Assembly: GCA_963666515.2 (NCBI GenBank)
Contig: OY762897.2
Span: 2,912,001-2,976,000 of the forward strand
Direction of reading: 5' to 3'
Source: Candidatus Binatia bacterium
Lineage (GTDB): Bacteria; Desulfobacterota; Binatia; UBA9968; JAJDTQ01
Length of the DNA: 64,000 bases
Every line of letters starts with the position of its first letter. Within the stretch, counting starts at the first letter, position 1. Positions 1 to 64,000 of the stretch are shown one piece after another. The translations under genes were made by a program, and so were the position numbers. The notes under the pieces are model-generated. The model ran no database searches. It had not been told where the DNA came from and saw nothing but the letters and a program-made list of their open reading frames with translations.

Positions 1-1660
1 GCGTAGTCAACGTCGGGGACGCTGCATCTCTCTACAAGTTGCTCATCGAGAACACCAATCCCGACTTCGATGTCGAGCGGGAGATGGGGTTCGCGGCTCG
101 GTTGTTCAACGACGTGGACCGGCCGGACTCGACCGTGAACATCGTGATCGTCGCCCGGCGCTTCATTGCCGGCTGGAACTCCTGGCGCGTGAGCACCATG
201 GGGCTGATGCATGTCGGCGTCGGTGAAGGGCCGGAGATCATCCAGATGTTCGGACGCGGCGTGCGCCTGAAGGGCTGGAACATGAGCCTGAAGCGACACC
301 GCAAGGCCGGCGTCGAACCGCCCGCGGACGGCGATCAACTGGCGGAACTGGAGAAACTCTACATCTTCGGGCTTCGCGCCAACTACATGCAGACCTTCCG
401 GGATCTGCTGGAAAAGGAAGGGATGCGGACTGAGCAGGAAACATTTTCCCTGCCCGTTACCTGGAACTTCGCCAAGAAGACGGACTTGAAGCTGATCCGG
501 CTCAAAGAGGACCGTAGATACGAGCTTTCCAGTGATCGACCGGTTCTACCTGACCCAAATGACGCCGGAAGCCCCTTCGTGGCGCTGGACCTTTACTCCC
601 GGCTTCAATCCGTTGCCTCTGACAGTGCTGCGACGGGCGAGGGAACAGGCGCCGATTCGGCCAGCCTCAAGCCCTACGCCTGCTTCTTCGACGTCTCTCG
701 CGTCTACGAGAGGCTGTTACGCCGGAAACAGCGGAAGGGATGGCACAACCTGCAGATCGAGCGAGGACGGTGGAGCGGCTACTACAGAGCGACGGTTGGT
801 ACGAGCTTTATCTGCCGCCGGAGCGGTTGAACGTCACCGAGTTCCGGCAGCTATTCGACCTGGAGAACATCGCCCTGGACCTGATCACCGAGTATGCCGA
901 CAGATTCTGGCGCGCAAGGCGCCGACGCTGGGAGCACGACGAGATCGAGGTTGTCACACTGGATGAGGACGACCCCAACAACACTGGAAGCTACGAGCTG
1001 TCGGTGGATACGACTGAGAACCAATTGGTGAAGGACGCCGGCGAGTTGGCATACGACGTCCGGGAAGGACGCTTCGACGACCTGAAAGACTGGTACGAGC
1101 ATCTGAAGATCGGCGTCGTTCGGACAAATGCCCATGCCTACCGACCCTTGCTGTATGTCCGGAAGGACCGCGTCATTACGATTCAACCCGTTCCCCTTGA
1201 CGAGAACGAAAAGCGTGTCGTCGAGGGCCTGGAAGAATTGGCCCGAAAGGGCGACGCCTGCCTGCAAGGCAAGGAGTTGTTCCTCATCCGTAACCTGACA
1301 CGCGGTCGCGGCATCTCGTTCTTCGACGACTTCGGGTACTACCCGGACTTCATCGTGTGGTTGAAAGAGGGAGTGCTTCAGCACGTTCTTTTCGTGGACC
1401 CGAAGGGATTGAGCCGCTTTGGCGAAAAAGAACGCCAAAAAGTGGACCTTCACCACGACATTGCGGCAATTGAAGAGCGGATGCGCCGAGACGACCCGAA
1501 CATCCGTCTGCGCGCGTATATCCTGTCTATCACTCCCGCCACGGAAATCGATGGCGGCAAACGCTCTGCGGACGATTGGAAAAAGGATGGGGTTTACTTC
1601 CTGAACGAGCGCGACTGTCTGAGACAGGTCATCGGACATGCGCTGGAAACGGTTCCTTGA
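1..1660 (+). pseudogene. Type III restriction enzyme Res subunit, C-terminal part; 5'-partial, frameshifted near 765
   Basis: Frame open from base 3 (VVNVGDAASLYKL) with helicase C-terminal motifs RRFIAGWNSWRVSTMGL and IIQMFGRGVRL. It continues in another frame (ORF 740-1660) to a PD-(D/E)XK nuclease motif YYPDFIVWL...FVDPKG. The frames join as LQIER-x-TVERLL if one base is added at 765-766. Could be a sequencing indel rather than a true pseudogene. Confidence 0.8.
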
Positions 1661-1798
1661 GGCTGATGGCCACCATGTAGCTACGGAACACTCGAAGGCA
1701 GCGCTGCAGACCACGAGCCAAAAGCAATGGAATAAAGGGCACGGCGTAGACCGTAAGACCTTCAACTCGGCTGTGATTGACACTTTGAGAGTATTCGG

Positions 1799-2923
1799 AT
1801 GATGTTGTCTGATCAACTTACGAGCCTCGCAGACCGCCTAGATCGAGTGACTGTACAGAGTTCTACGATTGAAGAAGCAATCCTACGTCTGGAAAGGTCC
1901 GCGACAGCCGTTGGCAAAGCCTGGAGCGGGTCACCGCTCGGCTACCACTCAAGCGTATACTACCAGGGGTTGACGACACCCCCGCCAGAGGCACTTTTTG
2001 ACCCGGAATGGGGTTTCATGGACGCGTACTTCAGTAATCGTACCAGTGGAAACTGGATGAAGTTTGACCCAGACGAGGTTCGAGCCACCATTTATTCCCG
2101 TGCGGGCAACGCCGACATAGACACACTGCGGAAATTTGACACGGAGGCACAAGCCGAATTTAATGACTGCAAAATGAGCTTGCTCTCTATACTTCAAACG
2201 GCAATGACCAACCAAAGCGATCCATTCTTGACAAACCTCAAGAACAAGATCGAGAAGTTGCCGATCCTCTCCGCGACAGCAGCAACGAAGGTGCTGACGC
2301 CCTCTGGGGAGTTTGTGTCCCGCGATACCACCGCCCTTTCCCAGGGAATCAAGCTACCCCCTCATTTGTACGTGTTGGCGGAAACCGTCGCATTCAAGAA
2401 TACGCTAGCAATAGTCAAGGACCTAGCGCGAGTATCCAAGCAAGCTAGCGAACATGTCTCACGTCAGGAGGCTCACCTAGTGACGACGGGTATCAACGGG
2501 ACAAAAATCTTTATCGGTCACGGCCGTTCACTGATTTGGCGGGAGTTGAAAGACTTTATTGCCGACCGTCTGAACCTTCAGGTAGACGAGTTCAACAGAG
2601 TGCCTGTTGCAGGGATAACTAATATTGATCGTTTAAGAGAAATGTTGGACACGGCAGCTATTGCTTTTCTCATTATGACCGGCGAAGATGAGCAACGGGA
2701 CGGTAAACTTCAGGCTCGCATGAACGTCGTCCACGAGGCGGGCCTGTTTCAGGGTCGGCTTGGATTTCGTCGGGCTATTGTCCTGCTGGAAAAGGATTGT
2801 GAAGGGTTCAGCAATATTGAGGGACTCGGACAGATACGATTTTCAAAGGGTAACATCAAGGAGGCATTCGAGGACATCCGTCAAGTTCTTGAACGTGAAG
2901 GACTATTGCAAGTCGTATCGTAA
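1799..2923 (+). CDS. TIR-like nucleotide-binding domain protein (Cap12/Pycsar-type TIR) with an uncharacterised ~230-aa N-terminal domain
   Basis: The C-terminal KIFIGHGRS...IAFLIMTGEDE...ARMNVVHEAGLFQGRLG...FSNIEGL is the TIR-like signature, with the catalytic-position Glu. Visibly lower GC than the flanks. Confidence 0.85.
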   Translation: MMLSDQLTSLADRLDRVTVQSSTIEEAILRLERSATAVGKAWSGSPLGYHSSVYYQGLTTPPPEALFDPEWGFMDAYFSNRTSGNWMKFDPDEVRATIYSRAGNADIDTLRKFDTEAQAEFNDCKMSLLSILQTAMTNQSDPFLTNLKNKIEKLPILSATAATKVLTPSGEFVSRDTTALSQGIKLPPHLYVLAETVAFKNTLAIVKDLARVSKQASEHVSRQEAHLVTTGINGTKIFIGHGRSLIWRELKDFIADRLNLQVDEFNRVPVAGITNIDRLREMLDTAAIAFLIMTGEDEQRDGKLQARMNVVHEAGLFQGRLGFRRAIVLLEKDCEGFSNIEGLGQIRFSKGNIKEAFEDIRQVLEREGLLQVVS

Positions 2924-3189
2924 GCCATTAGAGTATGATCCGGTCATAGTTTGAACTGAGGCTGACCCTGCCAACGGGGACAGCGAAGCAACCGCCTTTC
3001 GACAATTTCGCCCCGATTCCATCCACCCTACGAAGGATACATGACCGCCATACCCTATTGACTCCCAAGTCGCGGAGCTGGATGTTGCATGAAACGAGGA
3101 GCCTTGCCGCTGTGTGAGATGTCCGTTCGCCCGACAACGACCTCCGTTCTCCCTGCCTCCTGCCACGATTCGCTTCCTCGGACAGGTTG

Positions 3190-5199
3190 CTACCCCCCGA
3201 ACAGCACCCCGTCCGCCCAAAGCACCTTGAACACGCCCTCGAAGAGGCCCCATATCAGCAAGAAGGCGATGGCGGCCATCAACAGGGCGACCCACAGCCG
3301 CTCCCTTCCTTCGACGAGGCAGTAGAGGAAGACGAAGAGCGGCACCGCCACGGTGATGCCCAGCAGCCACACGGCCAGCGCGGCGCCGACGAACCAGGCG
3401 AAGAACACCACGGTGCGCCGGCGTTCCAGCCTGCCGTCGAGTTCCCCACTGAACCCTTCGTCCATCTCGACGCCGCCGGCCGCGGCGGGCTCCCGCCCGG
3501 TGGTCACCCGGAAGAGTTGCCACAGTACCAGGGCGGCGCCCGGGACCGCCGCAATGTAGACCGGCATGAGCTTGGCGATGAACGGCCACTCGAAGCCTAT
3601 GCGGATGGCGAGCAGGAAGAACGCCAGGAAGCCGGCCACCAGCAGGGTCTCCCAGTTGACCCGGAAGGCCGTGGAGGTGCTCTCCCTGGCCCGCACTTCG
3701 GCGCCCGCCGCCCTCTCCTCGCCGCGCGCCCCCCGCTCCCTCCGGCTCCAGAGGGTGTAGCCCAGGGTCCCGGCGACGAGAATGAGGAGCACCAACACCG
3801 AGGGCCGCGCCAGCCACTCGAAGCCGTAGCGCGCATGGGAGATGTACAGGTACTTCTCCATGATGATGCCGAGGATCATGCCCAGGATGAGCGGCGGCCG
3901 GGGATAGCCGAAGCGCTTCATCAAGTAGCCGACGAAGCCGAACGACACCACCATGACGAGGTCCAGCGGGCTCTGGTTGGCGTTGAGCGCGCCGATGAGC
4001 ACGAAGCCCAGGATCGACGGAACGATGATGGAGTAGCGCAACTCCGCGAGCCTGGCGAGCTGGTTCGAGAAGACGAGCCCCAAGGCGCCGCCGATGACGC
4101 TGGCGATGCCCAGCACCCAGACGATGCTGTAGACCACGTCGGCGTTGCGCTCCAGCATGAACGGCCCGGGAGCGAACCCCATGGTGGTGAGAGCGAACAG
4201 GAAGAGGGCCGACACCAGGCTGCCCGGCACCCCCAGCGTGAGCGTCGGGATCAGGGTGCCGCCGTCCTTGGCGTCGTTGGAGGCCTCCGGCGCGATGACG
4301 CCGCGCACGTCGCCCTTTCCGAAGGTCTCCTTGGCGCCCTTGCAGGTCTGGGCCGCGTGCCCGTAGCTGAGCCAGTCCACCACCTGGGCTCCCAGGCCGG
4401 GGATGATGCCGACCCAGACGCCAAGGAAGCTGCACCGGACCACCAGCCAAAGGTTGCGGAAAGCGTCCCGGATGCCGTCCACGAGCCTCCCGGCCAGGGG
4501 CGCCGGCTCGCGCTCCACACCCACCTTGGCGAGCGCCATCTCCAACGCGGACGGCACTCCGAACAGCGCCAGCGTGGCCACGGTCAGCGGCACGCCCTCA
4601 AGCAGGTAGGGCTGGTCGAACACGAAGCGCATGACCCCGGACTGGGGCTGGATACCCACCACGGAGATGACCAGCCCCATGGCGCCCGCGATCAATCCCT
4701 TGAGGGGCCGCGGACCGGCCAGCACCGAGACCATGCTGACGCCCCAGAGCGACACCACGAACAGCTCGGGGGAGCCCAGGAACAGGATCAGCGCCTGGGC
4801 CACCGGGATGGCGGCGGCCAGCGTCAGGGTGCCGACCAGGCTTCCGAGGATGCCGGCGGTAAAGGCCGCGCCCAAGGCTCGGCGGGCTTGGCCGCCACGC
4901 CCCATGGGATAGCCGTCCAGCACCGTCGCCTGGGAGCCGGCGCCGCCGGGGATGCCGAACAGCACCGGCAGGTAGGCGCTGCAGGTGCTGCTGACCGCGT
5001 CCATGCCGATGAGGAAGGCGATGGCGACCAGCGGGTCCCACTGGGTCACCAGCGACAGGAACAGGGCGTACATCAGCGGCGTGCCCAGCCCCTGCGGCGT
5101 CACCGCGGTGAAGGTGCCGACGCCGATGCCGGCGAGCATGCCGATCAGAACGTTGAACGAGAGGAGATTTTGCAGACCCTGGAGGGCGGCTTCGAACAT
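3190..5199 (-). CDS. tctA: Tripartite tricarboxylate transporter permease TctA with a fused C-terminal TctB-like membrane domain
   Basis: TctA motifs LFGIPG...ATVLDGYPM, GVIAPEASNDAK, PTLTLGVPG; about 170 extra residues with 4-5 hydrophobic helices; adjacent to tctC. Confidence 0.85.
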   Translation of the reverse strand: MFEAALQGLQNLLSFNVLIGMLAGIGVGTFTAVTPQGLGTPLMYALFLSLVTQWDPLVAIAFLIGMDAVSSTCSAYLPVLFGIPGGAGSQATVLDGYPMGRGGQARRALGAAFTAGILGSLVGTLTLAAAIPVAQALILFLGSPELFVVSLWGVSMVSVLAGPRPLKGLIAGAMGLVISVVGIQPQSGVMRFVFDQPYLLEGVPLTVATLALFGVPSALEMALAKVGVEREPAPLAGRLVDGIRDAFRNLWLVVRCSFLGVWVGIIPGLGAQVVDWLSYGHAAQTCKGAKETFGKGDVRGVIAPEASNDAKDGGTLIPTLTLGVPGSLVSALFLFALTTMGFAPGPFMLERNADVVYSIVWVLGIASVIGGALGLVFSNQLARLAELRYSIIVPSILGFVLIGALNANQSPLDLVMVVSFGFVGYLMKRFGYPRPPLILGMILGIIMEKYLYISHARYGFEWLARPSVLVLLILVAGTLGYTLWSRRERGARGEERAAGAEVRARESTSTAFRVNWETLLVAGFLAFFLLAIRIGFEWPFIAKLMPVYIAAVPGAALVLWQLFRVTTGREPAAAGGVEMDEGFSGELDGRLERRRTVVFFAWFVGAALAVWLLGITVAVPLFVFLYCLVEGRERLWVALLMAAIAFLLIWGLFEGVFKVLWADGVLFGG

Positions 5200-5200
5200 G

Positions 5201-6265
5201 CTACTTGGGCGGTTGGTGGCCCAGGCGTTTGAACTCCTTCATGATCTCAGGATTCCAATCGGTGTATATCTTCACCGCCTCCCACACCTCGGCGCTGTCG
5301 GCCACACCGGCGTAGGGCCGGATGCCGACGAACTTCTCCCAGTCCTTCTTGAATGCGGGGTCCTTGCCCGCGGTCACCAGCGCCTTCTCGAAGGCGGCGC
5401 GGATGGGCTCGGGCGTTCCCGGCGGGAGCGCGACGCTGCCGCCCAGCCGGCTGGTGGCGTTCATCTTGCGGATGAGGTTCTTGTGGATCTCCTTGTCCGT
5501 GAACGTGATGAGCGCCGGCGTCTTGGCGAACAGCGGACCCGGTATGGGCGGGAGGTTCTCCGGCAGGCTCATGGCCACGTGGGCCACCACCTGCTGTTTC
5601 TCGATCCAGTCCGGCCGGTCGCGCTTGAACGACGCCGAGTCGTTCACCCGGCCATCGATCTCGCCCTTCTCCATGGCCAGGTACATCTCGGGCGTGGAGT
5701 AGCCCAGGACCCACCGGACCTTGAGGCCCAGCACCTCGGCCATCAGCCGGCCGTAGAGGTAGCTGCGATGGCCCACGCCCTGGGCGCCCAGCGCCACCTC
5801 GCGGCTGCGCAGGTCGTCGATGCTGTTGAAGCCGGACTTCTTCGTGGTGAAGAGCACGTTGCGCTGTTTGCCGGTCCGCACCGAGCCGATCCACTTGTAC
5901 TCACGAGGCTTGTAGGTGGCGCCGGGAGCGCCGAAGTAAGGCGCCTCCATGTCGGACGACACCACCACCGCGATCACGCTGCCGTCGGGCCTCGACTTGG
6001 AGAACTTGAGCTGGGCCGGAATCCCCTTGCCGCCGGGGATGTTCTGCACCAGGATCGTCGGCTGTCCCGGCAGGTTGGCGGCCAGGTGCCGGGCGATGGT
6101 GCGCGCGATCCGGTCCCGCCGGCCGCCGGGCCGCGTGCCCAGCATCATGGTGATGGTCTTGCCCTTGAAATCGGCCGCCACGGCCTGGCTCTTGTCGGCC
6201 AGCGCCGGCAACCCTACGTTCAACAGACCCGCGAACAGCAACGACGACAGAACGATACGCAACAT
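5201..6265 (-). CDS. tctC: Tripartite tricarboxylate transporter substrate-binding protein (TctC/Bug family)
   Basis: Signal peptide, FKGKTITMMLG..PGGRRD..AR..ARHL...LPGQP..VQNIPGGKG, LAMEKGEIDG. Confidence 0.85.
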   Translation of the reverse strand: MLRIVLSSLLFAGLLNVGLPALADKSQAVAADFKGKTITMMLGTRPGGRRDRIARTIARHLAANLPGQPTILVQNIPGGKGIPAQLKFSKSRPDGSVIAVVVSSDMEAPYFGAPGATYKPREYKWIGSVRTGKQRNVLFTTKKSGFNSIDDLRSREVALGAQGVGHRSYLYGRLMAEVLGLKVRWVLGYSTPEMYLAMEKGEIDGRVNDSASFKRDRPDWIEKQQVVAHVAMSLPENLPPIPGPLFAKTPALITFTDKEIHKNLIRKMNATSRLGGSVALPPGTPEPIRAAFEKALVTAGKDPAFKKDWEKFVGIRPYAGVADSAEVWEAVKIYTDWNPEIMKEFKRLGHQPPK

Positions 6266-6364
6266 GGTTCCTCCTCGGACGAATGATCGCAGGCAGTCTC
6301 ATGAATCGGCAGATGGTTGTCAAGACAACTTCGGCAAACACGGCTCTTTCCGGGATCCAGCACC

Positions 6365-6399
6365 TTGACTAAAGACGTCCCGACGTCTACTCTAAGTCC
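6365..6399 (+). promoter_or_regulatory. Sigma70-type promoter with a palindromic operator carrying two GACGTC sites; probably leaderless
   Basis: TTGACT (6365-6370), 17-nt spacer, TACTCT (6388-6393), ATG at 6400 and no Shine-Dalgarno. The spacer holds the inverted repeat AGACGTC-CC-GACGTCT (6373-6388). Confidence 0.65.
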
Positions 6400-7533
6400 A
6401 TGTCCAGAAACACCAAGAACCCGCCGGGCCGGGTACGTGACGCGATCCTGACCGTGCTCTCCGAATCGTCCACGCCACTGAGCGTCGCAACCATCATCGC
6501 GGAAGTCGGGAAACGGATCGAGGAGACACCGCCGTCTTCCGTTCGCTCATATCTCAGGTTGAACACCCCTGAACTGTTCATTCGAGAGAGTCGCGGAACG
6601 TATCGTGCAAGACAAGCCGCCCCGAGCCCGCGGCAACGATCCTTCCCCGAGATCGACGACAGGGAAGAGAGCTTCTTCTTTCAGAGGTCGGAGCTTCACC
6701 ACGACGATTGTTTCGCGTGGCTGGATCGGCAACCGCACAACTCGATTCACGCGGTGGTCACCGATCCCCCTTACGGCCTGCACGAATACACGCAGGAGCA
6801 GCAGCAAAAACTTCGCGCCGGGAAAGGCGGTGTATGGCGCATTCCTCCTGCATTTGACGGACACCAGCGTTCGCCGCTGCCCCGCTTCACGACGCTGGAC
6901 ACGGATCAACTCACCGAGATTCGGGATTTCTTCACCGCTTGGGCTCGCAGCCTGTTGCCGGTACTGGTGCCCGGCGCCAATGTCATCGTGGCGTCAAACC
7001 CGCTGGTTTCGCACATCGTTGCGACGGCGTTGTCTACCGGGGGACTGGAACGCCGAGGCGAGATCGTGCGGCTCACCATGACCATGCGCGGCGGCGACCG
7101 CCCGAAGGGCGCACATGAAGAATTTCGCGATATCAGCGTCATGCCGCGTTCCATGTGGGAACCCTGGCTCGTGTTCAGAAAACCGCTGACCGGGCGCGTG
7201 CAGGACAACCTGCGGAAGTGGAAGACCGGGGGTTTTCGTCGCCCGGAGCCGGGAAAGCCCTTTGGCGATGTCATCCCTTCGGCTCCAAGCCGCAGTGCGG
7301 AACGTAAGATCGCCCCGCATCCGAGCCTGAAACCCCAAGCGTTTCTCCGTCACCTGGTCCGGGGAGTCTTGCCGGTCGGCGAGGGCAGAATCCTGGACCC
7401 GTTCGCCGGAGCCGGATCCACGCTTGCGGCGTGTAATGCGGTGGGATACGAGAGCGTGGGCGTCGAGAAGGACCGGCACTATTTTTCGATGGCCGTCCGA
7501 TCCATTCCCAAATTGACGGACTACTTACGGTAA
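6400..7533 (+). CDS. Beta-class N6A/N4C DNA methyltransferase with an N-terminal winged-HTH-like domain
   Basis: VVTDPPYG precedes HPSLKP and ILDPFAGAGST (beta motif order). The N-terminal ~70 aa (RVRDAILTVL...LSVATII...SSVRSYLRLN...GTYR) looks like a wHTH. Confidence 0.88.
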   Translation: MSRNTKNPPGRVRDAILTVLSESSTPLSVATIIAEVGKRIEETPPSSVRSYLRLNTPELFIRESRGTYRARQAAPSPRQRSFPEIDDREESFFFQRSELHHDDCFAWLDRQPHNSIHAVVTDPPYGLHEYTQEQQQKLRAGKGGVWRIPPAFDGHQRSPLPRFTTLDTDQLTEIRDFFTAWARSLLPVLVPGANVIVASNPLVSHIVATALSTGGLERRGEIVRLTMTMRGGDRPKGAHEEFRDISVMPRSMWEPWLVFRKPLTGRVQDNLRKWKTGGFRRPEPGKPFGDVIPSAPSRSAERKIAPHPSLKPQAFLRHLVRGVLPVGEGRILDPFAGAGSTLAACNAVGYESVGVEKDRHYFSMAVRSIPKLTDYLR

Positions 7534-7691
7534 ATCCAGTTTCCGCGCAGTTTCCTGATGCCTTCGGCATGAAGGGTGGCCGTCCGGGTTCCAAGCTCAC
7601 CCCTTGGGTTCCTGCGAAAATCGTCGGTCGTCACGTGACCGAGATAGACTTCACTGAACGTCATCGGTCGGCGCTCGGAGGCCGGTTCCGT
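7521..7691 (-). pseudogene. C-terminal remnant of a gene convergent with the MTase, probably the cognate endonuclease
   Basis: The minus frame reads TEPASERRPMTFSEVYLGHVTTDDFRRNPRGELGTRTATLHAEGIRKLRGNWIYRK*. Its stop overlaps the MTase 3' end by 13 bp and it lacks an upstream gene body. Identity is inferred from context. Confidence 0.5.
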
Positions 7692-7748
7692 TTGCAGGGC
7701 GGGCCGTGCGTGAACACGACACCGGCAATGAGAAACCGCTCCCGGTAT

Positions 7749-9341
7749 TCAGCGGCTCGTTCCCGCGGCCACTTCGCTACGCAGGATCTTGCCCACGGGG
7801 CTCTTGGGAATCGACCTTGTAAACTCGATGCGGTACGGGATCTTGTAGTGCGCCAGCTCCTCCCGGAGGCTTTGGCGCAAGGTCTCGGACAGCTCGACCG
7901 AAGGATCATGACCGTCCGCGGGCACCACCACCCCCAGCACGCGGTTGCCGATCTCCGGGTCGGGCTCCGGCACCACCACCGCCTCGGCCACCGCGGGGTG
8001 GCGCTGCAGCGCGTTCTCCACCTCGGTGGGAACGAGGAACAGCCCGCGGGTCTTGAAGCAGTCGTCGCTGCGTCCGGCGATGAAGAAGTATCCCTCCTGG
8101 TCCCGGTACGCCAAGTCGCCGGTGTCGTAGACCCCGCCTTGACGGGCGGCGTCGGTGCGGCCGGGGTCGGCGTAGTATTCGAGGAAGAGGCCCGGGTCGT
8201 CGGTGGAGATTACAGTGCGTCCGACGACGCCGTCCGCAACGGTGCGGCCGTCGTCGTCGACGATGTCGATACCCACGTCCGGCGCGGGCACGCCGACGGA
8301 GCCCGGCTTCACCGGATGCCGCGACCCCTGTCCCACGACGAGTTGATACTCGGATACGCCGTAGTGCTCGTACATCTCGCAGCCGAAGCGCGACTTCCAC
8401 TGGCGGTACGTGGTTTCGCGAAGCGCCTCGCCGGTGGAGTGCGCGCCTCGGAGCGTGTGGATGTCGTAAGCCTCCTCGATTCCTTCGGTGGCCAGCATCC
8501 GGCGGTAGACCGTGGCCACGGAGTGGAGGACGGTGACGCCCAACGCCGCCACGTGCTCCAGCACGTTCTCGGGCGTGGCGCGGCCGGACAGCACCGCGCA
8601 GGTGACGCCGTTCCGGAGCGGGAAAAGCAGGTTGTGGCCGAGGGCGCTGATGAAACTCCATTCGCCGGTGGCCATCACCACGTCTCCGGGCTCCGGCGGC
8701 AGACGGTAGCGGTTCAGGTCGCCAAGGGCCACGATCCAGCGGTGCGCGTGGACGATGCACTTGGGCCTGCCGGTGGTGCCGGAGGTGCACACCATAAAGG
8801 CCGGCTCGTGGGCCGAGGTGTCCCTGGTGACGACCTCGTCCGGGGGCTCGCGGACAAGGGACTCGAAGGGTACTTCGTCACTCCGGGCCTCCCCCGCACA
8901 TACCAGGGTACGGAGGCCCATGGGCTCACGCAGGTCGCGAAGCGCTTGCACACGGCTACTCTCGGTCACGGCCAGCCTGGGCGCGGTCTGCTCCAGGATG
9001 GCCCGGACCTCCCGCACCCCCAGTAGCGAGTTGACCACCACGGGCAGGGCGCCGAGCTTCACGGCCGCCAGAAAGGCCGTGGCGAACTCCGGCGAGTTGG
9101 GCATCTGCACTAGCACCGGGTCGCCGGGCGAAACCCCAAGCTCTTTCAGGCCCCGAGCGAAACCGTCCACCCTGCCGCGAAGTTCTCGGTAGCTGACGGA
9201 GCCGCCGCGCCACAGCATGGCCGTGCGGTCTGTGCGGTCTCCATGACCGGCGGCAACCGCACGCTCCAGCACCTCGTCAGCGAGATTGAGCCGGAGAGGA
9301 ATCTCGCGATAGCCTTGCCAGGGGACTGGGAGGTCGGACAT
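7749..9341 (-). CDS. Acyl/aryl-CoA ligase (benzoate-CoA ligase-like AMP-binding enzyme)
   Basis: CTSGTTGRPK, EHYGVSE, YDTGDL, GRSDD, PKSPVGKILR motifs. Start placed at MSDLPV (9341) because the upstream ORF extension is a repeat. Confidence 0.88.
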   Translation of the reverse strand: MSDLPVPWQGYREIPLRLNLADEVLERAVAAGHGDRTDRTAMLWRGGSVSYRELRGRVDGFARGLKELGVSPGDPVLVQMPNSPEFATAFLAAVKLGALPVVVNSLLGVREVRAILEQTAPRLAVTESSRVQALRDLREPMGLRTLVCAGEARSDEVPFESLVREPPDEVVTRDTSAHEPAFMVCTSGTTGRPKCIVHAHRWIVALGDLNRYRLPPEPGDVVMATGEWSFISALGHNLLFPLRNGVTCAVLSGRATPENVLEHVAALGVTVLHSVATVYRRMLATEGIEEAYDIHTLRGAHSTGEALRETTYRQWKSRFGCEMYEHYGVSEYQLVVGQGSRHPVKPGSVGVPAPDVGIDIVDDDGRTVADGVVGRTVISTDDPGLFLEYYADPGRTDAARQGGVYDTGDLAYRDQEGYFFIAGRSDDCFKTRGLFLVPTEVENALQRHPAVAEAVVVPEPDPEIGNRVLGVVVPADGHDPSVELSETLRQSLREELAHYKIPYRIEFTRSIPKSPVGKILRSEVAAGTSR

Positions 9342-9354
9342 CGTTCGACGGCTA

Positions 9355-9434
9355 TGGATTCCAGCTTTCGCGGGAATCATCCATGGCCCTCCTCACCCCC
9401 TCCACTCCTGGATTCCGGCTTTCGCCGGAATGAC
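9355..9434. repeat. Two tandem REP-like palindromes (TGGATTCCnGCTTTCGCnGGAATnAn)
   Basis: TGGATTCCAGCTTTCGCGGGAATCAT (9355-9380) and TGGATTCCGGCTTTCGCCGGAATGAC (9409-9434); hairpins resembling the dRS3/RPE-4-type repeat. Confidence 0.75.
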
Positions 9435-9470
9435 GGGCTCGGGCCTTGTGCCGGTTCTCGTTGCCACCCC

Positions 9471-10379
9471 TCAATCCTTCTTCCCTCCGCCCTTCTCCGG
9501 GAACGGCCATCCTGCGTCGTAGGGGTAGGTGTAGCGGGGCGGGCGCTTTTCCTTGAATGCGCGCATGCCTTCCTGGCAGTCCTTGGTGCGGGTGATCTCG
9601 AGCACCGACTCCAGCTCCTCGCGGTAGCCTTCGTCGGTGCGGTTCCAGTTCCAGTACATCTTGACCAGCCGCTTGGCGTGGCGCACGGACAGGTAGGGGT
9701 TGGCGGCGATCTTGCCGGCCAAGGCGAAAGCCTCATCCATCAGCTCCTCGTGCGGCACCACCTCGTCCACGAGTCCGATGCGCAGCGCCTCCTGCGCGTC
9801 GATGATCTCGCCGGTGAGGATCAGCCGCATGGCCCGCCCGACGCCCACGAGCTTGGGCAGGTTGCGCGAGCCGCCGCTCTCCGGGACGAACCCCGCGGGC
9901 ACGGCCACCTCGCCGAAGCGCGCACGGTCCGACGCCAGCCGCATGTCGCACAACGTGGTCATCTCCAGCCCCACGCCCACGGCCGGCCCGTTCACCGCGG
10001 CGATGGTGGGCTGCGGCAGGTCTTCGAGCTTGCGCATGGCGCTCTGCAGCACCCGGTGCCGGAGGTCGTTCAGGAAATGCTCCGCCAGCTCCTTGTAGGG
10101 GCCCTCGATGCCGCTGGACCCCTCGAACGCGCCCAGCACGGCGCCCTCGGAGGTGAGGTCGCCGCCGGCGCAGAAGCCGCGTCCCTCGCCCGTGAGGATC
10201 ACCACCTTGAGGACGGAGTTGCGGGCGATCTCGTTGCACAGGGCGTCCAACTCCAGCCGCATCAACGGGTCCACCGCGTTGAGCTGCTCCGGACGGTTGA
10301 GCGTGATCACGCCGATGCAGGGCTCGCCCGGCCGTAGCGGATTGTCGTGCACCTCCCACTTGAGCGTCTTGTAGTCCAT
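9471..10379 (-). CDS. Enoyl-CoA hydratase/isomerase (crotonase family)
   Basis: ITLNRPEQLNAV, GRGFCAGGDL, IAAVNGPAVGVG, GFVPESGG, EGMRAFKEKRPP. Confidence 0.9.
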   Translation of the reverse strand: MDYKTLKWEVHDNPLRPGEPCIGVITLNRPEQLNAVDPLMRLELDALCNEIARNSVLKVVILTGEGRGFCAGGDLTSEGAVLGAFEGSSGIEGPYKELAEHFLNDLRHRVLQSAMRKLEDLPQPTIAAVNGPAVGVGLEMTTLCDMRLASDRARFGEVAVPAGFVPESGGSRNLPKLVGVGRAMRLILTGEIIDAQEALRIGLVDEVVPHEELMDEAFALAGKIAANPYLSVRHAKRLVKMYWNWNRTDEGYREELESVLEITRTKDCQEGMRAFKEKRPPRYTYPYDAGWPFPEKGGGKKD

Positions 10380-10391
10380 GGCGCCTGGTCC

Positions 10392-12071
10392 TCAGTCCTC
10401 GTCCTCGCCGTAGAAGGACTCGTTGGGCAGGATGTCCTTGGTGGAGCGGCGCTGGCGGGCGATCTTCGTGCCGGTCTTCCAGTACTCGCCGCGGGTGGCG
10501 AGGGCCGCCTCCTGCTCCAGCTCCGGGTTCCAGTCCCCCAGCGAGTAGCCGAACCAGGGCGACTGGGGCTCCAGCTCCGGCAGCCCCAGCTCCTCCCAGA
10601 GCTTCCGGCCCCGTTCCATGTACTCCCGGGTGGGGAGCGAGATGGGCGGCAGCTTCTCCTTCAGGGTGGCGTCCCAGAGCAGGCACGAGTCGTCCGCGGA
10701 GCCGCGGGCGTCGTGCCGGGGGGCGTGGCCCACGTCCATGCCGTGCATGATCTGCACGTCCCGGTGCGGCTTGGAGCGGTAGCCCATGGCCCAGAATACG
10801 GCGTCGAGGTTGTCGGGGTCGATGTCCTCGTCCACCGCGATGACGATCTTGGACATGGAGGGGCGGAAGGCCACCGCGCCCATGAGCGCGCGCCACACCT
10901 CCGCGGGACTGGGCTCGCGCATCTGGATCACGGTGAGCTTCTGGGTTGCGGTCAGGGGCTCGTGGAGCATCACCCGCACCACGCTCTTGACCCCGATGCC
11001 GTCCCGCAGGTGTTCCAGGTAGAGGGGCTCGTACGCCATCTTCTTGATGACGCTGGACTCGGACGGCGTCACCTGGCTGATGATGGAGCACAGGACGGCG
11101 TCCCGGCGGCGGGTGATGCAGGTGACCTCCATGAACGGGTTGTACTCCTTGGGGTTGACGTGGCCGTGGGACTCGCCGAACGGCGCCTCGGGCTCCAGCC
11201 ACTCGGTGTCGACGAAGCCCTCGACGATGATCTCCGCGTCCGCCGGCACCATCACCGGAACGGTGCGCGCCTCGGTCACCCGGATGGGCGCCTTCACCAG
11301 GCCGCCGGCCACGGAGAACTCGTCGAGGTCGTAGGCGAGCTTCTGCGCGGCCACGTAGGAGATGGCGGGGACGCCGCCGATGCACAGCGCCACCGGCATC
11401 TTCTCGCCCCGCTCCCGGTACTTGAGCCAGTGCCGGTAGATGCCCTGCCCCAGCTCGATGGACGGGTTGCAGCCGACCCGGTCCCGGGCCTTGATCATGG
11501 CGCGGTAGGTGCCGATGTTGTGCCCGCCGTGGTCGGGATCGCGGGAGACGAAGTGGGCGGCGCTCACGTAGGGCGCGTTGTCCCAGCCGGGGGTGGAGAT
11601 GGGGACCGGGATGCCGTCCATGCCCCGGCCCCGGCTCTTGAGCTGCGCCCCCGAATAGACCACCTCGTGCACCGGCGCGGCCGATGACGGGATCTCCACC
11701 GGCGCCACTGGGTTGGTCTTGGCCTCGGCCCACAGGGCGTTGATGTCGGCGTCCTCGTCGCACCCCAGGCCGATGCGGTAGATGCGCCGGTTGGCCGCCA
11801 GCACCCCGATGGCCACCGGGATGTCGTAGCGCTTTCCCTTGGCGTCCACCGGCTGCTCGAACAGGAACGCCTTGCGGTCCCGTTCCTTGATGCCGCCTCT
11901 GAACTGCCAGCGCACCAGCGGGTGCATGTCCTGATCCTTGTCAACCGGGCGCGCCACCCGGATCAGCAGGCCGGCTTCGTCCAGACGGTGGAGATGTTCG
12001 TGGAGATCCGGATAGCCTCTTTCCGGTATGGCCTGCGCCGCGCTCGTGAGCCTCGGGTTCCTCTTTGCCAT
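10392..12071 (-). CDS. UbiD-family (de)carboxylase
   Basis: GIPVPISTPGWDNAPY, NIGTYR, VPADAEIIVEG, EAPFGESHG, IAVDEDIDP. Start at MAKRNP (12071). Confidence 0.9.
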   Translation of the reverse strand: MAKRNPRLTSAAQAIPERGYPDLHEHLHRLDEAGLLIRVARPVDKDQDMHPLVRWQFRGGIKERDRKAFLFEQPVDAKGKRYDIPVAIGVLAANRRIYRIGLGCDEDADINALWAEAKTNPVAPVEIPSSAAPVHEVVYSGAQLKSRGRGMDGIPVPISTPGWDNAPYVSAAHFVSRDPDHGGHNIGTYRAMIKARDRVGCNPSIELGQGIYRHWLKYRERGEKMPVALCIGGVPAISYVAAQKLAYDLDEFSVAGGLVKAPIRVTEARTVPVMVPADAEIIVEGFVDTEWLEPEAPFGESHGHVNPKEYNPFMEVTCITRRRDAVLCSIISQVTPSESSVIKKMAYEPLYLEHLRDGIGVKSVVRVMLHEPLTATQKLTVIQMREPSPAEVWRALMGAVAFRPSMSKIVIAVDEDIDPDNLDAVFWAMGYRSKPHRDVQIMHGMDVGHAPRHDARGSADDSCLLWDATLKEKLPPISLPTREYMERGRKLWEELGLPELEPQSPWFGYSLGDWNPELEQEAALATRGEYWKTGTKIARQRRSTKDILPNESFYGEDED

Positions 12072-12256
12072 GATGGGTCCTTTTCCGCTGGGAGTGGGGT
12101 CGGTGGAGAGTGTCACTGTATCGTACCGGTGCGGGGCAAGTCCAGGAGATCGGGGCGCGACCGCCGGTCGCCCCTGCAAGGGTGTTGCGTGCCGTTGCGG
12201 GCGCCGCCTCCCTTCGGCTAGACTCCTCCACCGTTCCCCGTAAGGTAACCGGCCCC

Positions 12257-15200
12257 GTGACGTCACTTTCACTCGACGACAGGATCTCGCAACTGCTCGC
12301 CCATGAGTGGCGCGGCGAGAAGCGCATCTCCGGGCTTCAGGGCAGCGCCAAGGCCTACGCCGTCTTCCTCGCGGCCCGGCGGCTCGACTGCCCTCTGGTG
12401 GTGCTGTCGCCCAGCGTCAAGGAGGCGGAGGGCCTTTTCCTCGACCTCTCGTTCTTCCTGGGGGAAGAGGCCGGCGCACCTCCGCTGGAGCGGCGGCTCC
12501 ACCTTTTCCCGGGCTGGGACATCCTGCCGTTCGAGAGCCTGTCTCCGCATCCGGACCAGATGGCGGCGCGCATGGAGGGCCTCCACCGGCTCGCGCAACA
12601 GTCCGCGCCGGTGCTGGTCACCACTCCGGCGGCGGTGATGCAGCGGGTGGTTCCACGGGAAAGCTTCCGCAGCGCGCGCTTCATCGAGGGCCAGGAGGTG
12701 GACCGGGAGCAGCTCCTGTGGCGGCTCGCCGACCTGGGCTTCGCGCGCGCGCCGCTGGTGGAGGAGCGGGGCGACTTCAGCGTGCGCGGCGGCATCGTGG
12801 ACGTCTTCCCTCCGGGCTACGAGCGCCCCGTCCGCATGGAGTTCGCCGACGACCGCATCGATTCCCTCCGCGAGTTCGATCCCCGCACCCAGCGCTCCCG
12901 GTCACGGCACGGAGAGCTGTTGCTGCTGCCCATGAAGGAGTTCGCCTCGGGGCCGCAAACCAGCCGGGACACCGTGCTCCGCATCGAGGAGCGGGCGGAC
13001 GAGCTGGGCTTCACCCGCAAGGACAAGCGGGCGCTGCTGGAGTCGGTGCGCGAGGGAGTCCGTTTTGCCGGCATGGAGTTCCTGGCGCCCTACTTCCACG
13101 ACCGCCCGCTACCGTCGCTCCTGGACCACCTGCCGCGGCGCGGCATCGTCTGGTGCGATCAGCCGTCGCGGGTGGAGGAGGAGTTGGAACGGTTCGAGAA
13201 GCTGGTGGCGCAGAGGGCGTCCAAGGCCGCGGCGGATGGCCGCTTCCATCCCCGCACCGAGGACCTGTACCTGGACCCGGACGGCTGGCGCGAGGAGGCC
13301 GCCGCCTTCCGGCAGATCCACAGCGAGAGCCTCGACGTGCTCGCGTCCCCGGACGACGCCTCGTCGACGCTCTCGGTGCGCTCCTACACCAACGCCGACC
13401 TGCACACCGAGCTGACCACGCAGCAGGGATCGGAACGCTCGCTGGCGCCGCTGGTGGAGCACCTGGACCGGTGGCGCGATCAGCGGGTGCTGTTCGTAGG
13501 CGGGCATCCGGGCGACGCCCAGCGGCTGCAACAGCTTCTGGCCTACTACGAGGTGGACCTGCCGGTCTCGGAGCGCCCCTTCCAGGAGGTCGCGGGCGAA
13601 CCCGCCAACGGCCCCCGGATCCTGCTGGGCGGCCTGACCCAGGGCGTGCGTATCCCCGACGAAAGGCTGATCATCATCACCCTGGAGGAGTTGTGGGGGC
13701 GCCGCAAGCGGGACCGTTCCATCCGCAAGCGGGAGACCCCGAGCCGCTTCATCACCAGCCTGAGCGAGCTGCGGCAGGACGACGTGGTGGTGCACCTCGA
13801 CCAGGGCATCGGCATCTACCGGGGGCTCAAGCACCTCAAGGTGGCGGGCGTCGAAGGCGAGTTCCTGCACCTGGAGTACCAGGGAGGCGACCGCCTCTAC
13901 CTGCCCATCGACCGCATCAACCTGGTGCAGAAGTTCATCGGCGCGGACGGCGCCGCCCCGGTGCTGGACCGGCTGGGCGGGACCTCCTGGCTCAAGCTCA
14001 AGGCGCGGACGCGCAAGTCCATCGTGGCCATGGCCAAGGAGCTGCTGCGGGTCTACGCCGCGCGGGAACTGCACGAAGGCCACGACTTCCCTCCCCCGGA
14101 CCAGGCGTACCGGGAGTTCGAGGCCGCCTTCGAGTACGAGGAGACGCCGGACCAGGAGCGGGCCATCTCCGACACCCTCCAGGACATGACCGGGAGCAAG
14201 CCCATGGACCGGCTCATCTGCGGCGACGTGGGCTACGGCAAGACCGAGGTGGCCATGCGCGCGGCCTTCATGGCGGTGATGGACGGCCGGCAGGTGGCCG
14301 TGCTCGCCCCCACCACCATCCTGGCGCAGCAGCACCTGGAGACCTTCCGCAGCCGCTTCGAGCCCTACCCGGTGCGGGTGGAGAGCCTCAGCCGCTTCGT
14401 CACCGGCAAGACCGTGCAGGAGTCCCTCAGGGACCTCGCCGGCGGGCTCATCGACATCGTCATCGGCACCCACCGCCTGCTCCAGAGCGACGTGGCCTTC
14501 AAGAACCTGGGACTGGTGGTGGTCGACGAGGAACACCGCTTCGGCGTCGGTCACAAGGAGAAGCTCAAGAAGCTCCGCACCAGCGTGGACGTCATGAGCC
14601 TCACCGCCACGCCCATTCCCAGGACCCTGCACATGTCGCTGGTGGGCATCCGCGACCTGAGCGTGATCGAGACCCCGCCGCCCAACCGGCTCGCGGTGAG
14701 GACCTACGTGACGCGATACGACGAGGGCACGATCCGCGACGCCATCCTGCGGGAGATCAACCGCGAGGGGCAGGTGTTCTTCCTGCACAACCGGGTGGAG
14801 AGCATTCAGCGCGTCGGGCAGAAGATCATGGACCTGGTGCCCGAGGCGCGGGTCACCGTGGCCCACGGGCAGATGCCGCCCGCGGAGCTCAAGAAGAACA
14901 TGGGCCTGTTCCAGGAGAACGAGGCCCAGGTGCTGGTGTGCTCCGCCATCATCGAATCGGGCCTGGACTACCCCAACGCCAACACCATCATCATCAACCG
15001 CGCGGACCGGTTCGGCCTCGCCCAGCTCTACCAGTTGCGCGGCCGGGTGGGCCGCTCGTCCCGCCGCGCCTACGCCTACCTGCTGCTGCCCGGCAGCGGC
15101 ACGGTGACCAAGGACGCGGAGAAGCGGCTGCGGGCGCTGCAGGAACTGGACGAGTTGGGCAGCGGCTTCAAGCTGGCGCTGCACGACCTGGAGATCCGCG

Positions 15201-15775
15201 GCGCCGGCAACCTGCTGGGGCGCGAGCAGTCGGGCCAGATCGCCGCGGTGGGCTTCGAGCTGTACACCCAGATGATGGAGGAGACCATCCACGAGCTGAA
15301 GGGGGAGGAGCGCCGGGTCAGCGTGGAGCCGGAGATACGCCTGGGCATCCCCGCCTACTTCCCGGACGACTACATCCCCAGCGCCAACCAGCGCCTGCTG
15401 TTCTACAAGCGGCTGGCCAACCTGGAGGACGCGGACCAGTTGGCGGAGATCCGCGACGAGGTCCGCGACCGTTACGGGAGTTGCCCGGAGGTGGTGGAGA
15501 ATCTGTTCAGGGTGATGGAGTTGAGGCGCGCCCTCATCCACGCGCTGGCGACCCAGGTCATCTACCAGGACGGCCGCCTGTCGATGACGTTCCACGCCGA
15601 CGCCCTCCTGAACGTGGACCGGCTGCTCAAGCTCGCGGCGGAGGATCACCGGCGGTTCCAGTTCTCGCCCCAGGGACGCCTGTCGTTCACTCCGGACCAT
15701 GCGGACTGGCCCGCGCTCATCGGCGAGGCCTGCGAGTTATTGCAGGCCGTCTGTCAGGAAGGTATGGTGACGTGA
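12257..15775 (+). CDS. mfd: Transcription-repair coupling factor
   Basis: GDFSVRGGIVD, ICGDVGYGKTEVA, DEEHRFG, QLYQLRGRVGR, DLEIRGAGNLLG. Start approximate (GTG at 12257). Confidence 0.96.
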   Translation: MTSLSLDDRISQLLAHEWRGEKRISGLQGSAKAYAVFLAARRLDCPLVVLSPSVKEAEGLFLDLSFFLGEEAGAPPLERRLHLFPGWDILPFESLSPHPDQMAARMEGLHRLAQQSAPVLVTTPAAVMQRVVPRESFRSARFIEGQEVDREQLLWRLADLGFARAPLVEERGDFSVRGGIVDVFPPGYERPVRMEFADDRIDSLREFDPRTQRSRSRHGELLLLPMKEFASGPQTSRDTVLRIEERADELGFTRKDKRALLESVREGVRFAGMEFLAPYFHDRPLPSLLDHLPRRGIVWCDQPSRVEEELERFEKLVAQRASKAAADGRFHPRTEDLYLDPDGWREEAAAFRQIHSESLDVLASPDDASSTLSVRSYTNADLHTELTTQQGSERSLAPLVEHLDRWRDQRVLFVGGHPGDAQRLQQLLAYYEVDLPVSERPFQEVAGEPANGPRILLGGLTQGVRIPDERLIIITLEELWGRRKRDRSIRKRETPSRFITSLSELRQDDVVVHLDQGIGIYRGLKHLKVAGVEGEFLHLEYQGGDRLYLPIDRINLVQKFIGADGAAPVLDRLGGTSWLKLKARTRKSIVAMAKELLRVYAARELHEGHDFPPPDQAYREFEAAFEYEETPDQERAISDTLQDMTGSKPMDRLICGDVGYGKTEVAMRAAFMAVMDGRQVAVLAPTTILAQQHLETFRSRFEPYPVRVESLSRFVTGKTVQESLRDLAGGLIDIVIGTHRLLQSDVAFKNLGLVVVDEEHRFGVGHKEKLKKLRTSVDVMSLTATPIPRTLHMSLVGIRDLSVIETPPPNRLAVRTYVTRYDEGTIRDAILREINREGQVFFLHNRVESIQRVGQKIMDLVPEARVTVAHGQMPPAELKKNMGLFQENEAQVLVCSAIIESGLDYPNANTIIINRADRFGLAQLYQLRGRVGRSSRRAYAYLLLPGSGTVTKDAEKRLRALQELDELGSGFKLALHDLEIRGAGNLLGREQSGQIAAVGFELYTQMMEETIHELKGEERRVSVEPEIRLGIPAYFPDDYIPSANQRLLFYKRLANLEDADQLAEIRDEVRDRYGSCPEVVENLFRVMELRRALIHALATQVIYQDGRLSMTFHADALLNVDRLLKLAAEDHRRFQFSPQGRLSFTPDHADWPALIGEACELLQAVCQEGMVT

Positions 15776-17088
15776 TGCCGTTCATCGCAAATACCCGTGC
15801 ACGGGCCGGTCTGAAAACCGCCGGTATCGGGCTGCGCGGCGCGTGCGCCGCGGCCTTCCTCGCCTTGCTCGTGACGTGCCCCGGCGGCGCGGCCGCGAGC
15901 CTGGTCGAAAAGATCGTCGTGGTGGTCAACGGCGACCCACACACGTTCTCGGACCTGAGAGAATTCTCCCGCACCCAGTTGAGGCGGGACGTCGAGATCG
16001 ACGAGTTGACCGCCGGGCGCGTGCCCAAGGAGGTGGTGGAGGACTTCATCACCCGCGAGCTGATCAGGGCCGAGGTCAGGAACACGGGGATCCGCGTGGG
16101 CGACGCCGACATCGACCGGTACATCCAGTCCGTCAGGGAACGGAACGACCTGACCCCCGCGCAGTTCGACGCGCTGTTGAAGCGGGACGGCAAGACCATG
16201 AGCCAATACCGCGAAGAGGTCCGAGCCCGGATCGAGCAGGACGAGCTGATCCAGCGCAACGTCAGGCGAAGGGTCCACATCACGCTCCAGGACGCGCAGC
16301 GCTACTACGACGCCAACCCCCACCTGTACCGGACCGAGCTGAAGGTGCGGCTCCGCCACCTCATGCTGGCCCTCGACGAGGGCGCCTCCTCCGAGCAGGA
16401 GCAGTCGGTGCTGGCGCGCATCGGGGACTTGCGCCGGCAGGTCGTGGACGGGGCGGACTTCGCCGCGCTGGCGCGGACCCACTCACAGGGCGCGGGCGCG
16501 AGCGAAGGCGGCGACATCGGCTGGGTCGAACCCGAGAGCCTTCCCGATTCCCTCGCGCGGGTGGCCGCCGCCCTGGAGAAGGGAGAGATCAGCGAGCCGG
16601 TGCGCACGAGCCTGGGATACCATCTGGTCCGGGCGGAGGACCGGCAGGGCGGGGAGCGCCTGGGGTTCGCCGCGGTTTCGGAAAAGGCGCGCGACGAGCT
16701 TTACAACAAGACGCTCCAGGAAAGATTCGCCAAGTGGCTCAAGACCGACCTGCGCAAGAAGCACCGCGTGGAGGTCAAGCTGGACGGGTACGCCTTCGAG
16801 GCGCAGAAGGCCGAGAGGGGCACGGTCGGCAGCCTGGTGGCCTCGGCCACCGCGGGCGAAGAAGAAAGGGGCTTCTGGGACTACCTCAACCCGGTGACCT
16901 ACATCTATGACGAAGAAGTGATACGGGACACGTCGGGGGTGGTCGGCGACCGCAAGCGCATCAAGCTGTTCGGGATACCGTTGTTCACCACCGAAGCCGG
17001 CGACGATGACGACGTGCCCCTGGATCAACCTTTCGAACGCGGCGCAGCCGCACCCGCGGAAGGCGGCGGCTCCGCCGCCTCGCCGTAG
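15775..17088 (+). CDS. surA: SurA-like periplasmic chaperone/PPIase
   Basis: Signal-like N-terminus, VEKIVVVVNGD, parvulin motifs FAALARTHS...GGDIGW...ISEPVRTSLGYHL. ATG overlaps the mfd stop; precedes pdxA. Confidence 0.85.
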   Translation: MPFIANTRARAGLKTAGIGLRGACAAAFLALLVTCPGGAAASLVEKIVVVVNGDPHTFSDLREFSRTQLRRDVEIDELTAGRVPKEVVEDFITRELIRAEVRNTGIRVGDADIDRYIQSVRERNDLTPAQFDALLKRDGKTMSQYREEVRARIEQDELIQRNVRRRVHITLQDAQRYYDANPHLYRTELKVRLRHLMLALDEGASSEQEQSVLARIGDLRRQVVDGADFAALARTHSQGAGASEGGDIGWVEPESLPDSLARVAAALEKGEISEPVRTSLGYHLVRAEDRQGGERLGFAAVSEKARDELYNKTLQERFAKWLKTDLRKKHRVEVKLDGYAFEAQKAERGTVGSLVASATAGEEERGFWDYLNPVTYIYDEEVIRDTSGVVGDRKRIKLFGIPLFTTEAGDDDDVPLDQPFERGAAAPAEGGGSAASP

Positions 17089-17156
17089 AGAATCCGCTCG
17101 GGACACTCGTCTCCTGTCCCGCATCCGGCGGCGCCGGCCTCATCCCTGTTGTTGCC

Positions 17157-18145
17157 ATGTCCAAACCCGTCGTGGCCGTAACCATGGGCGATCCCTCGGG
17201 CATCGGACCCGAGGTGGTGATCAAGGCCGCCCGGGACGCCGCGGTGCGGCGCGCCTGCCGCGTGGTGATCGTAGGCGACGCCGGGCTGCTCGAGCAGGCG
17301 CATGCGCCCCGATGGCCGAGCGGGGAGACCGGCGCCGCGGCCCGTGACGACGCTCCCGTACGGGTGGAATCCGTCACGCGGCTCAAGCCCGCGGCCGCCC
17401 GCCCCGGGCGCCCCACGCGAAACGGCGGCGACGCCTCCTACCGTTACATCCTGCGCGCGGTGGACCTCATCGGCGCCGGCGCAGCCGACGCCATGGCCAC
17501 CGCGCCCATCAGCAAGAAGGCATTGAACGGCGCCGGCCACGCCTGGCCCGGGCACACCGAGCTGCTGGCCGACCTCACGCGCACGCGGGAAGTCCGCATG
17601 ATGCTGTACGGGCCGCGCCTCAAGGTGGTCCTGGTCACGGTGCACCTGCCCCTGACGGAAGTGGCCGCGGCGTTGAGCCGCAAGCGGGTGCGCGCCACCA
17701 TCGCGCTGACCCACCGTTCGCTGCAGCAGTGGTTCGGCCTGGCGGAGCCGCGGCTGGCGGTGGCCGCCCTGAACCCCCACGGGGGTGAAGACGGCATGTT
17801 CGGGCAGGAGGAACGCACGGTGATCCGGCCCGCGGTGCGCGACTGCTCGGGCCGGGGCATGCGCGTCTCAGGCCCGGTCCCCGCGGACAGCCTGTTCCAC
17901 CGCGCCGCCGGCGGCGCATACGACGCCGTCATCTGCATGTATCACGACCAAGGGCTCGGCCCCTTCAAGCTGTTGCACTTCACGGACGGCGTCAACCTGA
18001 CCCTGGGTCTGCCGCTGGTCAGGACCTCGGTGGACCACGGGACCGCCTACGACATCGCCGGCAAGGGCGTGGCCGACGCCCGCAGCATGAAGCAGGCGAT
18101 CCTGCTGGCGGCGAAGCTGGCGCAGCGGCGGCCGAGGCCCGCGCC

Positions 18146-18149
<4 letters not shown>
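17157..18149 (+). CDS. pdxA: 4-hydroxythreonine-4-phosphate dehydrogenase
   Basis: [46 protein letters not shown]. Confidence 0.95.
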
Positions 18150-20731
<2,582 letters not shown>

Positions 20732-20759
20732 CATCCACGAGGCTTAGGGCCTAAATGAA

Positions 20760-21992
20760 ATGGTTTTTCGGAGGTATGGTTTCTTGAAGCTCCCCGTATA
20801 TTTCGACAATCACGCCACCACTCCCGTGGACCCGCGGGTGGTGGAGGCGATGCTGCCGTTCTTCACCGAGCGGTTCGGGAATTCGGCCAGCAAGCACGCG
20901 TTCGGCTGGGAAGCGGAAGCCGCGGTGCACCAGGCGCGGAAGGACGTCGGCAGCCTGATCGGCGCGGCTCCCAAGGAGATCGTCTTCACCAGCGGGGCGA
21001 CGGAGTCGGACAACTTGGCCATAAAAGGAGTGGCGGAGCTGTACCGGGACCGGGGCGACCACATCATCACCTGCGCGGCCGAGCACAAGGCGGTGCTGGA
21101 CTGCTGCAAGTTCCTGGAGCGGCACGGCTACCGGGTCACCTACCTGCCGGTGGACGCCTGCGGCGCGGTGGACCTGGAGAGGCTGCGCGCCGCCATCGAC
21201 GACAGGACGCTGCTCATTTCCATCATGCTGGCGAACAACGAAGTGGGCACCATCCAGCCGCTGGCGGAGATCGGGCGCATCGCCGAGGAGCGGGGCGTCC
21301 TGTTCCACACCGACGCCACCCAGGCGGTAGGAAAGATGCCCATCGACGTGGCCGGGTGGGGAGTCCACCTGCTGTCGATGACCGCCCACAAGCTGCACGG
21401 ACCCAAGGGCATCGGCGCGCTCTACGTGAGCGCGAGGAAACCGGCGGCGAAGCTCAGCCCGACCATCCACGGCGGAGGCCACGAGGGGGGCATGCGCTCG
21501 GGCACCCTGAACGTTCCCGGCATCGTGGGGTTCGGCAAGGCCTGCGCCATCGCCCGGGAGGAGATGGCGACGGAACTGCCGCACGTCACCCGGCTGCGCG
21601 ACCGGCTGGAGACGGGCCTGTTCTCGCGCCTCGACGAGCTGCACCTGAACGGCCATCCCACGGAGCGCCTGTGCGGCAACCTCAACGTGGCCTTCGGCTA
21701 CGTGGAAGGCGAATCGCTGATCATGGGCCTCAACGACGTGGCGGTGTCGTCCGGCTCCACCTGCACTTCCGCGGCGCTGGAGCCTTCCCACGTGCTCAAG
21801 GCCATGGGGGTGAGGGAGGACCTGGCCCACGGCTCCATCCGGTTCGGCCTGGGCCGGTTCAATACCGAGGAGGAAGTGGACTACGTGGTGGACCGGGTGA
21901 CGGAGGAGGTCAACCGGCTGCGCGGCCTTTCGCCGCTCTACGCCAAGCGGTCGGGAGAGGGAAGAGCGGCGCAGGCGGCCGCGGGGAAATAG
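20760..21992 (+). CDS. iscS: Cysteine desulfurase IscS
   Basis: [36 protein letters not shown]; exact start uncertain. Confidence 0.92.
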
Positions 21993-22047
21993 CGGGCCGC
22001 ACCGGCGAGACCGCCCGACAAGTACACCGGGAACACGGGGATACGGA

Positions 22048-22377
22048 ATGGCGACAGGGGTCCAGATAACGGAGCAGGCGGCCAACCGGATCAGGGAGCT
22101 GCTCGACGAGGACGAGAGGGACCTGACCGGTCTGCGCCTCAAGGTGGTGGGCGGCGGCTGTTCCGGGTTGCAGTACAAGATGGACCTCGACGACCCGAAG
22201 CCCACCGACCGGGTGTTCGAGCAGGCCGGGGCCAAGGTGATCGTGGACCTGAAGAGCCTGCTCTACCTGGGGGGCACGGAGTTGGACTACAGGGAGACCC
22301 TCATGGAGGCGGCCTTCGTGTTCCAGAACCCCAACGTAAAGCGAAGCTGCGGCTGCGGCGCCTCGTTCGTGGTCTGA
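22048..22377 (+). CDS. iscA: A-type Fe-S carrier (IscA/ErpA/HesB)
   Basis: GGGCSGLQY and CGCGASF motifs. Confidence 0.92.
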   Translation: MATGVQITEQAANRIRELLDEDERDLTGLRLKVVGGGCSGLQYKMDLDDPKPTDRVFEQAGAKVIVDLKSLLYLGGTELDYRETLMEAAFVFQNPNVKRSCGCGASFVV

Positions 22378-22410
22378 GACTCCGGCGGCCGGCAAAGGAC
22401 CCGCAGGTTC

Positions 22411-23607
22411 ATGTCCGACGTCATCTACTTCGACAACAACGCAACCACGCGTATCGCGCCGCCGGTCTACGAGGCCATGGCGCCGTACCTCACCGAGCTT
22501 TATGGCAACCCCTCCAGCATACACGGCTTCGGAAGCCGGGTCGGCCGCGCCCTCGACCGCGCCCGCACCCAGGTGGCCGGACTCCTGGGCGCCGGCGACG
22601 AGGTCGAGGTGCTGTTCACCAGTTGCGGCTCGGAAGGGGACAACACCGCCATTCGCGGCATCCTCGAAGGGGCGCCGGAAAAGCGCCACTTCGTCACCAC
22701 CGCGGTGGAGCACCCCGCGGTGCTGGGCCTCGGGCAACACCTGGAAAGGAAGGGCTATCGGGTCACCTGGCTGGGGGTGGACGAGGACGGCATGCTGGAC
22801 CTGGACGAGCTGCGGGACGCCCTCTCGGACGATACCGCCCTGGTCTCGATCATGCACGCCAACAACGAGACCGGCGTCGTCTTCCCGGTACGCGAGGCCG
22901 GCGAGATCGTCAAGGCCAGGGGCATCCCCTTTCACGTGGACGCTGTGCAGGTGCCGGGCAAGATCGAGCTGGACGTCAAGAACGACCCCATCGACCTGCT
23001 GACCGTCTCGGCCCACAAGTTCCACGGCCCCAAGGGCGTGGGCGCGCTGTACGTCCGGCGGGGGATCACGCTCCGCCCCTTCATCGTCGGCGGCCACCAG
23101 GAGCGCAACCGCCGCGCCGGAACCGAGAACGTCGCCGGCATCGTGGGCATGGGCGAGGCCGCGGCGCTGACCGCCGGGGACGTCGCCGCCGAAAGCAGTC
23201 AGTTGACCGCCTTGCGCGACCAACTGGAAAGCGCGCTCGTTTCCACCTGCCCCGGCGCCCGGGTCAACGGAGCCGGGTCGAAGCGCCTGCCCAATACCCT
23301 CAACATCGCGTTCCGGTACCTGGAGGGCGAATCGATCCTGGTGCTGCTGGACGAGTTCGGCATCTGCGCCTCCACCGGCTCGGCCTGCACCGCCGGCTCG
23401 GTGGAGCCGTCCCACGTGCTGCGGGCCATGAAGGTGCCGCCAGAATGGCTGCAAGGGGCCGTCCGGTTCAGCCTCGGCCGTTACAACACCGAGGCGGAAG
23501 TCGATTTCGCTGCCGAGAAGATCCCCGGCATCATCCGGCGCCTGCAGGGCCTTTCCGCGCTGGGCCGCGTCGGAACGAAGGAAGGTCTGCCCGGGCAAGC
23601 CTCGTAG
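22411..23607 (+). CDS. nifS: Cysteine desulfurase, NifS type
   Basis: YFDNNATT, FTSCGSEGDN, SAHKFHGPKG, STGSACTAGSVEPSHVL. Confidence 0.88.
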   Translation: MSDVIYFDNNATTRIAPPVYEAMAPYLTELYGNPSSIHGFGSRVGRALDRARTQVAGLLGAGDEVEVLFTSCGSEGDNTAIRGILEGAPEKRHFVTTAVEHPAVLGLGQHLERKGYRVTWLGVDEDGMLDLDELRDALSDDTALVSIMHANNETGVVFPVREAGEIVKARGIPFHVDAVQVPGKIELDVKNDPIDLLTVSAHKFHGPKGVGALYVRRGITLRPFIVGGHQERNRRAGTENVAGIVGMGEAAALTAGDVAAESSQLTALRDQLESALVSTCPGARVNGAGSKRLPNTLNIAFRYLEGESILVLLDEFGICASTGSACTAGSVEPSHVLRAMKVPPEWLQGAVRFSLGRYNTEAEVDFAAEKIPGIIRRLQGLSALGRVGTKEGLPGQAS

Positions 23608-23608
23608 A

Positions 23609-24556
23609 ATGGCGAGACGGAAACCCGATAGACGCAGCCGCCTGCCGTATCGCATCCGCTATCGAACCGGCGAATACTTGGTGCGAGCACTCGTCGCCGT
23701 CCTCGGCCGGCTTCCGGCGTCCGCCAGGCCGTACCTCGCCTGGATCGTGGAACAGGCGAGCTACCTGCTGCTCTGGCAATTCCGCAAGCGGATGCGCGAC
23801 ACCCTCCAACTCACCATGGGCGAAGAGCTGCCCACCGATGCGGAGCGCCGCGCCGTCGTTCGAGGCGCCTGGAGAAACTTCACCCACGCGCTCGTCGAAA
23901 CCTTCGCCTCCCTCTACATGACCAGGGAAGAACTGTGCTCGCGGATCGAAATCAAGGGCGAGGAACGCCTGCGCGCGGCTCTGGCCCGGGGCAAGGGCGT
24001 GATCGCACTGAGCGCTCATTTCGGCAACTTCACCATCATCGGCCCCCGGCTGCTGGCCCAGGGCCATGACTTCAGCGTCGTGATCAAGCTGCCGCAGGAG
24101 AGTCGATTCGCCGCGTTGCAGAACGAGTACTGCGCCCGCGCCGGCGTCAACGTCATCCCGGCCCGCCCCAGCCGTGCCGCCGTCGTGCAGATCATCACGG
24201 CGTTGCGGCGGAACGGGATCGTCCTGCTGATCCCGGACGAGTTCAAGACCCACGGCGTGGAGGTGGACTTTCTCGGCCGCCGCGCGCCGGCGCCAAAGGG
24301 GCCCATCACCCTCGCCCAACGCACCGGCGCCGCCGTGCTCCCCGTCTTCATGGTCCGCGACGCCCGGGACCGGCTGACGCTCCACGTCGAGCCCGAAGTC
24401 CGGTTCGTTCAGACCGACGACCGGGAGGCCGACCTCCGCACCAATGCCCGGCTGTTCGTCCAGGAAATCGAGAAGATGGTGCGCCGCCATCCGGACCACT
24501 GGAGCTGGATGGGGTTCCGCAGGCCTCGCAAGAGGGACGCCGCCGGCGCAGCGTGA
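23609..24556 (+). CDS. Lipid A lauroyl/lysophospholipid acyltransferase (LpxL/HtrB family)
   Basis: GKGVIALSAHFGNF, VDFLGR, HPDHWSW. Confidence 0.85.
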   Translation: MARRKPDRRSRLPYRIRYRTGEYLVRALVAVLGRLPASARPYLAWIVEQASYLLLWQFRKRMRDTLQLTMGEELPTDAERRAVVRGAWRNFTHALVETFASLYMTREELCSRIEIKGEERLRAALARGKGVIALSAHFGNFTIIGPRLLAQGHDFSVVIKLPQESRFAALQNEYCARAGVNVIPARPSRAAVVQIITALRRNGIVLLIPDEFKTHGVEVDFLGRRAPAPKGPITLAQRTGAAVLPVFMVRDARDRLTLHVEPEVRFVQTDDREADLRTNARLFVQEIEKMVRRHPDHWSWMGFRRPRKRDAAGAA

Positions 24557-24625
24557 CGATCGACGCCGCTGGCCGGCCCGCGTGTGGGGAGGCATGGCGC
24601 GTACAAGGAATGACACGGAGCATCC

Positions 24626-25396
24626 ATGGACCTGGGCTTGACCGGAAGAGTGGCCATGATCAGCGGGGCGAGCCGAGGCATCGGCAAGGCCGTCGCGTCG
24701 GGGCTCGCCGCAGAAGGCTGCCGGCTCAGCCTTTGCGCCAGGGGCCGGACCGATCTCGACGAAACCGTCCGTGAGCTGCGAGCTCAGGACGCGGACGTGC
24801 TCGCGTCGACCCTGGACGTCACCGACGAGAACGCCGCCCGCGGGTGGTTCGACGAGACCCGTGAACACTTCGGCGCCGTCGACGTCCTGGTGAACAACGT
24901 CGGCGGCTCGCGCCCCGGCGGCAACCTGTCGGCCTCCGCCGACGATTGGCGCCGGGGCTTTTCCCTGAACTTCTTCTCCGCCCTCGACCTCTGCCGCCTG
25001 GTGGTGCCGTCCATGCAGGAACGCGGACGGGGTTGCGTCATCAACATCGCATCCATCTACGGCCGCGAGTGGGGCGGCCCCATGACCTACAATGCCGCGA
25101 AGGCGGCCATGATCAGCTTGTCCAAGGAAATGGCCCGGGAACTGGCGCCCGACGGCATCCGCGTCAACAGCGTCGCCCCCGGCTCCATCCTGTTCCCCGG
25201 CGGCTCCTGGGACCGGCGGCAAAAGGAAGACCCCGAAGGCATCGCCGCCTTCGTCCAGCGCGAGATACCCGCCGGCCGCTTCGGCACCCCGCAGGAGGTG
25301 GCCGATGTGGTGGTCTTCCTCGCCTCCGACCGGGCCAACTGGATCTCCGGCGCCTGCATCAACGTGGACGGGTGCCAGTCGAGGTCGCTGATCTGA
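24626..25396 (+). CDS. Short-chain dehydrogenase/reductase
   Basis: SGASRGIG, LVNNVG, YNAAK, VNSVAPG. Confidence 0.92.
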   Translation: MDLGLTGRVAMISGASRGIGKAVASGLAAEGCRLSLCARGRTDLDETVRELRAQDADVLASTLDVTDENAARGWFDETREHFGAVDVLVNNVGGSRPGGNLSASADDWRRGFSLNFFSALDLCRLVVPSMQERGRGCVINIASIYGREWGGPMTYNAAKAAMISLSKEMARELAPDGIRVNSVAPGSILFPGGSWDRRQKEDPEGIAAFVQREIPAGRFGTPQEVADVVVFLASDRANWISGACINVDGCQSRSLI

Positions 25397-25477
25397 TGAC
25401 AGGCTGCCCGGCTTGAAGGGGTGTCCTTGCTGAAATGGTTGGTGACCAGACTCAACCGGACCACACGGAGGCGTATC

Positions 25478-26089
25478 ATGAAACGGACCATGCTGATCGT
25501 TGTCGCGACGCTTTCGCTTGCCGCTCACACGGCAGGCGCACAGCAACTCGAGAAGGCGGTCTTCGCCGGCGGCTGCTTCTGGTGCGTCGAGTCGGACTTC
25601 GACAAGGTGCCGGGGGTGGTGTCAACGATCTCGGGCTACACCGGCGGCAAGACCGAGAACCCTACGTACAAGCAGGTCACGTATGGCGACACGGGCCACT
25701 ACGAGGCGGTGGAGATCACCTACGATCCGGCCAAGGTCAGCTACGAGATGCTGCTCACCGCCTTCTGGCGCTCGGTGGACCCCACCGACGACGGCGGGCA
25801 GTTCTGTGACCGCGGCCACTCCTACAAGACCGCCGTCTTCGTGGCGAACGAAAAGGAACGCGGCCTGGCCGAGGCCTCGAAAAACGCCGCGCAGAAGGCC
25901 CTGGGCAAGCCCATCGTCACCCCGATCCTCGCCGCCATGCGGTTTTACCCCGCGGAAGACTATCACCAGGACTATTACATGGTGAATCCGATCCGCTACA
26001 ACTATTACCGCTTCTCCTGCGGCCGGAACCGGAGGGTCAAGGATCTATGGGGTGAGCAGGCTTACCAAGGCATCCCAGGCCACGGGTAA
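25478..26089 (+). CDS. msrA: Peptide-methionine (S)-S-oxide reductase with signal peptide
   Basis: GGCFWC, GYTGG, AEDYHQDYY; signal peptide MKRTMLIVVATLSLAAHTAGA from ATG 25478. Confidence 0.93.
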   Translation: MKRTMLIVVATLSLAAHTAGAQQLEKAVFAGGCFWCVESDFDKVPGVVSTISGYTGGKTENPTYKQVTYGDTGHYEAVEITYDPAKVSYEMLLTAFWRSVDPTDDGGQFCDRGHSYKTAVFVANEKERGLAEASKNAAQKALGKPIVTPILAAMRFYPAEDYHQDYYMVNPIRYNYYRFSCGRNRRVKDLWGEQAYQGIPGHG

Positions 26090-26212
26090 GTGTGGCTCAG
26101 GCGCCGTATGAAATGCGTTGAGAAGAAGTTCGCAGGCGGCCCCTTTTCGAGCACACCGCCGCGCCCTACACCCCGACTCCGCCGCCGTCCAGTCCAAGAA
26201 ACCAGGACTACC

Positions 26213-26902
26213 TCAAACATCTTCCTCGAGGATTTGACCGTGCTCCCTTAGCCAGCCACGCGCTCTATCCATGGTGGGGGCTTGTGTCTTCACTATGTTC
26301 CAGAATCGCGGCGTATGGTTGGGCTCTAAGAGGTGGGCGAGTTCATGGGTGATAACGTAATCGACCACAAAGATCGGCGCCTTAATCAATCGCCAGTTCA
26401 GGTTGATGTTGCCTCGAACTGTGCATGAGCCCCACCGATATCGACTATCAACGATGTGCCCCTGCCCGAAGGAAACGCCAAGCTCTCGAGCCTGCTTCAC
26501 AACGCGAGGTAAAATTCGCTCCCTTGCTCGCGCGATGTACCACTCACGCATCGCACCCTTCTTGTCAAGCGCGCCTGATGCCGGAATCAGAAAACGCTGG
26601 TCAAACCGAACACGTTCCGTCTCTTTGTCGATGACTTCGATACGGTAACTCCGCCCAAGATATAGCGCGGACTCACCATCAACGAGCTCTTTACCGGGTG
26701 GATGAGGGCGTTCCGTGTATTTTTGGCTATGCCGTGTTTTCTCGTAGATCCAAGGACGCTTGGCTTCGACTATCCGCACAATTGCTTCATCGGAAGCGTG
26801 ATTCGGAGCGTGCACAACAACCTTTCTGTCACGCTCGATAGTGATCGTGACCTTCTTTCGCTTTGAAGATCTTTTTACCGAGTAGGTAATGTCCATCGTC
26901 AT
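26213..26902 (-). CDS. YgjP/M48-like zinc metalloprotease associated with the Type I R-M operon
   Basis: RWGSC, YVITHELAHLLEPNHTPRFW (HExxH); start overlaps the hsdR stop. Confidence 0.88.
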   Translation of the reverse strand: MTMDITYSVKRSSKRKKVTITIERDRKVVVHAPNHASDEAIVRIVEAKRPWIYEKTRHSQKYTERPHPPGKELVDGESALYLGRSYRIEVIDKETERVRFDQRFLIPASGALDKKGAMREWYIARARERILPRVVKQARELGVSFGQGHIVDSRYRWGSCTVRGNINLNWRLIKAPIFVVDYVITHELAHLLEPNHTPRFWNIVKTQAPTMDRARGWLREHGQILEEDV

Positions 26903-28799
26903 TCGCCCGCGAAAAGAATGATGTCATTGTTCTTTTCAGCTATCTCCATAACTCGGCTAATGATGTGCGCACGATTCTTGATGAGGTTGGGTACTTTGGC
27001 GAACTCGGGCGCGATCAGGATTTTTTGGATCTCTGCTTTCAGTTTGTTGCGGGCCGGAATGCTCTCCCAGAATCCTGCCAATTTCAGCTCTCTCTCAATG
27101 ACGAGAGTAGTCTGCTGTGTCAAATCTACAAGATAGCTGATTCGGTCTTCATCGTCGATGCCATCATAGACAGCTTGCTCCTCAGCCACCTGATTCTGCT
27201 TCACAGTCGGATTATCTGCACCGAACAGCTCACGCTGAAACATTCGAAAGAATGGCATTTGCTTTTTTCGATGCAATCCGTATGTTGGCTCGTTGCGGGC
27301 ATTGAGAATGCGCGCCCGCAGCTTCTCTAGTTCTTCGTAGATCTTGTTCCAGTTGTCGCGGAATTGCTCAAATATGGCCGCCAAGGCCTCGGCGAAGGAG
27401 GCTCGCAGGTCCGGATCATCGTCCAGGTCTACGTCGAGGTGGTGGCGTATCGCGTGCTCGATCTCGGCCGCCTTGGTCTTGGTGCGGTGGTGCTCGCCGA
27501 CACCCTTCTCGAAATCCTCGTCAAGGATCGAGATCGGCGGGACCTTTACATCGATGCCCCGAGACTCGAGGTGGGTGTCGGTGATTGTACGAAGCTTCGC
27601 CGGGATCCCCTTCATGCTCAGGCGCTGGTCGCGGAAGTGTTTTCCAGCGAGCACATTGATCTCGGCAAGCGCCTTGTAGTCGCCTATGAATTCGAGGGCT
27701 TGGCGGGCCGGGAAAAGCAGATTGAGCGACTTGGTCAGCCGCTTGAACGCCAGCATGAAGTCAAAGCGCAGATCCTCGTCGTAGAACACATCGTAGAAGG
27801 CGTCATGATCGCTCATGTCCGTGAGTCCATGCTTCTGGAGCAGGTCCATCACGGTTGCGTGGGCTTCCTTGAGTTCCCGCAACTCCTCATCGGGGAAGCT
27901 CAGGGCATCGATGATCTCCTTCTGCTCGCGCTCGTCGTAGGTGTCGATCGCCTTCTTGAGGTGGTGGCCAATACCGACATAGTCCACCACGAAGCCCTTG
28001 TCCTTGGACTCGCCGCTTACGCGGTTCACGCGGGCGATGGCCTGCAGCAGGTTATGGGCAACCACGACCCTGTCCAGATACATCACCTGCTCGACCGGCG
28101 CATCGAAACCGGTAATCAGCATGTTGTTGACAATGAGGATACCCAGGTCGCCGTTGACACCGTCTTCTTCACTGCCGAACGCCAGTTTGAAGCTCTTGAT
28201 GCTCGCCTCGTGCCGTGATGAGTCGGAATACTCCTTGAGGTGAGGCAGGTCGTTGTGGCGTCCGGAGATCACGACGTCCGTCTTCATCGCCTTGAGGCGG
28301 TCCAGGACCAGCTTGCCCGTGTCGGCATGCTCCAGCTTCGCGACAGCCGCCGCGAGCGCGGCGTCCAGGTGCTTCTTGTACCGCACGGCAGCCTCGCGTG
28401 ACGTCGCCACCACCTGCGCCTTGTAGCCGTTGGGCAACACATGTGCGAGGTAGTGCTCCACCATGTCCCTGGCCTTGGCCTCGATGGTGGGCTCTGCCTC
28501 GAGATAGGCGTCGCGCGATCCGTACCCGAGGATGTCGAGACGCTGCTGGATGTTGTACTCGCTGAACACGTCCTCGAACGCCGCGTCCATCCCGCCCTGG
28601 TCGGGAACCTCCGCGTTATGCGTGCGGCCCTCGTAGACGATCTCCAGCGTCACGCCGTCCTGGATGGACTGGCGCATCGTGTACTTGTCGATGTAGTCGC
28701 CAAAGACTTGCTCGGTTTTGTCGATTGGCGTGCCCGTGTAGCCGATCTTGGCGGCGTTGGGGATGCCCTTGTCGAGGTTGGCCCCAAGCAGCTTGTACT

Positions 28800-30188
28800 G
28801 AGCTACATTCAAAAGTGGTGTACGGGGGGAGTTGAAGGAGGCGGCGCGACTCTGCTGAAATGGGGCTTGGAAGAGCAACGTTTCAGCGGGAAAGGAGAAG
28901 CGCCACCATGGAGAAGGATAGGAGAGAAGGGGCCGGGAGTCCAGCGGAATTTCGGGATGAGTTGAGCGAGATGCTGCGAGAGGGAGCACAAGCGATGATC
29001 CGGGCGGCGGTGGAGGCGGAGTTGGAGAGCTTTCTGGGAGGGCATGAGGGGGAGCGTGATGGGAGGGGGAGGCGAGCGGTGGTACGGAACGGGTATCAGC
29101 GGGAACGGGAGGTGTTGACGGGGTTGGGGCCTGTGAAGGTGCAGGTGCCGAAGACGCGGGATCGAGCGGGCAAGGGGCGGTGTTTTCGCTCGGAGTTGTT
29201 GCCGCCGTACTTGAGGAAGGCTCGGCGGGTGGAGGCGGTGGTGCCGTGGCTGTATCTGAAGGGGGTGTCGACGAACGACTTTGGGGAAGCGCTGGAGGCG
29301 TTGTTCGGGGGCGAGGTGAAGGGGCTGTCGCCGGCAGCGATCACGCGGATGAAGCGGGTGTGGGAGGAGCAGTACGCGGAGTGGCAGGAGCGGGACTGGC
29401 ACGGGCACGAGTTCGTGTATGTGTGGGCGGACGGGATCTACGTGAACATCCGGCAGGAGGAGCGGCGTTGTATCCTGGTGGTGGTGGGCTGCGACATTCA
29501 CGGACGCAAGCACTTCCTGGCTCTGGACGCTGGGTTTCGGGAGTCCTTGGAGAGTTGGAAAGCCCTTCTGTTGAGCCTCAGAGACCGTGGCGTGAAGGCG
29601 CCGAAGCTGGCGGTGGGTGACGGAGCGCTGGGGTTCTGGACGGCCCTGGCCGAAGTCTATCCCGAAACCCGCACCCAGCGCTGCTGGGTGCACAAGACCG
29701 CCAATGTCCTGGACAAGCTGCCCAAGCGCGTCCAGCCTGAAGCCAAGTCGATGATCCACGACATCTGGATGGCCGATACTCGCAAAAGCGCCGAACAGGC
29801 CCTGGACCGTTTCTGTGGCACCTACGAAGCCAAGTACCCCAAGGCGGTGGACTGCCTGAGCCGCGACCGCGACACGTTGCTCACCTTCTATGACTTCCCC
29901 GCAGCTCACTGGCAGCATCTGCGTACCACCAACCCCATCGAGTCCACCTTCGCCACCATCCGGCTACGAACCGTGAAGACCCGGAACTGCCTCAGCGTCA
30001 CCACCGCCCTGAGCCTGGTGCATCAACTGGCCATGAGCGCTCAAAAGCGATGGCGCCGGCTCCGGGGGTTCGGTCAACTCGCTGACTTGGTCGCCAAGGT
30101 GAAGTTCGTCGATGGCGTCGATGAAAGGGAGACCCGTAGAAAAGCCGCCTGATTCAGCTCGGCCATACACCAGATTTGACAGTAGCTC
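28800..30188 (+). mobile_element. IS256-family insertion sequence, 1389 bp
   Basis: 23-bp imperfect TIRs: GAGCTACATTCAAAAGTGGTGTA versus GAGCTACTGTCAAATCTGGTGTA (reverse complement of the right end). 8-bp TSD CTTGTACT at 28792-28799 and 30189-30196. Confidence 0.95.
28908..30152 (+). CDS. IS256-family transposase
   Basis: RNGYQ..R, YVWADG, AVGDGALGF, QRCWVHK, RTTNPIESTF; RBS AAGGAG before ATG 28908. Confidence 0.95.
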   Translation: MEKDRREGAGSPAEFRDELSEMLREGAQAMIRAAVEAELESFLGGHEGERDGRGRRAVVRNGYQREREVLTGLGPVKVQVPKTRDRAGKGRCFRSELLPPYLRKARRVEAVVPWLYLKGVSTNDFGEALEALFGGEVKGLSPAAITRMKRVWEEQYAEWQERDWHGHEFVYVWADGIYVNIRQEERRCILVVVGCDIHGRKHFLALDAGFRESLESWKALLLSLRDRGVKAPKLAVGDGALGFWTALAEVYPETRTQRCWVHKTANVLDKLPKRVQPEAKSMIHDIWMADTRKSAEQALDRFCGTYEAKYPKAVDCLSRDRDTLLTFYDFPAAHWQHLRTTNPIESTFATIRLRTVKTRNCLSVTTALSLVHQLAMSAQKRWRRLRGFGQLADLVAKVKFVDGVDERETRRKAA

Positions 30189-31503
30189 CTTGTACTGCGA
30201 TCGGTGGGCCTCGTCGGTCATGACGAGAATGTTGGGGCTGGCGTTCAACTCCGGGAAGGCCTCGGTCAGGTCCGCCTCGCGGAACTTGTGGATCATCGCC
30301 ATCACCAAGTCGGAGGTGTCGGCGCTGAGCAGTTCCTTGAGCCCCGTGATGCTGTCGGCCAGCTTCACCGTGAAGCCGATGCTCTGACTGGTCTCGGAGA
30401 GCTGCTGTTCCAATTGGGTGCGGTCGGTGATGAAGACGACCTTCCAGTTCGAGAGCTGCGCGTGACGGTACATCTCCCGAACCATGAACATCATGGTGAG
30501 TGACTTGCCGGAGCCTTGGGTGTGCCAGATGATGCCGCTGCGCTCGCGGGGATTACGGCCTTCGATCAGCCGCTTCACCGCCAGTTTCACCGCGCGGAAC
30601 TGTTGGTAGCGGCCGACGATCTTGATCGTCTGACCTTTGTCATTCGTCGAGAACAGCGTGAAGGTCCGAATCAAGTCGAGCAGGTTGTCCCGGTCGAGCA
30701 TGCCGGCGACGAGACGTTGCTGGTCGTTAGGGCTACCTGAGCCGTGGTCCAGCTCGTCCACGGTCCGTGGATACGGGTCGGCCCAGCGGTAGAAGTACTT
30801 CTCCGTGTGCGTGGTGATGGTGCCGAACTTGGCTTCCTGCCGGCAGGTCGCAACGACGAACTGGTTGTAGTAGAAGAGCGGCGCATTCCCTTCCCCTTTG
30901 GCCCCGCGCTGCTCGCTGTAGCGGAGAAGCTGATCGATCGCCTCCGGAATCGCGTCCTTGACCTTGGGCGATTTGCACTCGATCAGCACCACCGGCAGGC
31001 CGTTGAGGAACAGCACGACGTCGGGGATGATATGGTGCTCGGTGCCGAGTACGCGGACCTTGAACTGGCAGATCGCTATGAAGCGGTTGTTGTCGCGGGT
31101 CGCAAAGTCCACGAAGCGGACGGTCGGGCTCTTCTCGCCACTCCGGCGGTTCTCGCTGACGCTGGTGTTCTCCAGCAGGAGTTGGAACAGGTGCTTGTTG
31201 TTCCCCAGCAAACCGGTGCTCGGGAAGCTCGCAGTGAGCTGCTTGACGACCTCCTCGACTTGATCGTCTTCGAGCCAGGGGTTGATGACCTTGAGCTGCT
31301 CGCGCAGCACCGGCGGCATCACGACCTCGGTAAAGCTCTCCCGTTGGGTGTCGGCCGGGGTCTGCTTCATGTCCGTCAGATCGATGACCTCCCAGCCCAA
31401 GCCCGCAAGCTGGTCGAGCAGAGGCTTCTCGACGTGGTTGCGCTCGTCAAGGCGTAACACTTCAGGTGACTTTGCGGGGCCGGGCATGCTTGTGTCCTGA
31501 AGT

Positions 31504-34500
31504 TCAGATCGGAGGATCGCCGTTCACCCAGCCAGCTGGAGGCGTCTTCCAGATTCCTTCTGGTGGTGCGCTTGAACCGGCTCCAATAAGCAACCCTCCC
31601 GCAACAGTGTTGGGCTTCGGTCGGTTGACCAGTTTCTCCGGGCAGATTTCTGCAAACGCTATCGCTACCTGGGGCTGACCATGGGAATGAAAGACTTGTC
31701 GGTGAAATGGCTTATCGAAGGGCATGAAGAATGAGCTTCCACCAAACTGACCGTTGTTCACTAAGAGTACGCCCTGATACATGTGGTAATGCAACGCCTC
31801 CGACATCCTGTCGAACGCCCCGACATCCCGGTTGAGCGCACAGATGATGTAGAGATCACTTCGTGATCGAAGGTCGGCCGCGAGTGTCAGGTCCGTCGCG
31901 TCGTAGCACACCGACGCGGTGATGGTCAGTGGGCGATGATCACGGTTCGAACTCCACTTGTACTCTACGAGCCATTGCGCAGGTCGAAATCCGATGGGGG
32001 TCGGCGTCAATGACATTTCATCGGCGGTGAGGTGCAGTTTGCCCTGCTCGACGGCGCGCAGCTGGAAGCCACTGCTTCTAGTCCACTCCGGAATAAGCCA
32101 CTGGCAAGAGTTGATGAGCGGCGACCCCAGCAACCACGGCTCCGCGTGATACACCATGCCGAAAAGAAGGATGCACCGGTGCTTCCGGGCAAAGGGCACC
32201 AAGAGCGGTCCAACGTCATCGGGGTGCACCGCTAGTTCTGGGAAGACCAAGAGATCGATTGTCTGGCCGTCGCCACGGGCCATGCTGCGATGCGTGTCCC
32301 GCAGTCGTCGCATCTGATTGACCCCCTCGAGTGCTGCTGCAAGATGCGCTCGGTGCCTAAGTCGAAACGAAGGGTCACCACTAAGATCAGGTGCAGTGGC
32401 GTAGCGAAGGTAGTCCCCTAAGTCGGGGATCACCGTCTGGACAACGCCGATGCGCAGTGGCCGCCCCCAAGCAGTGGCATGCTCTGGTCGGTATGGAAGG
32501 GGGGCAGACTGCTCCAAGAAAAGCGTTCGGCTGTGGGCCCCATACTGCGCACTAAGTGCGTCTAAACGGGACGCAATCGCTCCCCTGATCTCAGTGAGGC
32601 TGCGACTGGGAGACATGACACCGGACCCAGGCCACCGGAGAAGCTCGTATAGCAGATCTTCTAAGAATGATGATATCGGGAGCCACGGAGGGCCGAATGC
32701 GCTACGTCCCTGAAACGCTGAGTATCTCTGTTGTTCCCAGTGCGAGATGGGACGGGAATAGCGTGGCCCCATATAGCGCTTGGCATTGGTAGCTCCCACA
32801 AAGAAATCGGTGGTCCCACGGATCGCGAATCGCAAGAGAGCCCCAATCTGATACCGTTGGCGCTCCTCGGGCGTCTCGCACCACTCAGGTAGTGTGAACA
32901 AACGTGCCCCTGTACTTACGGATCTGCGAACCCGGAACGTGGCCGGGTCGATCCACCCGAACCGGTCACGTTGGTTGTCGGACTTGAGTCTGCACTCGAT
33001 CTGCCAAGGTGTGAGGGGCGTTTCGAATGTGTCTTCCGGGAGCCCAAATAGCCAGTGCGCAAAGTACAGGAGGTTCAGTTCGGTAAAGAACGGATTGTTT
33101 TGCAGGCTGGCGAGATCTGGCAGACAAGCGGCGGCATCTGGTGCCCGACGTGGCTTCAACCCCAGCCGCTCGGCCATCTGAGTGAGCGCATTGCCTGCGC
33201 CAAGTCTCGCCGCTTCCCACAACGCAGCGGCTGTGCTCGGGGAGCATGTCTCAACGCGGGACAGAAACTCCGGCGAAACTCCTTGCTGCGCGATGCGGTC
33301 AACCAATCCGTTAAGCGAGAAACCCGTCCGAGCAATGACGAGGAAACTCGATCGCTCATCCAACCCCGCTGGCCAATCGCCGCTCAGGAACTTGGCAAAC
33401 CGCCGATATAGCGCGAGTAACGGGCCACCCTTTGCGCCCAGTTGGGTCACAGTTTCCGGAAACGCTTCTCGCGCTGAGAGATAGAGAAACACCTGCTGCA
33501 TGAGGTACCACGGCAGACGAGAGCTGCTCGATTGGCCATTCACGAGCTGGTTGAAGATGTCTTGAGCCTCTTCGAGTAGTCGCTGGTGGTAGCGGTCTAA
33601 GCGAACGCCCTGCGGTAGACATTCGTCATCCGACACCATCCCCGTCTCGGTCGCCCCTGCTCGGAACAGTTCGGCCAGACAGTACAGGCGAATCTCGCGG
33701 CGGGCTCCCCTGGAACCATCGACCGCCCACCCTGGCTTGAGCACCCGGAGAACTTCATTCAGGAACTGAGGGTCCGGGTACATGTCGAGTGCCACACGCA
33801 GCAGACGCACGTTTGCCGGGTTGGCGGTCCACTCCTCGATGAGCAGTGCGGCGAAGAGCTTGGCTCGCTCGTCGAGCTGGACCTTGGAGAGCACTAGGCT
33901 TTGCTCGCTCCCTTCGTCGTCCGGCTCTTCGTCCGTAGGCGGCACTTCCCGTCCGACGTCCCGGTCGTCGCCCTCCAGCATGGGGCGCAAAGAGCGGAAT
34001 GTTCGCCGGAAACGGCCCGCTGCGAATCGAGCAGCCGTTTCGTCACGCATGTCGGATAGACCCACCAGCAGACCGGTTCTGCCGACTTCCTCAGGCTTGG
34101 TCTCGGTGGAGTACCTCTTCTGAGTGTGGAAAAAGCCCTCGATGGCACCAATCAGCTCGGTGCCGTGGAGCATGTCAAACACGCCGGATACGTCGCTCTG
34201 AATGCGTTTGGCGGCAAGAGACTGCGGCACGAGGAATCGCCGGTCGCGTCCTTCCACCGTCACAGTCGTCTTGGACTGTTCGACCACGAGCCCGGGAGCC
34301 GTTATATCAAGCTGGCGTTGGAGCCAATTGGATATGGCGTCGCGAACTTCACGCTCTGCAAGGCCGGGGTCGGAACGGGGGATCTGGACAACCAATCGGA
34401 AGTCGTCAACGTAATAAGCCGCATCCAGTAGCTTGATGCCTAGGGCTTCGTCAATGACCCGTCCGATCGCATCGCGGAGTCTCGTCTCAAAGTCCTGCAT

Positions 34501-35361
34501 CACGACATTCGCGAAGAAGCCTGATGCGACCAGCCCCTGTGGGAGCGCCACGTTCATAAAACCGTCAAGGTCGTGCTCGAGGGAATGGCGGGACGCGCGC
34601 TTCGTGTCCGCCCACCGCCAATCGAAGACACGGCCTGCGAACTCGAAGAACCTTGGATCATCACCGTCTCGTCCGAGTTGCTCGATCTTCTGACGGAGCA
34701 AGTCCGGCTGCACACGGTCGTAGAACTTCGACAGATCGCTCTGAACAATCGCCATCTCGAACTCCGGCGCGTCCGAGTCCACGCTCTCCGCCACAACTCG
34801 TGGGCGACGAAGAAACGTCTGGTAGTCCTGGAAATACTGGCGATACAGCTTGGAGCTACCCCAACGGTGACGAAGTCCGCCGTCCTCGGTATCATCGCAG
34901 ACGAGTCGGTGGCCATAGGCGAGGACACGGCGCCGATTCTCTTCTGAGTCGATCGACAGCCGAGGGTCATTCATCCGAGTTTCGATGCGGTCGGCTAAGC
35001 AGAGCATGATGGCCGTCGCCACGACTTGGTCCCGCAGCGCTACATGAGCAAGCGGACGGAGCTCCTTCTGGTAATTCTGATTGGCCCGCGGAATCCAATT
35101 GCCACTGTCATCGAAGCACCATCGCTGCGTCTTCGGAGCCGGAACCAGATCAAGGGGCTCGGGCGTCCAGTCGGAATATGTATCGATTGCTGCCCGGATC
35201 TCCGCGAGAAAGGCCGGGATGCGCAAGGTTTGAAAGTCGATGCCGAGCGTATCGGCATACCAACTGTGCGTCCGCAGATAGGAGGAAGTCTTCTTCCACG
35301 CCTGCATAAGTACGCATTCGAGCCGGAGGTCCTCCAGGGATGGGTTGAGGATCTGCTTCAT
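31504..35361 (-). CDS. Reverse transcriptase-nitrilase (C-N hydrolase) fusion, defence-associated RT type
   Basis: RT motifs QSDLSKFYD, LPQGLVASGFFAN and YYVDD (34402-34416), then a long helical middle region, then a nitrilase triad VFPEL, EQGKLH, VCYDATD; 1285 aa uninterrupted. Confidence 0.9.
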   Translation of the reverse strand: MKQILNPSLEDLRLECVLMQAWKKTSSYLRTHSWYADTLGIDFQTLRIPAFLAEIRAAIDTYSDWTPEPLDLVPAPKTQRWCFDDSGNWIPRANQNYQKELRPLAHVALRDQVVATAIMLCLADRIETRMNDPRLSIDSEENRRRVLAYGHRLVCDDTEDGGLRHRWGSSKLYRQYFQDYQTFLRRPRVVAESVDSDAPEFEMAIVQSDLSKFYDRVQPDLLRQKIEQLGRDGDDPRFFEFAGRVFDWRWADTKRASRHSLEHDLDGFMNVALPQGLVASGFFANVVMQDFETRLRDAIGRVIDEALGIKLLDAAYYVDDFRLVVQIPRSDPGLAEREVRDAISNWLQRQLDITAPGLVVEQSKTTVTVEGRDRRFLVPQSLAAKRIQSDVSGVFDMLHGTELIGAIEGFFHTQKRYSTETKPEEVGRTGLLVGLSDMRDETAARFAAGRFRRTFRSLRPMLEGDDRDVGREVPPTDEEPDDEGSEQSLVLSKVQLDERAKLFAALLIEEWTANPANVRLLRVALDMYPDPQFLNEVLRVLKPGWAVDGSRGARREIRLYCLAELFRAGATETGMVSDDECLPQGVRLDRYHQRLLEEAQDIFNQLVNGQSSSSRLPWYLMQQVFLYLSAREAFPETVTQLGAKGGPLLALYRRFAKFLSGDWPAGLDERSSFLVIARTGFSLNGLVDRIAQQGVSPEFLSRVETCSPSTAAALWEAARLGAGNALTQMAERLGLKPRRAPDAAACLPDLASLQNNPFFTELNLLYFAHWLFGLPEDTFETPLTPWQIECRLKSDNQRDRFGWIDPATFRVRRSVSTGARLFTLPEWCETPEERQRYQIGALLRFAIRGTTDFFVGATNAKRYMGPRYSRPISHWEQQRYSAFQGRSAFGPPWLPISSFLEDLLYELLRWPGSGVMSPSRSLTEIRGAIASRLDALSAQYGAHSRTLFLEQSAPLPYRPEHATAWGRPLRIGVVQTVIPDLGDYLRYATAPDLSGDPSFRLRHRAHLAAALEGVNQMRRLRDTHRSMARGDGQTIDLLVFPELAVHPDDVGPLLVPFARKHRCILLFGMVYHAEPWLLGSPLINSCQWLIPEWTRSSGFQLRAVEQGKLHLTADEMSLTPTPIGFRPAQWLVEYKWSSNRDHRPLTITASVCYDATDLTLAADLRSRSDLYIICALNRDVGAFDRMSEALHYHMYQGVLLVNNGQFGGSSFFMPFDKPFHRQVFHSHGQPQVAIAFAEICPEKLVNRPKPNTVAGGLLIGAGSSAPPEGIWKTPPAGWVNGDPPI

Positions 35362-35383
35362 TCTCGGTTCCTGACGCGGAAAC

Positions 35384-36640
35384 TCATGCCGTTCCCCCCT
35401 CGCCTTGTTCCAGCAGCGCCGTCACGCGGCGGTCTCCCGTCAAGAGGTCCTGCATAAGGCCGACCTTTATTGACCTGAGTTTGTAGAGGTGTTCCCGGTA
35501 GGCATTGAGGATCTCCCTCACAGCCGAGATGCGAACCGCAATCGCCGTCTGTTCATCCAAGTTCCTCGGGAACGCGGCAGGGATCGAACGAAGATTCGTT
35601 GGATTGATGTTCACTTGCTGAACTGCGGGCGTGGCCTGTCGGCGCATAGCGATCTGAATTCGTTCCCAGTTCAGCCAGAAATTAAGCATCTCGGGCAACA
35701 GTTTGTCCGGGTGCGGGTTCAGCCGCACGAGGTACGACGCGAAGGTTGTGCTCTCGATCTGCCCTCTCCAGATACCGGTTCGACCGACATGCTCCCAGCT
35801 ATTGGTTCGATTGAAGAGCACATCCCCATCTCTCAGCCATAAATGCTTGGGCACCGGGCCATCAGTGAACTTGAGGTCAGATAGTTCGGCTTCACCATCG
35901 AGCAGATTGTTCATGCGCAACACGGGATAACCCGATTCTCCGAGCGATGTTGAAATCCCATACTCCGCCGAAGGAACAAACACCGCCAAGGATGCACTTT
36001 CCCACTCCATCGGGATCCGTCCGAGCGGGGAGTCTTTGAACTTGTGGGTCTGTTCGGAGCGGAGGTTGCCGTGCTCGTCGATGCCGCGGGTGAGCAGATC
36101 CTGTACCAGGCCGGTCTTGATGCGCTGCTGCTTGACGATGAGCGCCTCGGTCTCCTCGATTGCCCGATCCATCGTCGAAAGCACCTCAGAGATTTTGGCT
36201 TGCTCGGCCTTTTCCTTCGGGTGCAGGACCGGCCACTGTTTCAATTCCGAAGAGTTGATCGCCTCAAACGTGGAACCCTGTGAAGCGAGCCTGAATCTTG
36301 GCTCCTGGAAGACCAGAAAGTGCTCAAGAAAGTCCTGAGTTACTCGCGTTCCTTTCAACGCGGCCAAGCCGCGACCAATCACATAATCACGGTTGGCGAC
36401 ATTCAGACGTCCGACGGGCGCGCGAACGCTGAGTAGGATCGATCCAGCACACCCAATCTTTTTGCTGTGGCTGCAATAGATGGTATGCATGGGATGCCGG
36501 CCCTGAAACTCCGCGCACCCTTGTAGGAATGGAAGTCCGACTTCCTCCTCAGAGTAGTACTTGGAATCAGGTGACTGGCCCATGACGACTTGGGCGACCT
36601 CCGCGAGCGGTTTGATGTGCCAGCCATCCGGAAGCGTCAT
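35384..36640 (-). CDS. hsdS: Type I R-M specificity subunit
   Basis: Two TRDs with conserved EQAKI...[10 protein letters not shown] and EQTAI...GLMQDLLTG repeats; LPDGW and IPMEW starts. Confidence 0.93.
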
Positions 36641-39324
36641 ACCAGGTACCCCAATCCCGTCAGGGAACCGCCCATCGTGGCCAGCGTGGTCGCTCGATCA
36701 CTTTCCAATTTGTCCGCGGAGATGGCGTACTTCTCCCATAGGCTCTCGACGGCTCGCACGAGCACCCGCTTCTCCGCATTGAGGTAGCGGTCCAGCTCCG
36801 TGCGGGCGATGTCATAGATCTTCTTCAGGATCAGGCGGCGGGCGTCGGTCTCACTGATCTGGCCGCCAATCGCCTTGAGGACCGTATCAGCCTGGGCCAT
36901 GCGGGCGTTCAGTGCCTCCTTGTCCTTGCCCAGCGCGGTGATGGTCTTCTTGTCGGCCTTCTTCTGGGGGTCCAGCCCGGCGAGACGGGCATCGGCCTGC
37001 GCGATCAGCGTCTGTGTCTCGGCCTTGAAGTCGTCTGCCCCGAGGCGCTTGAGTTCGAGCTTGAACTCAAGCACTGCGGCCTTTTCCTTGAGTGTCCCCC
37101 TAACGTCCTTGATGCGCTTCTCGATCGCCTTGATGGCCTTGTCCTGGTCCGTAAGGTTCTTGAGCTCCTTTCTTGCGGAGGCGCCGCTGGTGCTTTTCAG
37201 GTCGTCGATGAGCGCCTTGAGAGTCTTCTTGATTGCGGCTGCGGTGACCTTCTCGTCCTCGTCGAGCTCGTAGCCGCTGACCTCCTGGGCCGTCTCGACG
37301 GCCTCGGACAGCTCGCCTTGGGCTTCGGCGATGGTCGCCTCCAGCGCCTCAATGGCGTCGGCCTCGGCCTGGAAATATTCGGCGATGAGGTACTCATCGG
37401 GGATGAGGGTATGGTGCCAGCCCGTGGAGACGATAGTCTTGAGGTCGTAGCGGATTTGCTTCCACCAGTTGACGAAGACGCCGGCACTCTTGAACTCGTC
37501 GAGCACGCCCAGCGGCACGAGCTTGGCCTTGAGGGTGGTGAGCAGCTCGTGGCGGACTTCGGGCATTTTCTTGCCGCCGTTGCCCGCATGCTGGAGCTGG
37601 GCGAAGTCGTCTCTGGCAACCGTCCACCAGGATTCGAGGGCACCGTGGTGCCGGGTGAGAGTGCCCAGCAGTGCCGGGGCCGCCTCGAGCGTGGCCCTGA
37701 TGGCGGGCCCAGCGTCGACGGACTCGCGAAAGGCGAGGTAGGCGGGACGCTCAGGCTCGAAGAGTGAATCCAGGTTTACGCCGAACTTGGCGAAGTCGTC
37801 CGTGAGCGTAGCGACCTCCGCCTCGGGGATTCCGCCGATGAGGTGCGCCTGGACATCCTCCGGCTCGGGGTCGGGCGTGTTGTCCACGTAGCGACGGATG
37901 TTGAGGTTGTAGTCGTGGGTGTCCACGATCTCGGACTTGGGCACGAGGCGCGAGTACTTGGACAGTTCGCGCTTGTGGGTGAAGACGAAATCTATCTTTT
38001 CGATGTCCTCGGGGCGAAGCCGGTTCTGGTTCTTGCCCTCTGCGTATTCGCGATCGGCGTTGATGAAGAGGACCTTGTCCTTGAGCGCGTCGGGCTTGCT
38101 CTTGTTGCAGACCAGCACGCAGGCGGGAATGCCCGTGCCGTAGAAGAGGCCGGGCGGCAGGCTGACAATGGCCTCGATGCAATCGTCATTGATGAAAAGC
38201 TCGCGGATGAGCTTTTCCTTACCGCCACGGAACAGGACCCCGTGCGGCATGATCGTCGCCATCCGGCCGTTGGACTTGAGGCTGGCGAGCATGTGCTGGA
38301 CGAACATGAGGTCCGCCTTCTTGCCGGACTCCGGGCACCACTCGCGGAAGCGGCTGGTGAACTTCATGTCGGCGCGGCTGTAGTTCTGCGAGAACGGCGG
38401 GTTGGCGAGCACACGGTCGAACTTGCGGATCTGCCCGTTGTCGAGGATGAGCGGGTTCTCCAGCGTGTCGTCGTTCTCGATCGTGGATCGGGTGATGTTG
38501 TGGAGGATCATGTTCATGATGCAGATCGACCAGACCGTGCCGTTGGAGTCCTGGCCGTAGAGGGCGAGGTCGTCAGCGTTCTGGCCCTGTTCTTCCACGT
38601 ACTGGTGGGACTGAATGAGGAAGCCGCCGGAGCCGACCGTGGGGTCGTAGATGGTATTGCCGGCCTCCGGCTGAGTGAGTTGGACGAGCAGGCGGACGAC
38701 CTCGCCAGGAGTATAGAACTCACCGCCCTTCTTACCAGCACTGTCAGCGAAGAACTTGATGAGGTACTCGTAGGCGGCACCGAGCAGGTCGGGAAACTCG
38801 AAGTTATCGTTGACGAGGACGAACCTGGGCTGGCTGAAGTGGTCGAGCAGGTCTTTCCAGTTCTGGTCCGGGATCTTGGTCTTGCCCTTCACCGCATTGA
38901 AGTCGATGTTGTTCTTCAACACCCCGGCGAGCGCATCGTTCTCGTCTTCAATCGCAGCGATGGCCTTGTTGAGCATGTTGCCGATGTCGTGCTTTAAGTC
39001 CTTCACGGCCGGCACGAGAGCGCCGTTGTCGTCCTTCCAGGGCTCGTGCCAGCGGGCTCTGACGGGGACAAAGAAAGTCTCGCCGTAGGACGTCTTGTCT
39101 TCGAGCAACTCGGCGACAAGTTGCGGCTGGTCTTTGAGGTGTGCGAAGGTTTTCGTGCGGAGCTGCTCGCGTTTGCGGTCGAACTCGTCGGAAAGCCGCT
39201 TCAGGAACAGCATGCCGAAGATGAACTCCTTGAATTCCGAGGCGTCCATCTTGCCACGCAGGATGTCGGCGGCCTTCAGGAGGAAGGATTCGAGCTGGGT
39301 GAGGGTGATTTTCTCTTGTTTCAT
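36637..39324 (-). CDS. hsdM: Type I R-M methyltransferase subunit, long form
   Basis: [45 protein letters not shown], plus a C-terminal extension of about 400 aa. Confidence 0.95.
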
Positions 39325-39337
39325 CTTCTGCCCTCTC

Positions 39338-39492
39338 TCACGCTTCCGCCTCTGCGTTCCCCATTTGCTTTCCGAACGCCTGCCGGACCAGACCCATCAC
39401 ATAGGGGGCATCTCTTCCGGCTTGCTTAGGCTCACCTCTAAATCACCATTCCCCCAACGACCAAGGTTGGTGACGCCCGTCGCCAGACCTTT
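39338..39492 (-). pseudogene. Degenerate C-terminal remnant of a DUF5655-like domain (as at the end of GmrSD-like DUF262 proteins)
   Basis: Reads KGLATGVTNLGRWGNGDLEVSLSKPEEMP, then a frameshift at the G5 tract 39404-39408, then [21 protein letters not shown]. The GRWGNGD motif was recognised from memory. Confidence 0.6.
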
Positions 39493-39530
39493 CTAGGCGA
39501 TAGCTTGGAGAGAGTTTAAGGCACCATCAA

Positions 39531-39588
39531 TGGTGGAGGCGAGGGGAATCGAACCCCCGTCCGAAGGCTTTCCGCCAGAAGTGACTAC
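39531..39588 (-). repeat. att-like direct repeat of the tmRNA 3' end
   Basis: 58 bp matching 40251-40308 with one mismatch (39542); offset exactly 720 bp. Confidence 0.95.
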
Positions 39589-39594
39589 GTGGGT

Positions 39595-39876
39595 TTACTG
39601 GGTGCGCGCTGTCCGTGGCACACTATGCGTCGCCATTGACTGGCCACTTTCTGAAATCGGCTGCTGTTGGTTCTGCGAAGCGGGAAACGGCAGACCGTCT
39701 TCTTTCAAGACTTCAAGCCAAGCGCATACGGCGATTCGTATCTCGTGGAGCGCTTCTTCTGGCGTATCGCCGTAGGCTGACAAATCGGGCACTTCGACAC
39801 ATCCTGCCTCAAAGCCCTCCGACTCGTCGCACTTTTTCCACCGATACGTGTAAGGCGGCAAATCGTGAACATCCAT
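39595..39876 (-). CDS. hicB: HicB-family antitoxin
   Basis: AGCVEVPDLSAYGDTPEEALHEIRIAVCAWLE...G.P.P; RBS GGGGAGG; downstream of hicA. Start at 39876 or 39882. Confidence 0.85.
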   Translation of the reverse strand: MDVHDLPPYTYRWKKCDESEGFEAGCVEVPDLSAYGDTPEEALHEIRIAVCAWLEVLKEDGLPFPASQNQQQPISESGQSMATHSVPRTARTQ

Positions 39877-39893
39877 GGCCATGCCTCCCCAAT

Positions 39894-40160
39894 CTAAATT
39901 AAACCCATGTACCTCGCCCGTTTCAACACCTCTTTGACTTGCTCCGGCTTCGCCTTTCCGGTCTTCAAGCGTTGCAGATTGAGCGGGTGCGGGTAAACGT
40001 CCTTCGCCCCTGTCGCCAGCGGATGGGTGAAAATATGGTGGCTGCCTTTGCGGTTCCGAAGCTTCCAGCCAAGTTGCTCCACGAGTTTCAGCAAGTCGTT
40101 GAAAGGGCAATTCGATGGAGAATTCTCCGCGTTTTCCAGCAGTTTCTTGCCCACTGCCAT
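39894..40160 (-). CDS. hicA: HicA-family mRNA interferase toxin
   Basis: LVEQLGWKLRNRKGSHHIFTHP (GSH motif), 88 aa, basic. Confidence 0.87.
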   Translation of the reverse strand: MAVGKKLLENAENSPSNCPFNDLLKLVEQLGWKLRNRKGSHHIFTHPLATGAKDVYPHPLNLQRLKTGKAKPEQVKEVLKRARYMGLI

Positions 40161-40250
40161 AACTTGAGAATCGTCCTACTACCTTTGGGCGCAGGCGGCG
40201 CAGGGTTTCCAAACGGATTGTCGGCCCCAGCGTCATAGTCCGTAACCGAT

Positions 40251-40600
40251 TGGTGGAGGCGGGGGGAATCGAACCCCCGTCCGAAGGCTTTCCGCCAGAA
40301 GTGACTACATGCTTAGTCGCCGTTTGAGTCTCGCCGCTCAAGCTCCCGACGACAGGGGCGTGAGCGGCCAGCCGGTTTGAATCTCGACCTCAACCCCTCC
40401 GGCAGGAGAATCGGTCCATCCCGCTGAATGACGCCTTGTCCGGCCCCGCGGGAGAAGGCCGGCAAGACGCTGGCTGTCTAAGCAGCCAGAGCGTACTCTT
40501 GTTCGTCTGCAGTTACTTGCAGTCCTGCGTTTTTAACGGGGCCGCAGGACCCCGGCATGCCACTTTGACTTCCCACCCCCGTCGAACCCATATCGCCCCC
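40251..40600 (-). ncRNA. ssrA: tmRNA
   Basis: 5' GGGGGCG pairs with 3' CGCCUCC-ACCA with G3-U; T-arm GGGGG-UUCGAUU-CCCCC; tag frame 40510-40478 encodes ADEQEYALAA*; next to smpB. Confidence 0.96.
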
Positions 40601-40622
40601 AATGATAGGCCCGGCCCGGCGG

Positions 40623-41096
40623 TCAACTTCTGCGGCTCTTCATGGAGCGTTCCATCTCCCGCCGGACCATCTTTTCCTTGACCGTGGCGCGCTTGTCGTA
40701 GAGCTTCTTGCCTCGGGCCAGGCCCAGCTCCACCTTGGCGCGCCCATCCTTGAAGTATAGCTTCAGGGGAATCAGGGTCAAGCCGCGCTCCTTGACCTTT
40801 CCCGTGAGCCGCATGATCTCTCGCTTGTGCATGAGCAGCTTCCGCGGCCGGGTGGGCTCGTGGTTGAACATGTTGGCCGCGGGATACGGGCTGATGTGAG
40901 AGTTGACCAGCACCACCTCGCCCTTGTCGACGCGGGCGTAGCTGTCGGCCAGGTTCGCGCGTCCGTCCCGCAGCGACTTGACCTCGCTGCCCAGGAGCAC
41001 CATGCCGGCCTCGAAGGACTCGTCGATGAAGTACTCCCGGCGCGCCCGCCGGTTGACGGTGACGGTCTTGACGGAGGTTTCCTTGGCAGAGGCCAT
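40623..41096 (-). CDS. smpB: SsrA-binding protein
   Basis: NRRARREY, EAGMVLLGSEVKSLR, RKLLMHKREI, GKKLYDKR. Confidence 0.97.
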   Translation of the reverse strand: MASAKETSVKTVTVNRRARREYFIDESFEAGMVLLGSEVKSLRDGRANLADSYARVDKGEVVLVNSHISPYPAANMFNHEPTRPRKLLMHKREIMRLTGKVKERGLTLIPLKLYFKDGRAKVELGLARGKKLYDKRATVKEKMVRREMERSMKSRRS

Positions 41097-41165
41097 GGGA
41101 TGGGTCTTCTTTCTTCGTTCTGGCGGTTCCGCGGCCGCCGGACCCGGCGGCGGGCGGAGGCTCGC

Positions 41166-42029
41166 TTACGGCTCGCGCCCTCCCAGTATCCTGTTGTCGA
41201 TGAGGCGGGCCTCGCCCACCCAGGCGCACAGCGCCAGCAGCGTGGGGCCGTTCACCTCTTCCACCGGATGCAGTTCCCCGGGGTCGCAGAGGTCGGCGTA
41301 CTCCAGCCGGACCAGGGATTGGCGGGATATCTCCTCCACCACGGCCTCCCGGATCCGCCGGGCCGCGGTCTCGCCGCCGCGCACCAGCGCCTCCGCCTTC
41401 GCCAGGGCGCTTTGAAGGCACTGCGCGGCCTCGCGTTCGGCCGGCCCCAGGTAGCGGTTGCGGGAACTCATGGCGACGCCGTCGGGCTCACGCACGGTGG
41501 AGCACTCGACGATGTCCACGTCCACGTTCAGGTCCTCGGTCATCCGCCGGATCACCCGGAGCTGCTGATAGTCCTTCAGCCCGAACACGGCCGCGTGGGG
41601 CCGCACGATGTTGAAGAGCTTAAGCACCACCGTGGCCACGCCGCGGAAATGGCCCGGCCGGTGGGCGCCGCAGAGCGGGCGGCTGACCTCCTCCACGTCC
41701 ACGTAGGTCTGATACCCGCGCGGGTACACGTCCTCGGCCGCGGGATTGAACAGCAGGTCCACTCCTTCCTCGGTCAGCAGACACACGTCACGCTCCAGGT
41801 CCCGCGGGTAGCTGTCGAAGTCCTCGGAGGGAGCGAACTGCGTCGGGTTGGCGAAGATGGACACCACCAAGGAGTCGCCGTGGCGCCTGCCCTGGCGCAC
41901 GAGGCTCAGGTGGCCTTCGTGCAGGAAGCCCATGGTGGGTACCAGGACGACGCGCTTCCCCTCGCGCCGGGCGTTGCCGCTCCATGCCTGCATTTCGGGG
42001 ACGGCGCGGATGATGGGGAGTGTGTCCAT
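41166..42029 (-). CDS. panC: Pantoate-beta-alanine ligase
   Basis: VPTMGFLHEGH, RPGHFRGV, FGLKDYQQ, AMSSRN, RLIDN. Confidence 0.96.
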   Translation of the reverse strand: MDTLPIIRAVPEMQAWSGNARREGKRVVLVPTMGFLHEGHLSLVRQGRRHGDSLVVSIFANPTQFAPSEDFDSYPRDLERDVCLLTEEGVDLLFNPAAEDVYPRGYQTYVDVEEVSRPLCGAHRPGHFRGVATVVLKLFNIVRPHAAVFGLKDYQQLRVIRRMTEDLNVDVDIVECSTVREPDGVAMSSRNRYLGPAEREAAQCLQSALAKAEALVRGGETAARRIREAVVEEISRQSLVRLEYADLCDPGELHPVEEVNGPTLLALCAWVGEARLIDNRILGGREP

Positions 42030-42063
42030 GGAGCGAGGTTTGGAATGGCGCCCTGGCCCGGGC

Positions 42064-42867
42064 TCACTGGAAGGCGTGCTCCTCCGCCGGGAAGGCCTCC
42101 GTCCGCACCTCTTCCATGTAGCTCTGCACCGCGCCGCCGATGGTGTCCTTGAGGTTGGCGTAGCGTTTGACGAACTTGGGCGTGAAGTCGTCGAACAGGC
42201 CCAGCATGTCGTGGACCACGAGGATCTGCCCGTCGCAGTGCACGCCGGCGCCGATGCCGATGGTGGGAATGGACAGGCGCTGGGTGATCTCCCTGGCAAG
42301 CTGTACCGGAATGCCTTCCAGCACCACCGAGAACGCCCCGGCCTGCTCCACCGCCATGGCGTCGTCGAGGATGGCCCGGGCATCGGCCTCGCCGCGGCCC
42401 TGGATCCGGTAGCCGCCGAACTGGTGCACCGACTGGGGGGTGAGGCCCACGTGGCCCATGACCGGCACGCCCATCTTCACCAGCGCCTCGATGGTGGCGG
42501 CCTGGGTGACGCCTCCTTCCAGCTTGACGGACTCCGCGCCCCCTTCCTGGACCAGCCTGCCGGCGTTGCGCTTGGCGTCGTCCACGCCGAGTTGGAACGT
42601 CATGAACGGCATGTCCGCCACCACCAGGGCGCGCCGCCGTCCCCGGATCACCGCCCGGGTGTGGTAGATGATGTCTTCGACCGTTACCGGCAGCGTGCTG
42701 TCGTGTCCCTGCACCACCGAGCCCAGGGAGTCGCCGACCAGGAGGAGTTGGACGCCGGACTCGTCCAGGATGCGGGCGAAACAGTAGTCATAGGCCGTGA
42801 GGCAGACGATCTTCTCGCCTCGTTCCTTCATGTTCCGTATTTCCGGCACGGTCATTTTCCGTCCCAT
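42064..42867 (-). CDS. panB: 3-methyl-2-oxobutanoate hydroxymethyltransferase
   Basis: [33 protein letters not shown]; RBS AGGAGG. Confidence 0.96.
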
Positions 42868-42896
42868 CGGCAATCCTCCTCAAGACGACCCTCAAC

Positions 42897-42926
42897 AAAA
42901 AAGCCTCCCGGACCGATCCGGAAGGC
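42897..42926 (-). terminator. Leader (attenuator) intrinsic terminator upstream of panB
   Basis: GCCUUCCGGA-UCGG-UCCGGGAGGC followed by U6, about 30 nt before the panB start. Confidence 0.75.
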
Positions 42927-42969
42927 CATCCCGCTACCGTTGGAGACGATAGGCGCCAGAATGTCTCAT

Positions 42970-43006
42970 CCGTCTCGGTCCGGCTCCCCCGGATCCAAGC
43001 GGCAGT
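42970..43006 (-). promoter_or_regulatory. pan RNA motif (cis-regulatory leader)
   Basis: ACUGCCGCUUGGAUCC-GGGGGAGCC-GGACCGAGACGG in the panB leader matches my recollection of the pan motif core; not checked against a covariance model. Confidence 0.7.
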
Positions 43007-43166
43007 TCCCGTCCTCCCGGCTCTCCCTTCGTGGAGTCGGCCGGCTCAGCCTGGCCGCTCCGGAGCTTTCCGGAAAGATGGAGGGATACTAGCGCGAAGC
43101 GCGCGGAAAGTCCAGCGTCGATTCGTCTCGTTCGGGACCGAAGTCGCGAGGGGCGGCGCGACCGGT

Positions 43167-44510
43167 TCACGGCAGCTTGTAGGAGCTGTCCTCGATGAGC
43201 CTTCGGAGGTCCTGGCGGAACTCGCCGCGCCACTTGGAGAGGATTACGTCGGCGGGGCACAGCCCTTGCTGCACGAGGTCGCGCAACGCCTTCAGGTGGA
43301 TGGTCTCGTCCTCGCCGCGCTTGTTCAGGGCGCGCTGGCGCACCAGCCCTTCCCAGGCGATGTCGACCATCTCCTTCGCCAGGTCGCCGAGGGAGTAGCG
43401 GCGGAACCGGGCCGCCACGCCGTCCCGGTGAGAGTCGTGATACGCGGTCATCCGCTCGTCGAAAGACCACCCCTTGACCAAGTCCCACGCGGCTCCGAGG
43501 CAGTCGCCGTCGTAGAAGATGCCCTTGATGAGCGCCGGCAGCGCCGGCATCAGCTCCGGCGCCTGGCTGTCGGCGGAGCGGAACTCCATGTAGTGCTTCA
43601 GCCGCACCTCCGGGAACAGCGTGGTCAGATGAAGCTGCCAGTCCGCCATGGTGGCGTGGTGGCCCTGGTGCCCCTGCTCCAGGAAGTGGCGGAACGGAAT
43701 CCCGGTCATGTCCAGGTACTGCCCGTCCCGCGAGATCAGGTACATGGGCACGTCGAGGGCGTACTCCACGTAGTGGTGGAAGGTCGCGTCGGGGGAGAAG
43801 CAGAACTCCAGGAGCCCGCACCGGTCCGGGTCCGTGCGGGTCCAGATGTGGCCCCGGTAGCTCTTGAAGCCGTTGGGCTTGCCGTCCGAGATCGGCGAGT
43901 TGGCGAACGCTGCGCCGATGACCGGCGCCAGACCCATGGCGGTCCGCAGCTTGGCCATGCCGTCCTGCTCGTCGCCGTAGTCGATGTTGGCCTGGACGGT
44001 GGCGGTCTGCTTCATCATGCGGTGGCCCAGGGCGCCCACCCTGGCCATGTACGGCCCCATGATGCGATAGCGCCGCTTGGGCAGCCACTCGATCTCGTCG
44101 ACGCGGCTGAAGGGCTGGATCCCCAGACCCAGGAATACCACGTCGAACCGGCCGGCCACGTCGATCAATTCGCGGATGTGCTGGGAGAACTCGGCGTTGC
44201 TGCAGTGAATGTCGTCGCAGGGTTCCCCGCTCAACTCGATCTGCCCCCCGGGCTCCAGGGTGACGGCGTGGTTGCCGCGCTTCAGCCCGATGATGAAGCC
44301 TTCTTCCTCCTGCGGCTCCCAGCCGTAGTCGCTCACCAGGCCTTCGAGGATGATCCGCACGCCGCGCGGCCCGGAATAGGAAAGCGCCCTGGCCGTGTCC
44401 CGCTCGATGCCCACCTTCTCGTACTCGGTGCCCACGCGCCACTGCTCTCGGGGCTTGCCGGAGTCGTGGAAGAAGGCTTCCAACTCGTTCTGTCGCTCGA
44501 TCACGGACAT
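43167..44510 (-). CDS. gshA: Glutamate-cysteine ligase (GCS2/plant-like)
   Basis: RVGTEYEK, TLEPGGQIELSG, PKRRYRIM, HLTTLFPEVRLK. Confidence 0.9.
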   Translation of the reverse strand: MSVIERQNELEAFFHDSGKPREQWRVGTEYEKVGIERDTARALSYSGPRGVRIILEGLVSDYGWEPQEEEGFIIGLKRGNHAVTLEPGGQIELSGEPCDDIHCSNAEFSQHIRELIDVAGRFDVVFLGLGIQPFSRVDEIEWLPKRRYRIMGPYMARVGALGHRMMKQTATVQANIDYGDEQDGMAKLRTAMGLAPVIGAAFANSPISDGKPNGFKSYRGHIWTRTDPDRCGLLEFCFSPDATFHHYVEYALDVPMYLISRDGQYLDMTGIPFRHFLEQGHQGHHATMADWQLHLTTLFPEVRLKHYMEFRSADSQAPELMPALPALIKGIFYDGDCLGAAWDLVKGWSFDERMTAYHDSHRDGVAARFRRYSLGDLAKEMVDIAWEGLVRQRALNKRGEDETIHLKALRDLVQQGLCPADVILSKWRGEFRQDLRRLIEDSSYKLP

Positions 44511-44547
44511 CGTGCGGGTCCCGAAAACACCGTGCCGCCCGGCGCGC

Positions 44548-45585
44548 CTAGCGCGCGCAGACCTCCCGCAGACTCTTCCGGTAGGGCGCGGTGACCACCG
44601 CCTTCTCCGTGATGATGGCCGAGACCAGCGAATGATCGGTTACGTCGAAGGCCGGGTTCAGGATATTCACCCCGTCCGGGGCGATGCGGCTCCCGCCGAT
44701 GTGAGTGACCTCATCGTCGCTGCGCTGCTCGATGGGTATGTCGGCCCCGGACGGACAGCCCAGGTCCACGGTGGAGGTGGGGCACGCCACGTAGAAGGGG
44801 ACGCGGTGCCTTCGGGCCAGCACCGCCACCGTGTAGGTGCCGATCTTGTTGGCCACGTCACCGTTGGCGGCCACACGGTCCGCTCCCACCACCACGGCGT
44901 CGACGCGGTTCTGCTTCATCACGTAACCCATCATGTTGTCGGTGATGAGGGTTACCGGGATGTCCTCCTTGCGCAACTCCCAGGCCGTCAGCCGGGCGCC
45001 CTGCAGGAAAGGGCGGGTCTCGTCCACGAACACTTCGTCGATGGCCGCGCCGGATTCCTTCATCGCCCGCAGCACCCCCAGGGCGGTGCCGTAGCCGGCG
45101 GTGGCCAGGGCGCCGGCGTTGCAGTGGGTCAGAATGCGCCGGGAGTCCTTCAGCAGAGCGGCGCCGAAGCCGCCGAGCCTGCGGTTGGCGGCGATGTCGT
45201 CCTCGTAGATATCCAGGGCCTCTTCCTCCAGCCGCCGCTTCAGCGACTCCAGATCGCCGTTCCTGTTCTCCTCGTAGACCCGCCGCATGCGCGCCAGCGC
45301 CCAATGAAGGTTCACCGCGGTGGGCCGGGTGTCTTCCAGGGTGCGGAAAACCCGTTCCATGATCGACTCGACGGACTTGGGATGCCTGATGCGGTACGCC
45401 CCCAGGGCGACGCCCATGGCCGCGGCGACGCCGATGGCAGGAGCGCCGCGAACGACCATGGTGCGGATCGCCTGGGCAACCTGCCGGTAGGTGCGGCAGA
45501 CCCGGTACTCCTCCTTGCGGGGGAGCCGCCGCTGGTCGATGAGGCTCACCTCGCCGGGCCGCCATTGAATCGTCCGTACGTTCAT
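44548..45585 (-). CDS. mtnA: Methylthioribose-1-phosphate isomerase
   Basis: [48 protein letters not shown]. Confidence 0.95.
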
Positions 45586-45688
45586 GTCCGGTCTCTCGAA
45601 AAACTCGAAGAAACAACTCGAATATAGTACGCAGAGGACGGCGGTCAAGGGGCGCTCAAGGACGCTGCCGCACCAGTCGATGCGGGCG

Positions 45689-45731
45689 CCCTCACCCGGC
45701 CCTCGGCCACCCTCTCCCGGAGGAAGTGGGG
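45689..45731. repeat. Degenerate REP-like element (CCCTCACCC...CCCTCTCCC type)
   Basis: CCCTCACCCGGCCCTCGGCCACCCTCTCCCGGAGGAAGTGGGG just past the ftsZ stop; single copy in the window. Confidence 0.4.
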
Positions 45732-45741
45732 CTGGATGCTC

Positions 45742-46971
45742 CTAGTCCATCCGTTTGCGCAGGAACGTCGGGATGTCGAATTCGTCGTCGGCCACCTCGT
45801 CTTCCTTCAGCTCGTAGGTGACCTGTGCCGCGCTCGAATCCTGGCCCTGGTCCCCCGCCGCCCAACTGGGCTCGCCGAACCCGTCGTCCTCCAGAGTGCC
45901 CAGGTGGACGACCTTCTTGCCCCTGGTATCCTTGGTACCCAGCCCCAGCGATCCCTGCTTCTGCGCCGGCGCCTGCCGCTGTTCCGCGGGCGCGGGGACC
46001 GGCTCCCGGACCCCGCCGTCGCCGAACCCGGTGGCGATGACCGTGATCCGAAGCTCCTCCCCGAGCGTTTCGTCGATGACGGCGCCGAAGATGATGGTCG
46101 CGTCGTCGTGGGCTTCACCCTGGATCAGGGTGGCGGCCTCGTTGACCTCGAACAGGCTCATGTCCGGGCCGCCGGTCACGTTGATCAGGACGCCGCGGGC
46201 GCCGTTGATGGAAACGTCCTCCAGCAACGGACTGGAGATGGCCTGCTGGGCCGCCTCCAGCGCGCGGTTCTCGCCCGAAGCGACGGCCGCTCCCATGAGG
46301 GCGAATCCCATTTCCTTCATCACCGTGCGGACGTCCGCAAAGTCGAGGTTGATCAGCCCGGGCGTCACGATGAGGTCGGCGATGCCCCGGACCGCCTGCT
46401 TCACCACGCTGTCGGCCACCTTGAAGGTCTCCAGCAGGGTCGTGGACTTGCCGGCGATGCTGAGGAGCCGCTGGTTCGGGATGACCACGAGGGTATCCAC
46501 CTTCTCCTTGAGTTCCCGGATCCCTTCCTCCGCCTGTTGCATGCGCCGCTTCCCTTCGAAGATGAAGGGTTTGGTCACCACGCCGACGGTGAGCGCGCCC
46601 ACTTCCCGCGCCACGCTGGCGATGACCGGCGCGCCGCCGGTGCCCGTGCCTCCGCCCATGCCGGCGGTGATGAAGATCATGTCCGCGCCCGAAAGGTATT
46701 CGCGGATGCGCTCCTTGTCCTCCATCGCCGCGCGCCGGCCCACGTCGGGGTTGGCGCCGGCGCCGAGTCCCTTGGTCAGGGAGTCGCCGATCTGTATCTT
46801 GATCTCCGCCCTGCTGGCGTCCAGCGCCTGGCTGTCCGTGTTGGCCACGATGAAATCCACACCCTTGAGCCCTTCCTCGATCATGGTGTTGATCGCATTG
46901 CCGCCGCCGCCGCCGATGCCGATGGCCTTGATCCGCGCACCGGAATCAATCGGTTCCACCATCTCGAACAT
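45742..46971 (-). CDS. ftsZ: Cell division protein FtsZ
   Basis: [26 protein letters not shown]-terminal DIPTFLRK. Confidence 0.98.
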
Positions 46972-47066
46972 TGCACTTCCTCCTTTTGTCCCCTGGCAAG
47001 CCGTCGTTGCCGTCTCGCCCCTGTCGTTTCATCGGGAGCGGACCCAGTCCGTTCCCGCCTTTTTCC

Positions 47067-48296
47067 CTAGAAGAATTCCTTGAACCACTCCGTCATGCGG
47101 CCCCGGACCTTGTAGAACAGGTGGTCGTTGTCGCGGATCCGGAACAGGTTCCTGTCCTGCTGTCCGAGGCCGTACAGGAGCAGCCCGGTGCCGGTGGCGT
47201 AGACCGGACTGGACACCACGTCCACCAATCCCGTGATGTTGGCGGGCAGGCCCTGGCGCACCGGCACGTTGAAGATCCGCTCCGCCATCTCGATGATCCC
47301 GGGCAGGAGCGTGGAGCCGCCGGTCATCACGACGCCCGACACCAGGAAGTCCTCGCAACCGGACTTGGCGATCTCCCGCTGCACCAGGTGGAAGATCTCC
47401 TCCAGGCGCGGCTCGATGATCTCGCACAGGATCTGACGCGACACCGAGCGCGGGCTCCGCCCCCCCACGCTGGGCACTTCCAGCGTCTCGTTGCGGTTGG
47501 CCACGTCGGTCTCCACGCACCCGTAGCGCTGCTTCAACTGCTCCGCGGCCGCCATCGGCGCATGCAGGCCGGCGGCGATGTCGCCGGTGAGGTGGTTCCC
47601 TCCCACGCTCAGCACCGCGGTGTGCTTGACCGAGCCGCCGTGGAACAGCGCGATGTCGGTGGTGCCGCCGCCCATGTCCACCAGCGCCACCCCCACCTCC
47701 TTCTCTTCCTGGGTCAGGGTGGCGTCCGCGGACGCCAGCGGCTCGAGCACGAAGTCCGCCACGTTGAGCCCGGACCGATTGCAGCACTTGATGACGTTCT
47801 GTGCCGCGGCCACGGCGCCGGTGACGATGTGCACGCTGGCCTCGAGCCGCACCCCGGCCATGCCCCGGGGCTCCTGGATGCCGCCCTGGCCGTCGAGGGC
47901 GAATTCCTGCGGCAACACGTGGAGCACCTCCCGGTCCATGGGGATGGCCACCGCCTTGGCGGCGTCGATGACCCGGTCCACGTCGGCGTCGGTCACTTCC
48001 CGGTTCTTGACCGCCACGACGCCGTGGCTGTTGAACCCGCGGACGTGGCCGCCGGCGATGCCGGCGAAGACGGTGTTGATCTCGCAGCCGGCCATGATCT
48101 CGGCCTCCTCCACCGCCTTCTTGATGCCTTCCATGGTGGCCTCGACGTTGATCACCACGCCCTTCCGCAAGCCGCGCGACGGGTGTATCCCGACCCCCAC
48201 CACCTCCGGCCCCTGCTCGGTCTGCTCTCCCACCACCGCGCAGATCTTGTGGGTCCCGATATCGAGCCCGACAACGACGTTGGTCTTCTTAGCCAT
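47067..48296 (-). CDS. ftsA: Cell division protein FtsA
   Basis: GLDIGTHKI, VDMGGGTT, C-terminal WFKEFF. Confidence 0.97.
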   Translation of the reverse strand: MAKKTNVVVGLDIGTHKICAVVGEQTEQGPEVVGVGIHPSRGLRKGVVINVEATMEGIKKAVEEAEIMAGCEINTVFAGIAGGHVRGFNSHGVVAVKNREVTDADVDRVIDAAKAVAIPMDREVLHVLPQEFALDGQGGIQEPRGMAGVRLEASVHIVTGAVAAAQNVIKCCNRSGLNVADFVLEPLASADATLTQEEKEVGVALVDMGGGTTDIALFHGGSVKHTAVLSVGGNHLTGDIAAGLHAPMAAAEQLKQRYGCVETDVANRNETLEVPSVGGRSPRSVSRQILCEIIEPRLEEIFHLVQREIAKSGCEDFLVSGVVMTGGSTLLPGIIEMAERIFNVPVRQGLPANITGLVDVVSSPVYATGTGLLLYGLGQQDRNLFRIRDNDHLFYKVRGRMTEWFKEFF

Positions 48297-48334
48297 GTAT
48301 CTTCCCGCCTCTTTCGTTGCTCCCGTACATCGGA

Positions 48335-49174
48335 TCAGGCCCTTCCCCTCCGGCGCGCCACCACCCGCCCGCTGAAGCTCAGGTCAACCGCCCGGAAACG
48401 GACCTCCCGTCCCTGGAACTCCTTCAGGAACCACTGCAACCGGCTCAGCTTCCCGTCCCAGTCGCCCCAGCCCATGTGGAACGGCACCGGGTAGGAAACC
48501 GGATAGAGGACGACGCCGCCGCCGGGCTGGAAACGGATCTCGGACACGCCAAGAGCGGTCCGCTCCACCGTCCGTCCCAGGGCCACGGCCTGCGACAGCT
48601 TCTTCCGCGTGGCCGGCTCCCGCGGCGGAAGCTGCGCGGCCCGCAGGCCGGTGATGAAGGGAAAGTCCACGGACTCCTCTTCGTCGAGGGCCTTGAAGAT
48701 CACGCCGCCGTCGGACACGTAGTACAGCTTGTCCAGGGCGACGATGGCCGCAGGGCTCCATTCCTCGATGGTGATCACCAGGCGCGCCGGCAGTTCCCGC
48801 CGTATCAGCACCGTCTTGACCCAAGGATGCCGCCGCACCCGCTCCTCCAACTCGGTGGGGTCGATGCTCCAGATCCGGGTGTGCGCCCCCAGCCCCGACA
48901 TCACCACGATGTCCGCGCCCTTGACCTTCTCCGCCCCCAGCACCTTGACCTCCCGGATGGCGAAATAGGGGTGCGCCAGAAAGAAGCCCGAAGCCTTCCG
49001 GGCCGCGGTCTTCACGCCGCCGGCGGCGTTTTCCAGCGACCACCGCGCGTGGCGGTAGATCTCCGCGGCGTATCCGAGGCACAGCCACCCGAGCAGCACC
49101 AGCGCGCACAGCGCCGCCAACGGTCTCGCGCGACGGCCGCCGGCCTTGACCCACCGGATCAAGCGCTCATCCAT
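48335..49174 (-). CDS. ftsQ: Cell division protein FtsQ/DivIB
   Basis: TM helix, POTRA-like region HPWVK..IRRELP..L.I.IEE; position in the dcw cluster. Confidence 0.9.
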   Translation of the reverse strand: MDERLIRWVKAGGRRARPLAALCALVLLGWLCLGYAAEIYRHARWSLENAAGGVKTAARKASGFFLAHPYFAIREVKVLGAEKVKGADIVVMSGLGAHTRIWSIDPTELEERVRRHPWVKTVLIRRELPARLVITIEEWSPAAIVALDKLYYVSDGGVIFKALDEEESVDFPFITGLRAAQLPPREPATRKKLSQAVALGRTVERTALGVSEIRFQPGGGVVLYPVSYPVPFHMGWGDWDGKLSRLQWFLKEFQGREVRFRAVDLSFSGRVVARRRGRA

Positions 49175-50150
49175 GGGCCACCTCCCGCGGCGGCCCGCCT
49201 TTCGAGCCCGCGGCCCGGTTCTTCAAGGCGGCGAGGTCGAGGATCCGCTCGACCAGCTCCCCGAAGCCGATGCCCGCTCCCGCAGCCATCTCCGGCAAGA
49301 GGCTCAGGGGGGTCATCCCCGGCAGCGTGTTGACCTCCAGGGCGTACAGCCGCCGTTCGGGCGAGACCCGGAAGTCCACCCGGGGGGCGCCTTCACACCC
49401 CAGCACGGCGCAGGCCCTGGCGGCCAGCCGCATGGCCTTGCGGTAGAGCGGACCCGGCAGCGGCGCCGGAAAGACGTGGGAGGCCATGCCCGAGGTGTAC
49501 TTGGTCTTGAAGTCGTAGAAGCCCTTCTTCGGCCTTATCTCGGTGACCCCCAGCGGCTCGCCGTTGAGGATCCCCACGGTGATTTCCTTGCCCGCCACGT
49601 AGCGCTCCACCAGCGCGTCCCGGTCGAATCTGCACGCCTCCGACACGGCCCGCGCCATGTCGCGGCGGCGGCGCACGATGGTGACGCCGATGCTGGAGCC
49701 CTCGGCCCGCGGCTTGACCACCACCGGCAGCGGCAGCGCCGACTCCTTCCAGCGGTCCCCGGCCACCACTTCGTAGGGCGGCGTGGGAATGCGGTTGCGC
49801 ACCAGCACCTGCTTGGCCAGCACCTTGTCCATGCACACCGCGGAGGCGGTGGCCCCCGAGCCGGTGTAGGGAATCCCCATGACCTCCAGCAGCCCCTGCA
49901 CGCAGCCATCCTCGCCGATCTTGCCGTGAAGCGCGTTGAAGACCACGTCGATCCGCCGCCTGCGGAGCTGCGCCGGCAGGTCCGATCCCGCGTCGATGAG
50001 AGACACCCCCCGGTAGCCGCGCCCGCGCAAGGCGCCGGCCACCTCCCGGCCCGATACCAGCGACACCTCACGCTCCGCCGAAGGGCCGCCGTACAGGACG
50101 CCTACGCGCCGGCTGCGATGCGTTCCCTGCCCCATGCTCATTGCGGCCAC
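49167..50150 (-). CDS. ddl: D-alanine-D-alanine ligase
   Basis: GGPSAEREVS, HGKIGEDG, EGSSIG, EVNTLPG; start uncertain. Confidence 0.96.
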   Translation of the reverse strand: MAAMSMGQGTHRSRRVGVLYGGPSAEREVSLVSGREVAGALRGRGYRGVSLIDAGSDLPAQLRRRRIDVVFNALHGKIGEDGCVQGLLEVMGIPYTGSGATASAVCMDKVLAKQVLVRNRIPTPPYEVVAGDRWKESALPLPVVVKPRAEGSSIGVTIVRRRRDMARAVSEACRFDRDALVERYVAGKEITVGILNGEPLGVTEIRPKKGFYDFKTKYTSGMASHVFPAPLPGPLYRKAMRLAARACAVLGCEGAPRVDFRVSPERRLYALEVNTLPGMTPLSLLPEMAAGAGIGFGELVERILDLAALKNRAAGSKGGPPREVAHG

Positions 50151-51058
50151 TCCCCGGCGAAACGGACCTCGGTCTGCAAGGTCACGGAGAACCGGCGCTC
50201 CACCTCGCGGCCCACCTGCTCGATCAGCCGGCGGACGTCCCGGGCGCTGGCGCCGCCGAGGTTGACGATGAAGTTGGCGTGCCGCGGGGACACCTCGGCC
50301 GCGCCCACGCGCAGCCCCTTGAGCCCCGACGCCTCGATCAGCCTTCCGGCGTAGTCTCCCGGCGGATTGCGGAAGACCGATCCGAAGTTCGGGTGCCCGG
50401 ACGGCTGGCTCTCCCTGCGCCGGGCCATGATGGCCCGCATGCGTCCATCCACCGCCTCCGGCGTCTCCGGCGTCAGCGCCATGCCGACGCGGGTGACGAT
50501 GGCCCCCTCGGGCAGCCGCGCCTGGCGATAGGAGAACCGCAGCTCGTCGCGTCCCAAGGCCAGCGGCTCACCGGCTGCGGTCATGGCATCAACCCTGCTC
50601 ACGACCCGCTCCATTTCCGATCCATAGGCGCCGGCGTTCATCACCAGCGAGCCGCCCACGCTGCCGGGAATGCCCTCGGCGAACTCCAGCCCGCCCAGCC
50701 CGCGGCGCACCGCCTCCCGCACCAGCCGGCTCACCGCCAGGGCGGCGCCCACGTCGGCCCCGGCCGCGTGCGCATGCCAGCGCACCCTGCGGAACTCTCC
50801 CCGCAGCCGCAGCACCGCGCCGCGCACGCCCCGGTCGCTGACCAGCAGGTTGCTGCCGTTGCCCAGCAGCAATACCGGCACGCCGCGGCCCTCCAGGACC
50901 CGCAGGCAGGCGGCCAGGCCCCGGCTCGTGTGCGCCTCGACGAAATAGTCCGCGGGGCCGCCGACCTTGAAGGAGGTGTAGCGGGCCAACGGCTCGCGCA
51001 CCTTGACCGAGGCGCCGGCGATGCGGCTCAACTCCCCGCTCAACCGGTCGGCCGTCAT
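50138..51058 (-). CDS. murB: UDP-N-acetylenolpyruvoylglucosamine reductase
   Basis: GNGSNLL, GIPGSVGG..MNAGAYG, GSVFRNP, HANF. Confidence 0.96.
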   Translation of the reverse strand: MTADRLSGELSRIAGASVKVREPLARYTSFKVGGPADYFVEAHTSRGLAACLRVLEGRGVPVLLLGNGSNLLVSDRGVRGAVLRLRGEFRRVRWHAHAAGADVGAALAVSRLVREAVRRGLGGLEFAEGIPGSVGGSLVMNAGAYGSEMERVVSRVDAMTAAGEPLALGRDELRFSYRQARLPEGAIVTRVGMALTPETPEAVDGRMRAIMARRRESQPSGHPNFGSVFRNPPGDYAGRLIEASGLKGLRVGAAEVSPRHANFIVNLGGASARDVRRLIEQVGREVERRFSVTLQTEVRFAGEWPQ

Positions 51059-52449
51059 GGCCTCTGTTCCCGCAACGACTCAAGCAGCGTCTCCCCTACC
51101 TTGTAGACGTCCCCGGCCCCGAGGGTGAGGACCATGTCCCCGTCCGCAAGCCGCGGCAGCAGCCCGCCGGCCACGTCCTCCTTCGCGGCCACGAACTCCA
51201 CGTCCATGTGGCCCCGGCGCCGGATGGCGCGGTACAGCTCCTCGCCGCTGGTCCCCGGCACCGGGTCCTCCCCGGCGGCGTAGATGTCCGTGAGGATCAG
51301 CCGGTGGGCGCGGTCGAACGCGGAGACGAAGTCCTCGAAGAGGTCCTTCGTGCGGCTGTAACGGTGGGGCTGGAACACCACCGTCAGGGGCCGCCCCCAG
51401 CCCTCGGTGAGGGCCTGCAGCGTGGTCTCGATCTCCGTGGGATGGTGTCCGTAGTCGTCCATCACCAGGACCCCGGCAGCCTCTCCCTTGATCTCCGACC
51501 GGCGATGGATGCCGGCGAAGACCTCCAGGGCCGCGGCCGCGGCGGCGAAGTCGACGCCCAGCTCCGCGGCGACGGCAATGGCCGCCAGCGCGTTGGCGAC
51601 GCTGTGCCGTCCCGGCATGGGCAAGGTCACCTCTCCCAGCGCCCGGCGGTGGTGCAGGACCGAGAAGGTGGACTCCATCCGCCGGGTGCGGACGCCTTCG
51701 GCGCTGAAGTCCGCGTCCCCCGAAAGGCCGTAGGTGACCATCCGCTTCTTCACCCGGGGCAGCAGGCCGCGCACCGCCGGGTGGTCGAGGCAAAGCGCGG
51801 CGACCCCGTAGAAGGGCACCTTGTTGATGAACTCCAGGAACGCGTCCGCCAGTTCTTCGGTGCCGCCGTAGTACTCGATGTGCTCGCGGTCGATGTTGGT
51901 CACCACCGCCACCGCCGGCGACAGCAGCAGGAAGGTGCCGTCGCTCTCGTCGGCCTCGGCCACCAGGATGTCGCCCCGGCCCATCTGGGCGTTGCCGGCC
52001 AGGGAACGTACCCGCCCGCCGATGACCAGGGTCGGGTCCATCCCCGCCTCGGTGAGCACGTGGCCGATCATCGACGTGGTGGTGGTCTTCCCGTGGCTTC
52101 CCGCCACCGCGACGCCGTACTTCATGCGCATCAGCTCGGCGAGCATCTCGGCCCGCGGGATCACCGGAATCTGCCGCTCCTTCGCCGCGGTCACCTCCGG
52201 GTTGGAGAACTTCACCGCGGTGGAGATCACCACCACCGAGAGGGCCTCGGCCAGGTTCGCGGCGTCGTGGCCGATGTGGACCTCGGCGCCCAGCGAGCGC
52301 AGCCGCCGGGTGGCGTCGCTCTCCTGGAGGTCGGAGCCGCTGATTTCATAGCCCAGGTTCAACAACACCTCCGCGATACCGCTCATCCCGACGCCGCCGA
52401 TGCCGACGAAATGCACCCGGTGGCGTCTTTCGAAAGTCCCCGGACCCAT
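51055..52449 (-). CDS. murC: UDP-N-acetylmuramate-L-alanine ligase
   Basis: GIGGVGMSG, GSHGKTTT, EADESD, DDYGHHPTE, FQPHRYSR. Confidence 0.96.
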   Translation of the reverse strand: MGPGTFERRHRVHFVGIGGVGMSGIAEVLLNLGYEISGSDLQESDATRRLRSLGAEVHIGHDAANLAEALSVVVISTAVKFSNPEVTAAKERQIPVIPRAEMLAELMRMKYGVAVAGSHGKTTTTSMIGHVLTEAGMDPTLVIGGRVRSLAGNAQMGRGDILVAEADESDGTFLLLSPAVAVVTNIDREHIEYYGGTEELADAFLEFINKVPFYGVAALCLDHPAVRGLLPRVKKRMVTYGLSGDADFSAEGVRTRRMESTFSVLHHRRALGEVTLPMPGRHSVANALAAIAVAAELGVDFAAAAAALEVFAGIHRRSEIKGEAAGVLVMDDYGHHPTEIETTLQALTEGWGRPLTVVFQPHRYSRTKDLFEDFVSAFDRAHRLILTDIYAAGEDPVPGTSGEELYRAIRRRGHMDVEFVAAKEDVAGGLLPRLADGDMVLTLGAGDVYKVGETLLESLREQRP

Positions 52450-53522
52450 CACGACCACCCGGGGACGAAGGCATGGCACTCGTCGACGATCCGTTCGGCC
52501 GCGTCCCCCCGGCCGAGGGCCGCCGCGGCCCGGCCCATGGCGGCTCGCCGCGCCGGGTCGGCGTGGAGCGCGCGGATGGCGCCGGCCAGGCCCGCGGGGG
52601 TCAGCTCCCGCTCCACGATCACTTCCGCGGCGCCGGCTTCCCCGACAGCCAGCGCGTTGAGCCGTTGATGGTCGTGGGCCGCGTAGGGGTACGGGATCAG
52701 CACCGAGGGCTTGCCGAAGACCGCAAGCTCGGACAGGGTCGAGGCGCCGGCGCGGCAGATCACCAGGTCGGCCGCGGCATACGCGACGTCCATCCGGTCG
52801 ATGAACGGCAGCACCTCGGCGCCGCACGGCAGCGACTCGTAGCCCTTTCTCACCAGGTCCTCGTCCGCGCGTCCGGTCTGGTGCGTGACCCGGAACCGGG
52901 CCGCGGCCTCGCCCAGGTGCGCCAACGCGCCCAGCACCGCCTCGTTGATCCGGTGGGCGCCGGCGCTGCCGCCGAAGACGAGCAGGTGGAACCCTTCCTC
53001 CCGCTCCACCTCGGGGAGCTTGCGCCAGCGGACCGGCGTGCCCGTCAGCACCACCTTGGCGCCGGGAAAATATTCGACGCTCTCGCGAAAGCTCGTGAAG
53101 ATCCGGTCCACCAGCCGCCCCAGGATGCGGTTGGTGAGTCCCGGGCGCAAGTTCTGCTCCAGGATGGCGCAGCGGATGCGCCGCGACACCCCGGCCAGCA
53201 AGAGCGGCCCCGAGGCGTAGCCGCCGAGCCCGATGATGCACTGGGGGTCGAACCGGCGGATGATCGCGCGCGAGCGCCACAGGCTCAGGGGTATTCCGTA
53301 GAAGCCCTCCAGCAACCCCTTGAGGCCGCGTCCCTTGAGGCCGCGGATCGGCAGCAGCTCCAGGGGGAACTCCGTCTCCGGGATGACCCGGCTCTCGATG
53401 CCCCAGCGGCTGCCCACGAAGAGGATGCGGGCGTCTTCGTTGCGCCGGCGGAATTCCCGCGCCACGGCGAGGCCGGGGAAGAGGTGTCCGCCGGTGCCGC
53501 CGCCGGCCACGATCAGTCGCAT
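52449..53522 (-). CDS. murG: Lipid II N-acetylglucosaminyltransferase
   Basis: GGGTGGH, GGSAGA, RAGAST, HQRLNA. Confidence 0.96.
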   Translation of the reverse strand: MRLIVAGGGTGGHLFPGLAVAREFRRRNEDARILFVGSRWGIESRVIPETEFPLELLPIRGLKGRGLKGLLEGFYGIPLSLWRSRAIIRRFDPQCIIGLGGYASGPLLLAGVSRRIRCAILEQNLRPGLTNRILGRLVDRIFTSFRESVEYFPGAKVVLTGTPVRWRKLPEVEREEGFHLLVFGGSAGAHRINEAVLGALAHLGEAAARFRVTHQTGRADEDLVRKGYESLPCGAEVLPFIDRMDVAYAAADLVICRAGASTLSELAVFGKPSVLIPYPYAAHDHQRLNALAVGEAGAAEVIVERELTPAGLAGAIRALHADPARRAAMGRAAAALGRGDAAERIVDECHAFVPGWS

Positions 53523-54619
53523 GGCTCCGCCCTCCGCCGGGAGACGCCGAGGAGCATCCCCGCGACCGTCAGGTGGACCACCAGGGCCGAGCCGCCGTAG
53601 CTCACGAACGGCAGCACCAGCCCCTTGGTGGGCACCAGGCCCATGACCACGCTCATGTGGACCAGCGCCTGGAGTCCCAGGAGGAGGGTGAGGCCGAACA
53701 CCATCAACCGGGTGAAAAGGTCCTCCCTTTCCAGGGCCAGCCGCATGCCGCGGAACAGCAGCACGCCGAAGAGTCCCACCACCAGCAGCGCGCCCCACAG
53801 GCCCAACTCCTCGCCGATGACCGAGTAGATGAAGTCCGTGTGCGCTTCGGGCAGGTACAGGAGCTTCTGCCGGCTCTGTCCCAGCCCCCGGCCCCACAAC
53901 TGGCCGGAGCCGAAGGCGATGTAGGACTGGATGATCTGGAAACCGCTGTTCGCGGAGTCGCTCCAGGGGTCCATGAAGGCCAACAGCCGCTTCACCCGGT
54001 AGTCCGCGGACATGACCAGGAAGGCGGCGGCCGGAAGCGCCGCCGCGGCCACCCCGGCCAGGTGTTTCACCCGCCCGCCGGCCACGAACAGCATGGCCAT
54101 GGCGACGACGGCCAGGATGAACGCCGAGCCGAAATCGGGCTCGGCCATCAGGAGGCCCACGAACACGCCGGTCACCAGCAACGGGGGCAGAACGCCGGAC
54201 AGGAACCCGTCCAACCGGTCGGTCCTCCTGGAGAGGGCCCAGGCCAGGTACAGCACGAAGCCCACCTTGGCCGGCTCCGAAGGCTGGAACACGAACGGAG
54301 GCACGCCCAGCCAGCGCTGGGCGCCGCCGCGGACCACGCCGACCTCCGGGACCAGCACCAGCACCAGGGCGGCAAGGGCGAGGACGAGCGACGGGAGCGC
54401 CAGGCGGCGCCAGATCGACGGCGGCAGCAGCAGGGCAAGGTAGAGGCCCAGCAGGCCGAGGCCGGCCGCCGCCAACTGCTTGCGGAATAGATAGGTGCCG
54501 TCGCCGAAACGCTCGTGGGAAAAGAGGTAGCTGGTGTTCAGCACCATGGTGACACCGATGGCGAGCAGCGCCATCAGGCTCACGAGCATCCAGCGGTCCA
54601 CGTTGCGAATCGCGCTCAT
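53513..54619 (-). CDS. ftsW: Peptidoglycan glycosyltransferase FtsW
   Basis: GAQRW, FQPSE, EPDFG, LPEAHTDF, PFVSYGGS. Confidence 0.96.
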   Translation of the reverse strand: MSAIRNVDRWMLVSLMALLAIGVTMVLNTSYLFSHERFGDGTYLFRKQLAAAGLGLLGLYLALLLPPSIWRRLALPSLVLALAALVLVLVPEVGVVRGGAQRWLGVPPFVFQPSEPAKVGFVLYLAWALSRRTDRLDGFLSGVLPPLLVTGVFVGLLMAEPDFGSAFILAVVAMAMLFVAGGRVKHLAGVAAAALPAAAFLVMSADYRVKRLLAFMDPWSDSANSGFQIIQSYIAFGSGQLWGRGLGQSRQKLLYLPEAHTDFIYSVIGEELGLWGALLVVGLFGVLLFRGMRLALEREDLFTRLMVFGLTLLLGLQALVHMSVVMGLVPTKGLVLPFVSYGGSALVVHLTVAGMLLGVSRRRAEPCD

Positions 54620-55950
54620 AGCGCCTGCACCATCTCCTTGAACGCTCGGCCGCGCTCGGCGTAGTTCTCGAACATGTCGAAGCTCGAGCACGCCGGCGAC
54701 AGCAGCACCACGTCTCCGGCGCGCGCGGCGGCCCGCGCCTCCTCCACCGCTTCCCGGAGGTCCTTCACCACCGAGGTGTCGGTCAAGGTTCCCAGGGCCT
54801 TCTTCATGAGGCCGGCGGCCTCGCCCAACAGGATCAACTTCCGCACCCGCTCCCGCACCAGCGGTTCCAGGTCCCGGTAGCTGCCGCCCTTGTGGACTCC
54901 GCCGGCGATCAGCACGATGGGATCGTCGAAGCTGGCCAGCGACTTTCGGACGGCGCCGACGTTGGTGCCCTTGGAGTCGTTGAAGTAGCGCGTGCCGCCG
55001 ACCTCCCGCACGAACTCCAGCCGGTGCTCGATGCCGGGGAACCGCTTGGCGGCCGTCCGGACGTGGCCTGCCTCGACGCCCACGGCCTTGGCCGCGCACA
55101 CCGCGGCCATGACGTTCTCGACGTTGTGGACCCCGCGCAGCCTGACGTCCCGCAACGGGAACCGATCTTCGGCCCCGCCGCCGCGCCAGACGACGGCGTC
55201 GTCCGTGGCGAAAGCCCCTTCCTCCACCTCCGACCAGCCGAAGGAGACCACCCGGGCGGCCAGCTCGTGGCGCAATTCCCACACCCAGGGGTCGTCCCGG
55301 TTCAGCACGGCGACGTCGCCGGGATGCTGGGCGGCGAAGATCCGGGCCTTGGCCGCGCCGTAGCTCGACAGGCCGTCGTAGCGGTCGAGGTGGTCCTCGC
55401 TGAGGTTCAGGAACAGCGCCACCCGCGGCCGGAAATCCCGCACCCATTCGAGCTGGAAGCTGCTCACCTCCACCACCCCCCAGTCCCAGTCGCCTCCGGC
55501 GTACTCGATGAGCGGGCTGCCGATGTTGCCGCCCGCGAACACTCGCAGGCCCGCCGCCTCGATCATCGCCGCCGCCAGCCGGGTGGTGGTGGTCTTCCCG
55601 TTGGTGCCGGTCACGGCCACCATGGGCGTGGCGCTGAAACGGACGGCCAGCTCGATCTCGCTCAGCACCTCGATGCCCCGGCCGGCGGCTTCCACCAGCA
55701 GCGTGTTGTCCTGCGGCACTCCCGGGCTGGGGACCACCGCGTCCACGCCGTCGAGCCAAGCCGTCTCCTCCGGCCCGAAATGGCAGATGGCGGACAACCG
55801 CGACAGCTCCGCGCTGGCCTGCCGCATCTGGTCTTCACCGCGGGCGTCAACGCCTATCACGCGCGCGCCGCGGCCGGTCAGAAACCGCGCCACCGCCAGT
55901 CCGGTGCGGGCAAGACCCAACACCAGTATCTTTCTGCCTTCGAGTTCCAT
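54616..55950 (-). CDS. murD: UDP-N-acetylmuramoylalanine-D-glutamate ligase
   Basis: GTNGKTT, EVSSFQL, DHLDRY, NDSKGTN, SPACSSFD. Confidence 0.96.
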   Translation of the reverse strand: MELEGRKILVLGLARTGLAVARFLTGRGARVIGVDARGEDQMRQASAELSRLSAICHFGPEETAWLDGVDAVVPSPGVPQDNTLLVEAAGRGIEVLSEIELAVRFSATPMVAVTGTNGKTTTTRLAAAMIEAAGLRVFAGGNIGSPLIEYAGGDWDWGVVEVSSFQLEWVRDFRPRVALFLNLSEDHLDRYDGLSSYGAAKARIFAAQHPGDVAVLNRDDPWVWELRHELAARVVSFGWSEVEEGAFATDDAVVWRGGGAEDRFPLRDVRLRGVHNVENVMAAVCAAKAVGVEAGHVRTAAKRFPGIEHRLEFVREVGGTRYFNDSKGTNVGAVRKSLASFDDPIVLIAGGVHKGGSYRDLEPLVRERVRKLILLGEAAGLMKKALGTLTDTSVVKDLREAVEEARAAARAGDVVLLSPACSSFDMFENYAERGRAFKEMVQAL

Positions 55951-56024
55951 CACGGGTTCCCCACCCGTTTCAGGCTCCGTGTTGCGCGCCTCCGCCGTTG
56001 CCGTCGACCTCACTCCAGGACCCT

Positions 56025-57101
56025 TCAGCGCAGCTTCAACGTGCTCAGCGCGACCAGCGCGCAGATGATCGACACGATCCAGAACCGCACGATGATCTGC
56101 GGCTCCGGCCAACCCTTCAACTCGTAGTGATGGTGTATGGGCGCCATGCGGAAGACCCGTTTGCCGCGCAGCCTGAAGGAGGCCACCTGGACGATCACCG
56201 ACACGGCCTCCACCACGAAGACGCCGCCCACCACCACCAGCAGGATCTCGTTCTTGCTGATGACCGCGACGATCCCGAGCGCGGCTCCCAGCCCCAGGCT
56301 TCCGACGTCGCCCATGAAGATCTGCGCGGGATAGGTGTTGAACCAGAGGAAGCCCAGGCCCGCGGCCACCACCGCGGCGCAGAACACCGACAGCTCGCCC
56401 ACCCGGGACACGTAGGGGATCTGGAGGTACTCGGCGAACTTCACGTGGCCCGCCAGATACACGATCAGGGCGTAGGCGCCCGCCGCGGTCATCACCGGCC
56501 CGATGGCCAGCCCGTCCAGCCCGTCGGTCAGGTTCACGGCATTGGAAGCCCCCACCACCACCACCACCGCGAACGGGATGTACCAGAACCCGAAGTCCGG
56601 CTGCACGTTCTTGAGAAAGGGCACCGCGACCGTGCTGCTGAAATCGGACTGCATGAGCAGCACCACGGCCGCGGCCGCGGCCACCGCCATCTGCGGGACG
56701 AGCTTGCTCCACATGCCCAGCCCGCGGCTGCTCTTGCTGCGGACCTTGATGCAGTCGTCGATGAAGCCGATGCCGGCGAAGGCCACCGTCACGGCCAGGG
56801 CTACCAGCACGTACACGTTGGTGATGTCGCTCACCAGCACCGTGGACAGCGCCAGGGAAAGCACGATCAGGGTCCCGCCCATGGTGGGGGTGCCGGCCTT
56901 GCCGGCGTGGTGGGCCGGGCCGTCGTCCCGGATCGGCTGTCCGATCTGCCACTGCTTGAGCGAGCGGATCAGGTAGGGGCCGATGACGAACGAGAGCAGC
57001 AGGGTCACGAGCGCGGCCAGGGCCGCCCGGAACGTGATGTAACGGAACACGTTGAAGACCGGGAAGGTCGAGTGCAGCGGGAACAGCAGCAGGTACAGCA
57101 C
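56025..57101 (-). CDS. mraY: Phospho-N-acetylmuramoyl-pentapeptide transferase
   Basis: GTPTMGG, NAVNLTDGLDG, FMGDVG, MAPIHHH. Confidence 0.97.
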   Translation of the reverse strand: MLYLLLFPLHSTFPVFNVFRYITFRAALAALVTLLLSFVIGPYLIRSLKQWQIGQPIRDDGPAHHAGKAGTPTMGGTLIVLSLALSTVLVSDITNVYVLVALAVTVAFAGIGFIDDCIKVRSKSSRGLGMWSKLVPQMAVAAAAAVVLLMQSDFSSTVAVPFLKNVQPDFGFWYIPFAVVVVVGASNAVNLTDGLDGLAIGPVMTAAGAYALIVYLAGHVKFAEYLQIPYVSRVGELSVFCAAVVAAGLGFLWFNTYPAQIFMGDVGSLGLGAALGIVAVISKNEILLVVVGGVFVVEAVSVIVQVASFRLRGKRVFRMAPIHHHYELKGWPEPQIIVRFWIVSIICALVALSTLKLR

Positions 57102-57105
57102 GACG

Positions 57106-58503
57106 CTACGCTCCTTCGTCCTTCATCGCAGCGATCACCTTCTCCATGGCCGCGCCCCGGGAACCCTTGACCAGCAGCCAGTCGCCCTTGCGGACCTCCG
57201 CCCGCAACGCCGACCCCAGCTTCCGGTGGCTCCGGGCCACCCGGACGGCGGCCGGGTCCATGCCGGACCCGACCGCTCCCTGCAGGGTGTCGCGGGCGAA
57301 GCGCCCCAGGAGGTAGAGGGCGTCCAGCCCGCAACCGGCCGCAACCGCCCCGATCTCACGGTGGCACGCGGCCTCGTCCGTTCCCATCTCCCGCATCTCA
57401 CCCAGCACGGCGATCCTCCGCCCCCGTCCGGGAATCGTTTTCAGCGTTGCCAGCGCCGCCTCCATGGAGGCGGGATTGGCGTTGTAGGCGTCGTTGATGA
57501 TGCCGATGCCGGCCCAGCGCTCCACCTGCATGCGCATGGGCGCCGGCCGCACCGCTTCGAGGCCCTGCCGGATGGCCGCCACGTCGGCCCCGAAGGCATG
57601 GGCCATGGCCGCGGCTCCCACCGCGTTCCGCACGTTGTGCATGCCGCACAGGCGCAGCCGCACCGGCTCCCGGCGGCGCCCCACCCGCAGGTTGAACCGC
57701 AGCCGTCCGCCGGCCAGCATCTGCGGGTCCTCGCCGCGGACGAAGCCGCCGGCGCCGTAGGTCACCACCCGGCCCTCGAAGCTCCTGCTCTGGCGCACCA
57801 CCCGGCTGTCGTCCAGGTTCACCACCGCGGTTCCCTGCCGGTTCAACCCCCGGAAGATCGCCCCTTTCTCGCGCGCGACGCCCGCCACCGTCCCCAGCCC
57901 CGCAAGATGGGCCGGCGCCACCGACGTGATGAGGGCCACGTCCGGGTCGGCGATGGCCGTGAGCCGCCGGATCTCTCCCGGCCGGTTGGTGCCCAACTCC
58001 ACCACGGCCGCCCTTTCGTTCCCCCGCAGACGCAGCAGCGTCAGCGGCAGTCCCACCAGGTTGTTGTAGTTGCCCTCGGTCTTGAGCACCTTGCCGCGCA
58101 ACGGACGGTCCTCCATGCGAGCGCGCTGCAGGATGGAGAAGACCATTTCCTTGGTCGTGGTCTTCCCGTTGGAGCCGGTGATGGCCAGCACCCGGGGCGC
58201 CAGCTTTTGCCGGCGGAAACGGGCGATGTCGCCCAGCGCCCGCAGCGTGTCGCGCACGCGAATGACCGACGCCCCTTTCGACCCCCGCGCGTCCCGCTCC
58301 ACCACCACGCACGCGCCGCCCCGGCGCACGGCTTCGGACACGAACGCGTGGCCGTCCCGCGATTCTCCGCGAAGCGCCACGAATACTCCGTCCTGCTCCA
58401 CCCGCCGCGAATCCGTGCTGACGCCCCCGAGCGCCGTCACGGCGCCGCGCCGGACGATGGTCCCATGGGCGGCCCGCGCCAGCTCTTCAAGGGTCCACTC
58501 CAT
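57106..58503 (-). CDS. murF: UDP-MurNAc-tripeptide-D-Ala-D-Ala ligase
   Basis: TDSR, TGSNGKTTT, GNYNN, NDAYNANP, KGSRG. Confidence 0.96.
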   Translation of the reverse strand: MEWTLEELARAAHGTIVRRGAVTALGGVSTDSRRVEQDGVFVALRGESRDGHAFVSEAVRRGGACVVVERDARGSKGASVIRVRDTLRALGDIARFRRQKLAPRVLAITGSNGKTTTKEMVFSILQRARMEDRPLRGKVLKTEGNYNNLVGLPLTLLRLRGNERAAVVELGTNRPGEIRRLTAIADPDVALITSVAPAHLAGLGTVAGVAREKGAIFRGLNRQGTAVVNLDDSRVVRQSRSFEGRVVTYGAGGFVRGEDPQMLAGGRLRFNLRVGRRREPVRLRLCGMHNVRNAVGAAAMAHAFGADVAAIRQGLEAVRPAPMRMQVERWAGIGIINDAYNANPASMEAALATLKTIPGRGRRIAVLGEMREMGTDEAACHREIGAVAAGCGLDALYLLGRFARDTLQGAVGSGMDPAAVRVARSHRKLGSALRAEVRKGDWLLVKGSRGAAMEKVIAAMKDEGA

Positions 58504-58528
58504 GGCCTCTTCACACCGCGATCCCGCG

Positions 58529-60055
58529 TCAACCGCCCAGGCCGGCGACCTCTTCCCGCAGCACCTGCCGGTCGTCGAAATGGAGCCGCCGGTCTCCCTG
58601 GATCTGGTAGTCCTCGTGCCCCTTGCCGGCCACCAGCACCACGTCCCCCGGCGCCGCCAGCGAGACGCCCAGGCGGATGGCGGAACGCCGGTCGGGCTCG
58701 ATCCAGTATCCGGCCTGGCCGGCGGCGTCTCCCTCCCGAAGCTGCCTCATGCCGCAGCCGCGGACGCCTTCTTCGATGTCGCGAATGATGGCCAGCGGCT
58801 CCTCGCCGCGCGGGTTGTCGGACGTGAGCACCACGCAGTCGCTGTCCGAGGCGGCGATCTCGCCCATGACCGGACGTTTCCCCGCGTCCCGGTCGCCGCC
58901 GCAGCCGAACACCGTGATCAGCCTCGCGCCGGTCAACGCCCGCAGCGCCCGGATGACCTTGGCCAGGGCATCCGGCGTATGGGCGTAGTCCACCACCAAG
59001 GTGATCCCCAGGCCGTTGGGCACCGGCTCGAGCCGTCCCGGCACGCGTTCCAGCCGGGCGAGCCCCGCGGCGATGGCGCCCGGATCGACCCCCAGTGCCC
59101 ACGCGGCTCCCGCGGCCGCCAGGATGTTCTCGAGGTTCGGCTCGCCCATGAGCGGCGACTCGAACTCGATGCGCCGGGGCCCGCACGCAAGGGTCCCGCT
59201 CAATCCCGCGAGCCCGCCCTCCCAGCGCACGGGGTGGATGTCCCACCGCGGCGAGCGGCCGTAGGTGAGGGTCGCCACTCCGGCCTCTCCGGCCAGACGG
59301 ACCAGGTCGAGGCCGCGCGGGTCATCGGCGTTGATGACCGCGAACGGTCTTTCCTTGGCGCCGGCGGGCAGGCAATCGGTGAACAGCCTCGCCTTGCTGG
59401 CAAAGTACGACTCCATGTCGCGGTGATAGTCCAGGTGGTCCCGGGACAGGTTGGTGAATACCGCGCCGTCGAAGTCGAGCCCGTCCGCCCGGTGCAGGTC
59501 CAGCGCGTGGGAGGAGACCTCCATGGCGACGAACCTCACGCCCGCGGCCGCCATGTCGGACAGAAGCTCCTCGACGTCGATGGACTCGGGGGTGGTGAGC
59601 GGCGACGGCCGCTGCCACCGGCCGTAACGCTGGCTGATGGTGCCGATGACCCCGCACGGGTCGCCGGCCGCGGAGAAGATGGCGTCGAGCAGGTACGTGA
59701 CCGTGGTCTTGCCGTTGGTGCCGGTCACCCCCACCAGCACCAGCGCGCGGCTCGGATGCCCGAAGAACGCCGCGGCCGCGTGGGCCACCGCCCGCCGCGT
59801 GTTCGACACCCGCACGCAGGCGGCTTCCGGCGGCGCCGCAACCGGTCTTTCCACCACCACCGCGGCCGCCCCCCGCTCCACGGCATCGTCGACGTAGTCA
59901 TGGCCGTCCGCGAGCTGTCCCGCGAGCGCGAAGAAGGCGTAGCCGTCCCGGACCTTCCGGGAGTCGCAGGCGAGACCCTGGACGGGGCGGTCCAGGAACC
60001 CCCTTCCGTCGCGGATGTCCCGCGTGTGCAACAACTCCCGGAGCAGCATCGGCAT
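58529..60055 (-). CDS. murE: UDP-MurNAc-L-Ala-D-Glu-diaminopimelate ligase
   Basis: GTNGKTT, MEVSSH, DYAHTPD, DNPR, GKGHE. Confidence 0.96.
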   Translation of the reverse strand: MPMLLRELLHTRDIRDGRGFLDRPVQGLACDSRKVRDGYAFFALAGQLADGHDYVDDAVERGAAAVVVERPVAAPPEAACVRVSNTRRAVAHAAAAFFGHPSRALVLVGVTGTNGKTTVTYLLDAIFSAAGDPCGVIGTISQRYGRWQRPSPLTTPESIDVEELLSDMAAAGVRFVAMEVSSHALDLHRADGLDFDGAVFTNLSRDHLDYHRDMESYFASKARLFTDCLPAGAKERPFAVINADDPRGLDLVRLAGEAGVATLTYGRSPRWDIHPVRWEGGLAGLSGTLACGPRRIEFESPLMGEPNLENILAAAGAAWALGVDPGAIAAGLARLERVPGRLEPVPNGLGITLVVDYAHTPDALAKVIRALRALTGARLITVFGCGGDRDAGKRPVMGEIAASDSDCVVLTSDNPRGEEPLAIIRDIEEGVRGCGMRQLREGDAAGQAGYWIEPDRRSAIRLGVSLAAPGDVVLVAGKGHEDYQIQGDRRLHFDDRQVLREEVAGLGG

Positions 60056-62004
60056 CAGTCCTTCAACGTCAACACCAGGCGCCCGCCGGGGCCGTCGGTC
60101 CGCTGGTTGACCACGTAGCCGTGGCCGCGGAGAACCAGGGAGAACTTGTGCCGTCTGGCCTTGTCCACGGCCTCCCGCATGCTCATGCCGACGAGGTTCG
60201 GTCCCGCTTCGGCGCCGGCCGGCTTGCGGCGCCGCGGGGTCTTGCGGGAAACCCGGATGACGCCGTTGCTTTCCGCCGGGAGGTCCGGCAGGAGCCGGGG
60301 GTTCGGCTTCGCCCCGAGAGCGTGGAGCGCGGGAGCCGCGATCCGGCGGAACAGGGGCGCGGCCACCACGCCCCCGTACACGTTGACCGTGGGTTCGTCC
60401 ACCAGGGTCAGGAGCACGAAACGGGGCTCGGCCGCGGGCACGAAGCCGACGAACGAGGCGACCCGCTTGGTCTTGGAGTAGCCGCCCTTGACCGTATCGG
60501 CCTTCTGGGAGGTGCCGGTCTTGCCGGCCGCTTCGAACCCGGCCACCGCGGCCCGCGTGCCGGTGCCGCCCTGGGCCACCACCCCCTTCAGGATGTCGGC
60601 CACGGTGCGGGCCGTGGCTCTGGAGACGACTCGCCGCACCAGTTCCGGCCGTTGCTGCAGCAGGACCCTGCCGTCTTCGTCCACCACATGGTCCACGACG
60701 TACGGCTTCATGAGCAGACCGCCGTTGGCGATGGCGGAGAAGGCCATGACCATCTGCAGGGGCGTCACGGAGACGGACTGCCCGAAGGAGACCGCGGCGA
60801 GGTCGATGTCGTACCACGTCCGGTGCGGCCGCACCTTGCCCGACACCTCGCCGGGGAGGTCGACGCCCGTCTTCGCGCCGAAGCCGAACCGCCGGATGTA
60901 GCGGTGGTACCGCTCCCGCCCGAGCTTGTCCGCCACCTTGGTCACGCCGATGTTGCTGGAGAGCTGAAGCACCCGGGCGAAGGACAGCCAGCCGTATTCC
61001 TTGAAGTCGTGTATGGTGCGGCCGCCGTATCGGTAACGGCCGAACTCGCAGAAAATCAGGTCCTCCCGCCCGACCACGCCCTCCTCCAGAGCGGCCGCGG
61101 CCAGCACCGCCTTGAAGACGGAGCCCGGCTCGTAGGTGTCGGTGACGGCGCGGATGCGCCACCGGTCCCGGTCCTGATCGCGGAACCGGTTGGGGTTGAA
61201 GAAGGGGTAGCTGGCCAGCGCCAGCACCGCGCCGGTGAACGGGTCCGCCATCACCACCGTGCCGCCCTTGGCGCGAAACCGTTTCACGGTCGCTTCCAGG
61301 TGTTTCTCGGCGAGGTGCTGGAGCGTCGTGTCGAGGGTCAGGCGCACGTCGGCTCCGGGACGGATATTGAGGTCATCCAGACCCGTGACCAGGACGCGAC
61401 GGCCCAACGCGTCCCGCTCCGCCACCGAAGAGCGGGGCTTGCCGCGGATGTGGCGGTCGTAGCTGCGCTCGACCCCCTCCAGTCCCTGCGCGGCCGTTCC
61501 CACCAGGCCCAGGGCCTGCCCGGCGAGGTGACCCTGCGGGTAGTAGCGTTTCGACTCGTGGGCCAGGCCGACCCCTTCGATCTTCAGGGCTCGGACGCGT
61601 TTCGCTTCGCGCGGCTTCACCTGCCGCTTGAGCCACACGAAGCGCTTGCCGGAAGCGAGCTTGCGGCGCACCTCCGCGCGCTTCATGCCCAAGGCGCGCG
61701 CCAGCGCCCGCGCGGCCTTCTCGGGCGACTTCAAACTCCGCGGCCTCACGTACACGGACCGGGACTCGACGCTGATGGCCAACGAGTCTCCGTTGCGGCT
61801 CACGATGTTACCGCGCTTTGGCACGAAGATCCGTTCCTGAAGGTGCTGCTTCTCGCCGAGCCGCGCCAGCCGGGCGCCGTCGAAAGCCTGGAGCTGGACG
61901 GCCCGCACCGCCACCGCCAGCAGCAGCGCCAGCAGCAGACCGGCGGTCAGCCGCAGCCGCAAGCGCAATTTCGCGGTAGGGTCCTGTGTCTCGGTCTTGG
62001 TCAC
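60055..62004 (-). CDS. ftsI: Penicillin-binding protein FtsI with C-terminal PASTA-like domain
   Basis: RGNIVSRNG, EPGSVFK, SSN, KTGT; GTG start overlaps the ftsL stop. Confidence 0.93.
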   Translation of the reverse strand: MTKTETQDPTAKLRLRLRLTAGLLLALLLAVAVRAVQLQAFDGARLARLGEKQHLQERIFVPKRGNIVSRNGDSLAISVESRSVYVRPRSLKSPEKAARALARALGMKRAEVRRKLASGKRFVWLKRQVKPREAKRVRALKIEGVGLAHESKRYYPQGHLAGQALGLVGTAAQGLEGVERSYDRHIRGKPRSSVAERDALGRRVLVTGLDDLNIRPGADVRLTLDTTLQHLAEKHLEATVKRFRAKGGTVVMADPFTGAVLALASYPFFNPNRFRDQDRDRWRIRAVTDTYEPGSVFKAVLAAAALEEGVVGREDLIFCEFGRYRYGGRTIHDFKEYGWLSFARVLQLSSNIGVTKVADKLGRERYHRYIRRFGFGAKTGVDLPGEVSGKVRPHRTWYDIDLAAVSFGQSVSVTPLQMVMAFSAIANGGLLMKPYVVDHVVDEDGRVLLQQRPELVRRVVSRATARTVADILKGVVAQGGTGTRAAVAGFEAAGKTGTSQKADTVKGGYSKTKRVASFVGFVPAAEPRFVLLTLVDEPTVNVYGGVVAAPLFRRIAAPALHALGAKPNPRLLPDLPAESNGVIRVSRKTPRRRKPAGAEAGPNLVGMSMREAVDKARRHKFSLVLRGHGYVVNQRTDGPGGRLVLTLKD

Positions 62005-62348
62005 GGGAGCACCACCACCTGTCCGTTCTCGGGGTCCCTCAGCCCCAGCCGTTTCCGGGCCATGACCTCCAGGCGCTCGGACGCGGTCAGGGTCGCCAGC
62101 TCCAGCTTCAACTCGCGGTTCGTCTGCTCCAGGCGCCGCTCCAGCTTGGCCGCGGTGGACAGCACGTAGCCCAGTTGCACCACGCGCAGGCGCTGCCACA
62201 CGAGCAGCAGGGCCAACGCCACCAGCAGACAACTCAGCGCGACGGGCAACGGCGCGAAGCGGCGCGGCGCCGGCGGCGCGGCCTCGGCCACCTGCTGGTT
62301 GTCGAGGACGCTTGTCTCACCCGTCGGTTCCTGCCGGGACGCCATCAT
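62001..62348 (-). CDS. ftsL: Cell division protein FtsL
   Basis: Single TM helix plus coiled coil, LEVMARKRLGL; lies between rsmH and ftsI. Confidence 0.88.
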   Translation of the reverse strand: MMASRQEPTGETSVLDNQQVAEAAPPAPRRFAPLPVALSCLLVALALLLVWQRLRVVQLGYVLSTAAKLERRLEQTNRELKLELATLTASERLEVMARKRLGLRDPENGQVVVLP

Positions 62349-62385
62349 GTCCCCTCCTTGCGCGCCGCGCCGCAGGCGAAGCGCG

Positions 62386-63339
62386 TCATATCCTTTCGAC
62401 GGCCCTCAGCCTGGCCGAGCGCGCCCTGGGGTTGGTCCGCACCTCGTCGGCGCCGGGCACCCGCGGCCTGCGGGTGAGCGACGTCGCCTTGCGGTCCCAG
62501 CCGCAAACGCACGCGGGAAGGCGCGGCGGACAGACGCAGTCGAGGCCCCACCTGTGAAACGCGCGCTTGACCAGCCGGTCCTCCAGCGAATGGAACGAAA
62601 TGATCACGAGGCGCCCCTTGGCGCGCAGCAGCTCGTAGGCCGACTCCAGGAACCGCTCCAGGTTCTCCAGTTCCCGGTTCACCGCGATGCGCACCGCCTG
62701 GAACGTCCGGGTCGCCGGATGGGTCGCGGGGGCGCGGGCCTTTCCGGGCCGGCGCGCCGCGCCCCCCATGGCCCGGGCTACCGTCTCCGCCAGTTGCCGG
62801 GTCGAGTCGATGGCTCCCTTTCGACGCCGGGCGTCGATGGCCGACGCGATCCGGCGCGCCCTCGGCTCTTCCCCGAAGTCCCGGATGATTTTCTCCAGCT
62901 CGCCCACGGGCAGGCCGTTCACCAGCTCGTGGGCGTCCACCGGGCGGCGCCGGTCCATGCGCATGTCGAGCCGGGCGTCGTTCAGGAAGCCGAATCCCCG
63001 CCCCGGCGTATCGAGCTGGTGAGAAGACAGGCCCAGGTCCAGCAACACGCCGTCCACGCCCGCCCAGCCCACTTCGTCCAGGACCTCCCGCGCCCGGGTG
63101 AAACCCGCCCGGCGCAGGATCACCCGCTCGCCGAAGCGGGCCAGCGCGCGCCCGGCTGCGCCGATGGCCTCGTCATCCCAGTCCAGGCCCAGGAGCGCTC
63201 CGTCCGGAGCCGACCGGCGCAATATCTCCCGCGCGTGTCCGGCTCCGCCCACGGTCGCATCCAGGTACCTTCGCGCCGGTTTCGGTGCGAGGATCTCCAG
63301 GACCTCGCGAAGCATCACGGGCTGGTGTGCGTAGCTCAT
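62386..63339 (-). CDS. rsmH: 16S rRNA m4C1402 methyltransferase
   Basis: HQPVML, DATVGGAGH, LDMRMD, SFHSLED, NPRARSARLR; start at 63339 or 63357. Confidence 0.96.
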   Translation of the reverse strand: MSYAHQPVMLREVLEILAPKPARRYLDATVGGAGHAREILRRSAPDGALLGLDWDDEAIGAAGRALARFGERVILRRAGFTRAREVLDEVGWAGVDGVLLDLGLSSHQLDTPGRGFGFLNDARLDMRMDRRRPVDAHELVNGLPVGELEKIIRDFGEEPRARRIASAIDARRRKGAIDSTRQLAETVARAMGGAARRPGKARAPATHPATRTFQAVRIAVNRELENLERFLESAYELLRAKGRLVIISFHSLEDRLVKRAFHRWGLDCVCPPRLPACVCGWDRKATSLTRRPRVPGADEVRTNPRARSARLRAVERI

Positions 63340-63361
63340 GCGAACCGCGCGGTTCAACCAT

Positions 63362-63730
63362 TCAATGACAGGTGGCCGCGCCCTCCCAGTCGTCGTCGAA
63401 ACTCTCGATGGCCTCGTCCAGCGAAGCGTAGAACTCGAAGACCCCGTCCATGCCCACGACGCGGAAGATATCCTTCAGGTGGGGGTGCATGCCCGAGAGC
63501 TTGAGGTCGCCGTTCATCTCGCGCAGCAGCCGCAGGCGGTCCAGCAGCACCCCGATGCTCAGGTAGTTGATGTGGTCCACCGCCTTGAGATTCAGAACGA
63601 CCTTGAGACGCTCCTTCTCGATCATGCCTCCGATCATGTCCTTGATCCGCACCATCTCCCGGAGGTCGATATCGCCGTTCACGTCGATCACCGCGATATC
63701 CTGAATGGGTTTCCTGTCGAGTCCGATCAT
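63362..63730 (-). CDS. STAS-domain (anti-sigma antagonist-like) protein
   Basis: VIDVNGDID, VVLNLKAVDHINYLSIGVLL, GDLKLSG...IFRVVG..VFE.Y.S.DEA. Confidence 0.85.
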   Translation of the reverse strand: MIGLDRKPIQDIAVIDVNGDIDLREMVRIKDMIGGMIEKERLKVVLNLKAVDHINYLSIGVLLDRLRLLREMNGDLKLSGMHPHLKDIFRVVGMDGVFEFYASLDEAIESFDDDWEGAATCH

Positions 63731-63765
63731 GGATCGCTCCTTTCTTCCGGCGCCCGTCCCCGGAC

Positions 63766-64000
63766 TCACAACCCCAGGTCGGAGAAGTAGTCGGGATCTT
63801 CCATGAGTTGCCCTTCAGCCTCCGTGAACACCTCGTCCCAGGCGTCCTTGTCCCAGATGCGAAACTTCTCGCCCGCCGACACCAGCATCACGTCGCGCTT
63901 CAGCTCGGCGTAACTGCGCAACGTGGGCGGGATGAGGATGCGCCCGGGGTCATCCACGACGCATTCCGTCGCTCCGCCCAGGTAGTAGTTCTGAAACCGC
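63766..64000 (-). CDS. mraZ: MraZ, 5'-partial
   Basis: VDDPGRILIPPTLRSYAEL.RDV...FRIWDK..W; heads the dcw cluster. Confidence 0.9.
   Translation of the reverse strand, partial: RFQNYYLGGATECVVDDPGRILIPPTLRSYAELKRDVMLVSAGEKFRIWDKDAWDEVFTEAEGQLMEDPDYFSDLGL

Follow-up and report, generated by a model that had tools for sequence, protein, structure and literature searches.

Introduction

DRT type 1 (DRT1) reportedly goes back to Gao et al. in 2020. DNA synthesis by the studied member is untemplated and starts from a protein primer, the family-conserved Ser402, and a single drt1 gene protects E. coli (PMC13275509). The DNA made by the reverse transcriptase (RT) is constitutive: it enables the nitrilase through tetramer formation and also locks it in dormant filaments, and the identified component of the trigger is the phage T4 Dda helicase rather than an anti-restriction protein (PMC13275509). 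Residues K1219 and A1223 are essential in DRT1, and the accompanying gene drt1b is found with only about 18% of drt1 genes, DRT1 being functional without it (PMC13275509).

The space between hsdS and hsdR in Type I restriction-modification (R-M) operons holds DarTG2 in the RRDM island of EPEC (PMC12255303) and TgvAB in VPI-2 of Vibrio cholerae (PMC11411939). [quoted passage not shown]

Here we describe an RT-nitrilase gene in such a slot, within a 64,000-nucleotide stretch of DNA (the window). We consider it likely that the locus, about 14 kb beside the tmRNA gene, is an islet of layered immunity, comprising a Type I R-M operon with an autonomous, single-gene DRT1 abortive-infection system as cargo between hsdS and hsdR.

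Results

Organization of the locus

ORF calls combined with Pfam and PADLOC profiles gave the minus-strand order hsdM, hsdS, RT-nitrilase (1285 aa), hsdR and ygjP (Table 1). The hsdS gene overlaps the hsdM stop by 4 bp. As read from the sequence, the hsdS stop codon TGA (35384-35386) and the RT start codon ATG (35361-35359) are separated by 22 bp, and the RT stop codon (31504-31506) and the hsdR ATG at 31487 by 16 bp. No promoter-like or terminator-like match was found inside the operon on the minus strand. Because of the short gaps and the absence of such internal matches, it is very probable that drt1 is co-transcribed with the hsd operon, as the initial annotation had claimed; the gene order, strand, gap lengths and RT coordinates that it gave all match the ORF calls and the sequence. 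The tight packing of drt1 in the operon requires no special explanation. The ygjP-like gene is the usual last gene of such Type I operons, and it was found 3′ of hsdR in relatives of every Type I family seen.

The drt1b gene is absent next to this drt1, the gaps of 22 and 16 bp being too small for it. It had been pointed out that there is no room here for an ncRNA or a small membrane-protein partner, which is true but irrelevant, because DRT1 is template-free, protein-primed, single-gene and mostly without drt1b (PMC13275509). In a crude hydropathy screen, a small same-strand ORF with at least two predicted membrane segments was found beside DRT1 at 2 of 75 loci (L032 and L063).

The GC content is 55-63% over 26 to 40 kb of the window, compared to 65-72% on either side, and the tmRNA gene (ssrA) forms one edge of this low-GC islet. 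With regard to an att site at the tmRNA-side edge, no repeat of the ssrA 3′ region of at least 12 nt was found within 15-39 kb of the window, and no integrase was found among the ORFs of the window that were scanned by profile. A HicB-like ORF was observed downstream of the hicA gene.

Table 1. Positions of genes, protein motifs and the insertion sequence, in window coordinates.
Feature	Position	Strand	Evidence
ygjP-like metallopeptidase gene	26213..26902	-	Pfam YgjP-like 8.3e-55
hsdR, 3′ part	26899..28800	-	Pfam SWI2_SNF2 (C-terminal half), T1R_D3-like, T1RH-like_C
IS256/Mutator-family insertion sequence, 1388 bp, splitting hsdR	28801..30188	+	transposase 28860-30152, Pfam Transposase_mut 8.1e-71
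hsdR, 5′ part (HSDR_N nuclease domain and start of SWI2/SNF2 motor)	30189..31487	-	Pfam HSDR_N 4.3e-39, SWI2_SNF2 3.8e-43
drt1 (Drt1a; UG1, class 3 UG/Abi RT-nitrilase), 1285 aa, intact	31504..35361	-	PADLOC Drt1a PDLC03745; PDB 9yfd
C-terminal 'lid' motif K1272-T-P-P-A1276	31534..31548	-	K1272, P1275 and A1276 at least 90% conserved (26 sequences)
Nitrilase catalytic E1042 (32236-32238), K1108 (32038-32040), C1152 (31906-31908)	31906..32238	-	translation
Ser392, probable DNA-priming serine (predicted)	34186..34188	-	invariant, 26/26
RT active-site motif YVDD, aa 317-320	34402..34413	-	translation; aligns to D324/D325 of 9yfd
hsdS, specificity subunit, 418 aa	35384..36640	-	Pfam Methylase_S 1.4e-13; PADLOC Specificity_I 5.7e-51, nearly full length
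hsdM, Type I methyltransferase subunit, 895 aa, long C-terminal extension	36637..39324	-	Pfam N6_Mtase 1.3e-100, HsdM_N 3.3e-28; PADLOC MTase_I PDLC03031 2.5e-277
hicA toxin gene, between tmRNA gene and hsdM	39894..40160	-	Pfam HicA_toxin 2.8e-09
tmRNA gene (ssrA), edge of low-GC islet	40251..40600	-	ARAGORN
smpB	40623-41096		SmpB 1.8e-61

Identity of the RT-nitrilase protein

The PADLOC Drt1a profile PDLC03745 matched at E=0 (1105.9 bits) over positions 5-1175 of 1176, a full-length match that excludes chance, and a second Drt1a model, PDLC02171, gave 1e-118. The protein also matched PDB entry 9yfd, 'Defense-associated reverse transcriptase 1', at E=2e-109 over the RT and nitrilase parts; in the C-terminal part residues 749-1239 align to residues 718-1203 of the 9yfd chain, and the middle of the protein (about aa 355-750) is barely alignable. 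The PADLOC RTasNitrilase profile covered aa 814-1278 (2.1e-56), and the Pfam RVT_1 match was weak (28.4 bits, below the cut-off of 29.6). On these matches we classify the protein as an intact, full-length DRT1/UG1, a class 3 UG/Abi RT; the initial annotation had placed it among the RT-nitrilases of the UG/Abi defence RTs, and the clade is now assigned.

Residue conservation was evaluated by aligning 26 DRT1 representatives with 29-55% identity. The YVDD motif and the nitrilase residues E1042, K1108 and C1152, both previously noted as present, were found in the translation and are invariant in all 26 sequences. Ser392 is the sole invariant serine between aa 364 and 445 in this alignment and is probably equivalent to the primer Ser402 of the studied DRT1, the stretch around it lying outside the 9yfd alignment. 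The spacing of K1272 and A1276 equals that of K1219 and A1223, from which we infer that they are the equivalents of these DRT1 lid residues.

Interruption of hsdR

The IS256-family element interrupts hsdR at about codon 433 and accounts for the break to which an earlier mention of an 'IS-repaired operon' alluded. It is flanked by a 9-bp direct target duplication, CTTGTACTG, at 28792-28800 and 30189-30197, and its terminal inverted repeats are imperfect; the ends were fixed by this duplication and by comparison with intact hsdR. The blastn match to the intact hsdR of relative L004 stops at 30189, and the protein encoded by the 3′ part of hsdR is 91% identical to L004 HsdR over residues 430-1060 of the latter. 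It was found that the host genome contains three full copies of the element at 100% identity, and one contig (run X1) links 28791 to 30189 without the IS, a weak link with a depth of 4 and 30 letters on the shorter side. The insertion looks recent.

In this Type I set, hsdM and hsdS are intact and hsdR is not. Because hsdR appears to have been split recently by the IS, with hsdM, hsdS and drt1 still intact, restriction by this system has probably been lost in the strain; modification by hsdM/hsdS may persist. Elsewhere the genome carries another hsdR, whose frame is open over 1067 aa.

Contents of the hsdS-hsdR slot

To survey the slot we used the 80 top-ranking loci of this HsdM family, 54 of which were informative in that both hsdS and hsdR were visible. 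In these 54 operons the slot was empty in 14, contained DRT1 in 6 and contained other defence genes in 34, among them Gabija-like OLD-TOPRIM with UvrD, GmrSD, SIR2-HerA, SMODS with SLATT, Cap15 (CBASS-like), KwaB, PIN/Phd pairs (toxin-antitoxin), Fic, Abi_C and another RT. Slots with DRT1 often held extra cargo (GmrSD, RhuM, AbiEii, Fic or YhcG). The slot is therefore a general cargo site, and one already described. The gene is embedded in the hsd operon as in the PrrC case cited by the initial annotation, but the slot is general and the same Type I family mostly carries other systems there. Our literature search found no paper that names DRT1/UG1 as hsdS-hsdR cargo, and the supplements and Fig. 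6C of 10.1101/2024.01.29.577857 may list it.

Remnants of the hsdR 5′ end follow DRT1 in L001, L004, L006, L007 and L008, and in L014 the leader upstream of DRT1 is retained though GmrSD, not hsdS, precedes it; both observations speak for exchange of DRT1 as a cassette. In L006 hsdM and hsdR are each in two ORFs and DRT1 is whole. Thus, both here and in L006, drt1 is retained while the R-M system decays.

Distribution of DRT1 relatives

The contexts of the relatives are not random. Hsd genes flank DRT1 on both sides in 12 of the nearest 22 loci and are present on the sole visible side in 4 more. In a DRT1 tree of 76 rows, for which the embedding contexts were subjected to an HMM check, the Type I-linked copies all fall in one subclade (18 of its 29 rows, support 100), including every one of the 15 in which Hsd genes flank DRT1 on both sides; the other main branch has 44 rows and no embedded copy. 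Of the remaining subclade rows, 1 is ambiguous and 10 lack a Type I gene within 8-10 kb, several of the 10 adjoining other systems (Ssp, Type IIG, HKD-SNF2).

The subclade occupies at least three clearly different Type I families and is probably spread over five. Across these families HsdM identity is 31-36% and HsdR identity 27-35%, and the DRT1 proteins are 51-60% identical. In six loci (L007, L008, L010, L019, L020 and L049) the hsdS stop overlaps the DRT1 start by 4 bp. This subclade is linked more tightly to Type I operons than a model of passive cargo would require. Its fidelity to the slot is the one point that goes beyond expectation, the rest being largely expected.

Discussion

In the reading that we favour, the genes of the islet would most likely be transcribed together from upstream of hsdM. 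The 1285-aa protein would prime DNA synthesis on its own serine, probably Ser392, giving short, untemplated DNA covalently attached to the protein, and would then assemble into tetramers and into dormant filaments, where the nitrilase site of each subunit is shut by the C-terminal lid of the adjacent one. Release would come from phage replication functions, such as the Dda-type helicase in the studied case, and the nitrilase would then abort the infection. This sequence of priming, filament formation, release and nitrilase action was shown for the homologue and is transferred to the present protein by homology. DRT1 would act independently of the Hsd proteins and handle phages that escape restriction, an autonomy extrapolated from a distant relative because the protein is far from the studied DRT1 and aa ~355-750 barely align to 9yfd. 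The simplest reason for the habitual presence of the subclade in the slot would be that it profits from the expression of the operon and is exchanged as a cassette when the conserved flanks recombine.

A different possibility is that the DRT1 of this subclade is a guard, held latent by the Hsd complex or sensing it, and fires when an anti-restriction protein disables R-M. The model would be PrrC, an ATPase-nuclease that the Hsd complex masks physically until an anti-restriction peptide of the phage sets it free. According to 10.1101/2024.01.29.577857, PrrC is almost only embedded in Type I R-M; DRT1 has no such near-exclusive context, with 18 of 29 subclade rows Type I-linked and 0 of 44 embedded in the other main branch, although this difference between branches itself speaks for a guard. 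So do the occupation of the slot across three or more Type I families that clearly differ, where similarity among the DRT1 proteins does not follow that among the Hsd proteins, and the position of DRT1 directly after hsdS with the 4-bp overlaps. However, other cargo also abuts hsdS tightly (10 bp in L117), a conserved interface is hard to picture with Hsd proteins only about 30% identical to one another, the 10 subclade rows lacking a nearby Type I gene include several beside other systems, and drt1 is intact here despite the broken hsdR. Moreover, the studied DRT1 functions by itself, and the trigger component identified for it is a helicase (PMC13275509). The proposal in the initial annotation that RT-made DNA acts as a switch upon inhibition of R-M has been superseded, this DNA being constitutive and the trigger component being Dda (PMC13275509). 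We regard the guard as unlikely. It is likewise improbable, in our judgement, that the embedded subclade is functionally tied to R-M in the sense of being checked or tuned by the methyltransferase core, or of sensing a stalled or inhibited Hsd complex, as an RT-based guard recruited repeatedly by unrelated families.

It could also be supposed that the islet is decaying and that drt1 is a useless passenger, unexpressed or inactive, in an operon that is being lost. The splitting of hsdR by an IS with identical copies in the genome is in keeping with this, as are the broken drt1 copies in relatives L012, L021, L042, L056, L061, L062 and L084, but the latter are metagenome-assembled and the breaks may be assembly errors. 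In the present locus the frame of 1285 codons is open with all catalytic and conserved residues in place, the IS lies downstream of drt1 and so should not block its transcription, and the insertion looks recent, for which the IS-free contig is a weak indication. We consider this explanation very unlikely.

With the layered islet as the preferred reading, the locus is a clean natural case in which restriction and an abortive RT-nitrilase share one operon as two layers of defence, and it offers a divergent DRT1 for comparative work. The lead is at the level of the lineage: most members of one DRT1 subclade lie between hsdS and hsdR, across Type I families with only about 30% identity among them. 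If this is functional rather than a matter of convenience, a DNA-synthesising defence would be linked to the sensing of restriction failure; if only expression and recombination are involved, it documents a cargo lineage specialising on one hotspot.

Among known systems, PrrC in the EcoprrI locus is likewise an abortive-infection effector whose gene lies, equally oriented, within a Type I hsd operon, but DRT1 is not known to depend on Hsd proteins as PrrC does and has its own latency device in the DNA-adduct filaments, and the wider DRT1 family is mostly not embedded. DarTG2, TgvAB and the 'guilt-by-embedding' cases share the slot, the orientation, the apparent co-transcription and the role of a second layer complementing restriction, and differ in that the cargo here is DRT1. 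The UG5 RT-nitrilase module (PMC13436386) likewise combines a class 3 UG/Abi RT with an effector nitrilase and has an antiviral function, but only the nitrilase part of the present protein fits the UG5 profile, and weakly (2.1e-23 compared to E=0 for Drt1a). The closest counterpart is the studied DRT1 (Neville et al., Nat Struct Mol Biol 2026, PMC13275509; PDB 9yfd), which has the same architecture and length class (1229 aa, compared to 1285 aa here). The likeness extends to the full-length Drt1a match, YVDD, and the Glu/Lys/Cys residues, and probably to the primer serine, for which there is an invariant candidate at the expected place, and to the lid, of which the conserved C-terminal K...A motif would be part; as with most drt1 genes, there is neither an ncRNA nor drt1b. 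In contrast to the studied DRT1, the protein described here is divergent (E=2e-109), with a middle third that is barely alignable, and it belongs to a separate subclade whose members are mostly inside Type I R-M operons.

The hsd Operon and Its Surroundings

It was found by ORF listing and profile scans that the minus strand carries a single row of co-oriented genes consisting of hsdM, hsdS, a 1285-aa ORF, hsdR in two pieces, and a gene for a YgjP-like metallopeptidase (see the table). Read directly, the junctions measure 22 bp (hsdS stop to long-ORF start) and 16 bp (long-ORF stop to hsdR start), and the coordinates, gene order, and gap sizes in the initial annotation were all exact. Proteins of the window HsdM family have about 400 residues of a C-terminal, coiled-coil-looking extension past the methyltransferase domain; HsdM proteins of other DRT1-hosting Type I families have about 530–610 aa.

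When hsdR was compared with intact copies in relatives and the ends of the interruption were examined, the gene proved to be broken by an IS256/Mutator-family element, with a 9-bp duplication (CTTGTACTG) on both sides. This IS occurs in the genome as three full copies (100% identity) plus a partial one (94%), and the insertion in hsdR appears recent because the full copies are identical. When contigs of four sequencing runs (X1 to X4) were compared with the window, the right-hand IS end was bridged by contigs of X2, X3, and X4, and one low-depth contig of X1 (depth 4, shorter side 30 letters) connected 28791 with 30189 without the IS, which weakly suggests a polymorphic insertion. Restriction in this strain is probably off; elsewhere in the genome there is another hsdR, whose frame is open.

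The GC content is 55–63% from about 26 to 40 kb, compared to 65–72% on either side. The hsd-drt1 islet directly follows the 3′ end of the tmRNA gene, where islands classically insert; a search for an integrase and an att-like repeat at the islet found neither. At the start of the window, a 58% GC stretch (1–4000) contains a gene for a 374-aa protein with a C-terminal CAP12/Pycsar-type TIR effector domain (4.9e-22), preceded by ORFs without a Pfam match, and this region is possibly another small islet of defence genes. A DNA methylase gene is also present in the window.

Features of the window (positions without a locus handle) and of loci in other genomes (L handles); operon genes from ORF listing and profile scans, slot cargo and Y1_Tnp domains from Pfam
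Feature	Position or locus	Strand	Remarks
TIR-effector protein gene	1799-2923	+	374 aa
DNA methylase (N6_N4_Mtase)	6400-7533		
msrA	25421-26089		other islet edge
YgjP-like metallopeptidase	26902..26213	minus	
IS256/Mutator-family element	28801-30188	plus (transposase)	1388 bp, in hsdR
hsdR	two pieces	minus	
Long ORF (DRT1)	35361..31504	minus	1285 aa
hsdS	36640..35384	minus	418 aa
hsdM	39324..36637	minus	895 aa
hicA	39894-40160		between ssrA and hsdM, with HicB-like ORF
tmRNA gene (ssrA)	40251-40600		one islet edge
smpB	40623-41096		adjoins tmRNA gene
HsdR with Y1_Tnp	L018:4291-8016; L020:14400-17987; L021:3698-7693		
Slot cargo: Gabija-like pairs	L117, L122, L123, L175		
Slot cargo: GmrSD	ten loci		
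Slot cargo: SIR2-HerA	L163, L168, L169		
Slot cargo: SMODS + SLATT	L164		
Slot cargo: Cap15	L181		
Slot cargo: KwaB	L131		
Slot cargo: different RT	L168:16136-17683		515 aa, RVT_1 4e-13; alongside SIR2-HerA pair
Slot cargo: other			PIN/Phd pairs; Schlafen/AlbA_2-HATPase_c_4 proteins; Fic; Abi_C; transposases

Identity of the 1285-aa Protein

Judged from its sequence, the long ORF is an intact DRT1 (UG1, a class 3 UG/Abi RT), because it aligns over essentially the full length of the PADLOC Drt1a profile (E=0, 1105.9 bits, positions 5–1175 of 1176), matches the DRT1 structure PDB 9yfd ('Defense-associated reverse transcriptase 1'; E=2e-109) in an RT part (5–354) and a C-terminal part (749–1239), and retains the invariant residues of the family. 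Pfam alone gave only a sub-threshold RVT_1 match. Conservation was evaluated in an alignment of 26 representatives (29–55% identity) from 644 clusters matching at E<=0.001, with all positions confirmed by translation. Y317-V318-D319-D320, E1042, K1108, C1152, and Ser392 were invariant, confirming the intact RT-nitrilase with YVDD and a nitrilase Glu-Lys-Cys triad that had been recognized initially; K1272, P1275, and A1276 were at least 90% conserved. D319/D320 line up with D324/D325 of 9yfd, the residues reported as mutated in the published RT knock-out. Conservation and spacing make Ser392 a candidate counterpart of Ser402, the published priming residue; for the essential lid residues K1219/A1223, the candidates are K1272/A1276. 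A search of the genome found no second DRT1.

Genomic Context of DRT1 Relatives

Relatives were collected from 92 distinct loci, one genome per species, in three scans (22 loci, then 20 and 50 new ones), the third using the best 80 of 500 matching stretches, so that the sample is of the loci most similar to the query; the clade to which the experimentally characterized DRT1 belongs lies outside it. Context was scored by tblastn with Hsd proteins, custom HMMs from five Hsd families, Pfam on flanking ORFs, and PADLOC, with locus ORFs called by a simple longest-first rule and 'no Type I gene' meaning none within 8–10 kb around DRT1. Frame breaks may be assembly errors, many loci being metagenome bins.

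The count of homologues between hsdS and hsdR, suggested in the initial annotation, gave 12 of the 22 nearest loci in which DRT1 follows hsdS and precedes hsdR, all on one strand (L001, L002, L004–L010, L014, L019, L020). Four had an Hsd gene on the sole visible side (L016, L017, L018, L021), four were located elsewhere (L003, L011, L012, L013), one was ambiguous (L015), and one was too short to judge (L022). The later scans added two embedded genes (L042, L049), the order DRT1-AbiEii-hsdR (L053), a DRT1 immediately after ygjP of a complete operon (L034), and a degenerate copy (L056). Only a few of the 50 distant loci (37–51% identity; best 80 of 500 matches) had a Type I gene within 8 kb, namely hsdS-DRT1-hsdM without a full-length DRT1 frame (L096), a DRT1 that follows an hsdR-M-S cluster at a distance of about 950 bp (L066), and hsd genes on the opposite strand (L080, L093).

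Members of the window's own DRT1 clade (29 rows in the tree below) that lie outside Type I operons were found by Pfam and PADLOC in other defence neighbourhoods. A DRT1 of the same subclade is flanked by SspH-SspA/DndA and a PDC-S68 helicase in L048 (1391–15444), and another, in L013 (6352–18357), has an HKD-SNF2 helicase on one side and a Type IIG enzyme on the other, with AbiEi also present; therefore, this subclade also occurs inside other DNA-modification-based defence clusters. Near DRT1 are a DrmMI-like methylase, an LmuB-like ATPase, and an HNH protein in L051 and an HKD-SNF2 helicase in L032.

DRT1 Phylogeny and Cassette Movement

A FastTree tree without bootstraps was built from 76 rows, namely the window and 75 loci with a full-length frame, omitting 17 loci without one. 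One clade of 29 rows (FastTree support 100) held all 15 rows flanked on both sides, 2 one-sided rows, 1 adjacent row, and 1 ambiguous row, together with 10 rows without a nearby Type I gene. The nearest three outgroup rows (L064, L065, L069), on short contigs or at contig ends, showed no Type I gene, and none of the remaining 44 rows was embedded, 31 of these having at least about 7.5 kb on each side. None of 500 label shuffles needed as few changes, which indicates clustering only, since related rows share labels.

Between groups of this clade DRT1 identity was 51–60%, whereas the host Type I families shared only 31–36% (HsdM) and 27–35% (HsdR); L007 and L008 had HsdM proteins 76–78% identical to that of the window and DRT1 proteins only 54–56% identical. 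The DRT1 and R-M histories are discordant because these identities fail to track each other. On several occasions, the slot between hsdS and hsdR has gained an occupant or exchanged the one it had.

In L001, L004, L006, L007, and L008, a short remnant of the 5′ end of hsdR comes right after DRT1, with more cargo and then a complete hsdR behind it; L004 and L006 share the 16-bp DRT1-hsdR junction of the window. The window's own subgroup conserves the 22-bp leader, and about 26 nt of leader accompany DRT1 in L014 (9975–10000), where the upstream gene is GmrSD and not hsdS. Because of these remnants and the leader moving with DRT1, we infer that cassettes are exchanged by recombination at or close to the conserved ends of hsdS (3′) and hsdR (5′).

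Cargo of the hsdS–hsdR Slot

The slot was surveyed in the window's HsdM family, using the 80 best-matching loci among at least 580 matching stretches. Both hsdS and hsdR were visible downstream in 54; the other 26 were cut off, one of which (L116) shows DRT1. Among these 54 informative slots, 14 were empty (<400 bp), 6 held DRT1, and 34 held other cargo of 0.6–8 kb, identified by Pfam on 77 of 97 cargo ORFs. The RT in L168 differs from DRT1, and therefore the slot's RT cargo is not restricted to DRT1. A second cargo was frequent in DRT1-bearing slots, and other cargo abutted hsdS as tightly as DRT1 did. The slot is not special for DRT1.

In one Type I family, the nuclease and motor domains of HsdR are separated by an IS200-like Y1 transposase domain in the same frame (Pfam Y1_Tnp, E ~1e-8 to 3e-9), resulting in proteins of 1195–1331 aa.

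Discussion

The study of DRT1 (PMC13275509) reports that a single gene protects E. coli and that the protein makes semi-random DNA, template-free and with Ser402 as the priming residue. Tetramer formation, which the nitrilase requires, is driven by this covalent DNA, as is assembly into dormant filaments, in which swapped C-termini shut the nitrilase site; T4 escape mutants implicate the Dda helicase as one component of the trigger (PMC13275509). The membrane-protein gene drt1b neighbours about 18% of drt1 genes and is absent from most, and DRT1 is described as functioning without it (PMC13275509). The initial annotation had seen no room for an ncRNA or a small membrane partner, and the gaps are indeed that short; as a sign of Hsd coupling, however, this is uninformative and normal for DRT1, because DRT1 works alone and template-free, mostly without drt1b.

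The best-supported account, which we consider probable, is that an autonomous DRT1 is carried as cargo of the Type I operon, where it would form a second, abortive layer behind restriction. The PrrC-like coupling proposed initially, in which the RT-nitrilase is tied to the Hsd complex and fires when R-M is inhibited, is favoured by the slot fidelity of the subclade, which is real and not obviously demanded by passive carriage, but the family member that has been studied acts on its own, one third of the subclade is found in other places, the slot accepts any cargo, and an interface shared with such different Hsd proteins is improbable. We therefore regard such coupling as unlikely.

As for carriage as cargo, a study of embedded genes describes PrrC as almost exclusively embedded and 96.7% of embedded genes as sharing the orientation of the host system (10.1101/2024.01.29.577857). 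Our slot survey agrees with what that source describes of embedding in general (10.1101/2024.01.29.577857) and with the published occurrence of DarTG2 (PMC12255303) and TgvAB (PMC11411939) in the same slot.
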